From positions 27,777-91,776 of the forward strand of contig JAWKQJ010000007.1 in NCBI GenBank assembly GCA_041390205.1: DNA of 64,000 nucleotides, given 5' to 3'. Below the pieces are notes generated by a model. The model ran no database searches and was not told where the DNA came from. It saw nothing but the letters and a program-made list of their open reading frames with translations. This document shows, one piece after another, positions 1-64,000 of this stretch. How positions within the stretch are numbered: the first letter of the stretch is position 1; every line of letters starts with the position of its first letter. The DNA comes from Gemmatimonadales bacterium. Lineage in GTDB: Bacteria; Gemmatimonadota; Gemmatimonadetes; Gemmatimonadales; GWC2-71-9. Made by a program: the position numbers and the translations under genes.

Positions 1-2
1 GC

Positions 3-896
3 TTGCTGCTCGCGGCGGCGGTCGCCGCGGTCTTCTTCTCGGGTCGCGTGCTCGAGCCCCTCGGCCGCTTCGCCAAAGCCGTGGATCGGGTCGGCGCGGG
101 TGACTACGGCGCCCGGGTCGGCGAGCTGCCCACCTCCGAGTTCCGCCCGCTCGGCCACGCGATCGATCAGCTCGCGCAGGACCTCGAGCGCTCCGAGGCG
201 ACCAGGCGCCGTCTGATCCGCGACGTCGCGCACGAGCTCCGAACGCCGCTCACCAACCTCCGGGGCCAGATCGAGGCCCTCCAGGACAAGCTCCGGGAGC
301 CGACGCCCGAGGCGTTGGCCTCGTTGCACGAGGAAGCGACCCTGCTCGAGCGGTTGGTCGACGACCTCGGCGAGCTGGCTCGCGCCGACGCGGGGCAGCT
401 CTCGATCGATCGCCGACCGCTACCCCTGGAGCCGGAGGCCCGGCGCGCGGCGACGGGCTTCGTCCAGAGCGGCCGGGTGCCGGCCAGTGCGTTCGAGATC
501 GTCATCCCCGACGAGCTCTCGGTCTCCGCCGACCCGGACCGCCTCGGCCAGATCTTTCGCAACGTGATCGAGAACGCGATCACGCACGGTCGGGCCGACG
601 CGCCGATCACCATCGCAGCCCGCGCGGTCGACGGGCAGGCGGCGATCTCGATCACCGATCGCGGCCGCGGCATCGCCGAGGAGCACATCGGTCGGGTGTT
701 CGAGCGGCTCTACCGCTCCGACCCGGCGCGCGCTCGGGCCGGCGGTGGCGGCGCCGGTCTCGGTTTAGCCATCGTTAAGAGCCTGGTAGAGGCGCACGGC
801 GGCACGGCGTCGATCGAGAGCGCGCTCGGGCAGGGCACCACCGTGACGTTCACGCTTCCGCTCGGCGGCGACACCCAGGCCCCCCTCCGCTCGTAA
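3..896 (+). CDS. Sensor histidine kinase, C-terminal part (5' end cut by window edge)
   Basis: H-box VAHELRTPLTNL, then an HATPase_c-like region (DRGRGI ... GGGGAGLGLAIVKSLVEAHGG). The ORF is open from the window start. Confidence 0.9.
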   Translation: MLLAAAVAAVFFSGRVLEPLGRFAKAVDRVGAGDYGARVGELPTSEFRPLGHAIDQLAQDLERSEATRRRLIRDVAHELRTPLTNLRGQIEALQDKLREPTPEALASLHEEATLLERLVDDLGELARADAGQLSIDRRPLPLEPEARRAATGFVQSGRVPASAFEIVIPDELSVSADPDRLGQIFRNVIENAITHGRADAPITIAARAVDGQAAISITDRGRGIAEEHIGRVFERLYRSDPARARAGGGGAGLGLAIVKSLVEAHGGTASIESALGQGTTVTFTLPLGGDTQAPLRS

Positions 897-902
897 TCCA
901 AC

Positions 903-919
903 TGTCATCCCCTTGTCAT
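903..919 (+). promoter_or_regulatory. Direct repeat TGTCAT-N5-TGTCAT (11-bp period); candidate response-regulator site upstream of the efflux operon
   Basis: ctgtcatcc (902-910) and ttgtcattc (913-921) lie between the kinase stop (896) and the adaptor start (1068). Confidence 0.3.
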
Positions 920-1067
920 TCGGCCGCTATGGGGCCGCAATGGCGCGATCCAAACGTGAAGGGGGGGCCGCCGGTCGATCCCCGGAAGCAACGCCAGTCC
1001 GGCGGCGATCATCTAAGCCGTAGGGAACAGCGTACCAATCGCCATCGGGAACCAGAGGAGGGTAGTC

Positions 1068-2425
1068 GTGGCTCTCTCCGTACGGCGGTGGCTTCGGCTC
1101 GGGGTCACCGGGCTAAGTCTCGCACTGATAGGCACTTGGTGGTTCGCGGGTGACGCCGGCAGCAGCGACTCCGCGATCACCGCGGTGGTCCAGCGTGGCG
1201 ACTTCGCGGTCACCGTGGCGACGGCCGGCGAGCTCCGCGCCCGCGAGGACGTCAAGATCACCGGACCGCCGAACACCCAGCAGGCCGAGGTCTACCAGAT
1301 GCGGATCGCCTCGATCGTGCCCGAAGGCACGGTCGTCAAGGCGGGTGACGTCGTGGCCGAGCTCGATCGCTCGACGCTCGCCACCAAGCTGGCGGAGGTG
1401 ACCCTCAACCTCTCCAAGGCGGAGGCCGTCTACGAGCAGGCGATGCTCGACTCGACGCTCAACCTCTCGAAGGCGCGCGAGGAGCTTCGCACCCTGGAAC
1501 TGGCGCTCGAGGAGAAGAAGCTCGCCAAGGAGCAGGCCGTCTACGAGGCGCCCACCATCAAGCGCCAGGCCGAGATCGATCACGAAAAGGCGGAGCGGGC
1601 GCTCGCGCAGGCAAAGGTCGACCTCAAGACCAAGACCGAGCAGGCGCAGGCCAAGATGCGCGAGGTCGGGGCCGATTTCGAGCGGCAGAAGAACAAGCTG
1701 GCGATCGTCCAGGGCGTGATGGCGGGCTTCACCATCAGGGCGCCGGCGCCCGGGATGGTGATCTACGTGAAGGAGTGGAACGGGAGGAAGCGCACCACCG
1801 GCTCACAGGTTTCCGCCTGGGACCCGACCGTCGCGACGCTGCCCGATCTCAGCCAGATGGAGTCGGTCACCTACGTGAACGAGATCGACGTGCGCAAGGT
1901 GGCGGTCGATCAGCCCGTCACGCTCACGCTCGACGCGGATCCGACCAAGAAGCTCACCGGCAAGGTGACCGGCGTGGCCAACGTCGGCGAGCAGCGGCCC
2001 AACACCGACGCCAAGGTGTTCGAGGTGCGGATCCAGGGTGGCCGAGTCCGACACCACGCTTCGGCCCGGCATGACGACCGGCAACGTGACATCGAGGCCT
2101 CGCGGATCCCCAACGTGCTCTTCGTTCCGCTCGACGCCGTCGACGGCGAGGGCGGGATCGCGTTCGTGTTCAAGCAATCGGGCGGCCGGGTCGTCAAGCA
2201 GGAGGTCGTCACCGGCACGATGAACGACGACGAGGTCGTCATCCTCCAGGGCGTCGACGAGGAGAGCGGGTGTTGCTCACGCCACCCGCCAACAAGGCGG
2301 AGCCGCTGGTCCGACTGCCGGGGAAGCGCCGAGCGGCCGGCCGGCGCGACGGGCGACACGGGCACGACCACGGTGCCGCTCACCCCACCGGCGGAGCCCG
2401 GTCCGAAGCCGGCGGCCGCCGTTGA
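1068..2425 (+). pseudogene. HlyD/MacA-family efflux periplasmic adaptor, with frame changes as assembled
   Basis: GTG start after a ggagg RBS; long coiled-coil region. The conserved ESDTTLRPGMTTGNVT motif sits in the +1 frame between ~2037 and ~2090. The C-terminal GERVLLTPP is only readable after another shift at ~2262, which gives a stop at 2425. The listed ORF to 2612 would overlap the permease. Confidence 0.7.
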
Positions 2426-2458
2426 GCCCGAGCCGGCGCACGCCGAGCTAGCCGCTTC

Positions 2459-3860
2459 GTGCCTCGATCGCGAGGACTCCTTCGGCGCGTCGCGACGGAG
2501 CTGCGTGCGCCAGCGTCGGGTTCAGCATGGACCGCCCTCGAGGCGGTCTGCCACAACACCCTCCGCGCGCTGCTCACCTCGCTCGGGATCCCGTTCGGCG
2601 TGGCCTCCGTGATCGCGACGCTGGCCATCGGCAGGCGCCGAGCAGGAGATTCTGGAGCAGATGCGGCTGTTGGGCTCCAACAACATCGTGGTCGCCCCTT
2701 CGTCGAGCAGCGGGAAGAGTGCGCTCCAGGGCCAGCAGACGCCGGACCGGCAGGTCAAGAAGTTCAGCCCCGGACTCACCTACGCCGACGTCAAGGCGAT
2801 CGAGAAGGTGATCCCGGTGGTCGAGGCCACCAGCGCCGAGATCGTGGTCAACACCAGCCTGACCCGGGAAGGCCGGCGCCGGACCGGCAAGGTGGTGGGC
2901 GTCGACACGACCTATTTCCGGCTCACCAACCTCGAGCTGGAGAGCGGCGACTGGTTCAGCGAGATCCAGGTCCGGCACGGCCTTCCGGTGGCGATCATCG
3001 GCTCCGGGGTCCGGACCCGCTTCTTCACCACGGAGAATCCGCTCGGCAAGCGGCTCAAGGTGGGCGAGGTCTGGGTCACCGTGGTCGGCGTGCTCCGCGA
3101 CCGCCGGGTGAGCAACGAGACCGCCCAGCGCCTCGGCATCCGTGACGCCGGGATGGACGTCTACGTCCCGGTCCACACCATGCTGCTCCGCTTCCGCGAC
3201 CGGGCCCGGCTGACCCAGCGCGACGTGGAGGCCGCCTCGCGCGAGGGCACCTTCACCCGGAACGATGGCGAGGAGGAGTCGGAGGAGGCGCGCCAGGAGC
3301 GCACCAACCGCAACCAGCTCGATCGGGTGATCGTCCGGGTCGAGCAGTCCACCCTGGTGCCCGGCACCGCTGACGTGATCCGCCGACTCCTCACCCGGCG
3401 GCACAACACGGTGGTCGACTTCGAGATCACCGTGCCCGAGCTGCTCCTCCAACAGGAGCAGCGGACCAAGAACATCTTCAACATCGTGCTCGGCGCGATC
3501 GCCTCGATCTCGCTCGTGGTCGGCGGGATCGGGATCATGAACATCATGCTGGCCTCGGTGCTCGAGCGGATTCGGGAGATCGGCGTGCGGCGCGCGGTGG
3601 GCGCCACCCGGCACGAGATCCTGATGCAGTTCCTGAGCGAAGCCGTGATCATCAGCGTCGCGGGCGGCGTGGCCGGCATCCTGGTCGGCACCGGTCTGAG
3701 CGCGGGGATCGAGCGCTTCGCCGGGATCCACACCATCGTCTCCTACGCCTCGGTGGCGGTCGCCTTCGGGGTCTCGTTCTCCGTCGGGCTGATCTTCGGG
3801 ATCATGCCCGCCTACCGAGCGGCCTACCAGGACCCGGTCGCCTGCCTCCGCTACGAGTGA
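2459..3860 (+). pseudogene. ABC-transporter permease, MacB/FtsX family (no ATPase domain), one frameshift near 2632
   Basis: N-terminus ALEAVCHNTLRALLTSLGIPFGVASVIATLAIG is in the frame of ORF 2459. It continues as (GAEQEILEQ)MRLLGSNNIVV in the frame of ORF 2661. C-terminal FtsX-like TM bundle (IASISLVVGGIGIMNIM...RAVGATR). Confidence 0.75.
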
Positions 3861-5338
3861 TGGCCATGACAAGAGATCGTTGGTCCCGACTGGCGCCCGG
3901 CGTCCGCCTCGGCGCGTTGCTCGCCTTGTTCTGCGTGCCGGGCGCGGCGGCCCAGACCCGGCTCACGCTGCGGCAGGCCATCGCGATCGGTCTCGAGGAG
4001 GGCGATCGGATCAAGGCGGCGGAGGCCGGTCGCGAGGCGGCCCGTTATCGCGATCAGGCCTTCTATTCCGACTTCCTGCCGCGGCTGTCGCTCAGCGGCA
4101 CCGTGCCGACCTACAACCGGTCGATCATCCAGGTGGTGCAGCCGGACGGCAGCACTCTCTTCCGGCCCCAGAACCTCACCAATTCCGCGCTCACGGCCAC
4201 CCTCGCCCAGCGCCTCCCGCTCACCGGAGGAGACCTCTTCGTCTCCTCGTCGCTCTCGCGGCTGGCGGTCTCGGGGCAGGACGACATCAAGACCTGGTCG
4301 TCGACGCCCGTGCGGATCGGCCTCCGGCAGCAGCTCTTTCGGCCGAACACGGCGGGCTGGGATCGCCGCGAGCAGCCGCTCCGCGCCGAGGTGGCCGAGC
4401 GGCAGTTTCTCGAGGCGCGCGAGGACATCGCGCTCGAGATCGTCGGTCGCTTCTTCGACGTGCACGCCGCCCGGGCCGGCCTCGACAACGCCACCACCAA
4501 CGCCGCCGTCAACGACACGCTCTACACCCTCAACCAGGGTCGCTACGAGGTCGGCAAGATCGGGGAAAACGACCTGCTCCAGAGCGAGCTGGCCCTGCTC
4601 CGGGCCCGCACGGCGGTCGACGGCGCCCGGCTCGAGTACCAACGCGCCCTGGCGGCGCTCCGACTCGCCCTCGGCCTCTCGCCCTCAGCCGAGATCGAGA
4701 TCGAGGTGGAGCCGGTGGTGCCCGAGGTCCAGGCCGATACGGTCGTCGCCGTGGCCGAGGCGCTCCGGAACCGGGCGACCGTGACCGAGGCGGAGCTGCA
4801 GCACGTCCAGGCCGATCGCCGGGTCACCGAGGCGAAGCTCACCAACTCCCCCGGGGCCACGATCGAGGCCGCCTTCGGCTTCAACGCGACCGGGCCCGAC
4901 GTGAATCTGGCCTACGAGAACCTGCTGGAGGCCCGGCAGTTCACCCTCCGGGTCGACGTGCCCCTGCTCCAGTGGGGCGCGCACAAGGAGAGCGTTCGCG
5001 CGGCCCAGGCCGATCGCGAGCAGGCCGCCAGCACCCGGAAGACGGCGCTCGAGCAGACCGCTCAGGACGCCCACTTCGCCGCCTTGGAGCTGGCGCAGGC
5101 CCGCCGCACGCTCGACCTCTCGGCCAAGGCCGACTCGGTGGCGGGCAAGCGATTCGAGGTGGCGTACAACCGCTACGTGATCGGGCGGATCGCGATCGAC
5201 AATCTCTACCTCGCCCAGACCGAGAAGGACCAGGCGCTCAACCAGTTCGTCCAGTCGCTCCGGGGCTACTGGGTCTCGTTTTTTCGCTTGCGGAGATTGA
5301 CCCTGTTCGACTTCGAGGCCGGGCGGCCGATCCGCTGA
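3857..5338 (+). CDS. TolC-family outer membrane efflux protein
   Basis: Signal peptide and the two-repeat OEP pattern (LTLRQAIAIGLEEG..., coiled helices). The start overlaps the permease stop. Confidence 0.85.
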   Translation: MMAMTRDRWSRLAPGVRLGALLALFCVPGAAAQTRLTLRQAIAIGLEEGDRIKAAEAGREAARYRDQAFYSDFLPRLSLSGTVPTYNRSIIQVVQPDGSTLFRPQNLTNSALTATLAQRLPLTGGDLFVSSSLSRLAVSGQDDIKTWSSTPVRIGLRQQLFRPNTAGWDRREQPLRAEVAERQFLEAREDIALEIVGRFFDVHAARAGLDNATTNAAVNDTLYTLNQGRYEVGKIGENDLLQSELALLRARTAVDGARLEYQRALAALRLALGLSPSAEIEIEVEPVVPEVQADTVVAVAEALRNRATVTEAELQHVQADRRVTEAKLTNSPGATIEAAFGFNATGPDVNLAYENLLEARQFTLRVDVPLLQWGAHKESVRAAQADREQAASTRKTALEQTAQDAHFAALELAQARRTLDLSAKADSVAGKRFEVAYNRYVIGRIAIDNLYLAQTEKDQALNQFVQSLRGYWVSFFRLRRLTLFDFEAGRPIR

Positions 5339-5347
5339 GGCGGCGAG

Positions 5348-5743
5348 CTACTCCTTCTCGAAGCGGAGCGACGCCGAGTTGACGCAATAGCGGAGCCCGG
5401 TGGGCGCGGGCCCGTCGGGGAAGACGTGCCCGAGATGGGCCTCGCAACGGGCGCAGTGGACCTCGGTCCGGCGCATCCCGTGGCTGGTGTCGAGGGTCGT
5501 CGCGACCCGCTCGTCATCGACCGGTCGAGTGTAGCTCGGCCAGCCAGAGCCCGACTCGAATTTGTCGCCCGAGTGGAAGAGCGGCGCCCCGCAACAGACA
5601 CAGGCGTACACGCCGCGCTCGTGATGGTCCCAGTAGGCCCCGGTGAAGGCCCGTTCGGTCCCCTGCTGCCGGGCGATCCGGTACTGCTCCGGGGTGAGCT
5701 CGGCCGCCCACTCCTCGTCCGACTTGCGCACCGTGTCGTCCAT
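5348..5743 (-). CDS. msrB: Peptide-methionine (R)-S-oxide reductase MsrB
   Basis: 131 aa from [12 protein letters not shown]. Two CxxC pairs ([20 protein letters not shown]) and RYCVNS. ATG confirmed at 5741-5743 (cat on the plus strand). Confidence 0.9.
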
Positions 5744-5961
5744 CTCGTGTTGACTCCCGCGCCGCTCGGTCCAGGGCGGCACCACCTCGTTCGATCGCGC
5801 GGACGCGATGGCCTGGCCCGGATGCTCGCGCATGTCGCCGAGGATCAGGTAGAGCGCCTCGCTCAGGCCGCGGCCCCGACCATGAGAGCTGGATCTTCTC
5901 CCCGAAGCGCGACTCGGGCAAGTCGGCCACCGACCCGTCGAAGCACCGCGTCGAACGGGGT

Positions 5962-6684
5962 TCAGGGCAGCAGGGCCTTCACCACCACGCCGAGCGCCGC
6001 CACGGCCGACACGGTCAGGATCGCCGGGCGGATCAGACCCCGGTCGACCACTCCGACGATCCGTTTCGACAGCAGGAATCCGATCGCGATGCCGGGCAAC
6101 AGCCCGAGCCCCAGGAGGAGCTCGCTCAGACCGAACCGTCCGATGAAGTGGAGCCCGGTGAGCGAGAGCACCGTGCCGACGAGAAAGAACGCGCTCAGGG
6201 TGGCGCGGATCTCGGGCCCGGCCGCGTGCTGGTAGAGGAGCGCCACCGGCGGCCCGCCGATCGACACGGTGGTGGCGAGGAAGCCGGAGAGGGCGCCCGC
6301 GCCGACCAGATTGCTGGGACTGGTGGCGACTCGCCAGCCGCTCGCCGAGAGTCCGACGGCGCCGAGGATCAGGACGCCGAAGACCACGCCGAGATGGGTC
6401 AGCGGCACCAGGGTCAACACGCCGAGCGCGACGCCCGTTCCGACCACCCGCCCACCGAGCGACCACTTGAGGTCCTGGCCGAGCACGGCGTGACGCTCCC
6501 GGCGGAGCATCACCAGGGTGAGCACGCCGGACGCCAGGAGGATCGGCCCGGGCACCAGGCGCGGATCGATCAGCACCAGGAACGGGACCGAGAAGAGGCC
6601 GAGCCCGAAGCCCACCGCTCCCTGCAGCAGCGAGCCCAGACTCACGATCAACGTGACGAGAGTGGCTTTGAGGACGATCGGCAT
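5962..6684 (-). CDS. Sulfite exporter TauE/SafE-family membrane protein
   Basis: 240-aa polytopic protein with [13 protein letters not shown] and a repeated half. Typical TauE/SafE layout. Confidence 0.8.
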
Positions 6685-6737
6685 CGACGCCGCGCGAAGA
6701 TAGACCCGCCGGCGCGGCGGGGGAATCCCCGATCTCG

Positions 6738-7172
6738 CTACCCGGGCATCGGAGCCCAGGGATCGTAGCTGCCGAAGTTCCAGACGTTGCCCTCCGGATC
6801 ACGAGCGTCGTACGCGCGGCCCGGATACCCCTGGTTGTCGTAGGGACCTCTGACGATCTCCGCGCCGGCCCGACGAGCCCGCTCGGCATGCGCATCGGGA
6901 TCGTCCAGCACCACGCAGACGCACATCGTCACCCCACCGGCGTCCGACGGCAGCTTCCAGCCATAGAGGCGGCTGGTCTCCGAGTCGACGGCCGAGGACA
7001 GCATGATCATCTGATCCGCGAGAGTGAGCTGCGCGTGATGGATGATCGAGGGGTCGCGATCGTCGGCGTAGACGGCGTGCCGCTCGAACCCGAAGGCGGT
7101 CACCAGGAACTCGATCGCGCGGGGCGCGTCCTGATAGCGGAGGCAGGGGATGATGGCGCTGCGAACCGGCAC
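6738..7172 (-). CDS. VOC (glyoxalase/bleomycin-resistance) family protein
   Basis: 144 aa with a [22 protein letters not shown] start and a [15 protein letters not shown] end, typical of the VOC/PhnB-like fold. Confidence 0.75.
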
Positions 7173-7237
7173 GATGACCTCGAGGTGTCGACCACTCCGA
7201 TCTTAGCGCCCGGCACCCGGGCTCGCTTGGACGGTTG

Positions 7238-8110
7238 TTACCTGCTTTCCAAAACGCCGCCACCCGCCGGCAGGTACGCCGCCCTCAGTGCGCCGGGGGA
7301 TTCTCCGGTCAGCGCCCGCACCTCGCGGTTCATGTGGGCCTGGTCGTAGTAGCCGAGCCGGGCGGCCAAGGCGCCGAGCGGCGCGCTCGGCTCGCGCCCG
7401 ATCGCCCTGGTCAGGCGCTCGAAGCGCTTCAGCCGCAAGTAGTCGCGCGGAGTCACGCCGATCTCGCGGCGGAACCGATCGACGAAGTGCTTGCGACTCC
7501 ACCCGATCTCACGCGCGAGGTCGGAAACGCGCATGTCGGGGGTGCGATCGAGCCGCGCGGCCGCCCAGTGGGCCTCCCGACACCCGTCGCGGCCCCGAGT
7601 GATCCGCTCGGACACCAGGCGGTCGAGGATCTCGAAGCGCGCGATGGCGTCGGGTGCCGTCCCCAGTCGCTGCCCGAGCCGTGCGGCCGGCGGTCCCAAC
7701 AGGTCGCCGAGCGGAACCACCCGGTTGGTCAGCTCGGCCACGGAAACCCCCGCAATCTGCGCGAGGCCTCGGGCGGTGACGAAGAGGTGGATTCCGGCCT
7801 GTTCTCCCTGAGAGCGCGAGATCGCCGGCCTGAGGTGCGCCCCCGCGGCGAAGCCCTCGCCCTTCGCGACCCTGACGAGCCGCCCATCCCCGCCGACCAG
7901 CTCGACGGTGGGCCCGAGGTTGACGATCACCACGTACTCGGTCGACGGCAGCTCGCGTCGCGCCCGGAAGCTCCCCGTGCGCTCGGTGTAGTCGCAGTAG
8001 CCGAGCACCCAGGGCGCCAGGGCCACCGGGGGCGCGACCGTCACCATTTCCCAGGCGTCGACCCCGTCATCGAAGCGGCGGACGGAAGCAGGGCGGGCGA
8101 TCGTCATCAC
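7238..8110 (-). CDS. AraC-family transcriptional regulator
   Basis: C-terminal double HTH (VSDLAREIGWSRKHFVDRFRREIGVTPRDYLRLKRF ... LGYYDQAHMNREVRALTGESP). Confidence 0.85.
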   Translation of the reverse strand: MMTIARPASVRRFDDGVDAWEMVTVAPPVALAPWVLGYCDYTERTGSFRARRELPSTEYVVIVNLGPTVELVGGDGRLVRVAKGEGFAAGAHLRPAISRSQGEQAGIHLFVTARGLAQIAGVSVAELTNRVVPLGDLLGPPAARLGQRLGTAPDAIARFEILDRLVSERITRGRDGCREAHWAAARLDRTPDMRVSDLAREIGWSRKHFVDRFRREIGVTPRDYLRLKRFERLTRAIGREPSAPLGALAARLGYYDQAHMNREVRALTGESPGALRAAYLPAGGGVLESR

Positions 8111-8197
8111 GAGAATCTACCGTGCCCCGAGGCGGCACGGCTCTTGCCCGTTCGGGGCGCCGACCAGAGCCCACGCAACCCGCTGCCGAGTGACGCC

Positions 8198-9232
8198 GTG
8201 CGGATAGCCGTCGCATTCGACACCCCCAACGCCCGCTGGACGCCCGACGACCATCGTCTCCAGATGGAGACGGAGCTGTCCGGCGAGACGCCGCTCGAAG
8301 CCGAGATGGAGTACCAGGTGGCCGGGGCGCTGCTCGAGCGCGGCCACGAGGTGCTGTTGATCGGCTTCCGCGACGATCCCAAGGTCCTGCTCGACCACTG
8401 CGCCGCCTTCAAGCCCGACGTCGTGGTCAACTGCGCCGAGTCCTTCCGCGGCGACGCCACGCTCGACCACCTCTGTCCCACCCTGCTCGACGCCACCGCC
8501 TATCGCTACACCGGCTCCGCCCCGCTGGCCCTCCAGGTCACCCGGGACAAGGCGATGAGCAAGAAGATCCTCGCCTTCCATGGCATCCAGGTGCCCGCCT
8601 TCGTGGTCTACCGGACCCGTGACGAGGTGACCGAGCCGCCGCTCGACTACCCGCTGATCGTCAAGCCGCTCGCGGCCGACGCCTCCGCCGGGATCGCCAT
8701 GGCCTCGGTCGTGGCCGACTTTCAGGCGCTCAAGGAGCGGGTCGCCTTCATCCACCAGCGGTTCCGGCAACCCGCGATCGCCGAGCAGTTCATCCCCGGC
8801 CGGGAGCTCTACGCCGGGATTCTCGGCAACGACGAGCGGCTCCAGGTGCTCCCGCTGGTGGAGCTGGCCTTCGACAAGGAGAAGACGGAGCCGGAGGAGC
8901 GGATCGCCACCCAGAGCACCAAGTGGGGCGACGCCTACCGGCGGCGGCGGGGCATCAAGTACGTCTTCGCCCGGCCCGTCTCGGCGCTGGCGAGGGAGCG
9001 GATCGAATCGGTCTGTCGGGCGGCCGGACGCGCGCTCTGGCTCCGCGACTACGCCCGGATCGACTTCCGGCTCACCGACGACGACCAGGTCTGGGTGCTC
9101 GAGGCCAACGCCAACCCCTTCATCAGCAAGGGGCACGAGATGGCCAACGCGGCCGCGAAGATCGACCTGCCCTACCCCAGGTTCATCGAGCGGATCGTGA
9201 ACGAGGAGGTCGCCCGCTACGAGCGCGCCTGA
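8198..9232 (+). CDS. ATP-grasp protein of the D-alanine--D-alanine ligase family (paralog, not the housekeeping ddl)
   Basis: In-frame GTG at 8198 inside ORF 7235-9232. ATP-grasp signatures DKAMSKKILAFHGIQVP, PLIVKP, EQFIPGRELY, ARIDFRL...WVLEANANP. Confidence 0.8.
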   Translation: MRIAVAFDTPNARWTPDDHRLQMETELSGETPLEAEMEYQVAGALLERGHEVLLIGFRDDPKVLLDHCAAFKPDVVVNCAESFRGDATLDHLCPTLLDATAYRYTGSAPLALQVTRDKAMSKKILAFHGIQVPAFVVYRTRDEVTEPPLDYPLIVKPLAADASAGIAMASVVADFQALKERVAFIHQRFRQPAIAEQFIPGRELYAGILGNDERLQVLPLVELAFDKEKTEPEERIATQSTKWGDAYRRRRGIKYVFARPVSALARERIESVCRAAGRALWLRDYARIDFRLTDDDQVWVLEANANPFISKGHEMANAAAKIDLPYPRFIERIVNEEVARYERA

Positions 9233-10044
9233 CCCCGCCCTCCGGCCATCCAGGCCCGGTGTCGCGCCTCCACCTTCGTCCACAGCCGATCCAGGTCGTC
9301 CGCCCCGAGGCCGATCCCGAACCGCTCTCGGAGCGCGGACTCGTACTGGTCCCGATCCTCGAGGTCCCGGTCGATCGTTCCCTCCGGCGTGATCTCCCGA
9401 AGCACGGCCCCTCGAAGGGTCAGGATGCTGGTGCCGGTGTGCCGCTGGCAGACGGTGGTCTGGACGAACCCGGAGTCCGGGTCGGTCTGAAGCCGGTGAC
9501 ATTGCTCGGCGAAGGCGCCGAGGGTCCGGGGCTCGAGTGTGAAGTCGAAGCTCGGCGCGGCGCCGGCCGGATGGTTCCGGAATCGCCAGCGCGGCCCTTC
9601 CCGGACCAGACCGAACTCGAATCCGCCCCGGCGGTAGCTCCCCTCCTCGAGGGGGAGCGGCTCCAGGCAGCCGTCGCCGAATCCCACGTCGACCAGGTAC
9701 GGGCGATCGAGGCTGACGATCAACACCAGGTGGTTGCCCTCGATCGGGGTCGCCGAGCGCTCGCGGCCGACCGTCCCGGCCATCAGCTGGACCCGGTAGC
9801 CCAGCCGCTCGAGGACCAGGGCGAAGAGCCCGTTCATCTCGTAGCACCAGCCGCCCCTGCCCTGCTCGACCAGCTTCCGATAGATCGCGTCCGGCTCGAG
9901 TCCGAGCCGGCGCCCGAGGTGGATGTCGAGGTTCTCGTAGCTGATGGCCAGCAGGTGCGCCCGGTGGAGCGCGGTCAGGGTCTCGACCGACGGCTCCAGC
10001 GGCCCGCGGTGGCCGACGCGGGCCAGATACCGCTCGAGGTCCAT
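9217..10044 (-). CDS. Arylamine N-acetyltransferase (NAT family)
   Basis: LLAISYENLDIHLGR and catalytic-Cys context RGGWCYEMNGLF; 275 aa. Confidence 0.85.
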   Translation of the reverse strand: MDLERYLARVGHRGPLEPSVETLTALHRAHLLAISYENLDIHLGRRLGLEPDAIYRKLVEQGRGGWCYEMNGLFALVLERLGYRVQLMAGTVGRERSATPIEGNHLVLIVSLDRPYLVDVGFGDGCLEPLPLEEGSYRRGGFEFGLVREGPRWRFRNHPAGAAPSFDFTLEPRTLGAFAEQCHRLQTDPDSGFVQTTVCQRHTGTSILTLRGAVLREITPEGTIDRDLEDRDQYESALRERFGIGLGADDLDRLWTKVEARHRAWMAGGRGQARS

Positions 10045-10047
10045 GCG

Positions 10048-10947
10048 CTAGCGCTTGACGAAGACGAAGCGGAAGTGGTCCAGCAGCTCCCGTTCGAAGC
10101 AGACCGTGTTGGCGCTGATCCCGGACGCGAACGCGTACCGGAAGTCCGGGCTGGTGAGATAGCGCGGCAGCAGCTGCAGCTTGAGAGCCAGCTTCTTCAG
10201 GCTCGGCGCCGCGAAGCGAAGCCGCCACTGGCGAATGGTCTCGATGTAGTCGAGCCGGCCGCTGCTCTTCGACTCGAGCTCGAAGACCGGCTCGGCGGTA
10301 CGCTCCACCTGCTCCGAGCCGTAGGGCAGCCAGGAGCCGGGGAACTGCTTCCCCATCAGGGCCAGCATGAAGGCGTCGGAGTCGCGCGGCGCGTCGACGC
10401 TGATCTGCTCGGCCGGGATCATGTTGCGGCCGAAGACCATGGTCTGGAGGAAGAATTTGCCGCCACTCGGGATCAGGGTGGCGACCCGGCGGAAGAGGTC
10501 GGCGTACACCTCGTCCTGCCGGCCGGCCCGATACTCGTCCGGGGAGCAGAAGTGCTCGAAAGCCCCCAGGCTCACCACGGCGTCGAAGGACCCGAAGGTG
10601 TCGGCGTCGATGGTCCGGCAGTCCCGGATGTGGACGTCCAGCCCGTTCTTCTGGCAGGCGCGGGCCTGCGCCGAGGAGAGCGTCACCCCGGTGCCCACCG
10701 CCCCGATTCCCCTGGCGTAGCGGAGGAAGGGCCCCCAGCCGCAGCCCAGGTCCAGCACCCGGGTGCCCTGGCCGATCCCGAGGCTCGAGGCGATGAAGTC
10801 GTGCTTCCGCTTCTGAGCCTGCTCCAGGCTCATCTGGAAGTCCCCGTCGTACTTCGCGCCGCTGAAATCGGCCATCTCCCCGAGACTGAGCCGGAAGACC
10901 CGGTCGATCAGCGAGTAGGTGAACTCCAGATCCGCTTGCTTGGCCAT
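10048..10947 (-). CDS. Class I SAM-dependent methyltransferase (cyclopropane-fatty-acyl-phospholipid-synthase-like)
   Basis: Motif I VLDLGCGWGPF. CFA-synthase-like C-terminal region. Stop lies 3 nt upstream of the NAT start (operon). Confidence 0.8.
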   Translation of the reverse strand: MAKQADLEFTYSLIDRVFRLSLGEMADFSGAKYDGDFQMSLEQAQKRKHDFIASSLGIGQGTRVLDLGCGWGPFLRYARGIGAVGTGVTLSSAQARACQKNGLDVHIRDCRTIDADTFGSFDAVVSLGAFEHFCSPDEYRAGRQDEVYADLFRRVATLIPSGGKFFLQTMVFGRNMIPAEQISVDAPRDSDAFMLALMGKQFPGSWLPYGSEQVERTAEPVFELESKSSGRLDYIETIRQWRLRFAAPSLKKLALKLQLLPRYLTSPDFRYAFASGISANTVCFERELLDHFRFVFVKR

Positions 10948-11168
10948 GCCGTACCTGTCCTCGCCTCGGTCGTTCGCGCCACAGACAACGGACCGGGGGC
11001 CGCTCAGGTTCCAGGGAGCGGGCGGACCGGATCCGAAACAGACGATAGGATACCGGCGTCCTAACGTTGGTGCCAGCGCCCTGGCCGATCCGGTCAGCGC
11101 AGCGGCGGTCCGGTGCGTATTCTTAGGGTTGCCTCAGAAACCGTTCATCCTGGTCCCCGACGGTCCCC

Positions 11169-14100
11169 ATGTTCCTCTCCGATCTCTCGATTCGACGGCC
11201 GGTCCTGGCGTCCATGGCCAGCGTCGCCCTCGTGCTCTTCGGGGCCATCGGATACCGGGAGCTGGCGGTTCGCGAGTACCCGGACGTGGACCCCCCGATC
11301 GTCTCCGTCTCGGTCTCGCTCCGGGGGGCCAACCCCAGGGTGATCGAGTCGGCGGTCACCGACGTCCTCGAGGAGCAGCTCTCCGCCCTCGAGGGGCTCC
11401 GCACCATGAGCAGCACCAGCTCGGAGCAGTCGGCCAACGTCACCCTGGAGTTCAACCTCGACCGGCCGGTCGACGTGGCGGCCCAGGACGTCCGGGACCT
11501 GGTCTCCCGGGTCCGCCGCCGGCTCCCGCAGGAGATCGAGGAGCCGATCATCACCAAGCAGGACGCCGACGCCCGGCCCTCGATGTTCGTCTCGCTCACC
11601 GGCGACAACTACAACCTGCTCCAGCTGTCCGAGATCGCCGACCGCTACGTCAAGACGCCGTTACAGAGCGTCCCCGGGATCGCCCAGGCCCAGGTCAGGG
11701 GCGAGCGGCGCTACGCCATGCGGGTCTGGCTCTCCGCCTCGGAGCTGACGGCGCGCGGCCTGACCACCCAGGACGTGGTGGCCGCGATCCAGTCCCGAAA
11801 CGTCGAGATCCCGGCCGGGCGGATCGAGTCGGCCCGCCGGGAGTTCACGATCCGGTCCCTCGGCGAGCTGAAGACCCCGGAAGAGTTCGGCAACCTGGTC
11901 GTGGCCAACACCGGCCGCCAGCTGGTCAAGCTCCGGGACGTGGCGCGGGTGGAGCTGGGGCCGGAGGACGACCGGAGCCGCTTCCGCTTCAACGGCCACC
12001 CGGCGGTGGGCGTCTCGCTCAACCGGCAATCGAAGTCCAATCTGGTCGAGGTCTCGGACGCCGTGCGAGCGGCGCTGCCCGAGATCCAGGCCTCGCTCCC
12101 GCCCGGGGTGAGCCTGGTGCTCGGCTTCGACTCGTCGATCTACGTCAAGCAGTCGATCAAGGAGGCCCAGGAGACCCTGGTGCTGGCCGGCTTCCTGGTG
12201 GTCCTGATCATCTTCGTGTTTCTCCGGAATCTCCGGGCCACCATCATCCCCGGCCTCGCGATTCCGACCTCGATCGTCGCGACCTTCGCGGTGATGTACT
12301 TCCTCGACTTCTCGATCAACAACCTGACCCTCTTGGCCCTCACCCTGGCGATCGGGATCGTGGTCGACGACGCGATCATCGTGCTCGAGAACGCCTACCG
12401 GCACCAGGAAGAGCTCAATGAGCCGCCGGAAGCGGCGGCCCAGCGCGGCACCAGCGAGATCGCCTTCGCGGTGATCGCCACCACCATCGCGCTGGTGGCC
12501 GTCTTCACCCCGCTGGCCTTCCTCAAGGGCTCGACCGGCCGGCTCTTCAACGAGTTCGGGATCGCGGTGGCCGGCGCGGTGATCGTCTCCGGCTTCGTGG
12601 CGCTCACCCTGACGCCGATGCTCTGCGCCAAGATCCTCAAGGTGCCTGCGCGGCACGGGGTGGTCTACGAGGCGCTGGAGCGCGGCTTCGCGGGCCTGGC
12701 CAGCGGCTACCAGCGCTCGTTGCGCTGGGCGCTCGCCCATCGGGTCGCGGTGCTCGTGGTCGTCATCGTCCTTCTGGCCGGCGCGGGGCTCACCTTCCTC
12801 AATCTGAAGCGCGAGTTCGTGCCGCCCGAGGATCGGGCCTTCATCCAGGTGATCGTGGTGGCGCCCGAGGGCTCCACGGTCGACTACACCTCGGAGTATC
12901 AGGCTCGCGCCGAGGAGGTCCTGATCAACACCCCGGAGGTGGAGGCCGCCACGAGCGTCGTGGCGTTCGGCGGGGGCGGGGGCGGCGGCCGGGTCAACAG
13001 CGGCTTCATCTTCGTCCGCTTGAAATCGTGGTCCGAGCGGACCCGTTCGGTGCCCGAGATCATCCAGGCCATCCAGCCTCAGCTCCTCTCGATTCCGGGC
13101 GCTCTGGTCTTTGCCAACAACCCTCCCGCCTTCGGCGGCTTCGGCTCCCCGGTGCAGTTCGTGATCCGCCACCCGGACTTCGACTCGCTGGTGGTCGGGA
13201 TGGACTCGCTGGTCCGGCGGGCCCGCCAGATTCCCGGGCTCACGAACGTCGACACCGACCTCCGGGTCAACAAGCCCGAGCTGGTGGTCTCCTACGACCG
13301 CGACCGGATGGAGGATCTCGGCGTGGCCGTGCGGGACGTGGCGGGCACCATGCAGGCGCTCCTGGGCGGCCAGCGGGTCAGCACCTTCACCCAGCGGAAC
13401 GAGCTCTACGAGGTGATCGTCCAGCTCGCGCCGGAGAACCGGGCCACGCCGAGCGACATGACCGGCCTGACCGTGCGCGGACGGGAGCGCCGGCTGATCC
13501 AGCTGGATCAGGTGGCGCACGTCGAGGAGGCCGTCGGGGCCCGTCAGCTCAACCACTTCAACCGGGTCCGCTCGGCCACGCTCACGGCCAGCCTGGCGCC
13601 GGGCTTCACCCTGGGCGAGGCGATCGACTCGCTCCAGGCCACCGCCACCGAGGTGCTGCCGCCGGGGTCCTCCACCGCGCTCACCGGCGAGTCGCGCGAG
13701 CTCGAGGAGAGCGGCAACGCCCTCTACTTCGCCTTCGCGCTGGCGCTCGCCGTCGTCTTCATGGTGCTCGCCTCGCAGTTCAACTCGATGATCCACCCGT
13801 TCACCGTATTGCTCGCCGTGCCGCTCGCGGTCACCGGCGCGCTTTTCACGCTCTGGATCGCGGGGTCGACCATCAACCTCTACAGCCAGATCGGGATGAT
13901 CCTGCTGATCGGGCTGGTCACCAAGAACTCGATCCTGCTCGTGGAATACACCAACCAGCTCAAAGAGCGCGGCAAGGCCACGGTCGAGGCGCTGCTCGAG
14001 GCCGGGCGGATCCGGCTCCGGCCGATCCTGATGACCTCGGTCGCCACCGTCGTCGGCGCGGTCCCGATCGCCCTCGGTCTCGGGGCCGGGTCCGCCAGCC

Positions 14101-14270
14101 GGCGGCCCCTCGGATACGCCATCGTGGGCGGCGTGATCCTCTCGACCGCGTTGACTCTCTACCTGGTCCCGGTCGCCTATGCGCTGCTCGATCGCGCCCG
14201 GGTCCGGGTGAAGGACCCGCTGGAGACCGGAGCACCGCGGCCGCTCGCGGCCGGCCGGGGCGGGGAATGA
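11169..14270 (+). CDS. RND efflux transporter permease (AcrB/HAE1-like)
   Basis: 1033 aa starting MFLSDLSIRRPVLASM, with 12-TM/2-loop architecture. Uninterrupted ORF. Confidence 0.95.
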   Translation: MFLSDLSIRRPVLASMASVALVLFGAIGYRELAVREYPDVDPPIVSVSVSLRGANPRVIESAVTDVLEEQLSALEGLRTMSSTSSEQSANVTLEFNLDRPVDVAAQDVRDLVSRVRRRLPQEIEEPIITKQDADARPSMFVSLTGDNYNLLQLSEIADRYVKTPLQSVPGIAQAQVRGERRYAMRVWLSASELTARGLTTQDVVAAIQSRNVEIPAGRIESARREFTIRSLGELKTPEEFGNLVVANTGRQLVKLRDVARVELGPEDDRSRFRFNGHPAVGVSLNRQSKSNLVEVSDAVRAALPEIQASLPPGVSLVLGFDSSIYVKQSIKEAQETLVLAGFLVVLIIFVFLRNLRATIIPGLAIPTSIVATFAVMYFLDFSINNLTLLALTLAIGIVVDDAIIVLENAYRHQEELNEPPEAAAQRGTSEIAFAVIATTIALVAVFTPLAFLKGSTGRLFNEFGIAVAGAVIVSGFVALTLTPMLCAKILKVPARHGVVYEALERGFAGLASGYQRSLRWALAHRVAVLVVVIVLLAGAGLTFLNLKREFVPPEDRAFIQVIVVAPEGSTVDYTSEYQARAEEVLINTPEVEAATSVVAFGGGGGGGRVNSGFIFVRLKSWSERTRSVPEIIQAIQPQLLSIPGALVFANNPPAFGGFGSPVQFVIRHPDFDSLVVGMDSLVRRARQIPGLTNVDTDLRVNKPELVVSYDRDRMEDLGVAVRDVAGTMQALLGGQRVSTFTQRNELYEVIVQLAPENRATPSDMTGLTVRGRERRLIQLDQVAHVEEAVGARQLNHFNRVRSATLTASLAPGFTLGEAIDSLQATATEVLPPGSSTALTGESRELEESGNALYFAFALALAVVFMVLASQFNSMIHPFTVLLAVPLAVTGALFTLWIAGSTINLYSQIGMILLIGLVTKNSILLVEYTNQLKERGKATVEALLEAGRIRLRPILMTSVATVVGAVPIALGLGAGSASRRPLGYAIVGGVILSTALTLYLVPVAYALLDRARVRVKDPLETGAPRPLAAGRGGE

Positions 14271-15538
14271 TCGCCACGGCCCTGCTCGCGCTGGCCCTGG
14301 GTGGCGGCGCGGTCGACACCATTCCCCGGCTCACCCTCGACGAAGCGCTCACCAGAGCGGCGCGGGTCGACCCCAACTACGTCCGGGCCCTCGGCAACGT
14401 CAGCTCCGCCGACTGGGCGCGGCGCTCGGCGCTCGCGACCTTCGTGCTGCCCTCGCTCACTCTGAGCTCGGACTACACCTTCTTCTCCACCGAGCAGTTC
14501 AACATCGGCATCGGCGCGCCGGCCTCGACCATCGTCGCGGCCCGCGCGGACGTCCGTTTCGGGCTCTTCACCGGCGGGCGCAAATCGGCCGAGCTCAAGC
14601 GGGCGCGCGCGGAGCAGGAGGGGGCAGAGGCCACCGAGGTCCAGGCCCGGTTCGGCGTCGCCCTGGCCACCGAGGCGGACTTCTACGCCGTCCTCGGCGG
14701 GCAGGAGCTGCTCCAGGTCGCCAACGACCGGGTGAGCCGCGCCGAATCGCAGCTGGTCGTCGCCCGGGCGCGGGTGGTGAGCGGCGCGGTGGTCCAGACC
14801 GACTCGCTCCAGGTGCTGCTCGAGCTGAACCAGGCGCGGATCGGCCTGCTCCGGGAAGAGGCGGCCGTCCTCGTGGCCCGCCTCAGTCTCGGCCGGCGAG
14901 TCGGGGTCGGCGGACCGGTCGACGTCGCGCCGACCGACACCACCCTGCCCGAGCTGCCGCTCGGGCTCCCACAGGCCGTGGAGCTGGCCGCGCTCGAGGG
15001 GCCGGACTACCGGATTGCGCTCGCCAACGAGCGCCAGGCCGAAGCCTTCGTGAAGAGCCAGCGGGCTTCGTATTTCCCGCAGCTCTCCCTCGGCGCCAAC
15101 CTCTCCAGCTTCGACGATCGCTTCTTTCCCGACGCGCTGAGCCGATCCTCGCTGACCATCTCGCTGAGCTTCCCCGTCTGGGACGGCTTCCAGCGGGAGC
15201 TGGCGATCAACCGGGCGCGCACCACCCTCGACGTGGCGCGCGCTCAGCGCGAGGACGCGCTCCGCGCGACCGCGGTCGACGTGACCCAGGCCTACTCCGC
15301 CTACCAGACCGCCCGGCAAACCGCCGAGGTCAGCAGCCAGGCGGTGTCGATCGCGCAGGAGAACTTCCGGGTGCAGGAGGCCCGCTACCGCGCTGGCGCC
15401 AGCACCATCCTCGACCTGCTCGAGGCTCAGACCCGACTCACCGAGGCCCAGGCGCAGCTGGTCCAGTCGCGTTATGCCGCGCGTCTCGCCCTGGCCGGCT
15501 TGGAGGCCCTGCTGGGCCGCCGCCTCTTCAGAGACTAG
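14267..15538 (+). CDS. TolC-family outer membrane factor of the RND system
   Basis: ATG at 14267 overlaps the pump stop (ATGA). Signal peptide, LTLDEALTRA, and OEP repeats. Confidence 0.85.
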   Translation: MIATALLALALGGGAVDTIPRLTLDEALTRAARVDPNYVRALGNVSSADWARRSALATFVLPSLTLSSDYTFFSTEQFNIGIGAPASTIVAARADVRFGLFTGGRKSAELKRARAEQEGAEATEVQARFGVALATEADFYAVLGGQELLQVANDRVSRAESQLVVARARVVSGAVVQTDSLQVLLELNQARIGLLREEAAVLVARLSLGRRVGVGGPVDVAPTDTTLPELPLGLPQAVELAALEGPDYRIALANERQAEAFVKSQRASYFPQLSLGANLSSFDDRFFPDALSRSSLTISLSFPVWDGFQRELAINRARTTLDVARAQREDALRATAVDVTQAYSAYQTARQTAEVSSQAVSIAQENFRVQEARYRAGASTILDLLEAQTRLTEAQAQLVQSRYAARLALAGLEALLGRRLFRD

Positions 15539-15547
15539 AGACTAGGA

Positions 15548-16639
15548 ATGCCCGTGCCGAACCGCTCGCTCGCTCTCCTGCTGGTCGGACTCGCCGCCTG
15601 CAGCAAGGCAGGCTCCGACACTCCGGCCTCCCGCGGTCGCGGGATGGGTGGGCCCGTGCCCGTCGAGGTCGTCGAGGCCCGCTCCGACACCGTGGTGGAC
15701 GCGATCACCGCCACGGGTCAGATCGAAGCTCTCCAAGCCATCGAGCTGCGCCCGGAGGTGGACGGGCGCCTGGTGGAGATCATGGTCCGCGAAGGGGCCG
15801 AGGTCGCCCAGGGCGCCCCGCTGTTCAAGGTCGACGACGGCGAGCTCGCGGCCCAGGTGGCCCGGGCCGAAGCCGACCGCGACCTGGCCGACCAGGCGTT
15901 GGCGCGCACCCGGCAGCTCTTGTCCGAGAAAGCGGCCGCGCCCGCCGACGTCGAGCGGGCCGAAGCCTCGGCGCGGAGCGCGCGGGCCCAGTACGAGCTG
16001 CTCAAGCTGCGGCTCGATCGCACCGTCGTCCGGGCCCCCTTCGCCGGGGTCGTGGGCCAGCGGCTCGCGAGCCTGGGGGACTACGTCAACACCAGCACCC
16101 GGCTGATCACCCTGCAGACGGTCAATCCGCAGCGGGCCGTCTTCCAGGTCCCCGAGCGGTACGCCGAGCGGCTCGCGCTGCGGCAGCAGATCGCCTTCCG
16201 GGTGGCGGCGCTCACCGGGCGCGAGTTCCGCGGCACGGTCGACTTCGTCGACCCGCGGGTCGAGCTGCCCGGCCGGACGATCACCGTCAAGGCGCTGGTC
16301 CAGAACCCCAAGCGGGAGCTCCAGGCCGGGATGTTCCTCGAGGTGCGGCTGGAGACCGACCGCCGGGCCAACGCGACCGTGATCCCCGAGGACGCCGTGA
16401 TCCCCGCTCAGGCCGGCAACGTGGTGTGGGTGGTGAACGGCGAGAAGGTCGATCGTCGCGCCGTGGAGCTCGGCGTCCGCACGCCGGGCTTCGTCGAGGT
16501 CCGCGGCGTCGACCCGGGCGAGATGGTGGTGGTCGGCGGCGCGGAGCGCCTCAACCCGGCCTCGACCGTCAAGGCGACGGTGGTCGAGCGCACCCCGGCC
16601 CGCGCCATCGAGCCGACCGCGGAGCAGGCCTCGCAATGA
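15548..16639 (+). CDS. Efflux RND periplasmic adaptor (membrane fusion protein)
   Basis: Lipoprotein-like start LLVGLAACS, then lipoyl/hairpin/beta-barrel pattern (ATGQIEALQAIELRPEVDGRL..., VRAPFAGVVG). Confidence 0.9.
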   Translation: MPVPNRSLALLLVGLAACSKAGSDTPASRGRGMGGPVPVEVVEARSDTVVDAITATGQIEALQAIELRPEVDGRLVEIMVREGAEVAQGAPLFKVDDGELAAQVARAEADRDLADQALARTRQLLSEKAAAPADVERAEASARSARAQYELLKLRLDRTVVRAPFAGVVGQRLASLGDYVNTSTRLITLQTVNPQRAVFQVPERYAERLALRQQIAFRVAALTGREFRGTVDFVDPRVELPGRTITVKALVQNPKRELQAGMFLEVRLETDRRANATVIPEDAVIPAQAGNVVWVVNGEKVDRRAVELGVRTPGFVEVRGVDPGEMVVVGGAERLNPASTVKATVVERTPARAIEPTAEQASQ

Positions 16640-16688
16640 CCGCCGCTCCGCGCGCCCGACCCGGAGCCTCGGCCGCGCCACGATCGGG

Positions 16689-17903
16689 GTGATCGTGCGG
16701 CGCCCGGCGGTCTGCGGCGTGCTGGTTGCGATCGCGGCCTGCGCGGCACCTCGCGGGACCACACCGGAGCGAGACCCGCTGGTGGTGCTGATCGGCGTGG
16801 ACGGCTTCCGCGCCGACTACCTCGAGCGACCGGCGGCGGCCACCTTCCGCTCCCTGGCCGAGCGAGGCGTCCGCGCGGAAAAGCTGGTGCCGGTCTTTCC
16901 CACCAAGACCTTTCCCAACTTCTACACCATCGCCACCGGCCTCTACCCGACCCATCACGGCATCGTCGCCAACACGATGCGGGACTCGGTGCTCGGGAGC
17001 TTCACCCTGTCCAATCGCGCCGCCGTCGAGGACGGCCGATGGTGGGGCGGCGAGCCCATCTGGGTCACGGCCATCCGGGCCGGTCACCCCGCCACCGCGA
17101 TGTTCTGGCCCGGCTCCGAGGCCGACGTGGGCGGGGTCCGGCCGACCGAGTGGCGTCGCTTCACGGCGGACAAGAGCTACGACGAGCGGGTCGAGGAGGT
17201 GCTCGGATGGCTGGGTCGCGCCCCTCCCGAGCGACCGATCGTCACCACGCTCTACTTCGACGGTGTCGACGCGGCCGGCCATCGCTACGGGCCCGGCTCG
17301 GTCGAAGTCGACTCCGCCATCGCGCGGGTCGACCGGGCTCTCGCCTCGTTTCTCCGCGGACTCGCCGATCGTGGGCTCGATTCGATCGCCAACCTCGTCG
17401 TGGTCTCGGACCACGGCATGGCGGAGCTCGCCCCCGATCGCGTGATCTGGATCGACGACTACCTCGACTCCACCCAAGCCGAGATCGTGGACCTCGCGCC
17501 GGTCACTACGATCGCCCCGAAGCCCGGAGCCGAGTCGGCGGTCCTCGAGGCGCTCGCCGGGCGGCACCCGCACCTCGCCGTCCATCGTGCCGATCGGCTC
17601 CCCGCGCGGCTTCACGCCGACCCGCATCCGCGAGTGCCCGCCATCGTCGCGATCGCCGACCCGGGCTGGTCGGTGCGGCGCCGCGCGGCGGGCCCGCTGA
17701 CCGACAGAGGCAATCACGGATTCGACCCCGAGGATTCGTCGATGGCGGGGATCCTGATCGCCGCGGGGCCGGCGTTCCGATCGGGCGCCGTCGTCCCTCC
17801 GCTGAGCAACGTCCACCTCTACGCGCTGCTCGCGGGTCTCCTCGGACTCGAGCCCGCGCCGAACGACGGCTCGCCCGACTCCGTGCGAGCGCTCCTCCGG
17901 TGA
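16689..17903 (+). CDS. Ectonucleotide pyrophosphatase/phosphodiesterase (alkaline-phosphatase superfamily)
   Basis: [41 protein letters not shown]. Confidence 0.85.
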
Positions 17904-17950
17904 CCCCGGCCCCATTTGCGGCACCTGGCTCCGACGCTTTATTCCGAGCT

Positions 17951-18595
17951 ATGCCGCACCCCGACCACCCCAACCTGACGGTCCTCGACCACCCCCTGAT
18001 CCAGCACAAGTTGGCGATCCTGCGGAGTCGGACGACCGAGACCAAGAACTTCCGCCAGCTGGTCGGCGAGATCGCGATGCTGATGACCTACGAGGTCACC
18101 CGGGACCTCGAAACCGAGCCGGTCGAGATCGAGACGCCGCTCGAGGTCACCATGGGCCGGCGGGTGGCGGGCAAGAAGCTGGCTCTGGTGCCGATCCTGC
18201 GGGCGGGCCTCGGCATGGTGGACGGGATCTTGCAGCTGATCCCCTCGGCCCGGGTCGGCCACATCGGCCTCTACCGGGATCACGAAACGCTGGAGCCGGT
18301 CAGCTACTACTTCAAGGTGCCCTCGGCCGAGGCCGATCGCGACGTCTTCGTCCTCGACCCGATGCTGGCGACGGGAGGCTCGGCCGCGGACGCGGTGTCG
18401 AAGCTCAAGTCGGTCGGCGCCACCCGGATCCGGGTGCTCTGCCTGGTGGCCGCCCCCGAAGGCGTCGAGGCGATGCGGAGCCGCCACCCCGACGTGCCGG
18501 TCTACACCGCGGCCCTCGACCGGCAGCTCAACGAGCAGGGCTACATCCTCCCCGGGCTGGGCGACGCCGGCGACCGGATCTTCGGCACCCGATGA
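17951..18595 (+). CDS. upp: Uracil phosphoribosyltransferase
   Basis: In-frame ATG at 17951. [23 protein letters not shown] loop [24 protein letters not shown]. Confidence 0.9.
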
Positions 18596-18641
18596 GCCGG
18601 CGATCCGGAGCGCCAAAAAGCGTTAGGCAGGAGGTCGGACG

Positions 18642-20033
18642 ATGAGCGCCAAACTCACCTTCTGGGGTGCCGCCGGCGAGGTCACCGGGTCGATGCACCT
18701 CCTCGAGGCCGCCGGGGCCCGGATCCTCCTCGACGCCGGGCTCTTCCAGGGCCGCCGCCGGGAGGCCGCCGCCAAGAACGCCGAGCTCCCGTTCGACGCC
18801 CGCCGGATCGACATGGTCCTGCTGAGCCACGCGCACATCGATCACTCGGGACGGCTGCCGCTGCTGGTCCGCCACGGCTTCCACGGACCGATCTACGCGA
18901 CCCCGGCCACCCGGGACCTCTGCGCGGTGATGCTGCCCGACTCGGCCCACATCCAGATGAAGGACGCCGAGTTCCTCGCCCGGCACCGGCGGCCGAAAGG
19001 GCCCGAGAGCGAGCCGCTCTACACCATGGCCGACGCCTTCGCGGTGCAGGAGCTGATGGTCGGCCAGCCCTATCGCCGGGTCACCCACCTGCGAAAGCAC
19101 CTCGCCTTCGAGTTCACCGAGGCTGGCCACATCCTCGGCTCCGCCTCCGTGGACCTCCGGCTCACCGAGGGCGGAGGGCGCCGCATCGTCTTCTCGGGAG
19201 ACATCGGACGGAGCGGGCTCCCGATCATCCGGGACCCGGACCCGCCCACCGGACCGATCGACTGCCTGATCGTCGAATCGACCTACGGCAATCGCGAGCA
19301 CGAGACCACCGGCGACGCGGAGCGGCGCCTCGGCGAGATCGTCCGCACCGTGGCCGCGCGGGGCGGCAAGGTGCTGGTGCCCTCGTTCGCCCTGGGGCGG
19401 ACCCAGGAGCTGGTCTACGCGCTCCATCACCTCTTCCGCCAGGGCGAGATCCCCGAGATCCCGATCTTCGTGGACAGTCCCCTCGCCGTCGAGACCACCA
19501 GCGTCTTCCGGATGCACCCGGAGATCTTCGACCGCCGCGAGAAGCTGGTGGAGCGCACCGACCACATCCTCGACTTCCGGCTGGTCCGCTACGTCAGCGA
19601 CGTCAAGGATTCCAAGCGTCTCAACACCATGCACGGGCCCGCGATCATCATCTCGGCCTCGGGCATGGCCGAATCGGGCCGCATTCTCCACCACCTGAGC
19701 AACCACATCGGCGACCACAAGAACCTGATCCTCTTCGTCGGCTTCCAGGCCGAGCACACCCTGGGTCGGCGACTGCTCGAGGGTCAGCGCGAGGTGAAGA
19801 TCTTCGGCGAGAAGGTGGTGCGCCGCGCCGAGGTCGAGGTGATCGGGGGCTACTCGGCCCACGCCGACAAGCACGAGCTGCGCGCCTGGGTCAAGCGTCT
19901 CGGCGGCCCGGTGAGCCGCGCCTTCGTGGTCCACGGCGAGCCCGAGGCGGCGGCCGGGATGGCGACGATCCTGCGCGAGGAAGGTGTGGGTGAGGTGGTG
20001 ATTCCCGAGCTCGGCCAGTCGTTCGACCTGTGA
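18642..20033 (+). CDS. MBL-fold metallo-hydrolase with beta-CASP/RMMBL domains (RNA-processing nuclease-like)
   Basis: HxHxDH motif SHAHIDHSG, ESTYGNREH, YSAHAD. Confidence 0.85.
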   Translation: MSAKLTFWGAAGEVTGSMHLLEAAGARILLDAGLFQGRRREAAAKNAELPFDARRIDMVLLSHAHIDHSGRLPLLVRHGFHGPIYATPATRDLCAVMLPDSAHIQMKDAEFLARHRRPKGPESEPLYTMADAFAVQELMVGQPYRRVTHLRKHLAFEFTEAGHILGSASVDLRLTEGGGRRIVFSGDIGRSGLPIIRDPDPPTGPIDCLIVESTYGNREHETTGDAERRLGEIVRTVAARGGKVLVPSFALGRTQELVYALHHLFRQGEIPEIPIFVDSPLAVETTSVFRMHPEIFDRREKLVERTDHILDFRLVRYVSDVKDSKRLNTMHGPAIIISASGMAESGRILHHLSNHIGDHKNLILFVGFQAEHTLGRRLLEGQREVKIFGEKVVRRAEVEVIGGYSAHADKHELRAWVKRLGGPVSRAFVVHGEPEAAAGMATILREEGVGEVVIPELGQSFDL

Positions 20034-20623
20034 TCCGGCGGTGGCTCCGGCGCGCGGCCGCGCTCGCGGTGGCGCTGCTCGTCGTCTACGGCGCCCTGCT
20101 CGCCTGGGTCGTGTTCGTCAGCCGGGAGGACCAGCAACGGCCGGCCGACGCCATCGTCGTGCTGGGCGCGGCCCACTACAACGGGCGCCCCTCACCCGTG
20201 CTGCTCGGCCGGCTGGAGCACGCCCTCACCCTCTATCACGGGCGGCTCGCCCCGTGGATCGTGGTCACCGGGGGCACCCATCCCGGCGATGCCGAGAGCG
20301 AGGCCTCGGTACAGCGCCGCTATCTGCTCGAGCACGCCGTGCCCGACTCGGTGGTCGTCCCGCTCGAGGAGGGCGCGACCACCCAGGAGACCATGGCGGC
20401 CGTGGCCCGCTGGCTTCGCGCAGAGCGGCTCGACACGGTCCTGCTGGTGAGTGACGGCTTCCATCTCGCCAGACTCCGACTCGAGGCCCGGAACAACGGC
20501 GTGATCGGCTTCACCACCCCGACGCCGGAGAGCCCGATCGCGCGCGGCAGCTACCGCGAGTGGACCTTCCTCTCGCGCGAGGCGCTCAAGGTGCCGGTGG
20601 CCTGGCTCCGTCGCTTCCCCTAA
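20030..20623 (+). CDS. YdcF/DUF218-family protein
   Basis: N-terminal TM, AIVVLGAA, VVTGG, LLVSDGFHLARL. 4-nt overlap with the upstream gene. Confidence 0.75.
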   Translation: MIRRWLRRAAALAVALLVVYGALLAWVVFVSREDQQRPADAIVVLGAAHYNGRPSPVLLGRLEHALTLYHGRLAPWIVVTGGTHPGDAESEASVQRRYLLEHAVPDSVVVPLEEGATTQETMAAVARWLRAERLDTVLLVSDGFHLARLRLEARNNGVIGFTTPTPESPIARGSYREWTFLSREALKVPVAWLRRFP

Positions 20624-20637
20624 TCCAGAAGATCCCC

Positions 20638-21174
20638 ATGCTGCTCTCCACCACCCGTCGCTACAGCGGTCGGATCATCCACGTGGACGCCGACCGGGTC
20701 CAGTTCCCGGACGGCTCGGAGGGAACCCTCGAGATGATTCGGCATCCCGGCGCCTCGGCCGTCGTCCCGATGCTCGACCCACCGACCGACCCCGACCCCA
20801 GGGTCCTCCTGATCCGGCAGTTCCGCCACGCCGCGGACGACTTCATCTGGGAGATTCCGGCCGGCACGCTCGACGCCGGCGAAGACCCCGCCGAGTGCGC
20901 GCGCCGCGAGCTGGCGGAGGAAGCGGGGTGCTCCGCGGGTCGGATCGAGCACCTGTCCACGGTCTTTACCACGCCGGGGTTCACCGACGAGCGGATCCAC
21001 CTCTACCTCGCCACCGACCTCGAGCGCGGCGAGACCCGGCCGGAGCACGACGAGTTCCTCAGCGTGCACGAGTGGCGCTGGTCGGAGATCGGGCGGATGA
21101 TCCGCCGGGGTGAGATCCGCGACGCCAAGAGCCTCTGCGCCCTCTTCTTCGTGCAGTCGTTCCAGCGCGCGTAG
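20638..21174 (+). CDS. NUDIX hydrolase (ADP-ribose pyrophosphatase-like)
   Basis: ATG at 20638. Nudix box GTLDAGEDPAECARRELAEEAG. Confidence 0.85.
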   Translation: MLLSTTRRYSGRIIHVDADRVQFPDGSEGTLEMIRHPGASAVVPMLDPPTDPDPRVLLIRQFRHAADDFIWEIPAGTLDAGEDPAECARRELAEEAGCSAGRIEHLSTVFTTPGFTDERIHLYLATDLERGETRPEHDEFLSVHEWRWSEIGRMIRRGEIRDAKSLCALFFVQSFQRA

Positions 21175-21212
21175 CCGTTCCCGAGCGCCGCTTTCGCCTT
21201 ACATTTGGATCC

Positions 21213-22259
21213 ATGAGCGCGGGGAGCTTCGACCGACTGTTCCGTGGGGTGCTGAAGGGGGAGATCCCGCCCGCGATCTACCTCCACGGGCCCGAGGACG
21301 TCCTCAAGGACGAGCTCGTCCGGGAGGTGCTCGACCGCCTGCTCGATGCCTCGCTGCGGGACTTCAACTTCGACCAGCGCTCCGCGGCCTCCCTCGCGCC
21401 CGAGGACGCCGAGACCTTGCTCAACACCCTGCCGATGATGGCCGACCGCCGGGTGGCCGTGATCAGGGACGTCGAGGCCTGGAACAAGCGGGCCCGCGCC
21501 AAGCAGGCGGTGCTCCGCTACCTCGAGCGCCCGGCGCCGGAGACCGTCTTGATCCTGGTGCAGGGCGGCGACGCGGCCCCCGACAAGGAGCTGGCCGGCT
21601 CGACGGTGAGCGCCGTCGCCGATCGGCTGCCCCCCGAGCGGGCCCGCAAGTGGCTCGAGCTCGAGGCCGGCCGGCAGGGCGTCGAGCTCGCGGCCGAGGC
21701 GGCGGAGCATCTCGTGCGGGTCACCGACGCCGACCTCGGGGTGCTCAAGATCGAGCTGGCCAAGCTCTCCGGGCTGGCGGAGGGTCGGCCACTCTCGGTC
21801 GACCTGGTGGGCGATCTAATGGGCGTCCGCCGCGGGGAGACCCAATACGACTGGCGCGATCTCGTCCTCACCGGCCGGACCGGCCGGGCGATCGGGTGCT
21901 GCCCCACGTGTTGGCCCAATCGGGCGTGACCGGTGTCTCATTGGTGATGCTGCTGGGGACCTCGCTGCTCGGAATCGGCCTGGCCCGCGCACCACGATCG
22001 CGGCGCGGGCGGGGAGCCGGCTCGAAGGGCCGTGAAACGCTCGCTCTTCCGAGCCCGTCCGGCTCGAGTGAGCTACGACGCGGCCGCGCGCGAATGGAGT
22101 CGCCTCGCGCCCGCCTGGACCCGGACCCGGATCGACGCCGCCATTCGCGCCACCCTGCGGGCGGACGAGCGTCTGAAGAGCACCACGCTGACCACGGAGC
22201 AGGGCATCCTCGTCGATCTGATCCTCCAGCTGGCCAAGCCCGCGCGAGCCGCCGCATGA
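21213..22259 (+). pseudogene. holA: DNA polymerase III delta subunit (HolA), interrupted by a pair of frame changes
   Basis: N-terminal 238 aa (YLHGPEDVLKDE...) and C-terminal 75 aa (ORF 22032-22259) are in the same frame. The middle part (LPHVLAQSGVTGVSLVMLLGTSLLGIGLARA) is readable only in another frame, between ~21895 and ~21990. Confidence 0.75.
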
Positions 22260-23134
22260 GTCGCTCGATCCGTCTGGCCGGCGCTCTCGCGCTGCTGGCC
22301 CTGGCCACGCCGCTCGAGGCGCAGACCACCGAGCGCTTCGTCCAGATCGTCCGGCTCGCCCAGGACGGTCTGGTCGACTCCGCCCGGGCGGAGATGCAGC
22401 GCGTGCTGGCCAGTTCCCGCCCTCGGACCCGATCTTCCCGAGGCGCTCTACACGTCCATCGTCGCCGAGAGCGACACCGAGCGCCGCCGCTCCGCCGGGT
22501 GATCATCGAGTACTCCCGCTCCCAATGGGCGGACGACGCGCTCCTCCTGCTCGCGCAGCTGGAGTACGCCGACGCGAACCCCGACGGCACCGTCGCCCAG
22601 ATCACCAAGCTGATCGACGACTACCCGCTGAGTCCGCTCCGCGGGGTCGGAGCGTTCTGGGGAGCGCGCGCCGCTGGCGACCTGGGCAAGGGCGAGCTGG
22701 CCTGCAAGTGGGCCGTCGTCGGCCTCGGCGCCGTAAAGGACGACGTCGAGCTGCGCACCCAGCTCGATTTCCAGCGGCTCCGCTGCGAAGGCCTGCTGGC
22801 GCAGGCGGCAGACTCCGCGACCCGGCCAGCCGACCGGGGCACGCCATCGCCCGCGCCGCCGCCCCCACCACCGCCGCCGCCGCCCCCGGCCACTCCGCCC
22901 GGGAAGCCCGCGCCCGGGATCTACGTGCAGGTCGGCGCGCTGGACACTCCCGCGGCGGCCGAGGAAGCCGCGGCGCCGCTCCGCGAAGCCGGACTCCCGG
23001 TGGTGATCGTGAGGGAAGGACCGTACCACAAGGTGCGGGTCGGTCCCTACGCGAACCGGACCCAGGCCAACGAGGCGCTCGCGCGGATCCGAGGCTTGGT
23101 GCGGACGCAGCCGTTCATCGTCACCGTGCGCTGA
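22256..23134 (+). CDS. Secreted TPR-like/SPOR-domain protein with a poly-proline linker
   Basis: ATG overlaps the holA stop (ATGA). Signal peptide, and a C-terminal SPOR-like IYVQVGALDTPAAAEEAA...YHKVRVGPYANRTQANEAL. The segment ~22410-22498 reads better in other frames (FPPSDPIFP / EALYTSIVAESDTERRR). Confidence 0.7.
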   Translation: MSRSIRLAGALALLALATPLEAQTTERFVQIVRLAQDGLVDSARAEMQRVLASSRPRTRSSRGALHVHRRRERHRAPPLRRVIIEYSRSQWADDALLLLAQLEYADANPDGTVAQITKLIDDYPLSPLRGVGAFWGARAAGDLGKGELACKWAVVGLGAVKDDVELRTQLDFQRLRCEGLLAQAADSATRPADRGTPSPAPPPPPPPPPPPATPPGKPAPGIYVQVGALDTPAAAEEAAAPLREAGLPVVIVREGPYHKVRVGPYANRTQANEALARIRGLVRTQPFIVTVR

Positions 23135-24374
23135 GCTTGTCGAGCCCCGCGACGGTCTCGAGCCGACTCCCGATCGAGACTTCCTCCTCGGGCGGCGGCG
23201 GGACCGGCGCCTCGCCCTTGAGCAGGAGCCCCGGCAGGAGCGTGTTCCCCAGGGTATAGACGATCAGCCCGCCGAAGAGGTAGGGCGCGAGCCCGAACTC
23301 GTCCCGCAGGATCTCCGCGATCACCAGACCGAAGACCAGGGTCGGCACCATCGAGAGGCCGACCCGGACGCCCGGCTCCACGTCTTCCTTGAGGACCAGC
23401 TTCCGATGCCCCGCCACCAGCAGGATCCGGATCGGCGTGACCACGGCCAGGAAGCCGATCCCGATCACCAGCGCGTCGAAGGAGAAGTCGTCCCGGTGGA
23501 GATGGAGACCGGCGTTGAAGAAGTAGAACGGGACGAAGACCGAGGCGAAGACCTCCATCGCGTGGAGCATCTGCTCCGAGGCGAGGGTCGGGAGCCGCCG
23601 CCGGAACCCCTGCGCGACCAGGCCCACCACGAACGCGCCGACCAGGTAGTAGACGCCCAAGCGCCGGGTCACCATCGCCGCCACCGTGGCGACCATCAGG
23701 AGAAAGGCGAACTCGGACTTCGGCGCGTACGGCACCACGGCCGTGGCGAACCAGCGGAAGACCATCGGCAGGAGCGCCACCAGCACCACCAGCACCGCCG
23801 TGGCGATCCCGAACCGGGCCGTGCTCTGCGACTGGAGCGTGAAGAACAGCGCGCCGAGAGCCACCAGCTCGGTGGCGATCGCCTTCGACTTGACCCAGAA
23901 CCGCTCCCGCTCCGACAGACCGAAGCGATGCAGGGAGTCGAGAATGAAGCCGGTCGACGGCGTGAGCAGCGCCAGCGAGACCAGCAGGGCCGGCCGGAAC
24001 GCGAGATCGAAGATCTCGATCATCGCCCAGGCGCCCAGGAAGAGAGCCGTCACGCCGACCACCAGGTGCTGGACCAGCACCCGGGCCTCCCGGCGAAGCT
24101 CCTGGAAGTCGACCTCGAGCCCCGCGAAGAGGAAGAGCGACACGATCCCGAGCGTGGCCAGGAGCCCCACCGTCGAGTCGCCCTGGTAGAGCCGGAAGCC
24201 CAAGCCGAGCACCGCGCCGAGGGCCACGCTGGTGATCGCCTGCGGGAGACGGTAGCGCTGCAGGAACCGGGGTAGCACGAACAGCACGAACAGGAGCAGG
24301 ACGTAGCCAAGCTCCGAACGCAGCGCGTCCGCCAGCGCCGAGGTGCTGCTGAGCAGTTCCCGAATCACATCCAT
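23121..24374 (-). CDS. Cation:proton antiporter (Na+/H+ exchanger / Kef-type)
   Basis: 417-aa polytopic membrane protein with a typical CPA N-terminus (LLLFVLFVLPRFLQRYRLPQAITSVALGAVLG). Confidence 0.85.
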   Translation of the reverse strand: MDVIRELLSSTSALADALRSELGYVLLLFVLFVLPRFLQRYRLPQAITSVALGAVLGLGFRLYQGDSTVGLLATLGIVSLFLFAGLEVDFQELRREARVLVQHLVVGVTALFLGAWAMIEIFDLAFRPALLVSLALLTPSTGFILDSLHRFGLSERERFWVKSKAIATELVALGALFFTLQSQSTARFGIATAVLVVLVALLPMVFRWFATAVVPYAPKSEFAFLLMVATVAAMVTRRLGVYYLVGAFVVGLVAQGFRRRLPTLASEQMLHAMEVFASVFVPFYFFNAGLHLHRDDFSFDALVIGIGFLAVVTPIRILLVAGHRKLVLKEDVEPGVRVGLSMVPTLVFGLVIAEILRDEFGLAPYLFGGLIVYTLGNTLLPGLLLKGEAPVPPPPEEEVSIGSRLETVAGLDKLSAR

Positions 24375-24468
24375 GTGCGTTTGGATCCCCCCCGGAGGAA
24401 GCTACCGTGGCCCCTCCGCCACGGGCTAGGTCACGGAGGCCTCCGTACCGCGCTAAATTCCGCCCGCC

Positions 24469-27048
24469 ATGGCTGTTTCCGCCTCGGACGAGACGCCCCT
24501 GCTCAGGCAGTACCGGGAGATCAAGTCGCAGCATCGCGACAAGATCCTGTTTTTCCGGATGGGCGACTTCTACGAGATGTTCTACGACGACGCGGAGCTC
24601 GCCGCCCGGGTCCTCGACATCACGCTCACCGCGCGGGGCGACGGGGTGCCCCTCGCCGGCGTGCCCGTCAAGGCCGCCGCCGAGTACCTCCGCCAGCTGG
24701 TGGCGAGCGGCCACCGGGTGGCGATCTGCGAGCAGGTCGAGGACCCCCGCAAGGCCAAGGGCATCGTCAAGCGCGCCGTGATCGAGACGGTGACGCCCGG
24801 CGCCTTGCTCGAAGACGGCTGGGTCCCCGGGGGCCGGAACAACTATCTGGTGGCCGTCGGGCCGCCGCCTCGCGGGGCCGGCCAGGTCGGGATCGCCGCG
24901 GTCGACCTCACCACCGGCGAGTTTCTGCTCGAGCAGGCCGAGCCCGGCCGGGTCAGCGAGGCCCTCGATCGACTCCAGCCCGCCGAGGTCATCGCTCCGG
25001 AATCCGCGGCGATCCCCGATCGCGACACGCTCCGCACCACCCGGGAGGCCTGGGAGTTCGACCCCGAGCTCGCCAGCGAGGAGCTCACCCGCCGATTCGC
25101 GATCGCCTCGCTCGACGGCCTCGGCCTCGCCCGGGACGACGGGCCGGCCGTCGGCGCGGCGGGCGCGCTGCTCCGCTATCTGAGCGAGCTGCAGCCGGCG
25201 GGCCTGCCTCACCTGCTGCGCCCCAGCCTCCGCCGACCCGAGGAGCACCTCTGGCTCGACGAGATGACCCGCCGGAACCTCGAGCTGGTGGAGCCGCTCA
25301 GGAGCGGCGCCAGAGGGGTCACTCTGCTGGAGATGCTCGACGAGTGCCTGACCCCGATGGGATCGCGGCTGCTCCGCCAATGGCTGCTTTCGCCCCTCAG
25401 GGACCCCGGAGCGATCGACGCCAGACTCGACGCGGTGGCCCGACTGGTCGACCAGTCCGGCCTGCGCGGCACCGCCCGGGACTCCCTCGACGGCGTGCGG
25501 GACGTCGAGCGCCTCGCCGGCCGGGCCGCGGCGGGGCGCGCCAATCCGAGGGAGATGGCCGCCCTTCGCGACTCGTTCCGCCGACTGCCCGACGTCCGCG
25601 ACACCGCGCGCGCCCTCGCCGAGAGCGGCTCGACGCTCCTGGCCGACGTCGCCGAGCTCGACCCGCTCGAGGACCTCCTCGACGCGCTCGATCGCGCCCT
25701 GGCGGACCGACCGCCGGTCAATCTCGCCGAGGGGAACGTGATTCGCCCCGGCTTCGACGCGGCGCTCGACGAGGACCGCCAACTCCGCGACGGCGGCAAG
25801 CAACATCTCGCCGCGGTCCAGGAGCGGGAGCGCGCCCGAACCGGGATCGGGTCGCTCAAGATCGGCTACAACAAGGTCTTCGGGTACTACCTCGAGGTCA
25901 CCCACGCGCACCGCAGTCGGATTCCCGACGACTACGAGCGCCGCCAGACCCTCACGTCCGCCGAGCGCTACATCACACCGGAGCTCAAGGAGTACGAGGC
26001 CAAGGTGCTCGGCGCCGAAGAGCGGATGGCCGCCCGAGAAGCCGAGCTCTTCGGCGAGCTGCGGCGCCAGGTCGGCGACGCCATCGGCCGGATCCAGGCC
26101 ACCGCTGCCCGCCTGGCCCGGCTGGACGTCTGGTGCGCGCTGGCCGAGGTCGCGATCGTCAACCAGTACGCCCGACCCGCGATCCACGACGGATTCGAGC
26201 TCGCCCTCACCGCCAGCCGCCACCCGGTGATCGAGCGGATGATGCCCCGGGAGTCGTTCATCCCGAACGACGTGCTCTTCACCGAAGCGAGTCGGGTCGC
26301 CCTCGTCACCGGCCCGAACATGGCCGGCAAGTCCACCATTCTCCGCCAGATCGGCCTGCTGGTGATCATGGCCCAGATGGGGAGCTTCGTCCCGGCCCGA
26401 GCCGCGTCCGTCGGCGTGGCGGATCGGCTCTTCACCCGGGTCGGTGCCAGCGACAATCTCGCCCGCGGGCAGTCCACCTTCATGGTGGAGATGAGCGAGA
26501 CCAGCGCGATCCTCCACAACGCCACCGCCAGGAGCCTCGTGCTGCTCGACGAGATCGGCCGCGGGACCTCGACCTACGACGGCGTCGCCATCGCCTGGGC
26601 GGTGACCGAGCACCTCCACGACCTGGTCGGCTGCAAGACCATGTTCGCCACCCACTATCACGAGCTGATGCAGCTGCCGGAACGTTTGGCGCACGCCCGC
26701 AACATGAACGTCGCCGTGCGGGAGACCGGCGAGACGATCGTCTTTCTCCACCGGCTCGAGCCCGGCGGCACCGATCGCTCCTACGGGATTCACGTCGCCG
26801 ACCTCGCCGGACTGCCCGGTCCGGTGATCGAGCGCGCCAAAGAGGTGCTCGGCACCCTGGAGGGTGAGCATCGGATGGTCCCCGGCGAGCCCCCGCGCGC
26901 CGACTCGCGCCAGCTCGCCCTGTTCGCCGAGCCGCGCGGGCCCGATCCGGTCCGCGAGGAGCTCGAGCGACTCGATCTCGACGCGCTGACCCCGATTCAA
27001 GCTCTGAACCGGCTGGCCGAGCTCCAGCAGAAGGCCCGGAGCAAGTGA
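24469..27048 (+). CDS. mutS: DNA mismatch repair protein MutS
   Basis: TPLLRQYREIKSQH..FFRMGDFYEMF, Walker A GPNMAGKST, DEIGRGTSTYDG. 859 aa, uninterrupted. Confidence 0.95.
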   Translation: MAVSASDETPLLRQYREIKSQHRDKILFFRMGDFYEMFYDDAELAARVLDITLTARGDGVPLAGVPVKAAAEYLRQLVASGHRVAICEQVEDPRKAKGIVKRAVIETVTPGALLEDGWVPGGRNNYLVAVGPPPRGAGQVGIAAVDLTTGEFLLEQAEPGRVSEALDRLQPAEVIAPESAAIPDRDTLRTTREAWEFDPELASEELTRRFAIASLDGLGLARDDGPAVGAAGALLRYLSELQPAGLPHLLRPSLRRPEEHLWLDEMTRRNLELVEPLRSGARGVTLLEMLDECLTPMGSRLLRQWLLSPLRDPGAIDARLDAVARLVDQSGLRGTARDSLDGVRDVERLAGRAAAGRANPREMAALRDSFRRLPDVRDTARALAESGSTLLADVAELDPLEDLLDALDRALADRPPVNLAEGNVIRPGFDAALDEDRQLRDGGKQHLAAVQERERARTGIGSLKIGYNKVFGYYLEVTHAHRSRIPDDYERRQTLTSAERYITPELKEYEAKVLGAEERMAAREAELFGELRRQVGDAIGRIQATAARLARLDVWCALAEVAIVNQYARPAIHDGFELALTASRHPVIERMMPRESFIPNDVLFTEASRVALVTGPNMAGKSTILRQIGLLVIMAQMGSFVPARAASVGVADRLFTRVGASDNLARGQSTFMVEMSETSAILHNATARSLVLLDEIGRGTSTYDGVAIAWAVTEHLHDLVGCKTMFATHYHELMQLPERLAHARNMNVAVRETGETIVFLHRLEPGGTDRSYGIHVADLAGLPGPVIERAKEVLGTLEGEHRMVPGEPPRADSRQLALFAEPRGPDPVREELERLDLDALTPIQALNRLAELQQKARSK

Positions 27049-27455
27049 GGCGGCTCGCCCTGACCACCGCCCTGCTCCTCTCGAGCGGCTGCGCGAAGGA
27101 GCCGGATCAGACGGTCACCTTGCCGCTCGACCCGCCGGCCGCGCCGACCGCGGGCCTCGAATCACCCGTGGCGCTCAACCCCGACGCCCCGACCGAATAC
27201 CCTCCGGCGCTCGCGCAGCAGCGGATCGGCGGCACCGTGATCCTCCGGCTCTTCCTCGACGAGGGCGGGGCCGTCGTGTCAGAATCCACCCGGATCCACG
27301 AGTCGAGCGGCTACCCCGCGCTCGATTCGGCCGCGCTCGCCGCGGTCCCGGGTTTGCGTTACGCCCCGGCCCTCCGCGACGGACGCTCCGCGGCGAGCGC
27401 GTTTCTGCAGCCGTTCAACTTCCGACCGCCACCCGGCTCAGGTGCCACGCCATGA
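27045..27455 (+). CDS. TonB C-terminal-domain protein (lipoprotein-like)
   Basis: LLSSGC lipobox, then YPPALAQQRIGGTVILRLFLDEGG...SGYPALDSAAL...YAPA. 4-nt overlaps on both sides. Confidence 0.75.
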   Translation: MRRLALTTALLLSSGCAKEPDQTVTLPLDPPAAPTAGLESPVALNPDAPTEYPPALAQQRIGGTVILRLFLDEGGAVVSESTRIHESSGYPALDSAALAAVPGLRYAPALRDGRSAASAFLQPFNFRPPPGSGATP

Positions 27456-28843
27456 AGCCCCAGCACACCACCCCGTACGAGTCGGTCCTGGAGACCGTCG
27501 GCTGGACGCCGCTGATCCGACTGTCGCGCGTCGCCGGTGAGCTCCGCACCCCCATCTACGGCAAGGCCGAGTACGCCAACCCCGGGGCGTCGGTGAAGGA
27601 CCGCATCGGCCTCGCCATCATCGAGCAGGCCGAGCGGGAGGGCCAGCTCACGACGGGCGGCACCGTCGTCGAAGGCACCTCGGGCAACACCGGCGTCGGT
27701 CTCGCCATCGCCGCCGCCCTCAAGGGATACCGCTGCATCTTCACGATGCCCGACAAGATGTCCCAGGAGAAGGTCCGACTCCTCAAGGCCTACGGCGCCG
27801 AAGTGGTGATCACCCCGACGGCCGTCCCGGCCGATCACCCGGACAACTACGTCAACAAGGCCAAGCAGATCGTCCACGACACCCCGGGCGCGATCCTGGC
27901 CAACCAGTTCTACAACCAGATCAACCCCGAGTCTCACTACCGGACCACCGGCCCCGAGATCTGGGAGCAGACCGGCGGCCGGGTCACGCATTTCGTGGCC
28001 GGCGCCGGCACCGGCGGCACGGTGAGCGGCGTCGGGCGGTTCCTCAAGGAGAAGAACCCGGCGGTCCGGGTCGTCTGCGGCGACCCGGTGGGATCGATCT
28101 ACAGCCACTACGCCGCCACCCGAACGATCGGCGAGGGCTTTCCGTATAAGGTGGAGGGAATCGGTGGCGACAAGATTCCCACGACCATCTGGTGGGACGC
28201 GATCGATGAGTTTCGGCAATGCGGTGACCGCGAGTCTCTGGGCATGGCCCGCCGGATCGCCCGGGAAGAGGGCATCCTGGTGGGCGGCAGCGCCGGGCTC
28301 AACGTCGCCATCGCGCTCCAGATCGCCCGCGAGGTCGACGACCCGGAGGCCTGCGTCGTGACGATCCTCTGCGACACCGGCGAGCGGTACCTCTCGAAGC
28401 TCTTCAACGACGAGTGGATGCAGGAGAACCAGCTGCTCGATGTGCCACGGGTCCTGGCGGGCGACCTGGTCGGGCGGCCGGAGCGCAAGGGCCCCCCGCT
28501 CGTGAGCGTGGCCCCGGCGGCGGCCGTCCGGCAAGCCCTCAACCTGATGACCTCCTACGACGTGAGCCAGATCCCGGTGATCGAGGAGGGGCAGTGCGTG
28601 GGCGGCCTGATCGAGGGCACCCTGATGACGCGGGCGCTGGCCCAACCGTCCCTGCTCGATCGCCCCGTCCGGGAAGTGATGGACGTCCCCTTCCCGGTCG
28701 TCGAGGCCTCGATGCCGGCGGACCGCCTGGTTCCCATGCTGACCCGGGAGAGCCCCGCGGCGCTGGTCCAGCGCGACGCGAAGCTGATCGGGATCGTCAG
28801 CCGCTACGATCTGCTCCAGCAGCTGATCGGCAGTCGGCGCTGA
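27452..28843 (+). CDS. Cystathionine beta-synthase-like PLP enzyme with a C-terminal CBS pair
   Basis: PLP-lysine context NPGASVKDR, GTSGNTG, GTGGT loop, followed by two CBS motifs. Confidence 0.9.
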   Translation: MKPQHTTPYESVLETVGWTPLIRLSRVAGELRTPIYGKAEYANPGASVKDRIGLAIIEQAEREGQLTTGGTVVEGTSGNTGVGLAIAAALKGYRCIFTMPDKMSQEKVRLLKAYGAEVVITPTAVPADHPDNYVNKAKQIVHDTPGAILANQFYNQINPESHYRTTGPEIWEQTGGRVTHFVAGAGTGGTVSGVGRFLKEKNPAVRVVCGDPVGSIYSHYAATRTIGEGFPYKVEGIGGDKIPTTIWWDAIDEFRQCGDRESLGMARRIAREEGILVGGSAGLNVAIALQIAREVDDPEACVVTILCDTGERYLSKLFNDEWMQENQLLDVPRVLAGDLVGRPERKGPPLVSVAPAAAVRQALNLMTSYDVSQIPVIEEGQCVGGLIEGTLMTRALAQPSLLDRPVREVMDVPFPVVEASMPADRLVPMLTRESPAALVQRDAKLIGIVSRYDLLQQLIGSRR

Positions 28844-28854
28844 GGGCGCGATCG

Positions 28855-29871
28855 ATGCGGATCACCGTGCTGACCGGCGGCACTTCCGCCGAGCGCGACG
28901 TGGCCCTGGCCTCGGCGGCGCAGGTCGTCGCGGCGCTCCGGAGCCGCGGCCACAAGGTGGCGGTCGTCGACACGGCGCGCGGGTACATCCCCGAAGCCGA
29001 GGAAGGCCGGCTGGTCAGCGCATCGGTGGCCCGGACGCCGCCCAGCATCGATCACTTGATCGAGCTGGAGAGCGGCGTCCTGCTCTCGGGGCTCGCCGCG
29101 CTGCAGGCCGTCCGCCAGGCCGACGTGCTCTTCCTGGCCCTCCACGGCGGCCGCGGCGAGGATGGCACCCTGCAAGCGGTCCTGGACGTCGTCGGCGTCC
29201 CCTACACCGGGAGCAGCGCCCTCGCCAGCGGCCTCGCCATGGACAAGGACGTCTCGAAGCACCTCTTCCGGGCGGCCGGCGTGCCCACCGCCGACTGGCT
29301 GATGGCGCCGGCCACGGCCGAGGAGGTGGAGCGGGCGATGGGCTGGCCGGTGGTGGTAAAGCCGAGCAAGCAGGGATCCACGGTGGGGCTGAGCGTCGTC
29401 AAAGCCCCCGACGGCCTGGCGCCGGCCGTCGCCGAAGCGGCCCGTTACGACGACGAGGTCATGATCGAGGCCTTCGTTCCGGGCCGGGAGCTGACTGTCG
29501 GAATCCTGGACGGTACGGCTCTCGCGGTGGGCGAGATTCGCCCCCGGCACGAGATTTTCGACTATGAGTGCAAGTACACGCCGGGGATGGCGGAGGAGAT
29601 CTTCCCGGCCGATCTGGACCAAGCCGTTACCGAGCGGTGTCAAACCCTTGGCCTGAAGGCCCACAAGGCCCTCAAGTTGGGTGGTTACAGTCGAGTGGAC
29701 TTTCGCTTGACAGAGGTTGGTGAACTCGTCTGTTTAGAAGCGAATACCCTGCCGGGAATGACGGCGACGAGTCTGATGCCTCAGTCGGCGAAAGCGGCGG
29801 GAATCGAGCTTCCGGAGCTCTGCGAGCGGGTCTGCGTCGCGGCCCGGAACAGCAGCAAAGGTCGGGACTGA
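28855..29871 (+). CDS. ddl: D-alanine--D-alanine ligase
   Basis: ATG at 28855. MRITVLTGGTSAEREVS-like start, LHGGRGEDGTLQ, DKDVSKHLF, VVVKPSKQGSTVG, SRVDFRL...LEANTLPGMT. Confidence 0.9.
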   Translation: MRITVLTGGTSAERDVALASAAQVVAALRSRGHKVAVVDTARGYIPEAEEGRLVSASVARTPPSIDHLIELESGVLLSGLAALQAVRQADVLFLALHGGRGEDGTLQAVLDVVGVPYTGSSALASGLAMDKDVSKHLFRAAGVPTADWLMAPATAEEVERAMGWPVVVKPSKQGSTVGLSVVKAPDGLAPAVAEAARYDDEVMIEAFVPGRELTVGILDGTALAVGEIRPRHEIFDYECKYTPGMAEEIFPADLDQAVTERCQTLGLKAHKALKLGGYSRVDFRLTEVGELVCLEANTLPGMTATSLMPQSAKAAGIELPELCERVCVAARNSSKGRD

Positions 29872-30728
29872 TGGAAGGACCGAGAGTGGCCCGAATGACA
29901 CCGTGGGTCGGTCGCCTGCTGGCGGCCAACCTCGTGGTCATGCTGCTGGCCAACACGGTCTTTACCGCGCCCCGCTACCTCGATGCGCTCGCCTTCGATC
30001 CGGAAACCTTCCTCGCCCGACCCTGGACCGCGATCACCTACCTCTTCGCCCACGGCGGGGTGGTGCATCTGGCGTTGTCCAGCCTCGCGCTGGCCCTCTT
30101 CGGCCCGCCGGTCGAGCGGAAGCTGGGCTCCCGCCGGTTCCTCGCTTTCTACTTGTACAGCGGCGCCGGCGCGGCACTCTTCGCCTTCGGTCTCTCCTCC
30201 GTGCTCACGGTCGGCCCGATCGTCGGGCCGACCGGCGCTCTCTACGGGGTGATGCTGGCCTTCGTCTGGTTCTGGCCGGACGCCGGCGTCCCGATCGCTC
30301 CGTTCCCGGCGCCGATCTCGGCCCGCACCCTCTTCACCGTCCTCCTCACGGTCGACACCCTCGGCGCCCTGGTGTCCGGCACCCTCGGCGCGTCGGTCCT
30401 GGGCATTCCCCATCTCGCCCATCTCGGCGGCGCCTGCGCGGGCTACCTCTTCTTCAGGGTTCGCGCGTTCGCCGCGGAGCGGCCGGCGCCACGGATTCCG
30501 AGCGCGCCGGCCCGCCGGCCCGTCGTGACCCCGATGCGCGTGCAGGAGACGGTGACCGAGATGAGCTCCGCCCCGGCTACCTTGGAAGCCGGCCCGCCGG
30601 AGGTCAGCGACGACGAGATCGATCGGGTCCTCGACAAGATCTCCCGACACGGGATGGGCAGTCTCACGTCGGAAGAGCGTCAGTTCCTCGCCGACGCCTC
30701 CAAGCGCAAGCGCGAAGACCAGATCTGA
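29871..30728 (+). CDS. Rhomboid-family intramembrane serine protease
   Basis: TM core with GPTGALYGVM (GxSG-like) and HLAHLGG. C-terminal soluble tail DEIDRVLDKISRHGMGSLTSEERQFL. The start may be the downstream ATG at 29895. Confidence 0.75.
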   Translation: MEGPRVARMTPWVGRLLAANLVVMLLANTVFTAPRYLDALAFDPETFLARPWTAITYLFAHGGVVHLALSSLALALFGPPVERKLGSRRFLAFYLYSGAGAALFAFGLSSVLTVGPIVGPTGALYGVMLAFVWFWPDAGVPIAPFPAPISARTLFTVLLTVDTLGALVSGTLGASVLGIPHLAHLGGACAGYLFFRVRAFAAERPAPRIPSAPARRPVVTPMRVQETVTEMSSAPATLEAGPPEVSDDEIDRVLDKISRHGMGSLTSEERQFLADASKRKREDQI

Positions 30729-30830
30729 CGTTGGCCCCACGCCGGCGGCCAGCCGCGACCACCAGAACAGATCGGTCGAAGAGTCTCCTGCCATCTTGAT
30801 TTTGATCGCGGGAATTCGGTATTCTGTCCC

Positions 30831-31775
30831 GTGCTCATCAATTTGCTGCCGGATTTCATCGAAATCCTGGCGTCGGCAAACCGAGAAGCAGCCTATCACC
30901 GCTACTTCGAAGCCCACCGGGCCGTCCTCTCGGCCTATTGGAACAACTACGTCCTCGATCCCGAGAGCACGCACGCCCACGAGGTCATCGCCACGACCTT
31001 GCGTGCCGATCGCAGCGACCTGAAGGCGCTGCTCCAGACGGTCCGCTTGAGCGAGCTGGCCGAGGAAGCCGTGGCCCGTGCCTTCGAGCTGCTCGGCATC
31101 GAGCGTCCGACCGACGTCGTCCTCATGGTCGGCGTCGGCGCCGCGAACGCCGGAGAGCTGGTGGTGAACGGGCGCGGGGTGGCCTTCATCTGCGTCGAGC
31201 ACTTCACCGGCAAGGTCAACCCGACCACCTTCGGCCTGGGCCTGTCCCCCGATCTGATTCCGCTCTGGATCGCGCACGAGCTGGCCCACACCGTCCGCTA
31301 CACCTCGGACCAGAGCGCCAGCGAGCTCAGACGTCTCGTCGAGGCCTGCGGCGGCTACTACGACTACTGGGCCACCGGCAGCCGGGCGCCTCTGCGCGAG
31401 CTGCTCCTCAACGAAGGCCTGGCCGTGCATGCCGCCGAGCAGGTGGCTCCGGGGCACGACCAAGCCGACTACTTCGGCTATCCCAAGCGTCACTTCCAGC
31501 GAATGCGCGAGCTCGAGGCCTTCCTTCGTCGGGCGGCGCACCATGACCTCGACCGATCCGGCATCGGCCTGAGGCTCCGCTTCCTGTCGGGCGGGATGAG
31601 CCCGGCCTCCCGGCTGGCTCTGGGCCGGGTGCTTCCCGAGCGATCGGGCTACTACCTGGGCTACCGGATGGCGGAGGCGCTGGTTCGGGAACGGGGAATC
31701 TCGGAGGCCCTCCGCGCCCATTCGTCCGAGTTCGCCACCGCCGAGGAGCAGGCGAGCGAAATCCGCACCGCATGA
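30831..31775 (+). CDS. Putative zinc-dependent peptidase (HExxH, DUF2268-like)
   Basis: GTG start; HELAH motif in IAHELAHTVRY. No other recognisable family signature. Confidence 0.55.
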   Translation: MLINLLPDFIEILASANREAAYHRYFEAHRAVLSAYWNNYVLDPESTHAHEVIATTLRADRSDLKALLQTVRLSELAEEAVARAFELLGIERPTDVVLMVGVGAANAGELVVNGRGVAFICVEHFTGKVNPTTFGLGLSPDLIPLWIAHELAHTVRYTSDQSASELRRLVEACGGYYDYWATGSRAPLRELLLNEGLAVHAAEQVAPGHDQADYFGYPKRHFQRMRELEAFLRRAAHHDLDRSGIGLRLRFLSGGMSPASRLALGRVLPERSGYYLGYRMAEALVRERGISEALRAHSSEFATAEEQASEIRTA

Positions 31776-31984
31776 CCGGCGGCGGCCGCGTCGTCATCAC
31801 GGTCAAGCCGAACGGTCCCCTCCTGGTGGAAGGACAGGTCACGATCCAGGATCCGTCGGGCCGGCCGATCCCGGTTCCCACGCCGAAACGGCCCGGTCCG
31901 GTCAAGCTGTGTCGCTGCGGTCGGAGCGGCATGAAGCCGTTCTGCGACGGCACCCATCGCGACACGGCGGCCGCGGCTTCCTGA
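31772..31984 (+). CDS. CDGSH iron-sulfur domain protein
   Basis: CRCGRSGMKPFCDGTH signature. 4-nt overlap with the upstream gene. Confidence 0.85.
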   Translation: MTGGGRVVITVKPNGPLLVEGQVTIQDPSGRPIPVPTPKRPGPVKLCRCGRSGMKPFCDGTHRDTAAAAS

Positions 31985-31989
31985 GCGGG

Positions 31990-33312
31990 CTACTTCCCGA
32001 TGCAGAAGCGGGCGAAGAGCCGATCCAGCACGTCGTCCACGACCACGACGCCGATCAGCGAGTCGAGCTGGTCCACGGCCGACCTGACCTGGTGAGCCAC
32101 GATGGCCGGGTCGCCGTCGCCCAACCGGCCACGGGCGTCGATCAACGCCTGGCGAGCCGCCGCGAGCGCGTGTCGATGCCGCTCCTGGGTCAGCATCGGC
32201 TCGAGCGACTCCGGCCCGATTCGACGAGCGAAGAGTCGCTCGCCTAGCTCGCGTCGCAGGTCGCCAAGACCCTGACCGGTGAGGGCCGACACGGCGAGCC
32301 CTGGAGCCGCCTGGAGATCGGACTTGGTTCGGACCACGATCGCCGGATGCGAGGCCTCGAGCGCCAGCTCTTCCTGATCGAGCTCCCGTCCGCCCTCGAC
32401 ACAGATCAACACCAGGTCGGCCGCGGCCAGATAGCGGCGACTCACCTCGACGCCCATCCGCTCGACCCGGTCGTCCGAGTCCCGGAGCCCAGCCGTGTCG
32501 ACCAGCCGAATCGGCCAGCCCTCCACCTGCCCCGGCGCCTCGATCGCGTCCCGGGTGGTTCCCGGAACTTCGGTCACCAGGGCCCGCTCTTCTCCGACCA
32601 GCGCGTTGAACAGGGAGCTCTTGCCCACGTTGGGCCGCCCGGCGAGCACGACCAGGGCGCCCGTCCTGAGCTTGGTTCCGATCGGCGCGGTGGCGAGGAG
32701 CGCGTCGGTCGCGCCGACGGCGGTCTCGAACGCCGAATCGATCCGGCCCCGATCGATCGGGCCGTCATCTTCCTCCGGAAAGTCGATCTCGTAGCTCAAC
32801 AGCGCCTCGAGCTCGATCAGGTCGGACCGGAGTCGCTCGATCCGCCGCGACAGACCGCCCTCCATCTGGGCCAGCGCCGCCCGCGCCTGGATCGGCGCCG
32901 TCGCGTCGATCAGGTCCCCGATCGCCTCGGCCTGGAGCAGATCGATCTTGCCGTGCTCGAGCGCCCGTCTGGTGAACTCGCCCGGTCCGGCCTGTCGGGC
33001 GCCGCCCGCCTCGAGCGCGGCCAGGAGCCGGGCCGGGGCGAGCACCCCGCCATGCCCGCTGAACTCCACCAGGTCCTCCCCGGTGTAGCTCGCCGGGCCG
33101 CGAAAGAACACCACCAGGCCGCTGTCGATCGGGCCGGTCGCGTCGTACCAGGTGGCGCGCGTGGCGCTGCGGTAGGGGGGAAGCGGAGCGTCGTCCGGCA
33201 TGCAGAGGATCCGCCGGGCGATCCCGAAGGCGCCGTTGCCGGACAGTCGGACGACCGCCAGGGCGGATCGCCCCGGCGGGGTTGCCAGGGCGCAGATCGG
33301 GTCAGAGAGCAT
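31990..33312 (-). CDS. mnmE: tRNA modification GTPase MnmE
   Basis: G1 GRPNVGKSSLFNAL, DTAGLR, C-terminal FCIGK. Confidence 0.95.
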   Translation of the reverse strand: MLSDPICALATPPGRSALAVVRLSGNGAFGIARRILCMPDDAPLPPYRSATRATWYDATGPIDSGLVVFFRGPASYTGEDLVEFSGHGGVLAPARLLAALEAGGARQAGPGEFTRRALEHGKIDLLQAEAIGDLIDATAPIQARAALAQMEGGLSRRIERLRSDLIELEALLSYEIDFPEEDDGPIDRGRIDSAFETAVGATDALLATAPIGTKLRTGALVVLAGRPNVGKSSLFNALVGEERALVTEVPGTTRDAIEAPGQVEGWPIRLVDTAGLRDSDDRVERMGVEVSRRYLAAADLVLICVEGGRELDQEELALEASHPAIVVRTKSDLQAAPGLAVSALTGQGLGDLRRELGERLFARRIGPESLEPMLTQERHRHALAAARQALIDARGRLGDGDPAIVAHQVRSAVDQLDSLIGVVVVDDVLDRLFARFCIGK

Positions 33313-33350
33313 CGTCGCGAGTCACGCTCGAGACGGCGCCGGTGGTGCGG

Positions 33351-35051
33351 CTACCGCTTCGCCTTCCGCTGGGGGGCTCCCCGGGCGGCGGGCTTGCCCC
33401 CCGTCTTGAGCCGTTCCTTCGCCACGAACCACTGCTGCGGAATGCTCGCGATGTTGATGGTCGCGTAGTACAAGTTGAGCCCCGACGCGAACTTGAAGAA
33501 CAGCACGACCATCATCAGCGGCATCACGTAGAGCATCACCTTCATCTGCGGGTTCGGCGGCAGGCCAATCTGGCCCACCTTCGTCACCGCGAACATGGAG
33601 ACGCCCATCGCGATCGGCGTGATGAACAGGGGATCGGGTCTGGCCAGATCCGGCAGCCAGAGGAACGAGGCGCCTCGAAGCTCGATCGAGTTCTGAAAGA
33701 CGAAGAAGAGGGCGATCAGGATCGGCCAGGGCAGGAGCAGGGGCCAACACCCGCTGAACGGGTTGACGTTGTGCTCCTTGTAGACCTTGAACATCTCCTG
33801 CTGGAGCTTCTGAGGCTCGTTCTGGTGCTTCTCCTGCAGCTCTTTCAGGATCGGCTGGATCGCCTGCATCTGCATCCCGGCCCGCATCGCCCGCTGATTG
33901 AGCGGCCAGAGCACGACCCGGATCAGGATGCCGAAGAGGATCAGGCCCAGACCGTAGGCCAGCCCCAGCCGCTCGTGGAACCAGACCAGCAGCCAGCGGG
34001 CGCCCACGGCGACCGGGCGGATGATCGGTCGGAGCCACGCCCAACCATACGGATTGATGTCGTCGAAGTCGTGACCGATGGCCTGCAGGCGCGGGTACTC
34101 CATCGGTCCGAGGTAGAGCTCGTAGCCGAAATCCCCCGACGCCTGCACCGGCAAGCTGGTCCAGATGGTGGCCGCCTCCGGGGTCCGGTGTACCTGGTCG
34201 GTGGCGACGACATAGGTCCCGCCGATTCCGCCGTGGCCGGCGCGGGTCGAGTCGAGCGCGAGGAGCGCGGCCGCGAAGTACTTCGACTTGACCGCGACCC
34301 ACTCGAATGGACCGGTCAGCGACTGCGGCTCGCCGACGTCGAGCTTCGAGAAGTGGGTGAGCTCGGAGCGCGACGCCTTGGTCACGATCCCGAGCTCTCG
34401 CGCGTGCTCGACGCTGTCGGCCTCGGTGTTCCTGAGCCCCGGTCCCATCCCGACCAGGAGCGTCCCGCCGTTCGGCCCGATCCCGGTCACCCGCCCCGAG
34501 ACCGCGATCCGATACTCGTCCGGCAGGAAGCGGTAGGTGAGCTCGACCCCGAGCTCTCCTTCCCCACCCCTGAAGGTGAGGCTGGAGGGCCCGGTCACTT
34601 CGAGCGAGCGGGCCGAAGGGCTCAGGGTCCACTTGGAGATCCGAACGGTGTCCCGGCCGACCAACACCGCGGCCGCCAGGAGCTCGGTCTCGGGAGGAAG
34701 GATCTGGGCCGCCCGATCCGGCTCGTCGGGCCGCATCGACTTGTAGTTGATGAGCGTCGCGCCCACCAGCTGCCCACCCTGCGTGGAGAATTGGTACCGG
34801 TAGAGCGAGGAGCTCACCGTGATGGTGTCAGCCCGGGCCCTCGCGGGAAGAGCCGCTACGGGCGGCGGCGCGGAGTCCTCGACCACCGCTGGCGACCCCG
34901 CCGGGCCGACCACCGCCGACGGCGCGGGCGGCTCGACCACCTGCCCGGAGGTCGCGGCCGCTGAGGTCGGCGGCGGCCGCTTGATGAACAGCGACGGGAG
35001 TATGACTACGGCCACCATCAACGCGATGGCCAAGAAGAAGCGACGATCCAT
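33351..35051 (-). CDS. yidC: Membrane protein insertase YidC
   Basis: Large periplasmic domain, then a conserved core (GWAWLRPIIRP..., MQAIQPILKELQEKH, NVNPFSGCWPLLLPWPILIALF). Confidence 0.95.
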   Translation of the reverse strand: MDRRFFLAIALMVAVVILPSLFIKRPPPTSAAATSGQVVEPPAPSAVVGPAGSPAVVEDSAPPPVAALPARARADTITVSSSLYRYQFSTQGGQLVGATLINYKSMRPDEPDRAAQILPPETELLAAAVLVGRDTVRISKWTLSPSARSLEVTGPSSLTFRGGEGELGVELTYRFLPDEYRIAVSGRVTGIGPNGGTLLVGMGPGLRNTEADSVEHARELGIVTKASRSELTHFSKLDVGEPQSLTGPFEWVAVKSKYFAAALLALDSTRAGHGGIGGTYVVATDQVHRTPEAATIWTSLPVQASGDFGYELYLGPMEYPRLQAIGHDFDDINPYGWAWLRPIIRPVAVGARWLLVWFHERLGLAYGLGLILFGILIRVVLWPLNQRAMRAGMQMQAIQPILKELQEKHQNEPQKLQQEMFKVYKEHNVNPFSGCWPLLLPWPILIALFFVFQNSIELRGASFLWLPDLARPDPLFITPIAMGVSMFAVTKVGQIGLPPNPQMKVMLYVMPLMMVVLFFKFASGLNLYYATINIASIPQQWFVAKERLKTGGKPAARGAPQRKAKR

Positions 35052-35077
35052 TTTCTATTGCCGACTCGGTGGAGGTC

Positions 35078-35317
35078 TCACGGCACCGGATCGTAACCAC
35101 CCGAGTGGAACGGGTGGCACTTGATCAGCCGCCGGAACCCCAGCCACGAGCCCTTGAGCAGTCCATACCGATCGATCGCCTCGAGCGTGTACTGCGAACA
35201 GCTCGGAACGAATCGACACCGGGGAGGCAAGGCCGGGGACACGAATCGCTGGTACCCTCGGATCAGCAGCATCCCGATCCGCCGCGGCGCCCCGACCACC
35301 ATCCCGACGACGTTCAC
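35078..35317 (-). CDS. yidD: Membrane protein insertion efficiency factor YidD
   Basis: [44 protein letters not shown]. The GTG at 35317 overlaps the rnpA stop (GTGA). Alternative ATG at 35302. Confidence 0.85.
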
Positions 35318-35664
35318 CCGCCAGCGCCGAGATCGGCCAGCCACGTGGCCACGTCGGCCCTCAACTCGGCGAACGATGCCCCGTAGGCCTGCCGCCTGGC
35401 CCTGATCACGACGTCCAGGGGACCGGCCTCCGAAGCGAGGCGGCGAGCCAGTTCCCTGAGTCGCCGCCGCAAACGATTGCGGGCCACCGCGGTCGACTGG
35501 AACTTGGGTACGATCAATCCCAGTCGCAGGTGACCCGCTTCCCTTCGCCTCCATGCCACCTCGATGAAACCCAGCCGCCGGCGGTGACCCCGCTCCAGGA
35601 CCCGACGTACCTCGTCGGTCCGCGCGAGCCGGCCCGCCCGCTCGGTCCCTCGACCCGCCGTCAA
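35314..35664 (-). CDS. rnpA: Ribonuclease P protein component
   Basis: C-terminal part of ORF 35314-37638: [15 protein letters not shown]...[27 protein letters not shown] at 35664 overlaps the rpmH stop (TTGA). Start choice inferred. Confidence 0.75.
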
Positions 35665-35822
35665 CGACCTCCGTGCTTCGAGGCCAACTTGACGGTCAAC
35701 TGCTTCCGGCCCTTTTTCCGCCGGCGAGACAACACGGCCCGACCCCATCGCGTCGCCATCCGCGCGCGGAACCCATGACGGTTCACGCGCTTGCGATTTC
35801 GCGGGCGGAACGTAGGCTGCAT
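35661..35822 (-). CDS. rpmH: 50S ribosomal protein L34
   Basis: Not in the ORF track (53 aa). My translation is [53 protein letters not shown], which matches the L34 consensus over the first ~44 aa. Confidence 0.9.
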
Positions 35823-35855
35823 CTGCTCCCTCAAATCCTTGGTAATGAGCCCGAA

Positions 35856-35885
35856 AAGCTAGCTCCGACATGGGGTTGCGGTCAA
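35856..35885 (-). promoter_or_regulatory. Candidate rpmH promoter TTGACC-N18-TAGCTT
   Basis: -35 is ggtcaa at 35880-35885 (plus strand). -10 is aagcta at 35856-35861, 33 nt upstream of the rpmH ATG. Confidence 0.4.
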
Positions 35886-35887
35886 GG

Positions 35888-35916
35888 TTGACTTTTCCAC
35901 ACAGGGGTCGTAGGTT
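35888..35916 (+). promoter_or_regulatory. Candidate dnaA promoter TTGACT-N17-TAGGTT with an embedded DnaA box TTTTCCACA (35893-35901)
   Basis: ttgact 35888-35893, taggtt 35911-35916. The box matches TTATCCACA at 8/9 positions and overlaps the -35/spacer. Confidence 0.45.
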
Positions 35917-35952
35917 CGCTGCCCCTTCGACGGCCCCCCTCTGGTTCGAGGC

Positions 35953-37344
35953 GTGATGCAGCTCTCTCCGAAAGAGGCGTGGAAGCGCATTCTCGATGAG
36001 GCCCGTCGAGAGCTTCCGGAACAAGCCGTGACCACGTGGCTTGCCCCAGCCGAGCCCCGGGGAATCGAGGACGGCAGCTTCATTCTCGAGCTGCCGGACG
36101 AGTTCGCCGTCAAGTGGAACCAGGCCAAGCACGCCGGTCTGCTCACCCGACTCGCCCAACAGGTCGTCGGTCAGAACACCGAAGTGGCCTTCCGGGTGTC
36201 GGGAGAGCGGCTCCAGCGGCCGCAGATCGACTTCTTCGTCGAGCAGCCCGCCGAGGAGCCCCAGCCGGCCGCCCCGAAGGTGACCCCTTCGCCCCAGCCC
36301 CTGAACGAGCGCTACACCTTCGACTCGTTCGTGATCGGCAAGTCCAACGAGCTCGCCGCCGCCGCCGCGCATGCCGTGGCCGAAGCACCCGGGAAGACCT
36401 ACAACCCGCTCTTCATCTACGGCGGAACCGGACTCGGGAAGACCCACCTGATGCAGGCGATCGCCCACGCGGTCCAGCTCAAGGCCCCGGCCACCCGGGT
36501 GGTCTACGTCGGCGCCGAGCATTTCATCAACGAGGTGATCGAAGGGATCCATGGGCGGACCATGCCGCAGCTCCGGCGGCGGTATCGGACCGAAGTGGAC
36601 CTCTTCCTGGTCGACGACATCCACTTCCTGGAGGGCAAGGAGGCCACCCAGGAGGAGTTCTTCCATACCTTCAACACCCTCTACGAGGCCCAGAAGCAGA
36701 TCGTCCTGACCTCCGACAGGCCACCCAAGGAGCTGCCCGGCCTCGAGAGCCGCCTGGTGAGCCGTTTCGGCTGGGGCATGGTGGCCGACATCGGCCAGCC
36801 CGATCTCGAGCACCGGATCGCCATTCTCCGGAAGAAGCAGGAGCAGGACCACCTCGAGACCACCATTCCCGACGACGTCCTGGCCTTCATGGCCGAGCAC
36901 GTCTACTCGAACGTCCGGGAGCTCGAGGGCTGCATCATCAAGCTGCTGCTCTATGCCTCGCTCCGGCACCGTGAGATCACCATCGAGCTCGCCCGCGAGG
37001 CGCTGGCCGATCGGATCCGGCCCGGACCGGCCGCGACGCCCGGCAAGCCCAAGGCGCTCCCCACCATCGACCGCGTCCAGGACGTGGTCGCCCGGCAGTG
37101 GGGCGTGACCCCCGAAGGGCTCCGCTCGAAAGCCCGCATCAAGAGCCTGACCGTGCCCCGCCAGATCGCGATGTACCTGGCCCGGGAGGTCCTCAACATG
37201 CAGCTCGTGGAGATCGGCCAGGCCTTCGGCGGACGCGATCATTCGACCGTGATCCACAGCGTCGACAAGGTGCAGCGGCAGCTGGCCCGCGACCGCTCCT
37301 TCCGTGAGCGCGTCGAATCCGCGCGGGCCCAACTGGGCACCTGA
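35953..37344 (+). CDS. dnaA: Chromosomal replication initiator protein DnaA
   Basis: Walker A GGTGLGKTHL, box VII/sensor motifs, C-terminal DNA-binding domain (...FGGRDHSTVIHSVDKV). GTG at 35953 or ATG at 35956. Confidence 0.95.
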   Translation: MMQLSPKEAWKRILDEARRELPEQAVTTWLAPAEPRGIEDGSFILELPDEFAVKWNQAKHAGLLTRLAQQVVGQNTEVAFRVSGERLQRPQIDFFVEQPAEEPQPAAPKVTPSPQPLNERYTFDSFVIGKSNELAAAAAHAVAEAPGKTYNPLFIYGGTGLGKTHLMQAIAHAVQLKAPATRVVYVGAEHFINEVIEGIHGRTMPQLRRRYRTEVDLFLVDDIHFLEGKEATQEEFFHTFNTLYEAQKQIVLTSDRPPKELPGLESRLVSRFGWGMVADIGQPDLEHRIAILRKKQEQDHLETTIPDDVLAFMAEHVYSNVRELEGCIIKLLLYASLRHREITIELAREALADRIRPGPAATPGKPKALPTIDRVQDVVARQWGVTPEGLRSKARIKSLTVPRQIAMYLAREVLNMQLVEIGQAFGGRDHSTVIHSVDKVQRQLARDRSFRERVESARAQLGT

Positions 37345-37486
37345 TGGAGCCGAGGCCGCTAACCCCTGAGTCGACGGCCACTCCGGCGGTCGGCGCATGG
37401 GCGGCCTCCCCGTCCCGCCGAGCCGCCGCCCCCGACCGGCGCTTCCCGACCCAATCAGGGGCGATGGCAGCCCTGGAGCTGACGGC

Positions 37487-38596
37487 ATGAAGTTCACGAT
37501 CACCCGCGAGAAGCTGCACGAGGGGCTCGGCGCGGTCACCGGCATCGTCCCCACCAAGACGACGTTGCCGGTGCTCTCCAACATCCTGGTCGAGAGCACC
37601 GGCGGCGGGATCCGACTCTCCGGCACCGACCTCGACATCGCGGTCTCGACCGTCGTCCCGGCCCAGGTGGATCAGGAGGGCGCCACTACCCTGCCCGCCC
37701 GGAAGCTCGCCGAGATCGTCCGGGAGCTGCCCAGCGCGGCCATTCGATTCGCCAGCTCAGGCGAGCAGCGGGTCCAGATCGAGTGTGGCCGCTCCCGCTT
37801 CAAGCTGCTCGGCTTGTCCCGTGACGAGTTCCCGTCTCTTCCGGCGGTCCGATTCGAGGACGGTTGGTCGCTCGCGGCCAAGGACCTCCAGAAGCTGATC
37901 GGCCACGTGGCCTTCGCCGCGAGCACCGAGGAGAGCCGGCCGATCCTGAACGGCATCCTCTGGGAGCTGCGCCAGGATCGGATGCGGATGGTCGCGACCA
38001 ATGGCCACCGGTTGGCGCGGATGGACATCCCGGTGAAAGGCGCCGGGGGTGAGGCCGTCCTGATCGTGCCCCCCAAAGCCCTCGAGCAGATCCGCCGGCT
38101 CTTCCGGCCCGAGGACCAGATCGAGATCGCCAGGAGCGACAACCACTTGGGCTTCCGCTCCGCCGAGACCCAGGTCTATACCCGGCTGATCGAGGGACCG
38201 TACCCCAACTACGAGCCGGGCATTCCGCGCGACAACGACAAGATCGTCACCGTCGATCGCGCCGCCTTCGCCGGCGCGATCCGTCGCATGAGCATCGTGG
38301 CCAGCGACCAGACCCACCGGGTCCGGCTGGCCTTCACCAACGGCGCCTGCAAGCTCTCGGTCACCACCCCCGACCTCGGCGACGCCCAGGAAGAAATCGC
38401 CGTCTCCTACGACGGCGACCCGCTCGAGATCGGCTTCAACGCGTCGTACCTCCTCGAGATCCTCAAGTTCATGCCGACCGACGAGGTGCGCCTCGCGTTC
38501 AAGGCGCCCGAGCGGGCCGCCACGATGGAGCCGGTCGGCTGGGACGACCCCGCGAGCTATCTGACCCTGGTGATGCCGTTGCGCTTGCTCGCCTGA
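37487..38596 (+). CDS. dnaN: DNA polymerase III beta sliding clamp, copy 1 (divergent pocket motif YPNYEPGIP)
   Basis: ATG at 37487. 369 aa: MKFTITREKL..., ATNGHRLA, LVMPLRLLA. Confidence 0.9.
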   Translation: MKFTITREKLHEGLGAVTGIVPTKTTLPVLSNILVESTGGGIRLSGTDLDIAVSTVVPAQVDQEGATTLPARKLAEIVRELPSAAIRFASSGEQRVQIECGRSRFKLLGLSRDEFPSLPAVRFEDGWSLAAKDLQKLIGHVAFAASTEESRPILNGILWELRQDRMRMVATNGHRLARMDIPVKGAGGEAVLIVPPKALEQIRRLFRPEDQIEIARSDNHLGFRSAETQVYTRLIEGPYPNYEPGIPRDNDKIVTVDRAAFAGAIRRMSIVASDQTHRVRLAFTNGACKLSVTTPDLGDAQEEIAVSYDGDPLEIGFNASYLLEILKFMPTDEVRLAFKAPERAATMEPVGWDDPASYLTLVMPLRLLA

Positions 38597-38696
38597 TGGC
38601 GTCGCGACCAGCCCGGACCGCCACGCTGGTCATCCGGTGGGCAGCGGAATCGACATCCCCCATTTGCCCGAGCGCTCCGTGAGCGGCGTCAGGCCT

Positions 38697-38931
38697 CGTG
38701 GATAGCTCGACGGTCGATGACGACAACCGCGTTGGGAACTTGTGGAAGAGCGGGAGGCCCGGGCCCGGCGGGCTCGGTTTCCCAGACTGCCAACACCGCC
38801 CGGCGCGTCGGCGGGTGAGATAAGCGCTCTGCCCTCCAGCGCTTGGCGGACCCGTCCACAATCCCACGACTCTACGATTACTACGGTTTCTAAATTAAGA
38901 TTTGCAGTCATAGAAAAGAGCATGGGCAAAA
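38697..38931. promoter_or_regulatory. Candidate oriC core/DUE or dnaN-2 promoter: three DnaA-box-like 9-mers plus an AT-rich tract
   Basis: CGTGGATAG 38697-38705, TGTGGAAGA 38741-38749 and CCGTCCACA 38852-38860 match the box consensus at 6-7 of 9 positions and keep the TCCAC core. 38871-38930 is 21/60 G+C (35%) by my count. Confidence 0.4.
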
Positions 38932-38947
38932 CCCCGGAGCGGACCGC

Positions 38948-40057
38948 ATGAAGTTCACGATCACCCGTGAGAAGCTGCACGAAGGACTCGGTGCAGTTAC
39001 CGCAAGCGTCCCCACCAAGACGACGCTGCCGGTGCTCTCCAACATCCTGGTCGAGAGCACCGGTGACGGGATCCGACTCTCCGGCACCGATCTCGACATC
39101 GCCGTCTCGATGGTGGTTCCCGCGCAGGTCGATCAGGAAGGCGCGACCACCTTACCGGCCCGGAAGCTCGCCGAGATCGTCCGGGAGCTGCCCAGCTCGG
39201 CCATTCGGTTTGCCAGCTCCGGTGAGCAGCGGGTTCAAATCGAGTGTGGTCGCTCGCGCTTCAAGTTGCTCGGCTTGTCGCGTGACGAGTTCCCCGCGTT
39301 TCCGGCGGTCCAGTTCGACGGTGGCTGGACCGTCGCCGCGAAGGACCTGCAGAAGCTGATCGGCCACGTGGCTTTCGCGGCGAGCACCGAGGAGAGCCGG
39401 CCGATCCTGAACGGCGTGCTGTGGGAGCTCCGTCCGGATCGGATGCGGATGGTCGCGACCAACGGTCACCGGCTGGCGCGCATGGACGTTCCGGTGAAGG
39501 GCGCTGGGGGCCAGGCCGACCTGATCGTGCCCCCCAAGGCGCTCGAGCAGATCCGCCGGCTCTTCCGGCCCGAGGACGAGATCGAGATCGCCAGGAGCGA
39601 CAACCACCTGGGGTTCCGAGCCGCGGGCACCCAGGTGTTCACCAGGCTGATCGAGGGGCCCTACCCCAACTACGAGCAGGTGATCCCGCGGGAGAACGAC
39701 AAGATCGTCACGGTCGACCGGGGCGCGTTCACCGCGGCGATCCGCCGGATGAGCATCGTCGCCAGCGACCAGACCCACCGGATCCGGCTCGCCTTCACCA
39801 GCGGTTCCTGCAAGCTCTCCGTCACGACCCCCGACCTCGGCGATGCCCAGGAGGAGATGACGGTCTCCTACGACGGCGATCCCCTCGAGATCGGCTTCAA
39901 CGCTTCCTATCTGCTCGAAGTGCTGAAGTTCATGCCGACGGACGAAGTGCGGATGACCTTCAAGGCGCCGGAGCGCGCCACGACCTGCGAGCCGGTCGGC
40001 TGGGACGACCCGGCGAGCTATCTGTCGCTGGTGATGCCGCTTCGTCTGCTGGACTGA
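38948..40057 (+). CDS. dnaN: DNA polymerase III beta sliding clamp, copy 2 (canonical YPNYEQVIP)
   Basis: 369 aa, colinear with copy 1 with no indels and 39 substitutions by manual alignment. Confidence 0.9.
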   Translation: MKFTITREKLHEGLGAVTASVPTKTTLPVLSNILVESTGDGIRLSGTDLDIAVSMVVPAQVDQEGATTLPARKLAEIVRELPSSAIRFASSGEQRVQIECGRSRFKLLGLSRDEFPAFPAVQFDGGWTVAAKDLQKLIGHVAFAASTEESRPILNGVLWELRPDRMRMVATNGHRLARMDVPVKGAGGQADLIVPPKALEQIRRLFRPEDEIEIARSDNHLGFRAAGTQVFTRLIEGPYPNYEQVIPRENDKIVTVDRGAFTAAIRRMSIVASDQTHRIRLAFTSGSCKLSVTTPDLGDAQEEMTVSYDGDPLEIGFNASYLLEVLKFMPTDEVRMTFKAPERATTCEPVGWDDPASYLSLVMPLRLLD

Positions 40058-40063
40058 GGACGG

Positions 40064-40100
40064 GGCTCGGCTCGATTACTCGGTGAGGCCGAGCCGAGCC
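40064..40100. terminator. 11-bp inverted repeat between convergent dnaN-2 and mtgA
   Basis: ggctcggctcg 40064-40074 pairs with cgagccgagcc 40090-40100. 15-nt loop, no clear U-tract. It overlaps the mtgA 3' end. Confidence 0.3.
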
Positions 40101-40990
40101 GCCGCGATCGATCCTTCCTGCGACATTCGCTTCAGAATCAGCTGCTGCCGCCATCGGATTCGCCCCGAGCGGTAGCCCGGGTTGGCCGTGAGCGGTGCCG
40201 GCAGCGTCGCCGCCAGAGCCGCCGACTGGTCTCGCGAGAGCCGCTCGGCGGGGCGGCGATAGTAGGTCTGGCTCGCCGCCTCGACACCCCAGACCTCGGG
40301 ACCCAGCTCGACCACGTTGACGTAGAGCTCGAGGATCCGCCGCTTGCCCAGCGCCCACTCGAGACGGTACGCGGTGACCGCCTCCTTGAGCTTTCGGAAC
40401 GGGTTCCTGGACGGTGAGAGATAGAGGTTCTTGGCGAGCTGCTGGGTGATCGTGCTCGCCCCCCGGATCTCCCGCCGATTGCTCCACGCGTCCTGCAGCG
40501 CGCGCCAGAGCTCGGCCCGGTCGCGCTCGTCTCCGATGGCGAAGTCCGCCCGGCGATATCCCAGCGCCTCGCGCACCGCCTGGTAGTCGATCCCGCCATG
40601 CTCGAAGAACCGGTGGTCCTCCGCGACGAGGACCGCCGCGAAGACGTCCGGGTCGATCCGCTCGGCACGAACCGGCTGATACCGGCGCTCGAGCGGGGCC
40701 CCGTCCTGACTTTCCCGGCGCCGCTGGGGGTGGCTCGCGAGCTGGCTGGCCTGGCGATCCCGCAACGCCATGAACGCGGTTTCGCCGGGCCAGGCCCACC
40801 GGTACCAGATCGGTGGGGGCCAGACGGCAAAGAGCCATAGCAGGCCGAGGCCGAATCCAACCAGCGTGAGACGGCGGAACCACCAGAATACCGACCGACT
40901 CTTGGTGGTAGCCTGTGCTGCTACCTCACCGGGCGACTGCGGAGGCGCTTGGCCCGACGGCCGCTCCTGCGGGTCGGGCCTGTCGGTCAC
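40076..40990 (-). CDS. mtgA: Monofunctional peptidoglycan glycosyltransferase (GT51)
   Basis: VAEDHRFFEHGGID, GASTITQQLAKNLYLS, RKLKEAVTAYRLE, ILELYVNVVELG. Confidence 0.85.
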   Translation of the reverse strand: MTDRPDPQERPSGQAPPQSPGEVAAQATTKSRSVFWWFRRLTLVGFGLGLLWLFAVWPPPIWYRWAWPGETAFMALRDRQASQLASHPQRRRESQDGAPLERRYQPVRAERIDPDVFAAVLVAEDHRFFEHGGIDYQAVREALGYRRADFAIGDERDRAELWRALQDAWSNRREIRGASTITQQLAKNLYLSPSRNPFRKLKEAVTAYRLEWALGKRRILELYVNVVELGPEVWGVEAASQTYYRRPAERLSRDQSAALAATLPAPLTANPGYRSGRIRWRQQLILKRMSQEGSIAAARLGLTE

Positions 40991-41772
40991 TCAACCACCG
41001 AGATCTTTGTCTCACGCGTGATCTTGACCGGAATCGGCGCTGGCAGGGCCGGGGCGCTGATCGTCGCGTCGGCCTTGCCGGACGTGCTCCCGCCCAGATA
41101 GCGGCCGCCGGACGAGACGAAGAAGGTCCGGGTCGCGGTCTCCTCGGTGGAGATGTCCATCGCGCCGAGTCCGGGGTTCTGGATGGTTCCAGTGCCCTTG
41201 CTCGTCACGGTGGCGTCGATCCGCTGGGCGCTCCCGCCGCCGAACTGCTCCTTGCCACCGGCGGTGTAGGCGGTGACGACCACCGAACTCATCTCCTGGG
41301 AGGAGGTCTTGCTCTGCACCGCGGTGGTGTCGACCCACTGCGCGCCGCTCTGGAGAGCGGCCCGGATTCGCGGGTGGAAGGTGAGGATGCTGGTCTTGAG
41401 CTGCCCTACCAGGTCCGATTGCTCGTCGGAGACTCCGCTCACGGTGGCTTGCCCGTCCTTGGACAGGAATCCGTGGAGCCAGGCGCCCTTGGCGCTGTCG
41501 AGCACGGCCCGGGGCGGAGTGCCCACGCCGGAGGCGTCGACCGAGTCGATCACCACGTGCATCGCCTTGCCGCCGGCCGAGTCGGTCAGCGTAACCGTGA
41601 ACAGCACCGTCTGATTGACCGTGTTGCGCTGCTCGGCCTGACCCACGACCGAGAGATCGACGACCTGCTCGATCGACGCATCCATCCGGTACTTCGTGAC
41701 CATTGGCGCCGAGCTGACGGCAGCGGAGACGGCGGCACCCAAGCCCAGAACCAGCAACCCGCGAATCAACAT
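40987..41772 (-). CDS. Hypothetical secreted protein
   Basis: Signal-peptide-like start MLIRGLLVLGLGAAVSAAVS. Ser/Thr/Gly-rich beta-type composition. 4-nt overlap with mtgA. No family recognised. Confidence 0.55.
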   Translation of the reverse strand: MLIRGLLVLGLGAAVSAAVSSAPMVTKYRMDASIEQVVDLSVVGQAEQRNTVNQTVLFTVTLTDSAGGKAMHVVIDSVDASGVGTPPRAVLDSAKGAWLHGFLSKDGQATVSGVSDEQSDLVGQLKTSILTFHPRIRAALQSGAQWVDTTAVQSKTSSQEMSSVVVTAYTAGGKEQFGGGSAQRIDATVTSKGTGTIQNPGLGAMDISTEETATRTFFVSSGGRYLGGSTSGKADATISAPALPAPIPVKITRETKISVVE

Positions 41773-41830
41773 GATCGACCTCGTCGTTGGACATCCTACG
41801 GAGGGGCCGCTCTGGCTCCTCCCCCTGGCA

Positions 41831-41871
41831 GCAAAACCCCCCTCGCCGCCGATGGGAAGCGAAAAGGGGGG
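41831..41871 (-). terminator. Hairpin plus T-tract at the 3' end of rnpB
   Basis: On the minus strand: CCCCCC (41871-41866) ... GGGGGG (41842-41837), followed by TTTTG. Confidence 0.4.
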
Positions 41872-42258
41872 TGGGGTCGGGCCGTAAGCCGAGTTCTGTT
41901 CGGCCGGAAACCGGCCGGTTGGTCATCTCTCTGGGAGGGTCGTTGCCGGCCCCCTCGTGCAGCCTACCCGCGGCTCGTCCCGAAGGACCTGGCGGTGTGG
42001 GTCACACCTCGCCGCCTATTCGGCCTTGCTCCGACTGGGGGTTGCCATGCCGTCGGTGTCGCCACCGACGCGGTGGGCTCTTACCCCACCTTTTCACCCT
42101 TACCCTGCCGGCCTAAGCCGACCGTGGCGGTTCGTTTTCTGTGGCCCTAATCCGTCGCCTTTCGGCGCCCAGGCGTTACCTGGCAGTCTACCCGTTGGAG
42201 CTCGGACTTTCCTCGAGCGCCGAAGGCGCCCGCGACCAAACCCGCCCAACCCCACTCG
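41869..42258 (-). ncRNA. rnpB: RNase P RNA, bacterial type A
   Basis: The minus strand contains GAGGAAAGTCCGAGCTCC (42214-42197) and ACAGAACTCGGCTTAC (41899-41884), the universally conserved P4 strands. P1 pairing is GTGGGGTTGGGC (42255-42244) with GCCCGACCCCAC (41882-41871). Ends are approximate. Confidence 0.9.
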
Positions 42259-42293
42259 GAAGCTAATCCGCCGCCCTGAGGGGCGAAACGGCC

Positions 42294-45200
42294 CTAGCCC
42301 CGGGCCCCCTCGAGCCGGGCGAGGCCGGCTCGGGCCGCCTGGACGATGCCAAGCAGCTCGGCGTCGGCGGTGCCCCACTGCTCCACGACCGCCCGATACT
42401 CGGTCGCCGCGAGCTGTCGCTGGCCCAGCTGCTCCCAGGCGGCCCCCCGCAGCAGCCGAACCCTGGGAAGGGCCGCCCAGCGCACGTCGAACCCTCTGGT
42501 GCCGAACCGATTGGGGTCGAAGTCCCGGAGCACCTCCACGACCTTGGCGTACTCCCCGAGCTCGAAGAGCGCTTCGGCCTGGAGGGGTCTGAGGTCGCCC
42601 CAGCCGTAGGCCGCTTCCTTGCTCGTGGCGGTCGGGACCGAAGCGCTGTCGAGGAGCGAGCGGGCGGCGGCCGAATCGCCTCGGCGGAGCGCCACCAGCC
42701 CCTCGATCGGCTGGGGCAGCGGCCGGCCGGTGATCTGGCGGAGCTCGTGCAGCAGGGTCGTGTCGGCACCGGGCGCCATGAAGACCCCGACGGCGGCGCT
42801 CGCCACCGAGCGGGCCACCGACGCCTTCCGCTCCGCTCGCGCGCTGCGGGCCAGCTCGGCTCCTCGGTTCCAGACCGCCCGGAGCCGCGATGGCGCGGCG
42901 CCGGTGCCGCTGAAGAGCTCGGCCAGCCGGCCGAGCTCCCAGGCTTCGGCCACCGTGGCTCGCTCGATCGAATCGACGGCCTCGGGGAGCAGCAGGTTGA
43001 TCTCGCGGCTCAACCGGATCAGCTCGGTGGCGCCGTCCAGGTCGCCGTAGTAGGCCAGCGCGTTGACGCCGGTCATCACTTCGGATCGGGCCTCGGGGGC
43101 GTAGTCGAGGGTCACGAAGGCGTCGGCGGGCGCGTGCGCGATCGCCTGGCGGACCGTCTGGGCGGCGCCTTGGACGTCGCCGCTCACCAGCTGGGCGCGG
43201 GCGTCGAAGAACCCGAACACCGGCTGCACCGAATCCGGGTACATCGTCCTGAGCTGGGCGACGACCTGCCGGGCCTCGTTGGCGCGGCGGCCGGCCAGCA
43301 GCGCCTTGTAGAGGTGGTAGTGGGCTCGCGGCGTCGCCGGCTGGGCCCGGATCCACCCCTCGGCCGTCTTGACCGCCTCGGCCACCGCGTGGACCCGAGC
43401 CGGGCTGGCCGCGGTCGAGTCGGGCGGTCTGGGCTGGGCCGGAGTCGCTGCCGACCACAGCGTGAACGACCCGAAGCGGACGCGGCGTCGGTGAGCAGCT
43501 GCCCGAGGTGCTCGTACGCCAGCGCGTAGGCGGAGTCCAGCTCGACGACGCGGCGGAAGGAATGGAGCGAGCGGCTCAGCGTCTGCACGTCCCGCCCGGC
43601 GTAGCCGCCGTGGAACGAGGCGTCCGCGAGGCCATACCAGGCCTCGATGTCCGCCGGGTCGCGGGCCACCAGCCGCTCGTACACCGAGAGGCTGCCCGGA
43701 TAGTCGCCCTCGATGAAGGCCAGATAGGCCTGGATCAGACCGCGCTCGCGGTCGGGCAGCCGCTCGGAGGTGAGCGCCGCCCGCCGAATCGCCCGGACGC
43801 CGAGGGTGTCGAACGGGCTCATCCAGCCGCGCGCGACCGCGAGTCGGAAATGGGCCAGCGAAAACGTCGAGTCGATTTCCACCGCGTGCACGAGCGCCTG
43901 GCTCGCGTCCGTCAGGCGCCAGTGATGGAGGTCGTCCACTCCCTGGAGATAGGCGCGGTACGCCTCGACCGATTCCGTGGTGACCGACGCCAGGGACGAG
44001 CGCCCTTCGGACGGCGCGCCGCTCAAGTCGAGGAGCCGAGCGGCGAGCCGGTCGAACAGCTGCCGCACGTCTTCGGATTCCCGGGCCTCCACGCTGATCA
44101 CCTCGAGCCGGCGCCCGGAGGCGACGTCGTAGGTCCGCGCGACGAGATAGAGGGAGTCGTTGGTCCGGCTGAAGTCGCCGAGCACCACGGTCCACGCGCC
44201 GCCCGCCCGCGCCAGCCGCCGAGCCTGCTCGAGACCGATGGCTTCGCCGTCGTCGTGGCGTTCGCCCTCGAGCAGATCGTGCACGCGGTGCTGGTCGACG
44301 ACGCTGAGATCCCGCCATTGGGACAGGGCCAGCGTCAGCATGTTCACGCTGCCGTCGCGCAGCCAGTCGAGGCTGGTGTCCTGACGGAGGTTGTCGAACG
44401 GCAGCACCAGCAGGGAGTGGCGGGGATCGAGCCCCAGGGGCGGCCCCCCCGGATCGGGCCGCTTGACCAGCGCGGTGATCAGCAGGGCCGCTGCGGCCAC
44501 GAGCGCCGCCCCGAGCGCCAGCCGCGAGGGCCGAAGCAATGGCGCCCGCCGCCGCGGCCGGTCTCCCCAGAGCGAGGCGCGGAGCGCCTGGCCGGTGGGC
44601 CAGCGATCGTCCGGCGCCTTCTCGAGGGCTCGCATGATGGTGTCCGATACGGCCGCCGGGACGTCCGGCCGGATGGTCGCGAGGTCGGTCGGCCGGTCGA
44701 GGATCTGCTTCGAGATCACCACCCGGTGCTGGCCCTGGAACGGTGGCGCGCCCGCGAGCATCTCGTAGCCGACCACGCCCAACGCGTAGAGGTCGCTCCG
44801 GCCGTCCACCTCGTCGCCCGAAGCCTGCTCCGGGCTCATGTAGGCGGGGGTGCCCATCACCGCCCCGGGGCCGGTATGCCCGCCGCTCGCCTCGGTGAGC
44901 CGGGCGATGCCGAAGTCGGTCAGGAGGGCGCGCGGCGCCTTGGGATCGCCCTCGAGCAGGATGTTCTCCGGCTTGAGGTCGCGGTGGACCACGCCCGCGG
45001 CGGAGGCGGCGTCGAGCGCGGCCGCGATGTCGCTCAGGATCCGGCGGGTGAGCTCCGGATCGAGCCGCCCGTCCCGGGTCAGGCGCTGGCGGAGCGTCTC
45101 CCCGGGGAGGTAGTCCATCACGTAGTAGAGGTGGCCGTCCACCTCGCCGGCCGCGTGCACTGCCACGATGTTGGGATGCCGGAGCCGGGCGATCGTCCGG

Positions 45201-45403
45201 GCTTCCGCCAGGAAGCGGCTGGCGATGACCCCGGTTGGCGGTGAGTCGCGGTGGACGACTTTGACCGCGACCTGGCCGGTCGAGGGTCTCGTCCTTGGCC
45301 AGAAACACGACCTCATCCCACCACGGCCGAGCTCGCGCTCGATCCGGTACTGAGACCCGAGAGCCTGTTGCAGGTTGAGTTGGGTTTCGTCGGTCACGGT
45401 CAC
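42294..45403 (-). pseudogene. Ser/Thr protein kinase with a TM segment and large extracytoplasmic/TPR-like C-terminal region, frameshifted as assembled
   Basis: Kinase core (HRDLKPENILL, DFGIA, GTPAYMSPE) is in ORF 43184-45403. The C-terminal ~390 aa continue in the frame of ORF 42294-45605 after a shift near 43485. In addition, the segment after the G-loop (expected VVFLAKDETLDRP) is readable only in another frame, between ~45265 and ~45310. Confidence 0.8.
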
Positions 45404-45643
45404 GTGCTACTCGAGCCCGGGGTCTCAAAATATCACGATTTCTCGCTTCGGCCCATTTTCGGGGTCGACCGAGCCCGCGTACGTCCGGCCGTCTCCAATT
45501 GGATGATCGGTTCCGGCGTCGCGTTGCATCGGTCTGCCTATGGGACGCTTCGAGACCCGGGACCGTTTGTCGCTGAGTTGAGGGACGGCTGCAGGATTGA
45601 GACAACCGAGCCCGCCCGGGGCCCTGAACCGGACGCTCGCGTC

Positions 45644-46591
45644 ATGCCCCACCCGTCCTCAACCGAGAGCCGCTCCATGTCCACCTTCGGACTGGTCGAA
45701 AGCAAAGTCACCGTCGCCGCCGTGGTCGGGCCCGTGGAGCGGGCTCGGCTGGATGCGGCCGGCGCGGGGTGCTTCGCCGTGATCCATCGGGCGTCGGTCC
45801 CCGCGGCGGTGCGGACCGTCAGGGAGCGCGCCGTCGATGCGATCGTCCTCTCGGTGCACGAGTGTGCCCGGGAGCCGGCCGACGTGGTCGATCACCTGGT
45901 GCGGAGCTTTCCGGAGATTCCCACCGTCGCGCTGGTGAGCCGGGCCGATCCCGCCGCGTCGGCGACCCTGCTGCGGCTCGGAGCCACCGGGGTCCGTCAC
46001 GTGGTCGACGTCACCGACCCCGGCGGGTGGGTGAGGCTCCGACAGCTCCTGCTCGAGCCGGTCTCCCGGCCGGCGGCCCGGATCCTGGGCCGGCTGGGCG
46101 ACCTCCTCGACCGGGTTCCGCCCGAGACCCGCCTCTTCGTGGAGTTCCTGGTGCGGATGGCCCCGTCGACGCCCAACGTCCGCCTGCTCGCCCGGCAGGC
46201 GCGGGTCGCCTCGAGCACGCTGGTGTCGCGATTCCTGCGCGCCGGGCTGCCGTCGCCCAAGAGCTATCTCGCGGGGATCCGATTGCTCTACGCCGCGCAG
46301 TTCTTCGAGCAGGAAGGACTGACCGTCGCCGACGTCGCCTATCGGCTCGAGTGTTCTTCGCCCCAGAGCTTCGGCCGCCACCTCCGGGCGATGCTCGGCG
46401 TGACCGCCGGCGAGTTCCGGCGGCGCTACAGCTTCGAGAAGGCGGTGGATCGTTTCGTCGCGGTGATGGTCAAGCCGTATCTGGATCGCTGGGCGACCTT
46501 CCACCCGCTGGTCTCCGAGTCGCGCCGGCGCGCGAAGCGCGGGGCGAAGGCCCGAACCCTACGAGAGGAGCTCCCCCACGCGCGCCAGTGA
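45644..46591 (+). CDS. AraC-type HTH regulator with an N-terminal receiver-like (pseudo-receiver) domain
   Basis: C-terminal HTH region (VASSTLVSRFLRAGLPSPKSYL ... VADVAYRLECSSPQSFGRHLRAMLGVTAGEFRR). The N-terminal alpha/beta pattern lacks the acidic pocket and has DAIVLSV instead of the phospho-Asp. The start could be 45677. Confidence 0.65.
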   Translation: MPHPSSTESRSMSTFGLVESKVTVAAVVGPVERARLDAAGAGCFAVIHRASVPAAVRTVRERAVDAIVLSVHECAREPADVVDHLVRSFPEIPTVALVSRADPAASATLLRLGATGVRHVVDVTDPGGWVRLRQLLLEPVSRPAARILGRLGDLLDRVPPETRLFVEFLVRMAPSTPNVRLLARQARVASSTLVSRFLRAGLPSPKSYLAGIRLLYAAQFFEQEGLTVADVAYRLECSSPQSFGRHLRAMLGVTAGEFRRRYSFEKAVDRFVAVMVKPYLDRWATFHPLVSESRRRAKRGAKARTLREELPHARQ

Positions 46592-47101
46592 GCGCACCGG
46601 CAGGCCCTGCTGCTCGATCGCGGCGCGGCCACCCTCGTCGCGGTCGACCACGGCGAGCACCCCGACCACGGTGCCCCCGGCCTCCCGGATCGCCGCCACG
46701 GCTTCGAGAGCCGAGCCACCGGAGGTGATCACGTCCTCGACCACCACGACAGCATCGCCGGCGGCGAAGTTGCCCTCGATCCGTCGACCGGTTCCGTGCT
46801 GCTTGGCGGCCTTCCGGACGCTGAACGCGTCGATCACCGGGGGCGCGTCGAGACTCGCGCGGGCGATCGCGTACGCCACCGGATCGGCCCCCATCGTGAG
46901 GCCGCCGACCCGGGTCGCCTGCCACCCGGCTTCGCGGATTGCCGCGAGGCCCAAGCGCCCGATCAGGTCCTGCCCGGCGGCGGACATGGTGGTCTTGCGC
47001 GCGTCGACGTAGTGGTTGGAGCGGCGACCGGAGGCGAGCACGAAGTCGCCCTTGAGGACCGAGCGCTCGCGAAGCAGCGCGCGCAGGTCGCTCGCGCTCA
47101 C
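46559..47101 (-). CDS. pyrE: Orotate phosphoribosyltransferase
   Basis: GDFVLASGRRSNHYVD, PRPP loop VVVVEDVITSGGS. The GTG at 47101 overlaps the stop of the upstream kinase (GTGA). Confidence 0.9.
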   Translation of the reverse strand: MSASDLRALLRERSVLKGDFVLASGRRSNHYVDARKTTMSAAGQDLIGRLGLAAIREAGWQATRVGGLTMGADPVAYAIARASLDAPPVIDAFSVRKAAKQHGTGRRIEGNFAAGDAVVVVEDVITSGGSALEAVAAIREAGGTVVGVLAVVDRDEGGRAAIEQQGLPVRSLARVGELLS

Positions 47102-47997
47102 TCCCGGATCCGACGGATCAGCGAGGAGAGGAACCCGCCCTTGGGCTGCGGCTCCGCCCGCGCGGCCCGACAGAAGGCGTCGGCGAAATCGCCGACCGTC
47201 TTGTAGCGCTTGGACAGGTCGCGTTCGAGACCCTTCATCACCGCGGCCTCGAGGTCCGGCGAGAACTTGAGCGACTTGTTGGCCTGGTTGAGGGCCATCG
47301 GCGGCTTGGAGAGTAGTTGCTGGAACAACTCTCGCGGGTTCTTGCCAGGATACGGGAGCTGGCCCGTCAGGAGATGGAAGGCGATCGTGGCGAGACTGTA
47401 CACGTCGGCCTGCTCGTTCACGAGCTCGCCGCTCAAGGCCTCCGGCGCCACGTACTGCAGGGTGCCCACGAAGAAGCCCGCGCGGGTCAGCCGCTGGGCG
47501 GGATCGTCGTCCGCGTCCCGGGCGATGCCGAAATCGAGCAGCCGGGCGGTCTTGGTGGCCGGGTCGAACATGATGTTCGCCGGCTTGAGATCGCGGTGGA
47601 TGATTCCGGCGCGATGGGCGGCGCCGAGCGCCGCGCCGAGCTGCTCGACGATCGTGGCGACGAGGTCCGGAGAGAGCGGGCCGGCGGCCGTCAGGAAGCC
47701 TGCGAGCGGCTCGCCCTCCGCCCACTCGAGCGCGAGATAATACACCCCGTCGGCTTCGCCGTACTCGTAGGTCTGCACGATGTTGGGGTGCTTGACCCGC
47801 GAGCCGAACTCCGCCTCGCGCAGAAACCGTTTGACCGCGATCGGGTCCTGGCTCATGCGCGAGCGCAGGATCTTTACCGCCGCCCGGCCACGCTTGTCGT
47901 GGGTAGCGCGATAGACCGTCGCGGTGCCGCCCTCTCCCACGTACGACTGGAGAGAATACCCGGCCACCGTCCGGCCGACGAGGTTATCTTGGCTCAT
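47098..47997 (-). CDS. Ser/Thr protein kinase (soluble, 299 aa)
   Basis: GEGGTATVYRA, AVKIL, HRDLKPANIMF, DFGIA, GTLQYVAPE. Confidence 0.9.
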   Translation of the reverse strand: MSQDNLVGRTVAGYSLQSYVGEGGTATVYRATHDKRGRAAVKILRSRMSQDPIAVKRFLREAEFGSRVKHPNIVQTYEYGEADGVYYLALEWAEGEPLAGFLTAAGPLSPDLVATIVEQLGAALGAAHRAGIIHRDLKPANIMFDPATKTARLLDFGIARDADDDPAQRLTRAGFFVGTLQYVAPEALSGELVNEQADVYSLATIAFHLLTGQLPYPGKNPRELFQQLLSKPPMALNQANKSLKFSPDLEAAVMKGLERDLSKRYKTVGDFADAFCRAARAEPQPKGGFLSSLIRRIRE

Positions 47998-48116
47998 GGA
48001 AGTGGGTGCAAGCTACACCCCGTGTCGGGGGCCAGCAAGATGACGGTGTCGAGGGGAATGGGGAGGTTCGGAGGGCGGATGGGCACTCGGACTCGACGAC
48101 GCGGAGAGGTCATCGG

Positions 48117-49478
48117 ATGAGGTCGCTGGCGACACGCTGGGCCACCGTCGGAGCGCTGTGTGGACTGGCCGGCTGCGGCGGAGGTCGCGGCCCGGAGGGC
48201 ACCCCGGCGGCGCAAACCGATCAGACCCTGTCGCAGCTGTTCAACCTCGGCGCGGTGTACCAGCGGATGGGGCGACTCGCGTCGACCGGCTCCCTCCAGT
48301 TCGTCGGCAACCTCGCCTACCTCGCCGGCCCCGCCGACTCCACCAACCTCGTCGTCGGACTCTCCTTCGAGAACCGGGCGCTCTCCTTCCAGCGAGACGC
48401 CGGCAGCTTCGCCGCCCGCTACCGGGTCGAGGTCACCCTCGCGCGATCGGTGGGCGACCCGATCCAGGTGGCTCGGAACGAGATCGTCCGGGTGCCGACC
48501 TTTCAGGAGACCCAGCGCGGCGACGAGTCGATCTTCTTCCAGCAGAAGTTCCTCCTCGAGACCGGCCCGTACACCTTGCGGGTCGTGGTGCGGGATCCGA
48601 CCTCGACCAGCGTCGGTCAGGTGGAGCAGGCGATCACCGTCCCCGGCTTCCAGGCCGGATCGATCACGGCCCCGGTCATGGTCCACGAGGTCCTGCCGCG
48701 GCGCGCGGAGACGGACTCCGTCTACATGATTCTCAACCCGCGGGGCACCGTCGCGCACGGGGGCGCCGACACCCTGCTCCTCTACGTCGAGGCGAACGGA
48801 CTGAGCGGGCCGACCACGCTGCCCGTCGCGGTCACCGACGAGCAGGACAGCGTCGTCTACCGGACCGACGTCGACTTCTCCGGCGGGCGCTCGGTCGAGG
48901 GCCGGGTCATCCGGCTCGCCGCCGACGCGCCGCCGCTCGGCGAGCTGACGATCGCGGTGGGCGCCGGCGCGGACGCGAAGGTCACCAAGGCGCTGGTGTC
49001 CTTCGCGCGCGGCTGGGTGGTGACCAACTACGACAACCTGCTCACGCTGCTGCGCTTCTTCCCCTATCGGCCGGACCTCGTCTCCGCGATGCGCAACGCC
49101 CGGCCGGGCGACCGCCCCGCGCTCTGGCGCCGGTTCTGGATCGAGACCGACCCCGATCCGACGACGGGCGAGAACGAGGCCCTCAACACCTACTTCACGC
49201 GGATCGCGATCGCCAACGATCAGTTCCGCGACGAGGGCGGCGAGGGATGGCGGACCGATCGCGGCGAGGTGTTCATCACCCTCGGCCATCCGGACCAGGC
49301 CTACGAGTCGCCCCCGGGCAACGACCGCCGCTACGTTCGCTGGGTCTACAACCAGTATCAGGCGATCATCGACTTCGAGGGCACGCTCGGCTTCTCGCGG
49401 CTGCGGTTGACGACTCAGTCCAGGGCCGAGTTCGCGCGCGCGCGCGCCCAGCTCCTCCGCGAGCCCCCGCGGCGCTGA
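48117..49478 (+). CDS. GWxTD-domain lipoprotein
   Basis: Lipobox LAGCGG after the ATG at 48117. C-terminal GWRTDRGEVFITLGHPD motif. Confidence 0.8.
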   Translation: MRSLATRWATVGALCGLAGCGGGRGPEGTPAAQTDQTLSQLFNLGAVYQRMGRLASTGSLQFVGNLAYLAGPADSTNLVVGLSFENRALSFQRDAGSFAARYRVEVTLARSVGDPIQVARNEIVRVPTFQETQRGDESIFFQQKFLLETGPYTLRVVVRDPTSTSVGQVEQAITVPGFQAGSITAPVMVHEVLPRRAETDSVYMILNPRGTVAHGGADTLLLYVEANGLSGPTTLPVAVTDEQDSVVYRTDVDFSGGRSVEGRVIRLAADAPPLGELTIAVGAGADAKVTKALVSFARGWVVTNYDNLLTLLRFFPYRPDLVSAMRNARPGDRPALWRRFWIETDPDPTTGENEALNTYFTRIAIANDQFRDEGGEGWRTDRGEVFITLGHPDQAYESPPGNDRRYVRWVYNQYQAIIDFEGTLGFSRLRLTTQSRAEFARARAQLLREPPRR

Positions 49479-49482
49479 CCCG

Positions 49483-52263
49483 TTGACCGCGCGCGAGCGG
49501 CCTCGCCTCTTCCTGATCGACGGCCACGCGCTGATCTACCGCGCGTTCTTCGCGCTCATCAGCCGTCCCCTGCGCACCTCCCGCGGCGAGAACACCTCGG
49601 CCGCCTGGGGCGTCGTCAACTTCCTGCTCCGGCTGCGCGAGCGCTATCACCCCGACTACGTCGCCTGGGTGCTCGATGCCGGCGACTCGCACCGCCGGGC
49701 GATCTATCCCGAGTACAAGTCGACCCGGGAGAAGCTCGACGCCGAGTTGCAGCAGGACTTCGACCTGGCGCTCGAGCAGGTGCGCGCTCTGCTCGAGGCC
49801 TTTCGGATCCCGGTGGTGACCGTGCCCGGGTTCGAAGCGGACGACGTGATCGGCACCCTCGCGGCCCGTGAGGCCGCCGCCGATCTGCAGGTGGTGATCG
49901 TCTCCGGCGACAAGGACTTCTATCAGCTGATCCGGCCCGGCGTGGCGCTCCTCAATCCGGGTCGGGGCGGCCCGGCCGGGGTCGACGAGCAGTGGGTCGA
50001 CGAGTCGAACGCCGCGGAGCGTCTCGGCGTGCCGCCGCGCCAGGTGATCGATTTCCTCTCGCTGGTCGGCGACAGCTCGGACAACGTGCCGGGCGTGCGC
50101 GGCGTGGGCGAGAAGACCGCGACGAAGCTGCTGGAGGCCTACGACGACCTCGACGCCATCCTCGCCCACGCCGCGGAGGTGAGCGGCAAGCGGGCTCGGG
50201 AGGCGCTCCTCGCGGAGGCCGACAACGCCCGGCTCTCCAAGACGCTGGTCACCATCCGGACCGACGTGCCGGTGGACTTCGAGCTCGATGCGGCCAAGGT
50301 GCGCGAGCCGGACGGGCCGGCGCTCCTGTCCGCGTTGACCAAGTTCGAGTTCCACTCCCTGGTTTCCCGATTGCAGAGCGAGTTCGAGGGCGCGGTGCCC
50401 ACGACCGGCGATGCCTCGCCGGTGGCCGAGCCGGTCGGGGAGACGACGGTGGTGGACGACCCGGCGGATCTGACGCCGATGCTCGAGGCCCTGCGATCGG
50501 CCGGGTCGGTGGCGATCAAGGCGGTCGCCGTGGGGGCGGCGCCTCGCGACGCCGAGCTGGTGGGGCTCGCCTTCGCGACCGACGAGGCCGCCTGGTATCT
50601 GCCGCTCGGGCATCGGCCGCGGGACGGCGAGCTGGCTGCGCCCGAGCCGATTCGGAATCTCGACCTCGCCGGAGCGGCTCTCGAGCCGCTCCGGGAGTAT
50701 CTCGGCGACCCGGGCGGGTCCAAGATCGGGCACGACCTCAAGCTCGACTGGGAGCTCCTGAGGGGCGCCGGCGTCGAGCTCGGGGGCGGCACCTTCGACA
50801 CGATGCTCGCGAGCTTCGTGCTGGACCCGGGTCGCCGATCCCACGACCTGGCCACGCTCTCGCTGGATCACCTCGGCCGGGGTTTGCCGGCGGATCCGTG
50901 CGCGACGGGCAAGGGACGGCCCGACCTGCCGATCGCCGTGGTCCCGGTCGACGAGGCGGCGGCCTATTTCGGAGCCGCGGTGCGCACGATGATCGCGCTG
51001 CACGACTTCCTGACTCCGCGGCTGGAGCAGACCGAGCTCGCCCCGCTGCTCGCGAACGTCGAGATCCCGCTGATCGCGGTGCTGGTGGACATGGAGTGGA
51101 GGGGCATCGCGATCGATCGAGCCGTGTTCGACCGGCTCTCTCGGGAGCTGACCACCGACCTGGTCCGACTCGAGGCCGAGATCGCCAAGGCCGCCGGCGG
51201 GTCGTTCAATCTGAACAGCCCGAAGCAGCTGGCCGGGGTGCTCTTCGAGAAGCTCCAGCTGCCGGTGGTGAAGAAGACCAAGACGGGCCCCTCGACCGAC
51301 GCCGACGTGCTCGAGCAGCTGGCCGCGATGGGACACGACGTGCCTCGACTGCTGCTCGAGTACCGCGAGCTGCAGAAGCTGCGGTCGACCTACGTCGACG
51401 TGCTCCCGGCCAGGACCAGCCCGCGCACCGGGCGAATCCACACGACCTTCAACCAGACCGGCGCGGCCACCGGCCGGCTGTCCTCCTCGGATCCGAATCT
51501 CCAGAACATCCCGATTCGAACGGCGCGCGGCGAGGAGATTCGGCGGGGCTTCGTCCCGACCGACGGCTTTCGCTTCGTCGTGGCCGACTACTCGCAGATC
51601 GAGCTGCGGCTGATGGCCCACTTCTCCGGCGATCCGGCGTTCGTCGAGGCCTTCCAGCGGGGTGGAGACATCCACCGTCAGACCGCGGCCGTGATCTTCG
51701 GCGTCGAGGTCGACGACGTGACGGCCGAGATGCGGGCGCGGGCCAAGACCATCAACTTCGCGACCATCTACGGACAGGGACCCTTCGCCTTGAGCCGCCA
51801 GCTCGGGATCCCGATGGACGAGGCGAAGGCGTTCATCTCCCAGTACTTCGAGCGGTTCGCCGGGGTGCGGGCCTATCTCGACGGTCAGATCGCGCTCGCC
51901 CGGCGCCAGGGCTACGTCGAGACCCTGTTCAAGCGGCGGCGGTACATCCCGGAGATCAAGGACAAGAACTTCAACACCCGGTCGTTCGGAGAGCGCCTGA
52001 GTCAGAACTCGCCGCTCCAGGGCTCGGCCGCCGATCTGATCAAGATCGCGATGGCGCGGATTCACGACGGGCTCCGCGAGCAGGGCGGCGGCGGACGACT
52101 CCTGCTGCAGGTCCACGACGAGCTGGTCCTCGAAGCGCCGGCCGACCAGGTGGACGCGGTCGCCGCGATCGTCCGGCGTCACATGGAGGGCGCCGCCCAG
52201 CTCCAGGTGCCGCTCGTGGTCGACATCGGGATCGGCGACAACTGGCTGGACGCGAAGCGCTGA
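49483..52263 (+). CDS. polA: DNA polymerase I
   Basis: TTG start. 5'-nuclease domain (LIDGHALIYRAFFA), 3'-5' exonuclease-like domain, and polymerase motifs DYSQIELR, KTINFATIYG, QVHDELV. Confidence 0.95.
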   Translation: MTARERPRLFLIDGHALIYRAFFALISRPLRTSRGENTSAAWGVVNFLLRLRERYHPDYVAWVLDAGDSHRRAIYPEYKSTREKLDAELQQDFDLALEQVRALLEAFRIPVVTVPGFEADDVIGTLAAREAAADLQVVIVSGDKDFYQLIRPGVALLNPGRGGPAGVDEQWVDESNAAERLGVPPRQVIDFLSLVGDSSDNVPGVRGVGEKTATKLLEAYDDLDAILAHAAEVSGKRAREALLAEADNARLSKTLVTIRTDVPVDFELDAAKVREPDGPALLSALTKFEFHSLVSRLQSEFEGAVPTTGDASPVAEPVGETTVVDDPADLTPMLEALRSAGSVAIKAVAVGAAPRDAELVGLAFATDEAAWYLPLGHRPRDGELAAPEPIRNLDLAGAALEPLREYLGDPGGSKIGHDLKLDWELLRGAGVELGGGTFDTMLASFVLDPGRRSHDLATLSLDHLGRGLPADPCATGKGRPDLPIAVVPVDEAAAYFGAAVRTMIALHDFLTPRLEQTELAPLLANVEIPLIAVLVDMEWRGIAIDRAVFDRLSRELTTDLVRLEAEIAKAAGGSFNLNSPKQLAGVLFEKLQLPVVKKTKTGPSTDADVLEQLAAMGHDVPRLLLEYRELQKLRSTYVDVLPARTSPRTGRIHTTFNQTGAATGRLSSSDPNLQNIPIRTARGEEIRRGFVPTDGFRFVVADYSQIELRLMAHFSGDPAFVEAFQRGGDIHRQTAAVIFGVEVDDVTAEMRARAKTINFATIYGQGPFALSRQLGIPMDEAKAFISQYFERFAGVRAYLDGQIALARRQGYVETLFKRRRYIPEIKDKNFNTRSFGERLSQNSPLQGSAADLIKIAMARIHDGLREQGGGGRLLLQVHDELVLEAPADQVDAVAAIVRRHMEGAAQLQVPLVVDIGIGDNWLDAKR

Positions 52264-52264
52264 G

Positions 52265-54544
52265 CTAGTCGGCCTCGGGTGGCGGATGGCCCCGCCGGTC
52301 GAGCCGCCGCCCGCCCGGCCACCAGTTCCACCGTCCCATCAGCTGCATGAAGGCGGGCACCAGCACCATCCGGATCACGGTGGCGTCGAGCAGGACCGCG
52401 ACCGCCAGCCCGAAGCCCAGGAACTGCATCACCAGGACCCGGGCGAACGCGAAGGCGCCGAACACCGAGATCATGATCAGCGCCGCCGAGGTGATCACCG
52501 ACGCGGTCGCGCTCAGGCCCTCCATCGTGGCTTCGGTATTCCGGCCCGTGCGATCGAAGACCTCCTTCATCCGGCTCAGCAGGAAGACCTCGTAGTCCAT
52601 GCTGAGACCGAACACCACCGCGAAGACCAGCACCGGCACCACCACGAAAATCGCTTCGGTCGCGCCGTCGAGTCGCAGGAACTCGGCCCCGAAGCCGAAT
52701 TGGAACACCAGCACGATCAACCCGAACGTGGCCGTGACCGAGAGGGAGTTCATCACCACGGCCTTGAGCGGCACGAGCACCGAGCGGAACGCGATCGCCA
52801 GCATCAGCGCCGTGGCGCCCAGGACCAGCGTGATGAGGAGCGGGAATTGGGCCAGCTGCTCGTCCTGGCTGTCGACCGCGGCCGCGACGTAGCCTCCGAC
52901 CGAGACGGTCGCGGTCGCGAGCTGGCGGATCTGGCCGTCGGCGCCGATCCGTCGAATGTCGCGGACCAGGTCCATCGTGGTCGTGAGTGAGGTCGAGTCC
53001 TGCGGGATCACGTCGACCAGCGTGGTTCGGGCGTCGGCGCTCAGGTACGCGTCCAGGAACTCGCCGTACTGCGCCCGGGCCGAATCCAGCTCGGCGTAGA
53101 GCAGCGAGTACCGGAGGATCGAGGTGTTGGGCTCGAGATCGACGATGCTCCGAACGTCCCGCACCCGGGGGTCGGCCCGGAGCGAATCGGAGAGGGCCCG
53201 GAGGCCCCGGAGGGAGACGGCACGAGTGGCGGACTCGCCCTCGGGCAGCTCGACCACCACCCTGATCGGCGTGACGTAGCCCGAGACTCCCATCTCGCTC
53301 AGGGTCGTGAGCCCCGCGCCGGCCTCCACCTGCGTGGGCCACCAGTTGCGGGCAGGCAGGCCGATCCGGATCAGGAAGAGCGGCGCGGACAGCGTCGCGA
53401 CGATCACCCCGCCCACCACGATCGCCTGGTAGGGGTGTCGGGCCAGCCATCGGGCCCACTTCTCCCACACCTGCGGCGCATGGTACCAGGCGAGCTTCCG
53501 CGCCAGCCACTTGGGACGGTCGATCGTCCGGCCGAGGGTCGCGAGCAGCGCGGGCAGGAGGGTCACGCAGAGCAGCACCGCCACGCCGACCACGATCAAA
53601 CCACCCAGACCGACGCTCCTGGTCTCCACCAGCGGCGTGAGCAGGAGGGCGCTGAAGCCGACCACGACCGTGAGGCCGGAGTTGACCACCGCGACGCCGG
53701 CCGTCATCAGGGTGCGGACCGCCGCCTCCCTGCGGCGGAGACCCCGACTCAATTCCTCGCGAAACCGGGTCACCATCAGCAGCGAGTAGTCGATTCCGAC
53801 CCCCAACCCGACCATCGTGGTGAGGTTGAGGAGGAACACCGACATCGGCGTGACTCTCGCCACCAGTTCCCATGACGGTGAGCGACACCGCGGCGGCCAG
53901 CATCCCCGTCACCAAGGTGGCACCACGGTCGCCACCAGGGCGCCGAAGGCGAGGATCAGGATCACCAGCGCGAGATCGCGCACCCGGAGCTCGAGCGGCG
54001 GCGTCCTCGGCGCTGGACGGCGCGGACGTCGAGATCGAGCGGAGCGCGGCCCGTGACTCGAAGCCGATAGCCGGCCGGTTGGGCACCTGGGCGAGGGCGT
54101 TCGCCATCGCCTGGCGGATTCGGGCCACCTGTTCCCGGCCGACTCGCCGTCGATTGCGAGCGACGCCAGGAAGAACGTGGTCCGTTCGTCCGAGCCGAGG
54201 AACAGCGAGTCTTCCCTGGTGAGCCAGGAGACCACGGTCTGCACGTGCGGCTGCCGGGCCGCGGTCCGGGTCAGGGAGTCGAGCACCGCCCGCGCGGGTC
54301 CGGCCCGGAACGAGGTCGGCCCCTCGAGGATGACTGCAAAGAACTCACCGAAGGGCCGACCGAAGCGCTCCGTCAGCAGCCGATCGGCGCGCCGGGCCTC
54401 GCTCTCGGTTTCGGAGCCCCCTCGAAGCGCCAGCAGCTCGGGCGTTTTCGGGGCCTGAGTGAAGGAGATGACCCCGATCACCAACCAGATGGCGATGACC
54501 ACCAGCCGCCAGCGGACCAGGGCGTGCGCGAACGCGGCGAGCAC
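52265..54544 (-). pseudogene. MMPL/RND-superfamily transporter, multiple frame changes between ~53860 and ~54130
   Basis: The N-terminus (ORF 53909-54544) and C-terminal 532 aa (ORF 52265-53863, GIDYSLLMVTRFREE, second SSD half) are intact. The connecting ~270 bp must be read in three alternating frames (ARIRQAMANALAQVP..., LELRVRDLALVILILAFGALVA, LVTGMLAAAVSLTVMG). Confidence 0.8.
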
Positions 54545-54693
54545 TAGCCTAGCTCCATCTCGTGGCGGGGCAATTGATTCGCATGCTGGGGCGTTAGGGG
54601 GGAAACGCGCCCAATGTAGACCCGGCCCGAGTCAACCGCCAGGACGGGCATCGTCCTCGCAACTAGGCGTCGATATTGCAGTTGCGCAGCCCC

Positions 54694-55575
54694 ATGTCGC
54701 GGGTCCTCCTGTTCCTGCTGCTGGGCCTGGTCGGGCTGGTGGTGGTCGAGCGCCTTTCGGGCGAAGCCGAAACCGGCTCTCTGGCCCCACCCGAGGCCGC
54801 GACCCCGGTGCCCGAGCCGGTGGCCGCGGGTACGCCGCAAAGAATTGCACCATCGGCAGCGCCAGCGCCGGCCCCTCGGCCGGCGCCGTCGGAGCCGACC
54901 GGGCCGGTCGACGACGAGCCCGAGAGGACCCTCGACGCCCCCTTCGTCGAAGGCGCGCCCGCCGGGAGCGGCCCGAGCCGGACCCCGACCATCGAGCGGA
55001 TGGCCCGCCTCGAGAGCCGGCGCCGGCTCTTCCAATCGGCCCGGGACACCTACATCGATTCGCTGCTCGTCACCGTGGACTCGGTGGTGCGCCGATGGCC
55101 GGCCCGCCGGCAGCCGCTCTCGGTGTTCGCCACCATGCCGGACTCGCTCCGGGGGCAGACCGCTCGGGCGCACCGGGCGGTCGAGCTGGCGATGGGTCGT
55201 TGGGCGGCGCTCTCCCTGGGCGTCACCTTCCGCTGGGCCACCGACAGCGCGGATGCCGACATTCGCGTGTCCTGGATCACGAAGTTCGAGAGCGATCGGA
55301 GCGGCCAGGCGGAGATCCTCTTCGACCACCGGGGGGTGATCCGTCACGCCACCGTCACCCTCGCGTTCAGAGATCCGCGCGGGGCGCCGCTCAACGACGA
55401 GGAGCTCGGGATCGTCGCCACCCACGAGCTGGGGCACGCGCTGGGTCTCCCCCATTCGAGCCGCTCCAGCGACATCATGTTCCCGACCAGCTCCGCCACG
55501 GCCATCTCCCGGCGCGACCGGGCCACGGCGGTGCTGATGTATTCTCTGGTTCCGGGGTCCCTCCGGCTGCCCTAG
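54694..55575 (+). CDS. Matrixin-like (M10) zinc metalloprotease
   Basis: HELGHALGLPHS (HExxHxxGxxH), N-terminal TM/signal, Pro/Ala-rich linker. An upstream TTG at 54676 is also possible. Confidence 0.75.
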   Translation: MSRVLLFLLLGLVGLVVVERLSGEAETGSLAPPEAATPVPEPVAAGTPQRIAPSAAPAPAPRPAPSEPTGPVDDEPERTLDAPFVEGAPAGSGPSRTPTIERMARLESRRRLFQSARDTYIDSLLVTVDSVVRRWPARRQPLSVFATMPDSLRGQTARAHRAVELAMGRWAALSLGVTFRWATDSADADIRVSWITKFESDRSGQAEILFDHRGVIRHATVTLAFRDPRGAPLNDEELGIVATHELGHALGLPHSSRSSDIMFPTSSATAISRRDRATAVLMYSLVPGSLRLP

Positions 55576-55628
55576 GTCCCTGCTTTACCGCCCACCCCGC
55601 CGCCGATAGGTTCCTGCGGTATCTCGGA

Positions 55629-55937
55629 ATGGAGCCGCGGATGGTAACCGCCGACAGCGTGCGCAAGGCGCTTCGCGCCGTCAAAGATCCGGAGCTGGGC
55701 CTGAACATCATCGACCTCGGTCTGGTCTACGAGGTGGAGGTGTCGGAGGCCAACGACGTGGTGGTCAAGATGACCCTCACCTCCCCGGGGTGTCCGGCCG
55801 GGCCGGAGATCATGGAGGACGCCCGCCTCGTGGTCCAGCAGATGGAAGGCGTCAACAGCGCCACCATCGAGCTCGTGTGGGAGCCCTACTGGACGCCCGA
55901 GAAGATGGATCCCCGCGTCCGCGCCTTCCTCGGCTGA
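55629..55937 (+). CDS. DUF59/SufT-like Fe-S assembly protein
   Basis: VKDPELGLNIIDLGLVY...MTLTSPGCPAG motif. Confidence 0.8.
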   Translation: MEPRMVTADSVRKALRAVKDPELGLNIIDLGLVYEVEVSEANDVVVKMTLTSPGCPAGPEIMEDARLVVQQMEGVNSATIELVWEPYWTPEKMDPRVRAFLG

Positions 55938-55940
55938 AGC

Positions 55941-57080
55941 CTAGCGCCCCGGGGCGAGCGCCCGCAGCACCTCGGCCCCGAACGCCGCCACCTGCCAGCG
56001 GCGAATCCCCGGCAGGGACCCGAGCGCCTCCAACGACGTGGGCTCGCTCCTGGCGATCGTCTCGAGGGTGGCGTTCGGACAGAGCACCCCGGGCGCGAGA
56101 CCGAAGCGGGTCACCAGCTCGTTCCGGAGGGTCTTGAGCCGCTCCAACCGCTGCTCGAACTCCGGGTCCGGCTTCGGACGCCGGCTCTTGGGGAATCTCG
56201 GCAGCGCGTCGTCCCTCACGGCACGGCCCCGCTCGATCGCCGCGAGCAGCGCGTCGCCCCGGGTCGCGACCAGCTCCCGCCCCAGCCCCTTCACCTTCCC
56301 CAGCGCCTCGCGCGTCGTCGGCGGGTTCGCCGAAAGCGCCAGCAGCGTCTCGTTGCCGACCACCCGGAAGAGGGCTCGATCGAGCTCCGCGGCGACCGCC
56401 TCGCGCCACGCGAAGATCTGCTGGAGCACCGCGAGCCCGCGGGGATCCAGCGCGCGAGCGCCCTTCATCCGAAGCGCCGCGGACTCGGCGGGCTCCGGCG
56501 GCGCCCACTCCACCGAGGTCAGCAGCCGGCACTCCTCCTCGACCCACTCGAGCCGGCCGGCCGCCTCGAGCCCGGATCGGAGCCGGTCGCGGAGTGCCGC
56601 CAGATGGCGGGTGTCGGTCGCCGCGTACTCGATCATCGGCGGCGTCAGCGGGCGGGTGGACCAGTCGGCTCGCTGGAACCGCTTGTCGGTGGCCACCCCG
56701 AAGAACTTCTGCAGGAGACTGCCGAGGCCGATGGCCGGCTCGTTGAGGAACTGGGCCGCGATCCGGGTATCGAAGAGGCCGCGGACCCGGTAGCCGTATT
56801 CGTGGTAGAGCAGCCGGAGGTCGTAGTCGCCGTCGTGGAAGACGAGCTCGGTCTCGCGGCTCTCGAGCAGGCGATCGAAGCCGGGGAGACCGCCGACCGC
56901 GAGGGGATCGACCACGAAGGTCCGGGTCGCCGAGGAGAGCTGGAGCAGGTAGACCCGATCGCGGTAACGATGAAAGCTGGCCGCTTCGGTGTCGATCCCG
57001 ACGACCGCCTCCCGGGCGAGCTCGGCGACGAGCGCCTCGAAGCGGGCGCGGTCCTGGACCAGCTCGACCGGGTCTACCAT
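55941..57080 (-). CDS. rnd: Ribonuclease D (DEDDy 3'-5' exonuclease + HRDC)
   Basis: VVGIDTEAASFHRY, FHDGDYDLRLL, YAATDTRHL, and a C-terminal HRDC-like region. Confidence 0.85.
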   Translation of the reverse strand: MVDPVELVQDRARFEALVAELAREAVVGIDTEAASFHRYRDRVYLLQLSSATRTFVVDPLAVGGLPGFDRLLESRETELVFHDGDYDLRLLYHEYGYRVRGLFDTRIAAQFLNEPAIGLGSLLQKFFGVATDKRFQRADWSTRPLTPPMIEYAATDTRHLAALRDRLRSGLEAAGRLEWVEEECRLLTSVEWAPPEPAESAALRMKGARALDPRGLAVLQQIFAWREAVAAELDRALFRVVGNETLLALSANPPTTREALGKVKGLGRELVATRGDALLAAIERGRAVRDDALPRFPKSRRPKPDPEFEQRLERLKTLRNELVTRFGLAPGVLCPNATLETIARSEPTSLEALGSLPGIRRWQVAAFGAEVLRALAPGR

Positions 57081-57241
57081 CGCTGTCGGAGTCGGTCGGG
57101 GTCGGCCGGGCGGATCGGCAACGGAAGGGTGTCACGGGCGGTGGAGACGACGGCGCGCATCAGGGCCCAAAGGTAGCGACACCCGAGCGCCCGGGCGTAG
57201 TATTCGAGCGAGCAGCACCCCATTCAGATCGGGGCCCCTGC

Positions 57242-58447
57242 GTGGACGACCTCGAAGTCGAGCTGACCGTCAACCCGGACGATTGCGACGCGTCAGGCCT
57301 GGTGGGCCATGGCGCCTTTCTGCGTCTGTTCGAGCGCGCGCGCTGGGACGCCTTCGCCGCCGGGCCGGGTGTCGACGTCTTCGCCCGCCAGGGCGGATGG
57401 CCGGTGGTGCGCCGGGGCGCCAACGAGTTTCACGCCCCGGTCCGCGCCGGCGAGCGACTCCGCTTCCAGATCGCGCTCACCCATCTCGGTCGAACCAGCT
57501 TCACCCTGCGCCAGACCGCCCGCCGGCAGACCGAAGACGTGGTCGTGGCGACGGTGGAGCACCTGTTCGTCTGCCTCGACTCGCAGGGACAGCCCCACCC
57601 CGTGCCGGAGGCGGTCGGCCGCTTCTTCAGCGCGGAACGGGCCGAGGAACCGATCGACCGGGTCACGGTGAACGGGGTGAGCCTGGCGATCGAGACGCGT
57701 GGCTCCGGCCCCGCGATCGTCTTTCTGCACGGCTTCCCGCTCGACCGGACGGTGTGGCGCCATCAATTCGACACGCTGACGGGGTACCGCCGGATCGCGC
57801 TCGACCTGCGAGGGATGGGCCAGTCGGATGCCCCGGACCTGGGCTATTCCATGGCGACCTACGCGGACGACCTCGCCGGCGTGCTCGACGCGCTGGGCGA
57901 GGATCGCGTGGTGCTCTGCGGCCTGTCGATGGGCGGGTACGTCGCCTTCGAGTTCCTGCGCCGATACCGGAACCGGGTGCGAGGGCTGGTCCTGATGGAC
58001 ACCCGTCCGGAGGCCGACAGCGCCGAAGGGCGGAGGGCCCGCGACAGCCTGATCGCCAAGGTTCGCGATCAGGGCGCGATCGCCGCGGCCGAAGCGATGC
58101 TGCCGCGGTTCTTCACGGCCACCGTCCCGCCGGAGATCATCCAGACGGTGCGCGAGATGATCATGCGGACGCCGGTCTCCGGCATCGTCGGCGCGCTGAG
58201 CGCGATGCGCGAGCGACCGGACAGCAGCCCGCTGCTGCCGACGTTGTCGGGGGTCCCGGCGCTCGTCGTCGTCGGGCAGGAGGACGTGATCACACCGCCT
58301 AACATCGCGCAAGCGATGGCAGCGGCGTTGCCGGAAGCGCGACTGATCGAGATCCCAGGTTCGGGACACATCCCATGCGTGGAACAGCCGGTGCCGACCA
58401 CGCGCGCGATCTTGAAGTTCTTACAAAGCCTGAAGCAATCGACGTGA
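57242..58447 (+). CDS. Fusion protein: 4HBT/YbgC-like acyl-CoA thioesterase + alpha/beta hydrolase
   Basis: N-terminal hotdog pattern (~130 aa), then IVFLHGFPLD, nucleophile elbow GLSMGG, and a C-terminal GSGHIP. Confidence 0.75.
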   Translation: MDDLEVELTVNPDDCDASGLVGHGAFLRLFERARWDAFAAGPGVDVFARQGGWPVVRRGANEFHAPVRAGERLRFQIALTHLGRTSFTLRQTARRQTEDVVVATVEHLFVCLDSQGQPHPVPEAVGRFFSAERAEEPIDRVTVNGVSLAIETRGSGPAIVFLHGFPLDRTVWRHQFDTLTGYRRIALDLRGMGQSDAPDLGYSMATYADDLAGVLDALGEDRVVLCGLSMGGYVAFEFLRRYRNRVRGLVLMDTRPEADSAEGRRARDSLIAKVRDQGAIAAAEAMLPRFFTATVPPEIIQTVREMIMRTPVSGIVGALSAMRERPDSSPLLPTLSGVPALVVVGQEDVITPPNIAQAMAAALPEARLIEIPGSGHIPCVEQPVPTTRAILKFLQSLKQST

Positions 58448-58546
58448 AACGATTCGGCGGGGTCGGGCGTCTATAGCTTTGGCGGCACCGATCCGATGTT
58501 CGTTTGGATCACCGCCATGCCTCATGCAGTCCCTCCATTCCCTGGG

Positions 58547-58575
58547 CTCCAGGGTCGGCGTCGCCGATCCTGGAG
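58547..58575 (+). terminator. 12-bp stem / 5-nt loop hairpin between convergent genes
   Basis: ctccagggtcgg-cgtcg-ccgatcctggag with one G-U pair, followed by a weak T-rich run (tgtttct). Confidence 0.35.
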
Positions 58576-58609
58576 CTGGGTGTTTCTGGGCCTGTCGGTG
58601 CGGGAGCGG

Positions 58610-58873
58610 CTAGCGGTTCGGCGGGCCGGGCGGGGTGTCCGAGTTGAAGATCTCGCGATTCTTCTCGATGTAGGTCGTGAGATTGTCCGGCACCTCTTCC
58701 TCCGGGAAGATCGCCGAGACCGGGCACTCGGGTTCGCAAGCCCCGCAGTCGATGCACTCGTCAGGGTGGATATAGAGCATATCCTCCCCTTCGTAGATGC
58801 AGTCGACCGGGCAGACGTCGACGCATGCCCGATCCTTGACTCCAATGCACGCCTCTGTGATGACGTACGTCAT
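58610..58873 (-). CDS. fdxA: Ferredoxin (FdxA-like, [4Fe-4S]/[3Fe-4S] type)
   Basis: [27 protein letters not shown]...[16 protein letters not shown]. Confidence 0.9.
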
Positions 58874-58960
58874 TGCCGGGGCTCCAAGTCCGTCGTTCGA
58901 GTCGGGCTCACAGTATCCGGCCGCCCCAGGCGGCGCAAGGGGCCCGGAGCGGCGAGCGGC

Positions 58961-59635
58961 TCAGAGGTTGGCCCGCAGAAACTCGAGGGAGCGCTCCCAG
59001 GCCAGCTTGGCGGCATCCGCCTGGAAGACGGTCGGTCGGGTGTCGTTGAAGAAGGCGTGGTCGGCCTCGTACTCGTGGACCACGAACGAGCCGCCCGCCG
59101 CCCGTACGTCCGCCGCGAGCTGCCTGACCTTGGGAAGCGGGATCGAGCCGTCGCGGGTGCCGAAGTGGCCGAGCACCGGGGCCCGCACCTTGGCCGGATC
59201 GATCGGGACGTTGGGATGGATCCCGTAGAAGTCGACGACGGCGCCGACCCGGTCCGCGGCGACCACGGCCGCGTAGAGGGCGAGCTGCCCGCCCATGCAG
59301 AACCCGATCACGCCCACCCGGTCGCTGGTGGCCGCGTCGAGCGAGAGGAGGTAGTCCGCGGCGCCCCGCAGGTCCCCGGCCGCCCGATCGATGTTGAGGG
59401 CCATGAAGAGCTTGGGCGGCGTCGTCCGGCTCTTGGTCGTCTGCCTGTCGTAGAAGTCGGGCGCGAGGGCGGTGAAGCCTGCGCCGGCGAAACGATCGGT
59501 CACCTGCTTGATGTGGTCCACCAGACCCCACCACTCCTGGATCACCAGGAGCCCCGGACCGGTGCCGGCGGACGCCCGGGCCAGGTAGCCTCGAGCCGGT
59601 GTGTCCGTTGGCGGGTACCGCACCATCTCAACCAT
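58961..59635 (-). CDS. Dienelactone hydrolase family protein
   Basis: 224 aa from MVEMVRY. LVIQEWWGL, nucleophile context GFCMGG, C-terminal HAF. Confidence 0.85.
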   Translation of the reverse strand: MVEMVRYPPTDTPARGYLARASAGTGPGLLVIQEWWGLVDHIKQVTDRFAGAGFTALAPDFYDRQTTKSRTTPPKLFMALNIDRAAGDLRGAADYLLSLDAATSDRVGVIGFCMGGQLALYAAVVAADRVGAVVDFYGIHPNVPIDPAKVRAPVLGHFGTRDGSIPLPKVRQLAADVRAAGGSFVVHEYEADHAFFNDTRPTVFQADAAKLAWERSLEFLRANL

Positions 59636-59649
59636 CTCTCGCTCCTCTG

Positions 59650-60124
59650 CTATCCATGGACCTCGGCGATCACGTGGGCCGCGCGCGGCTCGGGCTCGCC
59701 GTAACGATCGGACGGCCGATACCAGCGGTGCCACTCCTCGCGGAGACAGAACGGATCGGCGCCGGGCCTGGTCCACCGCCAGCACGCCGTCCAGGTGATC
59801 GATCTCGTGCTGCAGCGCTTCGGCGCCTTCCTCGAAACTCCTCCTCGTGCCAGGCCCCCTTCACGTCCTGGTAGCGCACCCGGATCCGATGCACGCGCTG
59901 GACCCGGACCATCAGGTTGGGGAACGAAAAGCAGTCGTCCCAGACGGAGAAGTCGTCCGGCCCGATGTCGACGATCTCCGGGTTGAGCAACGCCCTCGGC
60001 TCGCCCAGTTCTCGAGGTAGACGATCCGGACCGGAGCCCCGATCTGAGGGCCGCGATTCCGCGCCCGCTCCCGGAAACGGGACTTCCAGTCGCGAAGGGT
60101 GTCCTTCAGGTCGTCGACGATCAT
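59650..60124 (-). pseudogene. def: Peptide deformylase, at least 3 frame changes as assembled
   Basis: Motifs are spread over three frames: GPQIGAPVRIVYL (ORF 59912-60124), DDCFSFPN (ORF 59670-60161), and QHEIDHLDGVL (frame of ORF 58961-59785). The C-terminal end, in a different frame again, stops at 59650-59652. Confidence 0.75.
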
Positions 60125-60377
60125 CCGGACCCGGCAGACTGGGGGGCGCTGGACGGCTCACCGGGCCCTGAGGACCGGATCACCGAGCAGTCGGATGCGG
60201 TGGACGGCGTCGGCTGGATCGGCGCTCCTGGAGGCGGGCTGGGTTCGCGAGTTTGGGAAGGTTGGCCGGGCCGCGCCCCAACATTGGTCATACCACGGTT
60301 CAGCCGAGGTTAATACAACTACTCAGTGGGCTCAGGTCCACTCTGGTCGGCCCGCAACCCGGGGCGCCACATCGGCT

Positions 60378-60406
60378 TTGACAATTCCGACAATTTCACT
60401 TAGATT
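60378..60406 (+). promoter_or_regulatory. Candidate suf operon promoter TTGACA-N17-TAGATT with an internal direct repeat GACAATT x2
   Basis: ttgaca 60378-60383, tagatt 60401-60406, gacaatt at 60380-60386 and 60389-60395. Confidence 0.45.
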
Positions 60407-60440
60407 TCAACCCCTCGGTCGAAAGAATCGCCGGGGCCCG

Positions 60441-61880
60441 CTCTCGCTTGGCAACGCTGGGGCCGTCGCGTCCGACTCTGTTGAATCACTCGTCAATCGC
60501 GAATACAAGTGGGATTCGTCACCGACATAACGAGACCGATGGTGCCGCCCGGCTTGAACGAAGCTGCTGGTCCGGCTCATCTCGAGAAGAAGCAGGAGCC
60601 GCCTTCTATGCTCGAGTGGCGGCTCCGGGCCTATCGAGCCTGGCTCAAGATGACCGAGCTGCACTGGTCCAACGTCAGCTACCCGCCGATCGACTACCAG
60701 AGCATCAGCTACTACGCGGCGCCGAAGACCAAGCAGCCGCTGGGAAGCCTGGACGAGATCGATCCTAAGCTCCGCGAGACTCTACGAGAAGCTCGGGATC
60801 CCGCTCGAGCAGAAGATTCCTCGCCGGCGTGGCTGTCGACGCGATCTTCGACTCGGTCTCGGTCGGAACCTCCCATAAGAAGGCTGCGGAGATGGGCATC
60901 ATCTTCTGCCCTTTTCCAGGCGTAGAAGGACTATCCTGACCTGGTCCAGCAGTATCTCGGGTCGGTCGTGCCGGTGACGGACAACCCCTTCGCGGCGCTC
61001 AACTCGGCGGTCTTCACGGACGGCTCGTTCGTGTTCGTCCCGAAGGGCGTCCGCCCGATGGATCTCTCCACCTACTTCCGGATCAACGCCCAGAACACCG
61101 GCAATGGAGCGGTTCCGATCGTCGCCGAAGAAGGGGCGCACGTCAGCTATCTGGAAGGTTGCACGGCGCTTCCAAGCGGGACGAGAAACCAGCTCCACGC
61201 CGCGGTGGTCGAGATCGTCGCGCTCGAAGACGCCACGGTCAAATACTCCACGGTTCGGGAACTGGTACGCGGGCGACGAAGAGGCAAGGGGCGGCATCTA
61301 CAACTCGTCACCAAGCGCGGGAAGTGGCGGGCCCCGCAGCAAGATCTCCCTGACCCAGGTCGAGACCGCCGTCCATCACCTGGAAGTATCCCAGCGCGAT
61401 CCTCCAGGGCGACGATTCGGTGGGCGAGTTCTACCCGGTCGCCGTCACCAACGGGCGTTAGTGGCCGATACCGGCACGAAGATGATCCACATCGGCCGGA
61501 ACACGCGGAGTTCATCAGTCTCGGCGGGCATCTCCGCGGGCCGGGGCCAGAACAGCTATCGCGGCCAGGTGAAGGTGATGCCGAAGGCGGATCGGGCCCG
61601 CAACTACACCCAGTGCGACAGCATGCTGATCGGCAACCGCTGCGGCGCCCATACCTTCCGCACATCGACGTGCGGAACCTGACGGCGTCGACTGAGCACG
61701 AGGCCTCGACCTCGAAGATCGGTGAAGACCAGATCTTCACTCCCGGGCAGCGCGGGCCTGACTACCGAGAACGCCATTTCGATGATCGTCAACGGCTTCA
61801 GAAGTCTTCCGCGAGCTCCCGATGGAGTTCGCCGTGGAGGGCGAGCGCCGGGCATCAGCCTCGAAGGCGCAGCGGGCTGA
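60441..61880 (+). pseudogene. sufB: Fe-S cluster assembly protein SufB, heavily frameshifted as assembled
   Basis: SufB signature stretches appear in all three frames: NREYKW|GFVTDI, MLEWRLRAYRAW, YEKLGIPLEQ, DNPFAALNSAVFTDGSFVFVPKGV, VSYLEGC, QLHAAVVEIVALEDATVKYSTV, ADTGTKMIHIGRNT, CDSMLIGNRCGAHTF, EHEASTSKIGEDQIF, ELPMEFAVE. The start is uncertain. The stop TGA is at 61878-61880. Confidence 0.85.
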
Positions 61881-61923
61881 GTCGAGTCGACGCACAAACC
61901 AATCGATTCCGGAATTCCGACAC

Positions 61924-62677
61924 ATGATGCTCCAGGCCTAACCTCCATGCTCAGCCGGCGAGAAGCTGATCCTCACAAAGGCATCGACCACGATCAACGC
62001 CGGCGAGGTCACGGACCAGGGCCTGAACGGCCCGGCAAGCATCGCTGGCCTGCAGCATCGCCGGCACCCGGCGTACGAGGTCACTGGCCGCGGGGTCGAT
62101 CACCTTCGAGGGGCAGGACCTGCTCGACATGGAGCCCGGAGGAGCGGGCCCAGGCCGGTGCTTCTGGCGTTCCAGTACCTGACCGATCCCCGGCGTCACC
62201 AACGCCTACTTCCTCCGCTCGGCCTACAACGAGCCCGCACTGGCGCGCGGCCAGGAGGAGATGGACCTGATGGACTTCCTCGATCTGCTCGAGAAGAAGC
62301 TCGAGATGGTCGAGTGGGGCCCGGAGCTGATGCAGCGCCAGGTGAACGCCGGGTTCTCCGGCGGTGAGAAAAAGCGGAACGAGATCCTCCAGATGGCGGT
62401 GCTCGAGCCCAAGCTGGCCGTGCTCGACGAGACCGACTCCGGCCTCGACATCGACGCGCTCCAGATCGTCGCCCGCGGGGTGAACGCGCTCCGGACCCCG
62501 GAGCGGGGGTTCCTGGTGGTGACCCACTACCAGCGGCTGCTCAACCACATCGTTCCGGACTTCGTGCACGTGCTGGCCGACGGGCGGATCGTCCGCTCGG
62601 GCGGCAAGGAGCTGGCGCTCGAGCTGGAGGAGAAGGGCTACGAGTGGCTCACCGGGGTCCAGGAGGCCACCGCGTGA
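61924..62677 (+). pseudogene. sufC: Fe-S cluster assembly ATPase SufC; first ~330 nt riddled with indels, remainder intact
   Basis: The intact part is ORF 62261-62677 (FSGGEKKRNEILQMAVLEP, LAVLDETDSGLDIDAL, THYQRLL). The 5' part shows recognisable but broken GEKLIL, INAGEV, a degraded Walker A, HPAYEVTG, FEGQDLLDMEP and FQYL..IPGVTNAYFLRSAYNE. Confidence 0.85.
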
Positions 62678-63993
62678 GCGAGAGCCTGGTTCGGCAGTTC
62701 GAGGCGTTCGCCGCCAACGGCGGAGGGAAGGGACCGGCGTGGCTCCGTCCGCTCCGGGAGCGGGCGATCGGCCGCTTCCGGGAGGTCGGCTTCCCGACGG
62801 CCAAGGACGAGGAGTGGCGCTTCACACCGGTCGGTCCGATCGCGAGCACCGAGTTCGCGGTCGAGTCGCCGGCGGGCACCCCGGTCCGGCTGGCCGACCT
62901 CGAGCCGTATCTCTTTGGAGAGACCGGTTGGCGGCGGCTGGTCTTCGTCGACGGCCGCTACCAGCCCGAGCTCTCGATCACCGGCGATCAGCCGGGGGTC
63001 CGAGTCCGTCCCTGGTCGGTGGCCCTGGCCGAAGACCCGGAGCTGCTCGAGCGGAATACCGCCAAGCACGTCGAGGCGGAAGCGACGGCGTTCACCGCGC
63101 TCAACACCGCGTTCATGAAAGAAGGGGCGGTGATCGAGGTGGCTCCCGGGGTCGACGCGGGGGAGCCGATCCACCTGGTGTTCGTGGCCACCGGTGCCGC
63201 CGCCCAGGTGGCGATCCAGCCGCGCAACCTGATCCTGATCGGGGCCGAGGCGAGGGCGCAGCTGGTCGAGAGCTATCTGACGCTCGCGCCGGAGTCGAGC
63301 TACCTCACCAACGCCGTCACCGAGGTGGACGTCGGGGCGAACGCGTGGGTGGAGCACGGCCGGATCCAGCGGGAGAGCGAAGCCGCGTATCACGTGGCCT
63401 TCACCCACATCGACCAGGCGCGGGACAGCCACTACCGGTCGTTCTCGCTGGTGATGGGGGGCGCGATCGCTCGCCACAACCTGCACGCGCGGCTCAACGA
63501 GCCGAACGCGGAGTCGCTGCTCTACGGGCTCTACGTGGGGCGGGGCAAGCAGCTGCTCGACAACCACACGGCCATCTTCCACGACCAGCCGGATTGCCGG
63601 AGCTGGGAGGTCTACAAGGGCGTCCTCGACGACCGGGCCCATGGCGTGTTCAACGGGAAGATCTTCGTGCAGCCCGAGGCCCAGAAGACCGACGCCAAGC
63701 AGACCAACCGGGCGCTCCTGCTCTCGGACCAGGCCTCGGTCGATACCAAGCCGCAGCTCGAGATCTTCGCGGACGACGTGAAGTGCACCCACGGGGCGGC
63801 GGTCGGGCAGATCGACGAAGCGGCCTTCTTCTATCTCCAGAGCCGCGGGATTCCCCGGGCCGAGGCCGGCCGACTCCTGACCTACGCGTTCGCCGCCGAG
63901 GTGCTGAACGAGGTGGCGTCGGCGCCAGTCCGGACGGCGCTCGAGCAGGTCGTGCACGAGCGGCTGGCCGTGGTCCACGGCGAGGAGGCGTAG
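62674..63993 (+). CDS. sufD: Fe-S cluster assembly protein SufD
   Basis: The GTG at 62674 overlaps the sufC stop (GTGA). DEEWRFT, then a C-terminal beta-helix region with DTKPQLEIFADDVKCTHGAAVGQIDEAAFFYLQSRGI. Confidence 0.9.
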   Translation: MSESLVRQFEAFAANGGGKGPAWLRPLRERAIGRFREVGFPTAKDEEWRFTPVGPIASTEFAVESPAGTPVRLADLEPYLFGETGWRRLVFVDGRYQPELSITGDQPGVRVRPWSVALAEDPELLERNTAKHVEAEATAFTALNTAFMKEGAVIEVAPGVDAGEPIHLVFVATGAAAQVAIQPRNLILIGAEARAQLVESYLTLAPESSYLTNAVTEVDVGANAWVEHGRIQRESEAAYHVAFTHIDQARDSHYRSFSLVMGGAIARHNLHARLNEPNAESLLYGLYVGRGKQLLDNHTAIFHDQPDCRSWEVYKGVLDDRAHGVFNGKIFVQPEAQKTDAKQTNRALLLSDQASVDTKPQLEIFADDVKCTHGAAVGQIDEAAFFYLQSRGIPRAEAGRLLTYAFAAEVLNEVASAPVRTALEQVVHERLAVVHGEEA

Positions 63994-64000
63994 CCGATGG

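Follow-up and report, generated by a model that had tools for sequence, protein, structure and literature searches.

A tandem pair of dnaN genes beside dnaA in Gemmatimonadales, with an altered protein-binding pocket in the upstream copy

The hydrophobic cleft of the bacterial beta sliding clamp receives the clamp-binding motifs of polymerases, the clamp loader delta subunit, MutL, Hda and others. It is regarded as one of the best-conserved sites of protein-protein docking in bacteria and is an antibiotic target, and one argument for targeting it is that mutational resistance should be hard to gain. Paralogous clamp subunits form a ring with non-equivalent partner-binding sites in the case of Sulfolobus PCNA1-2-3 and the 9-1-1 complex, and the Bacillus paralogue DnaN-2 is encoded away from dnaA. 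Val247 and Arg246 are listed as residues of subsite I in the cleft, which is evolutionarily preserved (PMC11139829), and the 9-1-1 complex is mentioned in PMC10937111. In the Bacillus anthracis/cereus group, DnaN-1 and the second chromosomal clamp DnaN-2, which share only about 40% similarity, can replace each other in part only, with a biological role that is unclear (PMC3290774). In actinomycete producers, the GriR and MypR genes are located inside NRPS clusters and beside transposases (PMC11621423; PMC10817943), while dnaN amplification in Mycobacterium smegmatis is a recent and unstable dosage effect of identical copies, which carries a fitness cost (PMC11621423).

Two dnaN genes in direct tandem were found in a window of 64 kb, the whole stretch of Gemmatimonadales DNA that was analysed, with the following arrangement.

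35953..37344, + strand: dnaA, chromosomal replication initiator, 463 aa (full-length TIGR00362 match, 511 bits)
37345..37486, + strand: GC-rich dnaA-dnaN1 spacer, with a ribosome-binding site GGAG at 37475-37478
37487..38596, + strand: dnaN1, the upstream, fast-evolving, pocket-variant beta sliding clamp (GenBank MEZ4585849.1; TIGR00663 match)
38948..40057, + strand: dnaN2, the downstream, conservative, ancestral-type beta sliding clamp (GenBank MEZ4585850.1; TIGR00663 match)
40076..40990, - strand: mtgA-like monofunctional peptidoglycan glycosyltransferase, convergent (TIGR02070/Transgly match)

Both dnaN genes comprise 369 codons plus the stop codon and are colinear without indels, with a repeat period of 1461 bp. 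Their proteins differ at 39 amino acids (89.4% identity) and the genes at 153 of 1110 nucleotides (86.2% identity), with 92 codons differing only synonymously and 39 non-synonymously, so the counts of the initial annotation are reproduced exactly. The gapless repeat begins 16 nt before each ATG, includes a shared GGAG at -12..-9 and extends to the stop codons, in agreement with the boundaries proposed earlier; further upstream, a weak and gapped likeness can be seen by eye to about -28. The TIGR00663 profile is covered at positions 1-367 of 367 with 313 bits for dnaN1 and 325 bits for dnaN2 (cutoff 137.65), PDB clamps are matched at E=2e-64, and the clamp domains PF00712, PF02767 and PF02768 are present in the DnaN of relatives. 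A preference of the second copy for A/T-ending codons, initially ascribed to the first ~400 nt, is clear in codons 1-74 (GC3 of 0.96 in dnaN1 vs 0.81 in dnaN2) and weak in codons 75-148 (0.88 vs 0.85); moreover, it is dnaN1 that is unusual, while dnaN2 resembles dnaA, mtgA and its orthologues in codon usage.

The convergent mtgA, which had been correctly placed after the pair, is the usual gene downstream of dnaN in this clade and is present in most relatives. In a scan of 79 single-copy relatives, dnaA-dnaN followed by convergent mtgA is the commonest arrangement, with mtgA downstream, within the DNA covered, in about 50 of them, and neither recF nor gyrB was seen downstream of dnaN in any. 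The absence of recF and gyrB, which had been presented as a departure from the usual gene order, is hence normal for the clade.

The layout dnaA-dnaN-dnaN-mtgA also exists in four other independent assemblies from related but distinct Gemmatimonadales, whose tandem-locus sequences differ by 3-17%; the dnaA of the window is 98% identical to that of L001.

L001: NCBI MAG
L081: JGI
L082: ENA, 419-kb contig
L083: JGI

All genomes compared are MAGs or metagenome contigs of uncultured organisms, and about 158 other relatives contain a single dnaN. The tandem pair is thus rare (one in 160 untargeted relatives) rather than a common, well-annotated trait of the clade, though the two proteins already bear the name DNA polymerase III subunit beta in GenBank. 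In metagenome_contigs, 0 matches were obtained with a degenerate DNA pattern for Y-E-[QP]-G-I-P-R-D-N-D-K, and a follow-up protein scan of the same collection returned 80 loci, all single-copy and all at most 80% identical, so this source adds negatives only. The joining of two strain variants of one gene could be suspected on account of the metagenome-assembled source, and a related short scaffold, L164, may itself be chimeric. However, the pair recurs in five independent assemblies from different projects, in one of them inside the 419-kb contig, a specific spacer is conserved between the copies, and the orthologous N1 and N2 clades branch congruently. Since the same layout is present in four other independent assemblies, an assembly artefact was rejected, and we regard its probability as negligible.

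In NJ trees of both protein and nucleotide sequences, the N1 and N2 clades are sisters with a bootstrap of 100 inside the single-copy Gemmatimonadales dnaN, a derived E->D change at residue 299 is common to both copies, and comparisons with single-copy relatives, with a single exception, place dnaN2 nearer to them than dnaN1 by 2-5 points. As the copies are the closest relatives of each other, the pair originated by duplication within the lineage and not by horizontal transfer, which sets aside the suggestion of different histories for the two copies. A xenologous dnaN inserted beside the resident gene would fit with the slightly different GC3 of the whole genes (0.93 in dnaN1 vs 0.89 in dnaN2) and with homology confined to the gene itself, but the copies are mutually nearest, both contain Asp299, and the GC3 of both is within or near the range of neighbouring genes; horizontal acquisition was therefore rejected as highly improbable. 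The phylogeny is mosaic, in that the L082 copies pair together over codons 1-325 (100%), while over codons 326-374 only 2% of support is left for this pairing and a group of all N1 copies appears at 57%, a value obtained from 49 codons only. The window, L081 and L082 have a derived Ser360 (TCG) in common in their N2 copies, and sites shared within a genome are in excess (25 vs 6). Between the window's own copies no long conversion tracts were observed, and within-genome sites are interleaved with orthology-supporting sites. Intermittent gene conversion may have homogenised most of the gene, leaving out the 3' end and the pocket differences, in which case the locus would exemplify tandem paralogues evolving under such a regime.

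Both genes are kept by purifying selection, with dN/dS well below 1: it is 0.06-0.09 for N1 orthologues, 0.015-0.046 for N2 orthologues and 0.05-0.12 when the paralogues are compared. Both reading frames are intact, as the initial annotation had read them. The duplication has outlasted speciation and a dS of about 0.4-0.76. The protein of dnaN1 evolves about 3-4 times faster than that of dnaN2 (dN between the window and L081 of 0.0405 for N1 and 0.0109 for N2). In Tajima relative-rate tests on the window, L081 and L082, N1 is the faster copy (p 0.0002-0.0035 for most outgroups and 0.03-0.09 for three), with the asymmetry absent in L083. This faster amino-acid rate, the loss of a conserved pocket residue and a heavily remodelled loop in the upstream copy of L082 might be taken as signs that dnaN1 is decaying towards a pseudogene under relaxed selection only. 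Such decay was rejected as very unlikely, because frames are intact in four full-length upstream copies and a 5'-truncated fifth, the dN/dS of N1 orthologues is far from 1, the ribosome-binding site is conserved and the TIGR00663 score is far over the cutoff.

Two positions of dnaN1 are relevant to its protein-binding surface.

38216..38221, + strand: dnaN1 codons 244-245, CCG GGC = Pro-Gly, equivalents of E. coli R246-V247 (subsite I)
38591..38593, + strand: last codon of dnaN1, GCC = Ala (Asp in 164 other clade sequences)

Since dnaN2 and all single-copy relatives contain Gln-Val at 244-245, the changes in dnaN1 correspond to Q244P and V245G, both of which are fixed in the three N1 orthologues, at positions where 18 outgroups show no variation. 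Among 138 diverse clamps the V247 equivalent is Val in 127, Ile in nine, Ala in two and Gly in none. The pocket loop is altered in all five upstream copies (EPGIPRD three times, EQGIPRD once and PLEVLDKLL once), while Val is kept in four of the five downstream copies, which are all those covering the loop, and in every readable single-copy loop among 158. Additional changes in dnaN1 are E249D, also found in about 16 single-copy relatives, and the C-terminal D369A, with the terminal Ala restricted to upstream copies (window, L081 and L083). The cleft of dnaN2 is clade-invariant at each of the 18 distinct positions mapped (20 list entries), of which 13 are identical to E. coli, whereas that of dnaN1 matches the clade at all but two, the R246 equivalent being Pro and the V247 equivalent Gly. 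At the dimer interface, mapped from the residue list of PMC11139829, all 13 positions are identical in dnaN1 and dnaN2, with a hydrophobic core of I, F, I and V corresponding to E. coli I78, F106, I272 and L273; the charged pairs are among the positions compared, and the DNA-facing residues checked are also the same. The two subsite-I residues, which the initial annotation overlooked, are the most telling differences between the paralogues.

With an almost universally conserved cleft residue changed, dnaN1 is probably a specialised second clamp, and the earlier suggestion of subfunctionalised clamps appears reasonable, the upstream copy being the faster-evolving one and the one that differs in the protein-binding pocket. 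DnaN1 would be a functional ring-forming clamp, in which an enlarged or more flexible subsite I may alter which partners or pocket inhibitors bind, or how tightly, an effect predicted for V245G from the position of the residue in E. coli structures; the housekeeping clamp role would then belong to dnaN2. We consider it reasonably likely that the locus represents a retained within-lineage tandem duplication, comprising a conservative clamp, dnaN2, and a diverging pocket-variant clamp, dnaN1.

The 1.6-kb scaffold L164 bears on how specialised dnaN1 can be, as it contains a Gly245/Asp249 dnaN in a single-copy-like setting, between dnaA with a full origin-like spacer and mtgA. Its dnaN is N1-like at the 5' end (96% vs 83%) and N2-like at the 3' end, and the scaffold may result from the collapse of a tandem or from chimeric assembly. 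The proposition that Gly245 is perfectly tied to the upstream tandem position was softened on its account: if L164 is real, a clamp of the Gly variant can suffice on its own, which weakens a strongly specialised role of dnaN1. That would accord with the two clamps being equivalent, with near-neutral changes in dnaN1, and kept for dosage near the origin or simply not yet collapsed. Also in line with this are the 89% identity, the sameness of the interface and of all but two pocket residues, the precedent of dnaN amplification as an adaptive route in M. smegmatis (PMC11621423) and the sufficiency of one intact cleft in E. coli, as given in PMC3022782. Such redundancy is nevertheless doubtful, given the long persistence of the pair with dN/dS well below 1 in both copies, the asymmetric divergence, and the recurrence, only in upstream copies apart from L164, of a substitution at a site where none of the 138 diverse clamps has Gly.

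The region between the two clamp genes, together with a site upstream of dnaA, contains the following elements.

35893..35901, + strand: DnaA-box-like 9-mer TTTTCCACA upstream of dnaA, with one mismatch to TTATCCACA
38597..38714, + strand: 5' part of the dnaN1-dnaN2 spacer, little conserved even among the three closest tandem loci
38715..38947, + strand: origin-like region, resembling an oriC unwinding module and homologous to the spacer between dnaA and dnaN in single-copy relatives
38741-38746 and 38855-38860, + strand: DnaA-box cores TGTGGA and TCCACA of the module, from a box scan
38870-38925, + strand: AT-rich stretch within the module, 36% GC
38872-38883, + strand: trio array CTA CGA TTA CTA (other strand 3'-GAT GCT AAT GAT-5'), separated from TCCACA by an 11-nt spacer
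38936-38939, + strand: GGAG upstream of dnaN2, at the end of the module

The description of this 335-nt spacer as unique holds within the 64-kb window, where it has no significant similarity elsewhere, nor does its 5' part resemble the 3' ends of dnaA or mtgA or any other part of the window. A blastn-short search of 38597-38760 and of the dnaA-dnaN1 spacer against the window gave only chance-level matches of 9-16 nt, hence the duplication breakpoints are not reconstructable. The description does not extend to relatives, since in an alignment with nine single-copy relatives the 3' ~235 nt of the spacer are colinear with their dnaA-dnaN spacers, with the TCCACA and CTCTAC columns invariant. This origin-like module, conserved in the clade, had been overlooked inside the supposedly unique spacer. 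It is situated in the dnaA region at a switch in GC skew, with values of -0.03 to -0.08 as far as ~40 kb, about 0 after that and the change near 40 kb, and the rpmH-side genes mnmE and yidC on the - strand are followed by dnaA on the + strand. Four of the 12 TCCACA/TGTGGA cores in the 64 kb lie between 35.9 and 38.9 kb. Published searches for the oriC basal unwinding system (BUS) require a DnaA box that departs from TTATCCACA at no more than two positions and has the trios within 16 bp, and at least three consecutive NAN trinucleotides, typically 3'-GAT-5' (PMC8287927). The module box CCGTCCACA has three mismatches to TTATCCACA, with its TCCACA core invariant in 12 aligned loci, and the array GAT GCT AAT GAT of the window contains at most two consecutive matching trinucleotides; five consecutive trios are present in the single-copy relatives L008, L010 and L041.

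No box/trio/AT-rich module is present in the dnaA-dnaN1 spacer (37345..37486), whose equivalent is only 58-61 nt long in L082 and L081, which suggests co-transcription of dnaN1 with dnaA. Thus, dnaN1 would probably be expressed together with dnaA and dnaN2 probably from the origin-proximal region; a consensus scan of 35.6-40.3 kb, with a consensus uninformative for this phylum, gave no sigma-70-like promoter or + strand terminator. As the module forms the upstream flank of dnaN2, the putative unwinding element sits between two clamp genes, and the putative origin tolerates a 1.5-kb insertion between dnaA and this element. In this genome dnaN2 keeps both ancestral flanks, the origin-like module upstream and mtgA downstream. 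An ancestral context for dnaN2 was dropped as a general rule, because the module appears upstream of the first copy in L083 and upstream of the variant copy in L164 as well. A unit of intergenic module plus dnaN may have been duplicated, with subsequent loss of one of the two module copies.

The identical interfaces make mixed DnaN1/DnaN2 rings with two non-equivalent clefts possible, and the heterodimeric rings raised earlier are to that extent compatible with the residues at the dimer contacts. Whether as such mixed rings or as separate homodimers with different client lists, this elaboration is unlikely. If true, the lineage could reserve one docking site for a partner or shield one site from an inhibitor, and the presence of Val->Gly in several tandem lineages would reflect either repeated selection or preservation by gene conversion. 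It is alternatively conceivable, although unlikely, that dnaN1 serves as an inhibitor-insensitive spare clamp, with a changed subsite I that evades an agent directed at the clamp. This agent could be a toxin, a phage protein or a peptide like griselimycin or mycoplanecin made by soil bacteria nearby, and the spare clamp would act in the manner of GriR/MypR but without a linked biosynthetic cluster. The changed residues do lie in the cleft that griselimycin occupies, V->G or loop remodelling is seen in three tandem lineages, the source belongs to a soil-type clade, and the second dnaN copies griR and mypR set a precedent for self-resistance (PMC11621423; PMC10817943). However, the sensitive dnaN2 is still present, and it would remain a target for poisoning if clamps carrying the inhibitor are dominant, and no NRPS/PKS or other biosynthetic genes were found among 23 ORFs scanned in 64 kb of the 161-kb contig (20 large ORFs with Pfam; dnaA, both dnaN and mtgA with NCBIfam), the Pfam finds being efflux pumps, MutS, PolA, kinases, RNase D, SufB and similar; the proposed link with a griselimycin-type gene cluster is accordingly not upheld. 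On the favoured reading of a retained duplication with a pocket-variant clamp, a natural, selected paralogue with subsite-I Val -> Gly in more than one tandem lineage offers a ready-made test of cleft tolerance, and DnaN1 would be informative on partner choice or inhibitor binding after a cleft change.

Compared with known systems, the single-copy relatives resemble Bacillus subtilis-type origins in having a box core, a spacer of about 11 bp, 3'-GAT-5' repeats and an AT-rich tract between dnaA and dnaN, whereas here dnaA and the module are kept apart by an additional clamp gene, and the window's own trio array and box are degenerate with respect to the published BUS criteria. The likeness to Sulfolobus PCNA1-2-3 and the 9-1-1 complex is limited to the possibility of mixing that identical interfaces provide. 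Griselimycin-resistant M. smegmatis likewise acquires extra copies of the dnaN region near oriC by duplication (PMC11621423), but the copies here are old (dS 0.4-0.76), diverged and selected. With GriR and MypR the locus shares an extra dnaN paralogue and the rationale of an altered interaction at the protein-binding cleft (PMC11621423; PMC10817943), although here the phylum is different, the copy is at the origin and the scanned ORFs include no biosynthetic genes. As in the Bacillus anthracis/cereus group with DnaN-2, a second intact dnaN exists in one genome; in contrast to DnaN-2, the copies here are adjacent, 89% identical, flank an origin-like module and differ at a defined pocket residue, and given this 89.4% identity, adjacency and lineage-specific origin the pair is not a Bacillus-type DnaN-2 paralogue. 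Since dnaN paralogues are already known, a natural pocket-variant tandem paralogue is a good lead rather than a first-order surprise.

The two clamp genes reside on a 160,945-bp contig of a Gemmatimonadales metagenome-assembled genome, with dnaA directly upstream and a convergent mtgA-type glycosyltransferase gene directly downstream:

37487-38596, + strand: dnaN1, the upstream copy, 369 codons, full-length match to TIGR00663, GenBank MEZ4585849.1
38948-40057, + strand: dnaN2, the downstream copy, 369 codons, full-length match to TIGR00663, GenBank MEZ4585850.1

Both proteins score far above the cutoff of TIGR00663 (DnaN equivalog). Direct comparison gave the same 39 amino acid differences without indels as counted in the initial annotation (89.4% amino acid identity), and at the nucleotide level 153 differences in 1110 positions, with 92 codons differing only synonymously and 39 non-synonymously. 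The repeat has a period of 1461 bp, and its limits were also correctly drawn, as gapless similarity extends from 16 nt upstream of each ATG to the stop codons, including a shared GGAG at -12 to -9. The start of dnaN1 at 37487 (MKFTITRE) is backed by alignment with all homologues; upstream of it, the frame is open across 37397-37486 to an ATG at 37397, giving an ORF of 399 amino acids. Adjoining mtgA, positions 40987-41772 on the - strand hold an ORF of 261 amino acids without Pfam or NCBIfam match, and genes for 260-262 amino acids lacking a Pfam match occupy the same place beside mtgA in the related tandem loci L081 and L082 and in two single-copy contigs; this ORF is thus a conserved unknown neighbour.

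The same dnaA-dnaN-dnaN-mtgA layout is found in four independently assembled and sequence-distinct loci of related Gemmatimonadales, and hence an assembly artefact is excluded for practical purposes:

L001: NCBI MAG, tandem, second copy cut by the contig end
L081: JGI metagenome contig of 8.5 kb, tandem
L082: ENA contig of 419 kb, tandem
L083: JGI contig of 3.2 kb, tandem, first copy cut by the contig end

Among 160 relatives sampled regardless of how many dnaN genes they carry (80 species-representative genomes and 80 metagenome contigs), two copies were present in only one, L001. The tandem is therefore rare rather than a common feature of the clade, though both proteins already carry the name 'DNA polymerase III subunit beta' in GenBank. 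The absence of recF and gyrB, presented initially as a peculiarity, turned out to be the norm for the clade, since dnaA-dnaN and then a convergent mtgA is the prevailing order in single-copy relatives wherever the sequence extends past dnaN; in the genome scan, about 50 of 79 single-copy loci show it, sometimes with mtgA at a distance of 1-5 kb. Two further cases were met in the survey. One MAG (SMAG_U2108, DASVGF01) has dnaA-dnaN on each of two separate contigs (L047 and L079), for which strain mixture or bin contamination is more likely than a second origin. A Gemmatimonadales-type dnaA-dnaN locus, 76-80% identical to that of the window (L043, JALOLB010000374.1), is filed under a Thermoanaerobaculaceae (Acidobacteriota) MAG, which is probably a binning error.

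The initial annotation had called for a phylogeny separating duplication from transfer, and neighbour-joining trees of protein and nucleotide alignments with bootstrap point to duplication within the lineage. The upstream copies of the window, L001 and L081 form one clade (bootstrap 99/95) and their downstream copies another (98/100); the two clades are sisters (bootstrap 100), nested within single-copy Gemmatimonadales dnaN. Acquisition of one copy as a horizontal xenologue is ruled out by this sister relationship together with a derived Asp at residue 299, common to both copies, in place of the Glu of 18 outgroups. In L082, and likewise in L083, the copies of one locus pair together along most of their length (bootstrap 100). 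For L082, this probably reflects gene conversion rather than a separate duplication, because the pairing, found in 100% of bootstrap replicates for codons 1-325, drops to 2% in codons 326-374, where the four upstream copies group together (57%), and because a derived Ser360 codon, TCG, is common to dnaN2 of the window and its downstream counterparts in L081 and L082 and absent from their upstream partners and outgroups. Between the window and L081, sites of within-genome agreement are in excess (25 versus 6 for the control pattern), and no long conversion tracts were evident in this comparison, such sites being interleaved with orthology-supporting ones. L083 belongs to a different sub-clade, with single-copy lineages standing between it and the window's group, and its junction differs from that of the window (a spacer of 132 nt with the AT-rich part and no DnaA-box core). 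The tandem may represent either an older duplication lost several times, such loss being easy for tandem repeats, or one that arose more than once.

The spacers indicate which copy occupies the ancestral position. In single-copy relatives, the dnaA-dnaN intergenic region measures about 230-330 nt, mostly about 235-255, and contains TGTGGA/TCCACA DnaA-box cores with an invariant TCCACA, followed some 11-13 nt further by CTCTAC and repeated CTA triplets (3'-GAT-5' on the opposite strand), about 45 nt of AT-rich DNA, a ribosome-binding site and dnaN. This plan matches the layout of the bacterial origin 'basal unwinding system', which consists of DnaA boxes, a spacer and DnaA-trios (PMC8287927). 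In the window, the corresponding elements are:

38715-38947, + strand: origin-like module, the 3' 235 nt of the dnaN1-dnaN2 spacer, colinear in alignment with the relatives' dnaA-dnaN regions
38741: TGTGGA
38855: TCCACA
from 38872: triplet array
38870-38925: stretch of 36% GC, versus 70% for the genome

The region is termed origin-like, and not a demonstrated origin, because its box has 3 mismatches and the trio array at most 2 consecutive NAN triplets, short of a strict reading of published search criteria. GC skew runs negative until about 40 kb and is close to zero past that. The dnaA-dnaN1 spacer, 142 nt long in the window and 58-61 nt in L082 and L081, is GC-rich and without the module. 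With the module in the dnaN1-dnaN2 spacer and none ahead of dnaN1, dnaN2 of the window retains both ancestral flanks, and dnaN1 separates dnaA from the putative unwinding element. For the lineage of L083, the arrangement seems reversed: a short related scaffold, L164, has dnaA and a complete module directly upstream of a dnaN that matches the L083 upstream copy at 96% identity in its 5' end. The inter-dnaN spacer of L083 (L083:1056-1187) keeps the AT-rich and triplet part with the TCCACA core missing, and looks like a decayed second module. One model could accommodate both lineages, if the duplicated unit comprised module plus dnaN and one module subsequently decayed, which would be the first in the window's lineage and the second in that of L083.

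Both genes are under strong purifying selection, as the dN/dS comparison recommended at the outset gave Nei-Gojobori estimates far below 1 (0.06-0.09 among upstream orthologues, 0.015-0.046 among downstream orthologues and 0.05-0.12 between paralogues). The window and L081 differ by a dN of 0.0405 in the upstream gene and 0.0109 in the downstream one, at similar dS (0.61 and 0.73, respectively). Tajima relative-rate tests identified the upstream copy as the faster one in the window, L081 and L082 (p 0.0002-0.0035 with most outgroups, 0.03-0.09 with three), and did not show this for L083. Consistently, dnaN2 is closer than dnaN1 to single-copy relatives by 2-5 points in all but one of 79 comparisons. 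The earlier observation of divergent codon usage holds for the first 74 codons (GC3 0.96 versus 0.81), but it is copy 1 and not copy 2 that is unusual, codon usage of dnaN2 being like that of dnaA, mtgA and orthologues in related genomes.

Residues were mapped on the E. coli beta sequence, verified as identical to PDB 1MMI, using the cleft and dimer-interface residues listed in a recent review (PMC11139829). All 13 dimer-interface positions, the DNA-facing positions checked and the whole of subsite II are identical in dnaN1 and dnaN2, as are 10 of 12 positions of subsite I, the exceptions being residues 244 and 245 (E. coli R246 and V247). These are Gln-Val in dnaN2 and all 18 outgroups and Pro-Gly in the three upstream orthologues. 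At the V247 position, a set of 138 diverse full-length clamps sharing 33-71% identity with the query has Val (127), Ile (9) or Ala (2), with Gly in none. The L083 upstream copy has Gln-Gly plus E249D, its Val to Gly and Glu to Asp replacements being the same as in dnaN1 of the window and each requiring a single-nucleotide change. Val is kept in all downstream copies covering the loop (4 of 5, that of L001 being cut before it) and in every single-copy locus with a readable loop (2 of 167 dnaN places lack a readable motif). In the L082 upstream copy (L082:6001-7113, ENA contig_40326), LEVLDKLL stands in place of the loop YEQVIP, adding two residues and losing the conserved Tyr and Pro; the DNA does not fit a simple frameshift as its source, and the change reads as another, distinct remodelling of this loop among the upstream copies. 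Just past the cleft-forming tail, the C-terminal Asp found in 164 other sequences is Ala in three upstream copies only (window, L081 and L083). With derived sites defined by one common residue in at least 15 of 18 outgroups, other changes fixed in upstream copies are V157I, V181I, Q189E, D191V/A, E249D and T337A.

On these sequences, the simplest reading casts dnaN2 as the housekeeping clamp; dnaN1 would be a paralogue that is functional and forms rings, and whose subsite I is enlarged or more flexible, which would shift affinity for partners or inhibitors. Because the interfaces are identical, mixed dnaN1/dnaN2 rings are possible, and they could work, since one intact cleft is reported to keep E. 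coli viable (PMC3022782). Retention of dnaN1 might be due to a dedicated partner, to insensitivity to a clamp-targeting compound or toxin, or to dosage. Self-resistance of the GriR/MypR type within a biosynthetic cluster found no support, the 23 ORFs scanned in the window encoding efflux, MutS, Pol I, kinases, RNase D, SufB and similar housekeeping functions. Efflux systems cluster at 1-20000 (HlyD-MacB-OEP at 1068-5338, AcrB-type at 11169-14270, HlyD at 15548-16639), with no apparent link to the clamp pair. Within 15 kb of the pair lie genes for MutS, with all five MutS domains (24469-27048, + strand), and for DNA polymerase I (49483-52263, + strand), both of which serve the clamp as clients in model bacteria. 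A caveat on the extent of any functional change comes from the L164 scaffold (L164:1-1615, ENA ERZ1758400 HuN_forest_Scaff7737776, 1.6 kb), whose apparently single-copy dnaN, with Gly245 and Asp249, has mtgA on its other side and is a mosaic with a 3' end more like the downstream copy. It may be an assembly chimera or a tandem collapsed by recombination. Should it be real, a cell can have a Gly245 clamp as its sole clamp, and a modest change of function would be likelier than a drastic one.

Structurally, the lead is concrete and open to testing; the role given to dnaN1 is putative and the organisms are uncultured. Searches of the open-access literature gave no account of dnaN in tandem at an origin, of clamp paralogues from Gemmatimonadota or of a V247G-type clamp occurring naturally. 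Second dnaN genes as such are known, and the window adds to three settings: Bacillus, whose DnaN-2 is about 40% similar to DnaN-1 (PMC3290774), griR and mypR inside NRPS clusters (PMC11621423; PMC10817943), and dnaN amplification under griselimycin, which is unstable (PMC11621423).

Follow-up and report, generated by a model that had tools for sequence, protein, structure and literature searches.

The window analysed here, a stretch of 64,000 nt (G000:C7:27777-91776), comes from G000, a Gemmatimonadales metagenome-assembled genome (MAG) of 5.2 Mb in 138 contigs, with 70.8% G+C and ~74% complete. It contains a dnaA gene (35953-37344, plus strand) encoding 463 amino acids and 69–98% identical to the dnaA of relatives, which is preceded by rnpA and rpmH on the minus strand and followed by two tandem dnaN genes on the plus strand. 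The first one, dnaN1 (37487-38596, 369 amino acids), is the faster-evolving clamp paralogue and begins after a spacer of 142 nt (37345-37486); the second, dnaN2 (38948-40057), is the conservative copy and is separated from dnaN1 by 351 nt (38597-38947). A convergent gene follows from position 40076, 3' of dnaN2. This tandem arrangement was restricted to three genomes, G000, G003 and G008, with a single dnaN in 19 of the 22 genomes of the genus, and it represents 3 of about 440 Gemmatimonadales genomes. Among 401 genomes sampled from the order we did not find any further tandem pair, the apparent double dnaN corresponding to split genes or distant paralogues (this tally includes two unpublished genomes, G101 and G224, on which no claim rests).

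Automatic origin finders search the dnaA-dnaN spacer, which at this locus is empty of origin features. As the original prediction had it, the dnaA-dnaN1 spacer is GC-rich (76.8% G+C) and carries no DnaA-box core (TCCAC or GTGGA), and we detected neither trios nor an AT tract between 37345 and 37486. G000 and G003 share 80% identity over it, and a profile search limited its likeness to the ancestral spacer of the order (see below) to the last ~22 nt before the ATG, that is, the ribosome-binding region.

The dnaN1-dnaN2 spacer starts with a little conserved filler (38597-38716), which contains the box-like 9-mer CGTGGATAG in minus orientation (38697-38705). The rest of it (38717-38947, plus strand) corresponds to the ancestral Gemmatimonadales dnaA-dnaN spacer and is our proposed oriC. 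It comprises a candidate upstream DnaA box, TGTGGAAGA (38741-38749, minus strand); a conserved block, TTTCCCAGACTGCCAACA (38778-38795, plus strand), identical in G000 and G003 and possibly a weak DnaA box; and two tandem candidate proximal DnaA boxes on the plus strand (38852-38869), namely CCGTCCACA (38852-38860) and the degenerate ATCCCACGA (38861-38869). Starting 11 nt past the box, there is a series of DnaA-trio-like repeats (CTA CGA TTA CTA CGG TTT CTA, 38872-38892, plus strand; 3'-GAT GCT AAT GAT GCC AAA GAT-5' on the bottom strand), and an AT-rich tract extends over 38871-38930 as the proposed DNA unwinding element. The three 9-mers had already been noticed in the original prediction and, as claimed, keep the TCCAC core, with scores of 7, 7 and 6 of 9 positions (38697-38705, 38741-38749 and 38852-38860, respectively). 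The tract, described there as the most AT-rich stretch, has indeed 35% G+C, and the 60-nt minimum of the whole 64 kb lies at 38858-38917 (35%); regions as AT-rich over 60 nt were found only 9 times across the 5.2 Mb assembly. The number of weak boxes in the 351-nt spacer, three versus 0.44 expected (Poisson P about 0.01), should be read together with the fact that six other 351-nt stretches of the window, several of them coding, hold three or four comparable ones. The three weak boxes are unremarkable by themselves; their significance comes from their conservation in relatives.

Within the AT tract we also observed the arm GCAGTCATAG (38904-38913). A GTAGTA/GTAGTC arm is conserved in relatives ~20–25 nt 3' of the trios (alignment columns ~100–107) and is the inverted complement of the CTA repeats; it could correspond to opposite-strand trios, a -10-like element or a loader site. 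RNAalifold detected no conserved pair in 40 aligned spacers, and the single-strand fold of 38840-38947 was no better than those of shuffled sequences (z -0.41), so that a conserved hairpin or terminator in the spacer was rejected. An Rfam scan of 35000-41000 yielded only two sub-threshold chance matches, none of them within the spacer, which, added to the absence of conserved pairing and unusual stability, makes an RNA element unlikely.

Comparison with relatives gave the spacer its identity. In those with a single dnaN, the dnaA-dnaN spacer measures about 220–250 nt (~230) and has a fixed layout. Phased TGTGG(A/G) boxes come right after dnaA and are followed by a conserved TTCCCC..ACA block; next, there is a TCCACA box with another, degenerate one behind it, and a short bridge rich in G+C; period-3 repeats (of CTA CTA CTG CTA CTA type), 30–40 nt of AT-rich DNA and a ribosome-binding site complete the spacer. 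In a MAFFT alignment, the 3' 230 nt of the dnaN1-dnaN2 spacer matched this whole ancestral spacer block for block, TGTGGAAGA aligning with the third phased TGTGG(A/G) box and TTTCCCAGACTGCCAACA being the counterpart of TTCCCCGCTGTACACA. An nhmmer profile of 18 single-dnaN spacers hit the same region (E 2.4e-30, envelope from 38717, alignment 38738-39006), so the comparison of spacers advised in the original prediction showed that 38717-38947 is homologous to the ancestral spacer in its entirety. Part of the latter is a module that we recognized in 79 dnaA-dnaN spacers, with the TCCACA box 82–105 nt ahead of the dnaN ATG and, after it, CTA-type trios and a tract of 20–42% G+C. The C/A/C/A positions in the core of the proximal box are invariant across 40 aligned spacers, and the box-to-trio spacing, 11 nt in G000, is 11–12 nt in all 53 Gemmatimonadales spacers scored. 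When a box-trio-AT profile from which the window's sequence had been left out was searched against the 5.2 Mb assembly, it gave a single full-length match, at 38851-38909 (E 0.017), the next-best one being only 16 nt long (E 1.4); another origin-like site could sit in the missing part of this ~74%-complete assembly. Identity between G000 and G003 increases along the spacer, from 55% (38597-38690) to 72% (38691-38760), 82% (38761-38845) and 95% (38846-38947), with a dS of 0.38 for their orthologous dnaN1. The 95% identity of the box, trios and AT region versus 55% in the adjacent filler shows ongoing constraint. In addition, the downstream neighbour of dnaN2 is the gene that follows the single dnaN of relatives. 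Having kept both the ancestral upstream spacer and this downstream gene, dnaN2 holds the ancestral position on its two sides.

The order, strand and spacing of the box, bridge, trios and AT tract match those of the basal unwinding system (BUS) of dnaA-dnaN origins, said to have been described by Richardson in 2016 and 2019, and this match leads to an origin reading. We consider it probable, from sequence comparison, that 38717-38947 is the core of the chromosomal oriC, descended from a Gemmatimonadales-wide dnaA-dnaN origin and displaced by a local duplication of dnaN. By analogy with the Bacillus subtilis system, DnaA would bind the upstream boxes as well as the proximal tandem pair (38852-38869), then oligomerise on the bottom-strand 3'-GAT-5'-type trios that start 11 nt downstream (38872 onward), and the oligomer would open the adjoining tract of 35% G+C so that the helicase can be loaded. 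That DnaA binds and unwinds this spacer and that replication fires from it are predictions based on likeness with that model. As in the BUS origins (B. subtilis incC, Clostridioides difficile oriC2 and the module predicted in Gemmatimonas aurantiaca), the G000 module is located immediately upstream of a dnaN gene, its tandem boxes have the TCCACA orientation on the dnaA-to-dnaN strand, and a short G+C-rich bridge leads to trios that start 11 nt downstream of the first box, read CTA on the top strand (3'-GAT-5' on the bottom one) and are followed by an AT-rich tract. It differs from them in being parted from dnaA by a whole extra dnaN (1.6 kb), in a proximal box with three mismatches to the Escherichia coli consensus, and in that two of its five first trios are CGN, without a central A.

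Two published cases are especially close. In G. aurantiaca T-27 a module was predicted at genome positions 1656-1689, with the top strand TTGTACACA AGTCCACA TCCT CTG CTG CTA CTA (Pelliciari et al. 2021; PMC8287927 and its supplement); it is the same element as the G000 spacer module, on the same strand and in the same order. The C. difficile oriC2 trio, 5'-CACCTACTACTATTACTACTATGA, also on the same strand and in the same order, lies upstream of an unwinding element that a P1 nuclease assay had demonstrated (PMC7561715). A single unwinding module (box, trios at 11–12 nt and AT tract) is conserved across the order, which extends a published prediction for one genome to about 80 species-level genomes. 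The probable origin described here belongs to a known type and is unusual in its position; it does not amount to a new kind of system.

The published search rule demands at least three consecutive 3'-NAN-5' trios and, no more than 16 bp away from them, a DnaA box with two mismatches at most to TTATCCACA (or to a species-specific box); the commonest trio is GAT, box-trio spacing peaks at 10–13 bp, and deviant trios were expected by the rule's own authors (PMC8287927). The 11 nt of G000 fall within this range, with the box oriented towards the trios, and an AT-rich element stands beside them, with 35% G+C over 60 nt in a genome of 70.8% G+C. The spacer is, moreover, orthologous to the module-bearing spacers of relatives, as judged from the profile matches above, and it is close to dnaA and dnaN at a GC-skew switch, the resolution of which is about 20 kb. 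The proximal box CCGTCCACA retains an intact TCCACA core and has three mismatches to TTATCCACA, the E. coli consensus, one more than the rule allows. Orthologous boxes of relatives have one to three mismatches (four in 1 of 53), with two or fewer in 23 of the 53. A lineage-specific nnRTCCACA box, which is putative, would satisfy the rule; at the origin, members of the order apparently rely on a box of this type, and in the dnaA promoter on a stronger one, TTTTCCACA. As for the trios, five of the seven in G000 have a central A and the longest run is two, short of the three required. Runs of three to eight occur in 42 of the 53 relatives, yet both thresholds are strictly passed by only 19 of the 53 Gemmatimonadales spacers, and CGA trios are present also in single-dnaN members of the genus. 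The spacer would thus work like, and appears to descend from, a BUS-type origin, without being a textbook member by the letter of the program.

The box TTTTCCACA (35893-35901), of high-affinity type, lies between the hexamers of the dnaA promoter, TTGACT-N17-TAGGTT (35888-35916, plus strand). It is the best box of the locus, and 68 of 71 Gemmatimonadales loci have it 60–68 nt ahead of the dnaA start, likely reflecting a conserved autoregulation by DnaA; it possibly acts also as a distal origin box, and it shows which strong box is preferred in this lineage. The original prediction, which had presented the dnaN1-dnaN2 spacer as the only origin-like sequence, overlooked it. The origin reading itself agrees with homology and skew, whereas this spacer is not the only one to bear a DnaA box. 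The strong promoter motif of the lineage (TTGAC-N16-19-TAGnTT), to which the dnaA promoter conforms, was found exactly three times in the window, versus none in 100 shuffles, at 35856-35885 (minus strand), 35888-35916 (plus) and 60378-60406 (plus), upstream of rpmH, dnaA and suf genes, respectively. The motif is absent from the dnaN1-dnaN2 spacer. A generic sigma-70 scan of 35000-41000 did not retrieve any promoter, and terminator-like matches in this region were located only within genes.

The cumulative GC skew of contig C7 falls to about window position 40000, remains flat to about 62000 and then rises. The flat zone, ~22 kb of near-zero skew (40000-62000), lies directly 3' of dnaN2, so that skew alone permits an origin anywhere within it. 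G006, of the same genus, and G026, of the same order, display clean V-shaped skew minima within 10–30 kb of dnaA-dnaN. The flat-skew zone is downstream of dnaN in G006 and upstream of dnaA in G026, dnaA-dnaN being the shared edge. Cumulative skew, which the original prediction proposed to compute over the full replicon, places the turn at dnaA-dnaN in this contig and in the two relatives, albeit with a resolution of only about 20 kb. Gene-strand bias near the locus gave no such signal, many plus-strand genes being found on both sides.

How did the origin come to lie between two clamp genes? The dnaN tree grouped the paralogues by lineage, (G008 N1, N2) and (G000 N2, (G000 N1, G003 N1)), which rejects a horizontal origin of either copy from outside the genus. 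One of the two scenarios initially put forward, in which dnaN2 would have come in on a cassette carrying its own promoter, is rejected, given that each dnaN copy has the other as its nearest relative and that the lineage promoter motif is absent from the spacer. In G008, the ~110 nt that follow the dnaN1 stop codon (G008:C9, about 8530-8640 of the locus) hold a decayed version of the last ~125 nt of its own dnaA (local alignment z 25.9), and a complete ancestral spacer comes next; the nhmmer match (model positions 118–537, E 4e-50) runs unbroken from within dnaA through the spacer into dnaN2. The duplicated unit therefore took in both the 3' end of dnaA and the origin spacer, and G008 had at first two adjacent spacers. 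The locus probably arose by tandem duplication of a unit made of the dnaA 3' end, the spacer and dnaN, with subsequent loss or erosion of the dnaA-proximal spacer copy. The other initial scenario, insertion of dnaN1 ahead of an ancestral oriC-dnaN2 unit, described the outcome correctly, since the ancestral spacer and downstream gene were kept, whereas the dnaA relic of G008 makes a plain insertion improbable. What remains between dnaA and dnaN1 (58–61 nt in G008, 142 nt in G000) lacks origin features and had no significant homology with the ancestral spacer in either genome.

For G000 and G003, the path of duplication and loss is extrapolated from G008. The only dnaA-like match in the G000 filler is the 15-nt TCCGTGAGCGGCGTC, at the expected place (z 1.9), and the filler (38597-38716) is possibly a decayed relic of the duplicated dnaA 3' end. 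Its similarity to the dnaA 3' end was not significant in G000 or G003, where the profile search did not detect a relic either, and neither was that of the G000 filler to the DNA downstream of dnaN2. In the dnaA tree, G008, G017 and G000+G003 form a polytomy. The two G008 paralogues have a mosaic identity profile (73–98%), compatible with gene conversion. Together with the clustering of the paralogues within lineages, these data fit either a single duplication with gene conversion afterwards or two separate duplications.

Both dnaN copies are under purifying selection (omega about 0.1), and non-synonymous divergence (dN) from outgroups is higher for dnaN1 in the two lineages. Among 29 single-copy and dnaN2 genes compared, 27 share the segment YP(N/P)YEQVIP without variation (39662-39688 in the G000 dnaN2). 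In dnaN1 (38201-38227, residues 239–247), it reads YPNYEPGIP in G000 and G003, and in G008 YPPLEVLDKLL replaces the motif. Remodelling of this motif, together with the higher dN, points to an altered partner binding by the extra clamp. The same dnaN1 segment is remodelled and the dnaA-proximal origin copy is missing in both lineages (G000/G003 and G008). That a tandem clamp duplication straddling the origin is adaptive rather than accidental is a tentative idea that we regard as unlikely; if it were true, a specialised second clamp would be co-transcribed with dnaA and separated by oriC from the housekeeping clamp, and the locus would be a natural example of selection acting against two origins side by side.

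The features of the spacer might alternatively be explained by transcriptional control, the module acting mainly as promoter and 5' leader of dnaN, in which the DnaA boxes would control clamp expression, while unwinding would take place elsewhere, e.g., in the flat-skew zone or upstream of dnaA. The tract is directly upstream of dnaN2 and its ribosome-binding site and contains a weak promoter-like match (ACGACT-N19-TAAATT, 8/12, with the -10 TAAATT at 38891), the conserved TAGTA-like arm 3' of the AT tract might represent a -10-like element, and skew cannot place the origin more finely than about 20 kb. We nevertheless find this explanation clearly improbable. The promoter motif of the lineage, present three times in the window with none expected, does not occur in the spacer, and the sigma-70 scan was empty throughout 35000-41000. 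Furthermore, conservation is highest in the period-3 CTA repeats at 11–12 nt from the TCCACA box, which are the signature of an unwinding module and not that of a promoter, and the same module was independently predicted as the origin in G. aurantiaca. Promoter and origin functions are, in any case, compatible, and a modest dnaN2 promoter possibly exists inside the origin, which would not contradict the origin reading.

The element might also be a relic of an origin that is losing its function, initiation having moved, or come to depend on other elements, after the duplication. G000, G003 and G008 have indeed fewer canonical trios (CTA CGA TTA CTA CGG) and a weaker box (3–4 mismatches) than most of the order. 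However, the 95% identity that G000 and G003 maintain over the box, trios and AT tract, versus 55% in the filler, is a sign of ongoing constraint. CGA trios are found as well in single-dnaN members of the genus, and the profile search did not reveal any other origin-like site in the assembly, all of which makes loss of function a very improbable explanation. Still lower, and in practice negligible, is the probability that the tandem dnaN is an artefact of assembly in which the dnaN genes of two strains were joined. Although G000 is a 138-contig MAG, 74% complete, and the G003 contig breaks inside dnaN2, the same layout with a related spacer appears in three independent MAGs, the copies differ by 14% of their nucleotides (dS 0.54, omega 0.10), the junction DNA is unique, and the dnaA relic of G008 is explained only by a real duplication.

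An origin region with a tandem duplication has been reported in Mycobacterium bovis BCG Pasteur, in which DU1, of about 30 kb, has kept two oriC copies (Brosch et al. 2000, PMC2448323). The G000 locus resembles it in this respect, but the unit duplicated here measures about 1.5 kb (the dnaA 3' end, spacer and dnaN), a single copy of the spacer is left, and the two dnaN genes have accumulated differences since then while remaining under purifying selection. A limited literature search retrieved no published origin with a tandem dnaN copy on each side. The origin reading places a likely origin in an uncultured Gemmatimonadales genome, and the locus can be viewed as a natural experiment in which two adjacent origins, at least in G008, gave way to one origin detached from dnaA and two diverging clamp genes. 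This layout is also relevant to the study of clamp paralogues. Extra dnaN paralogues are known elsewhere in bacteria, where a second clamp gene is likewise kept under purifying selection. Within the order, members of another family encode a distant second dnaN (G283:C26:51143-52279, G357:C14:147542-148741 and G152:C74:32650-33726); unlike the pair in G000, these genes have only 37–48% identity to dnaN2 and are located on other contigs, away from the origin.
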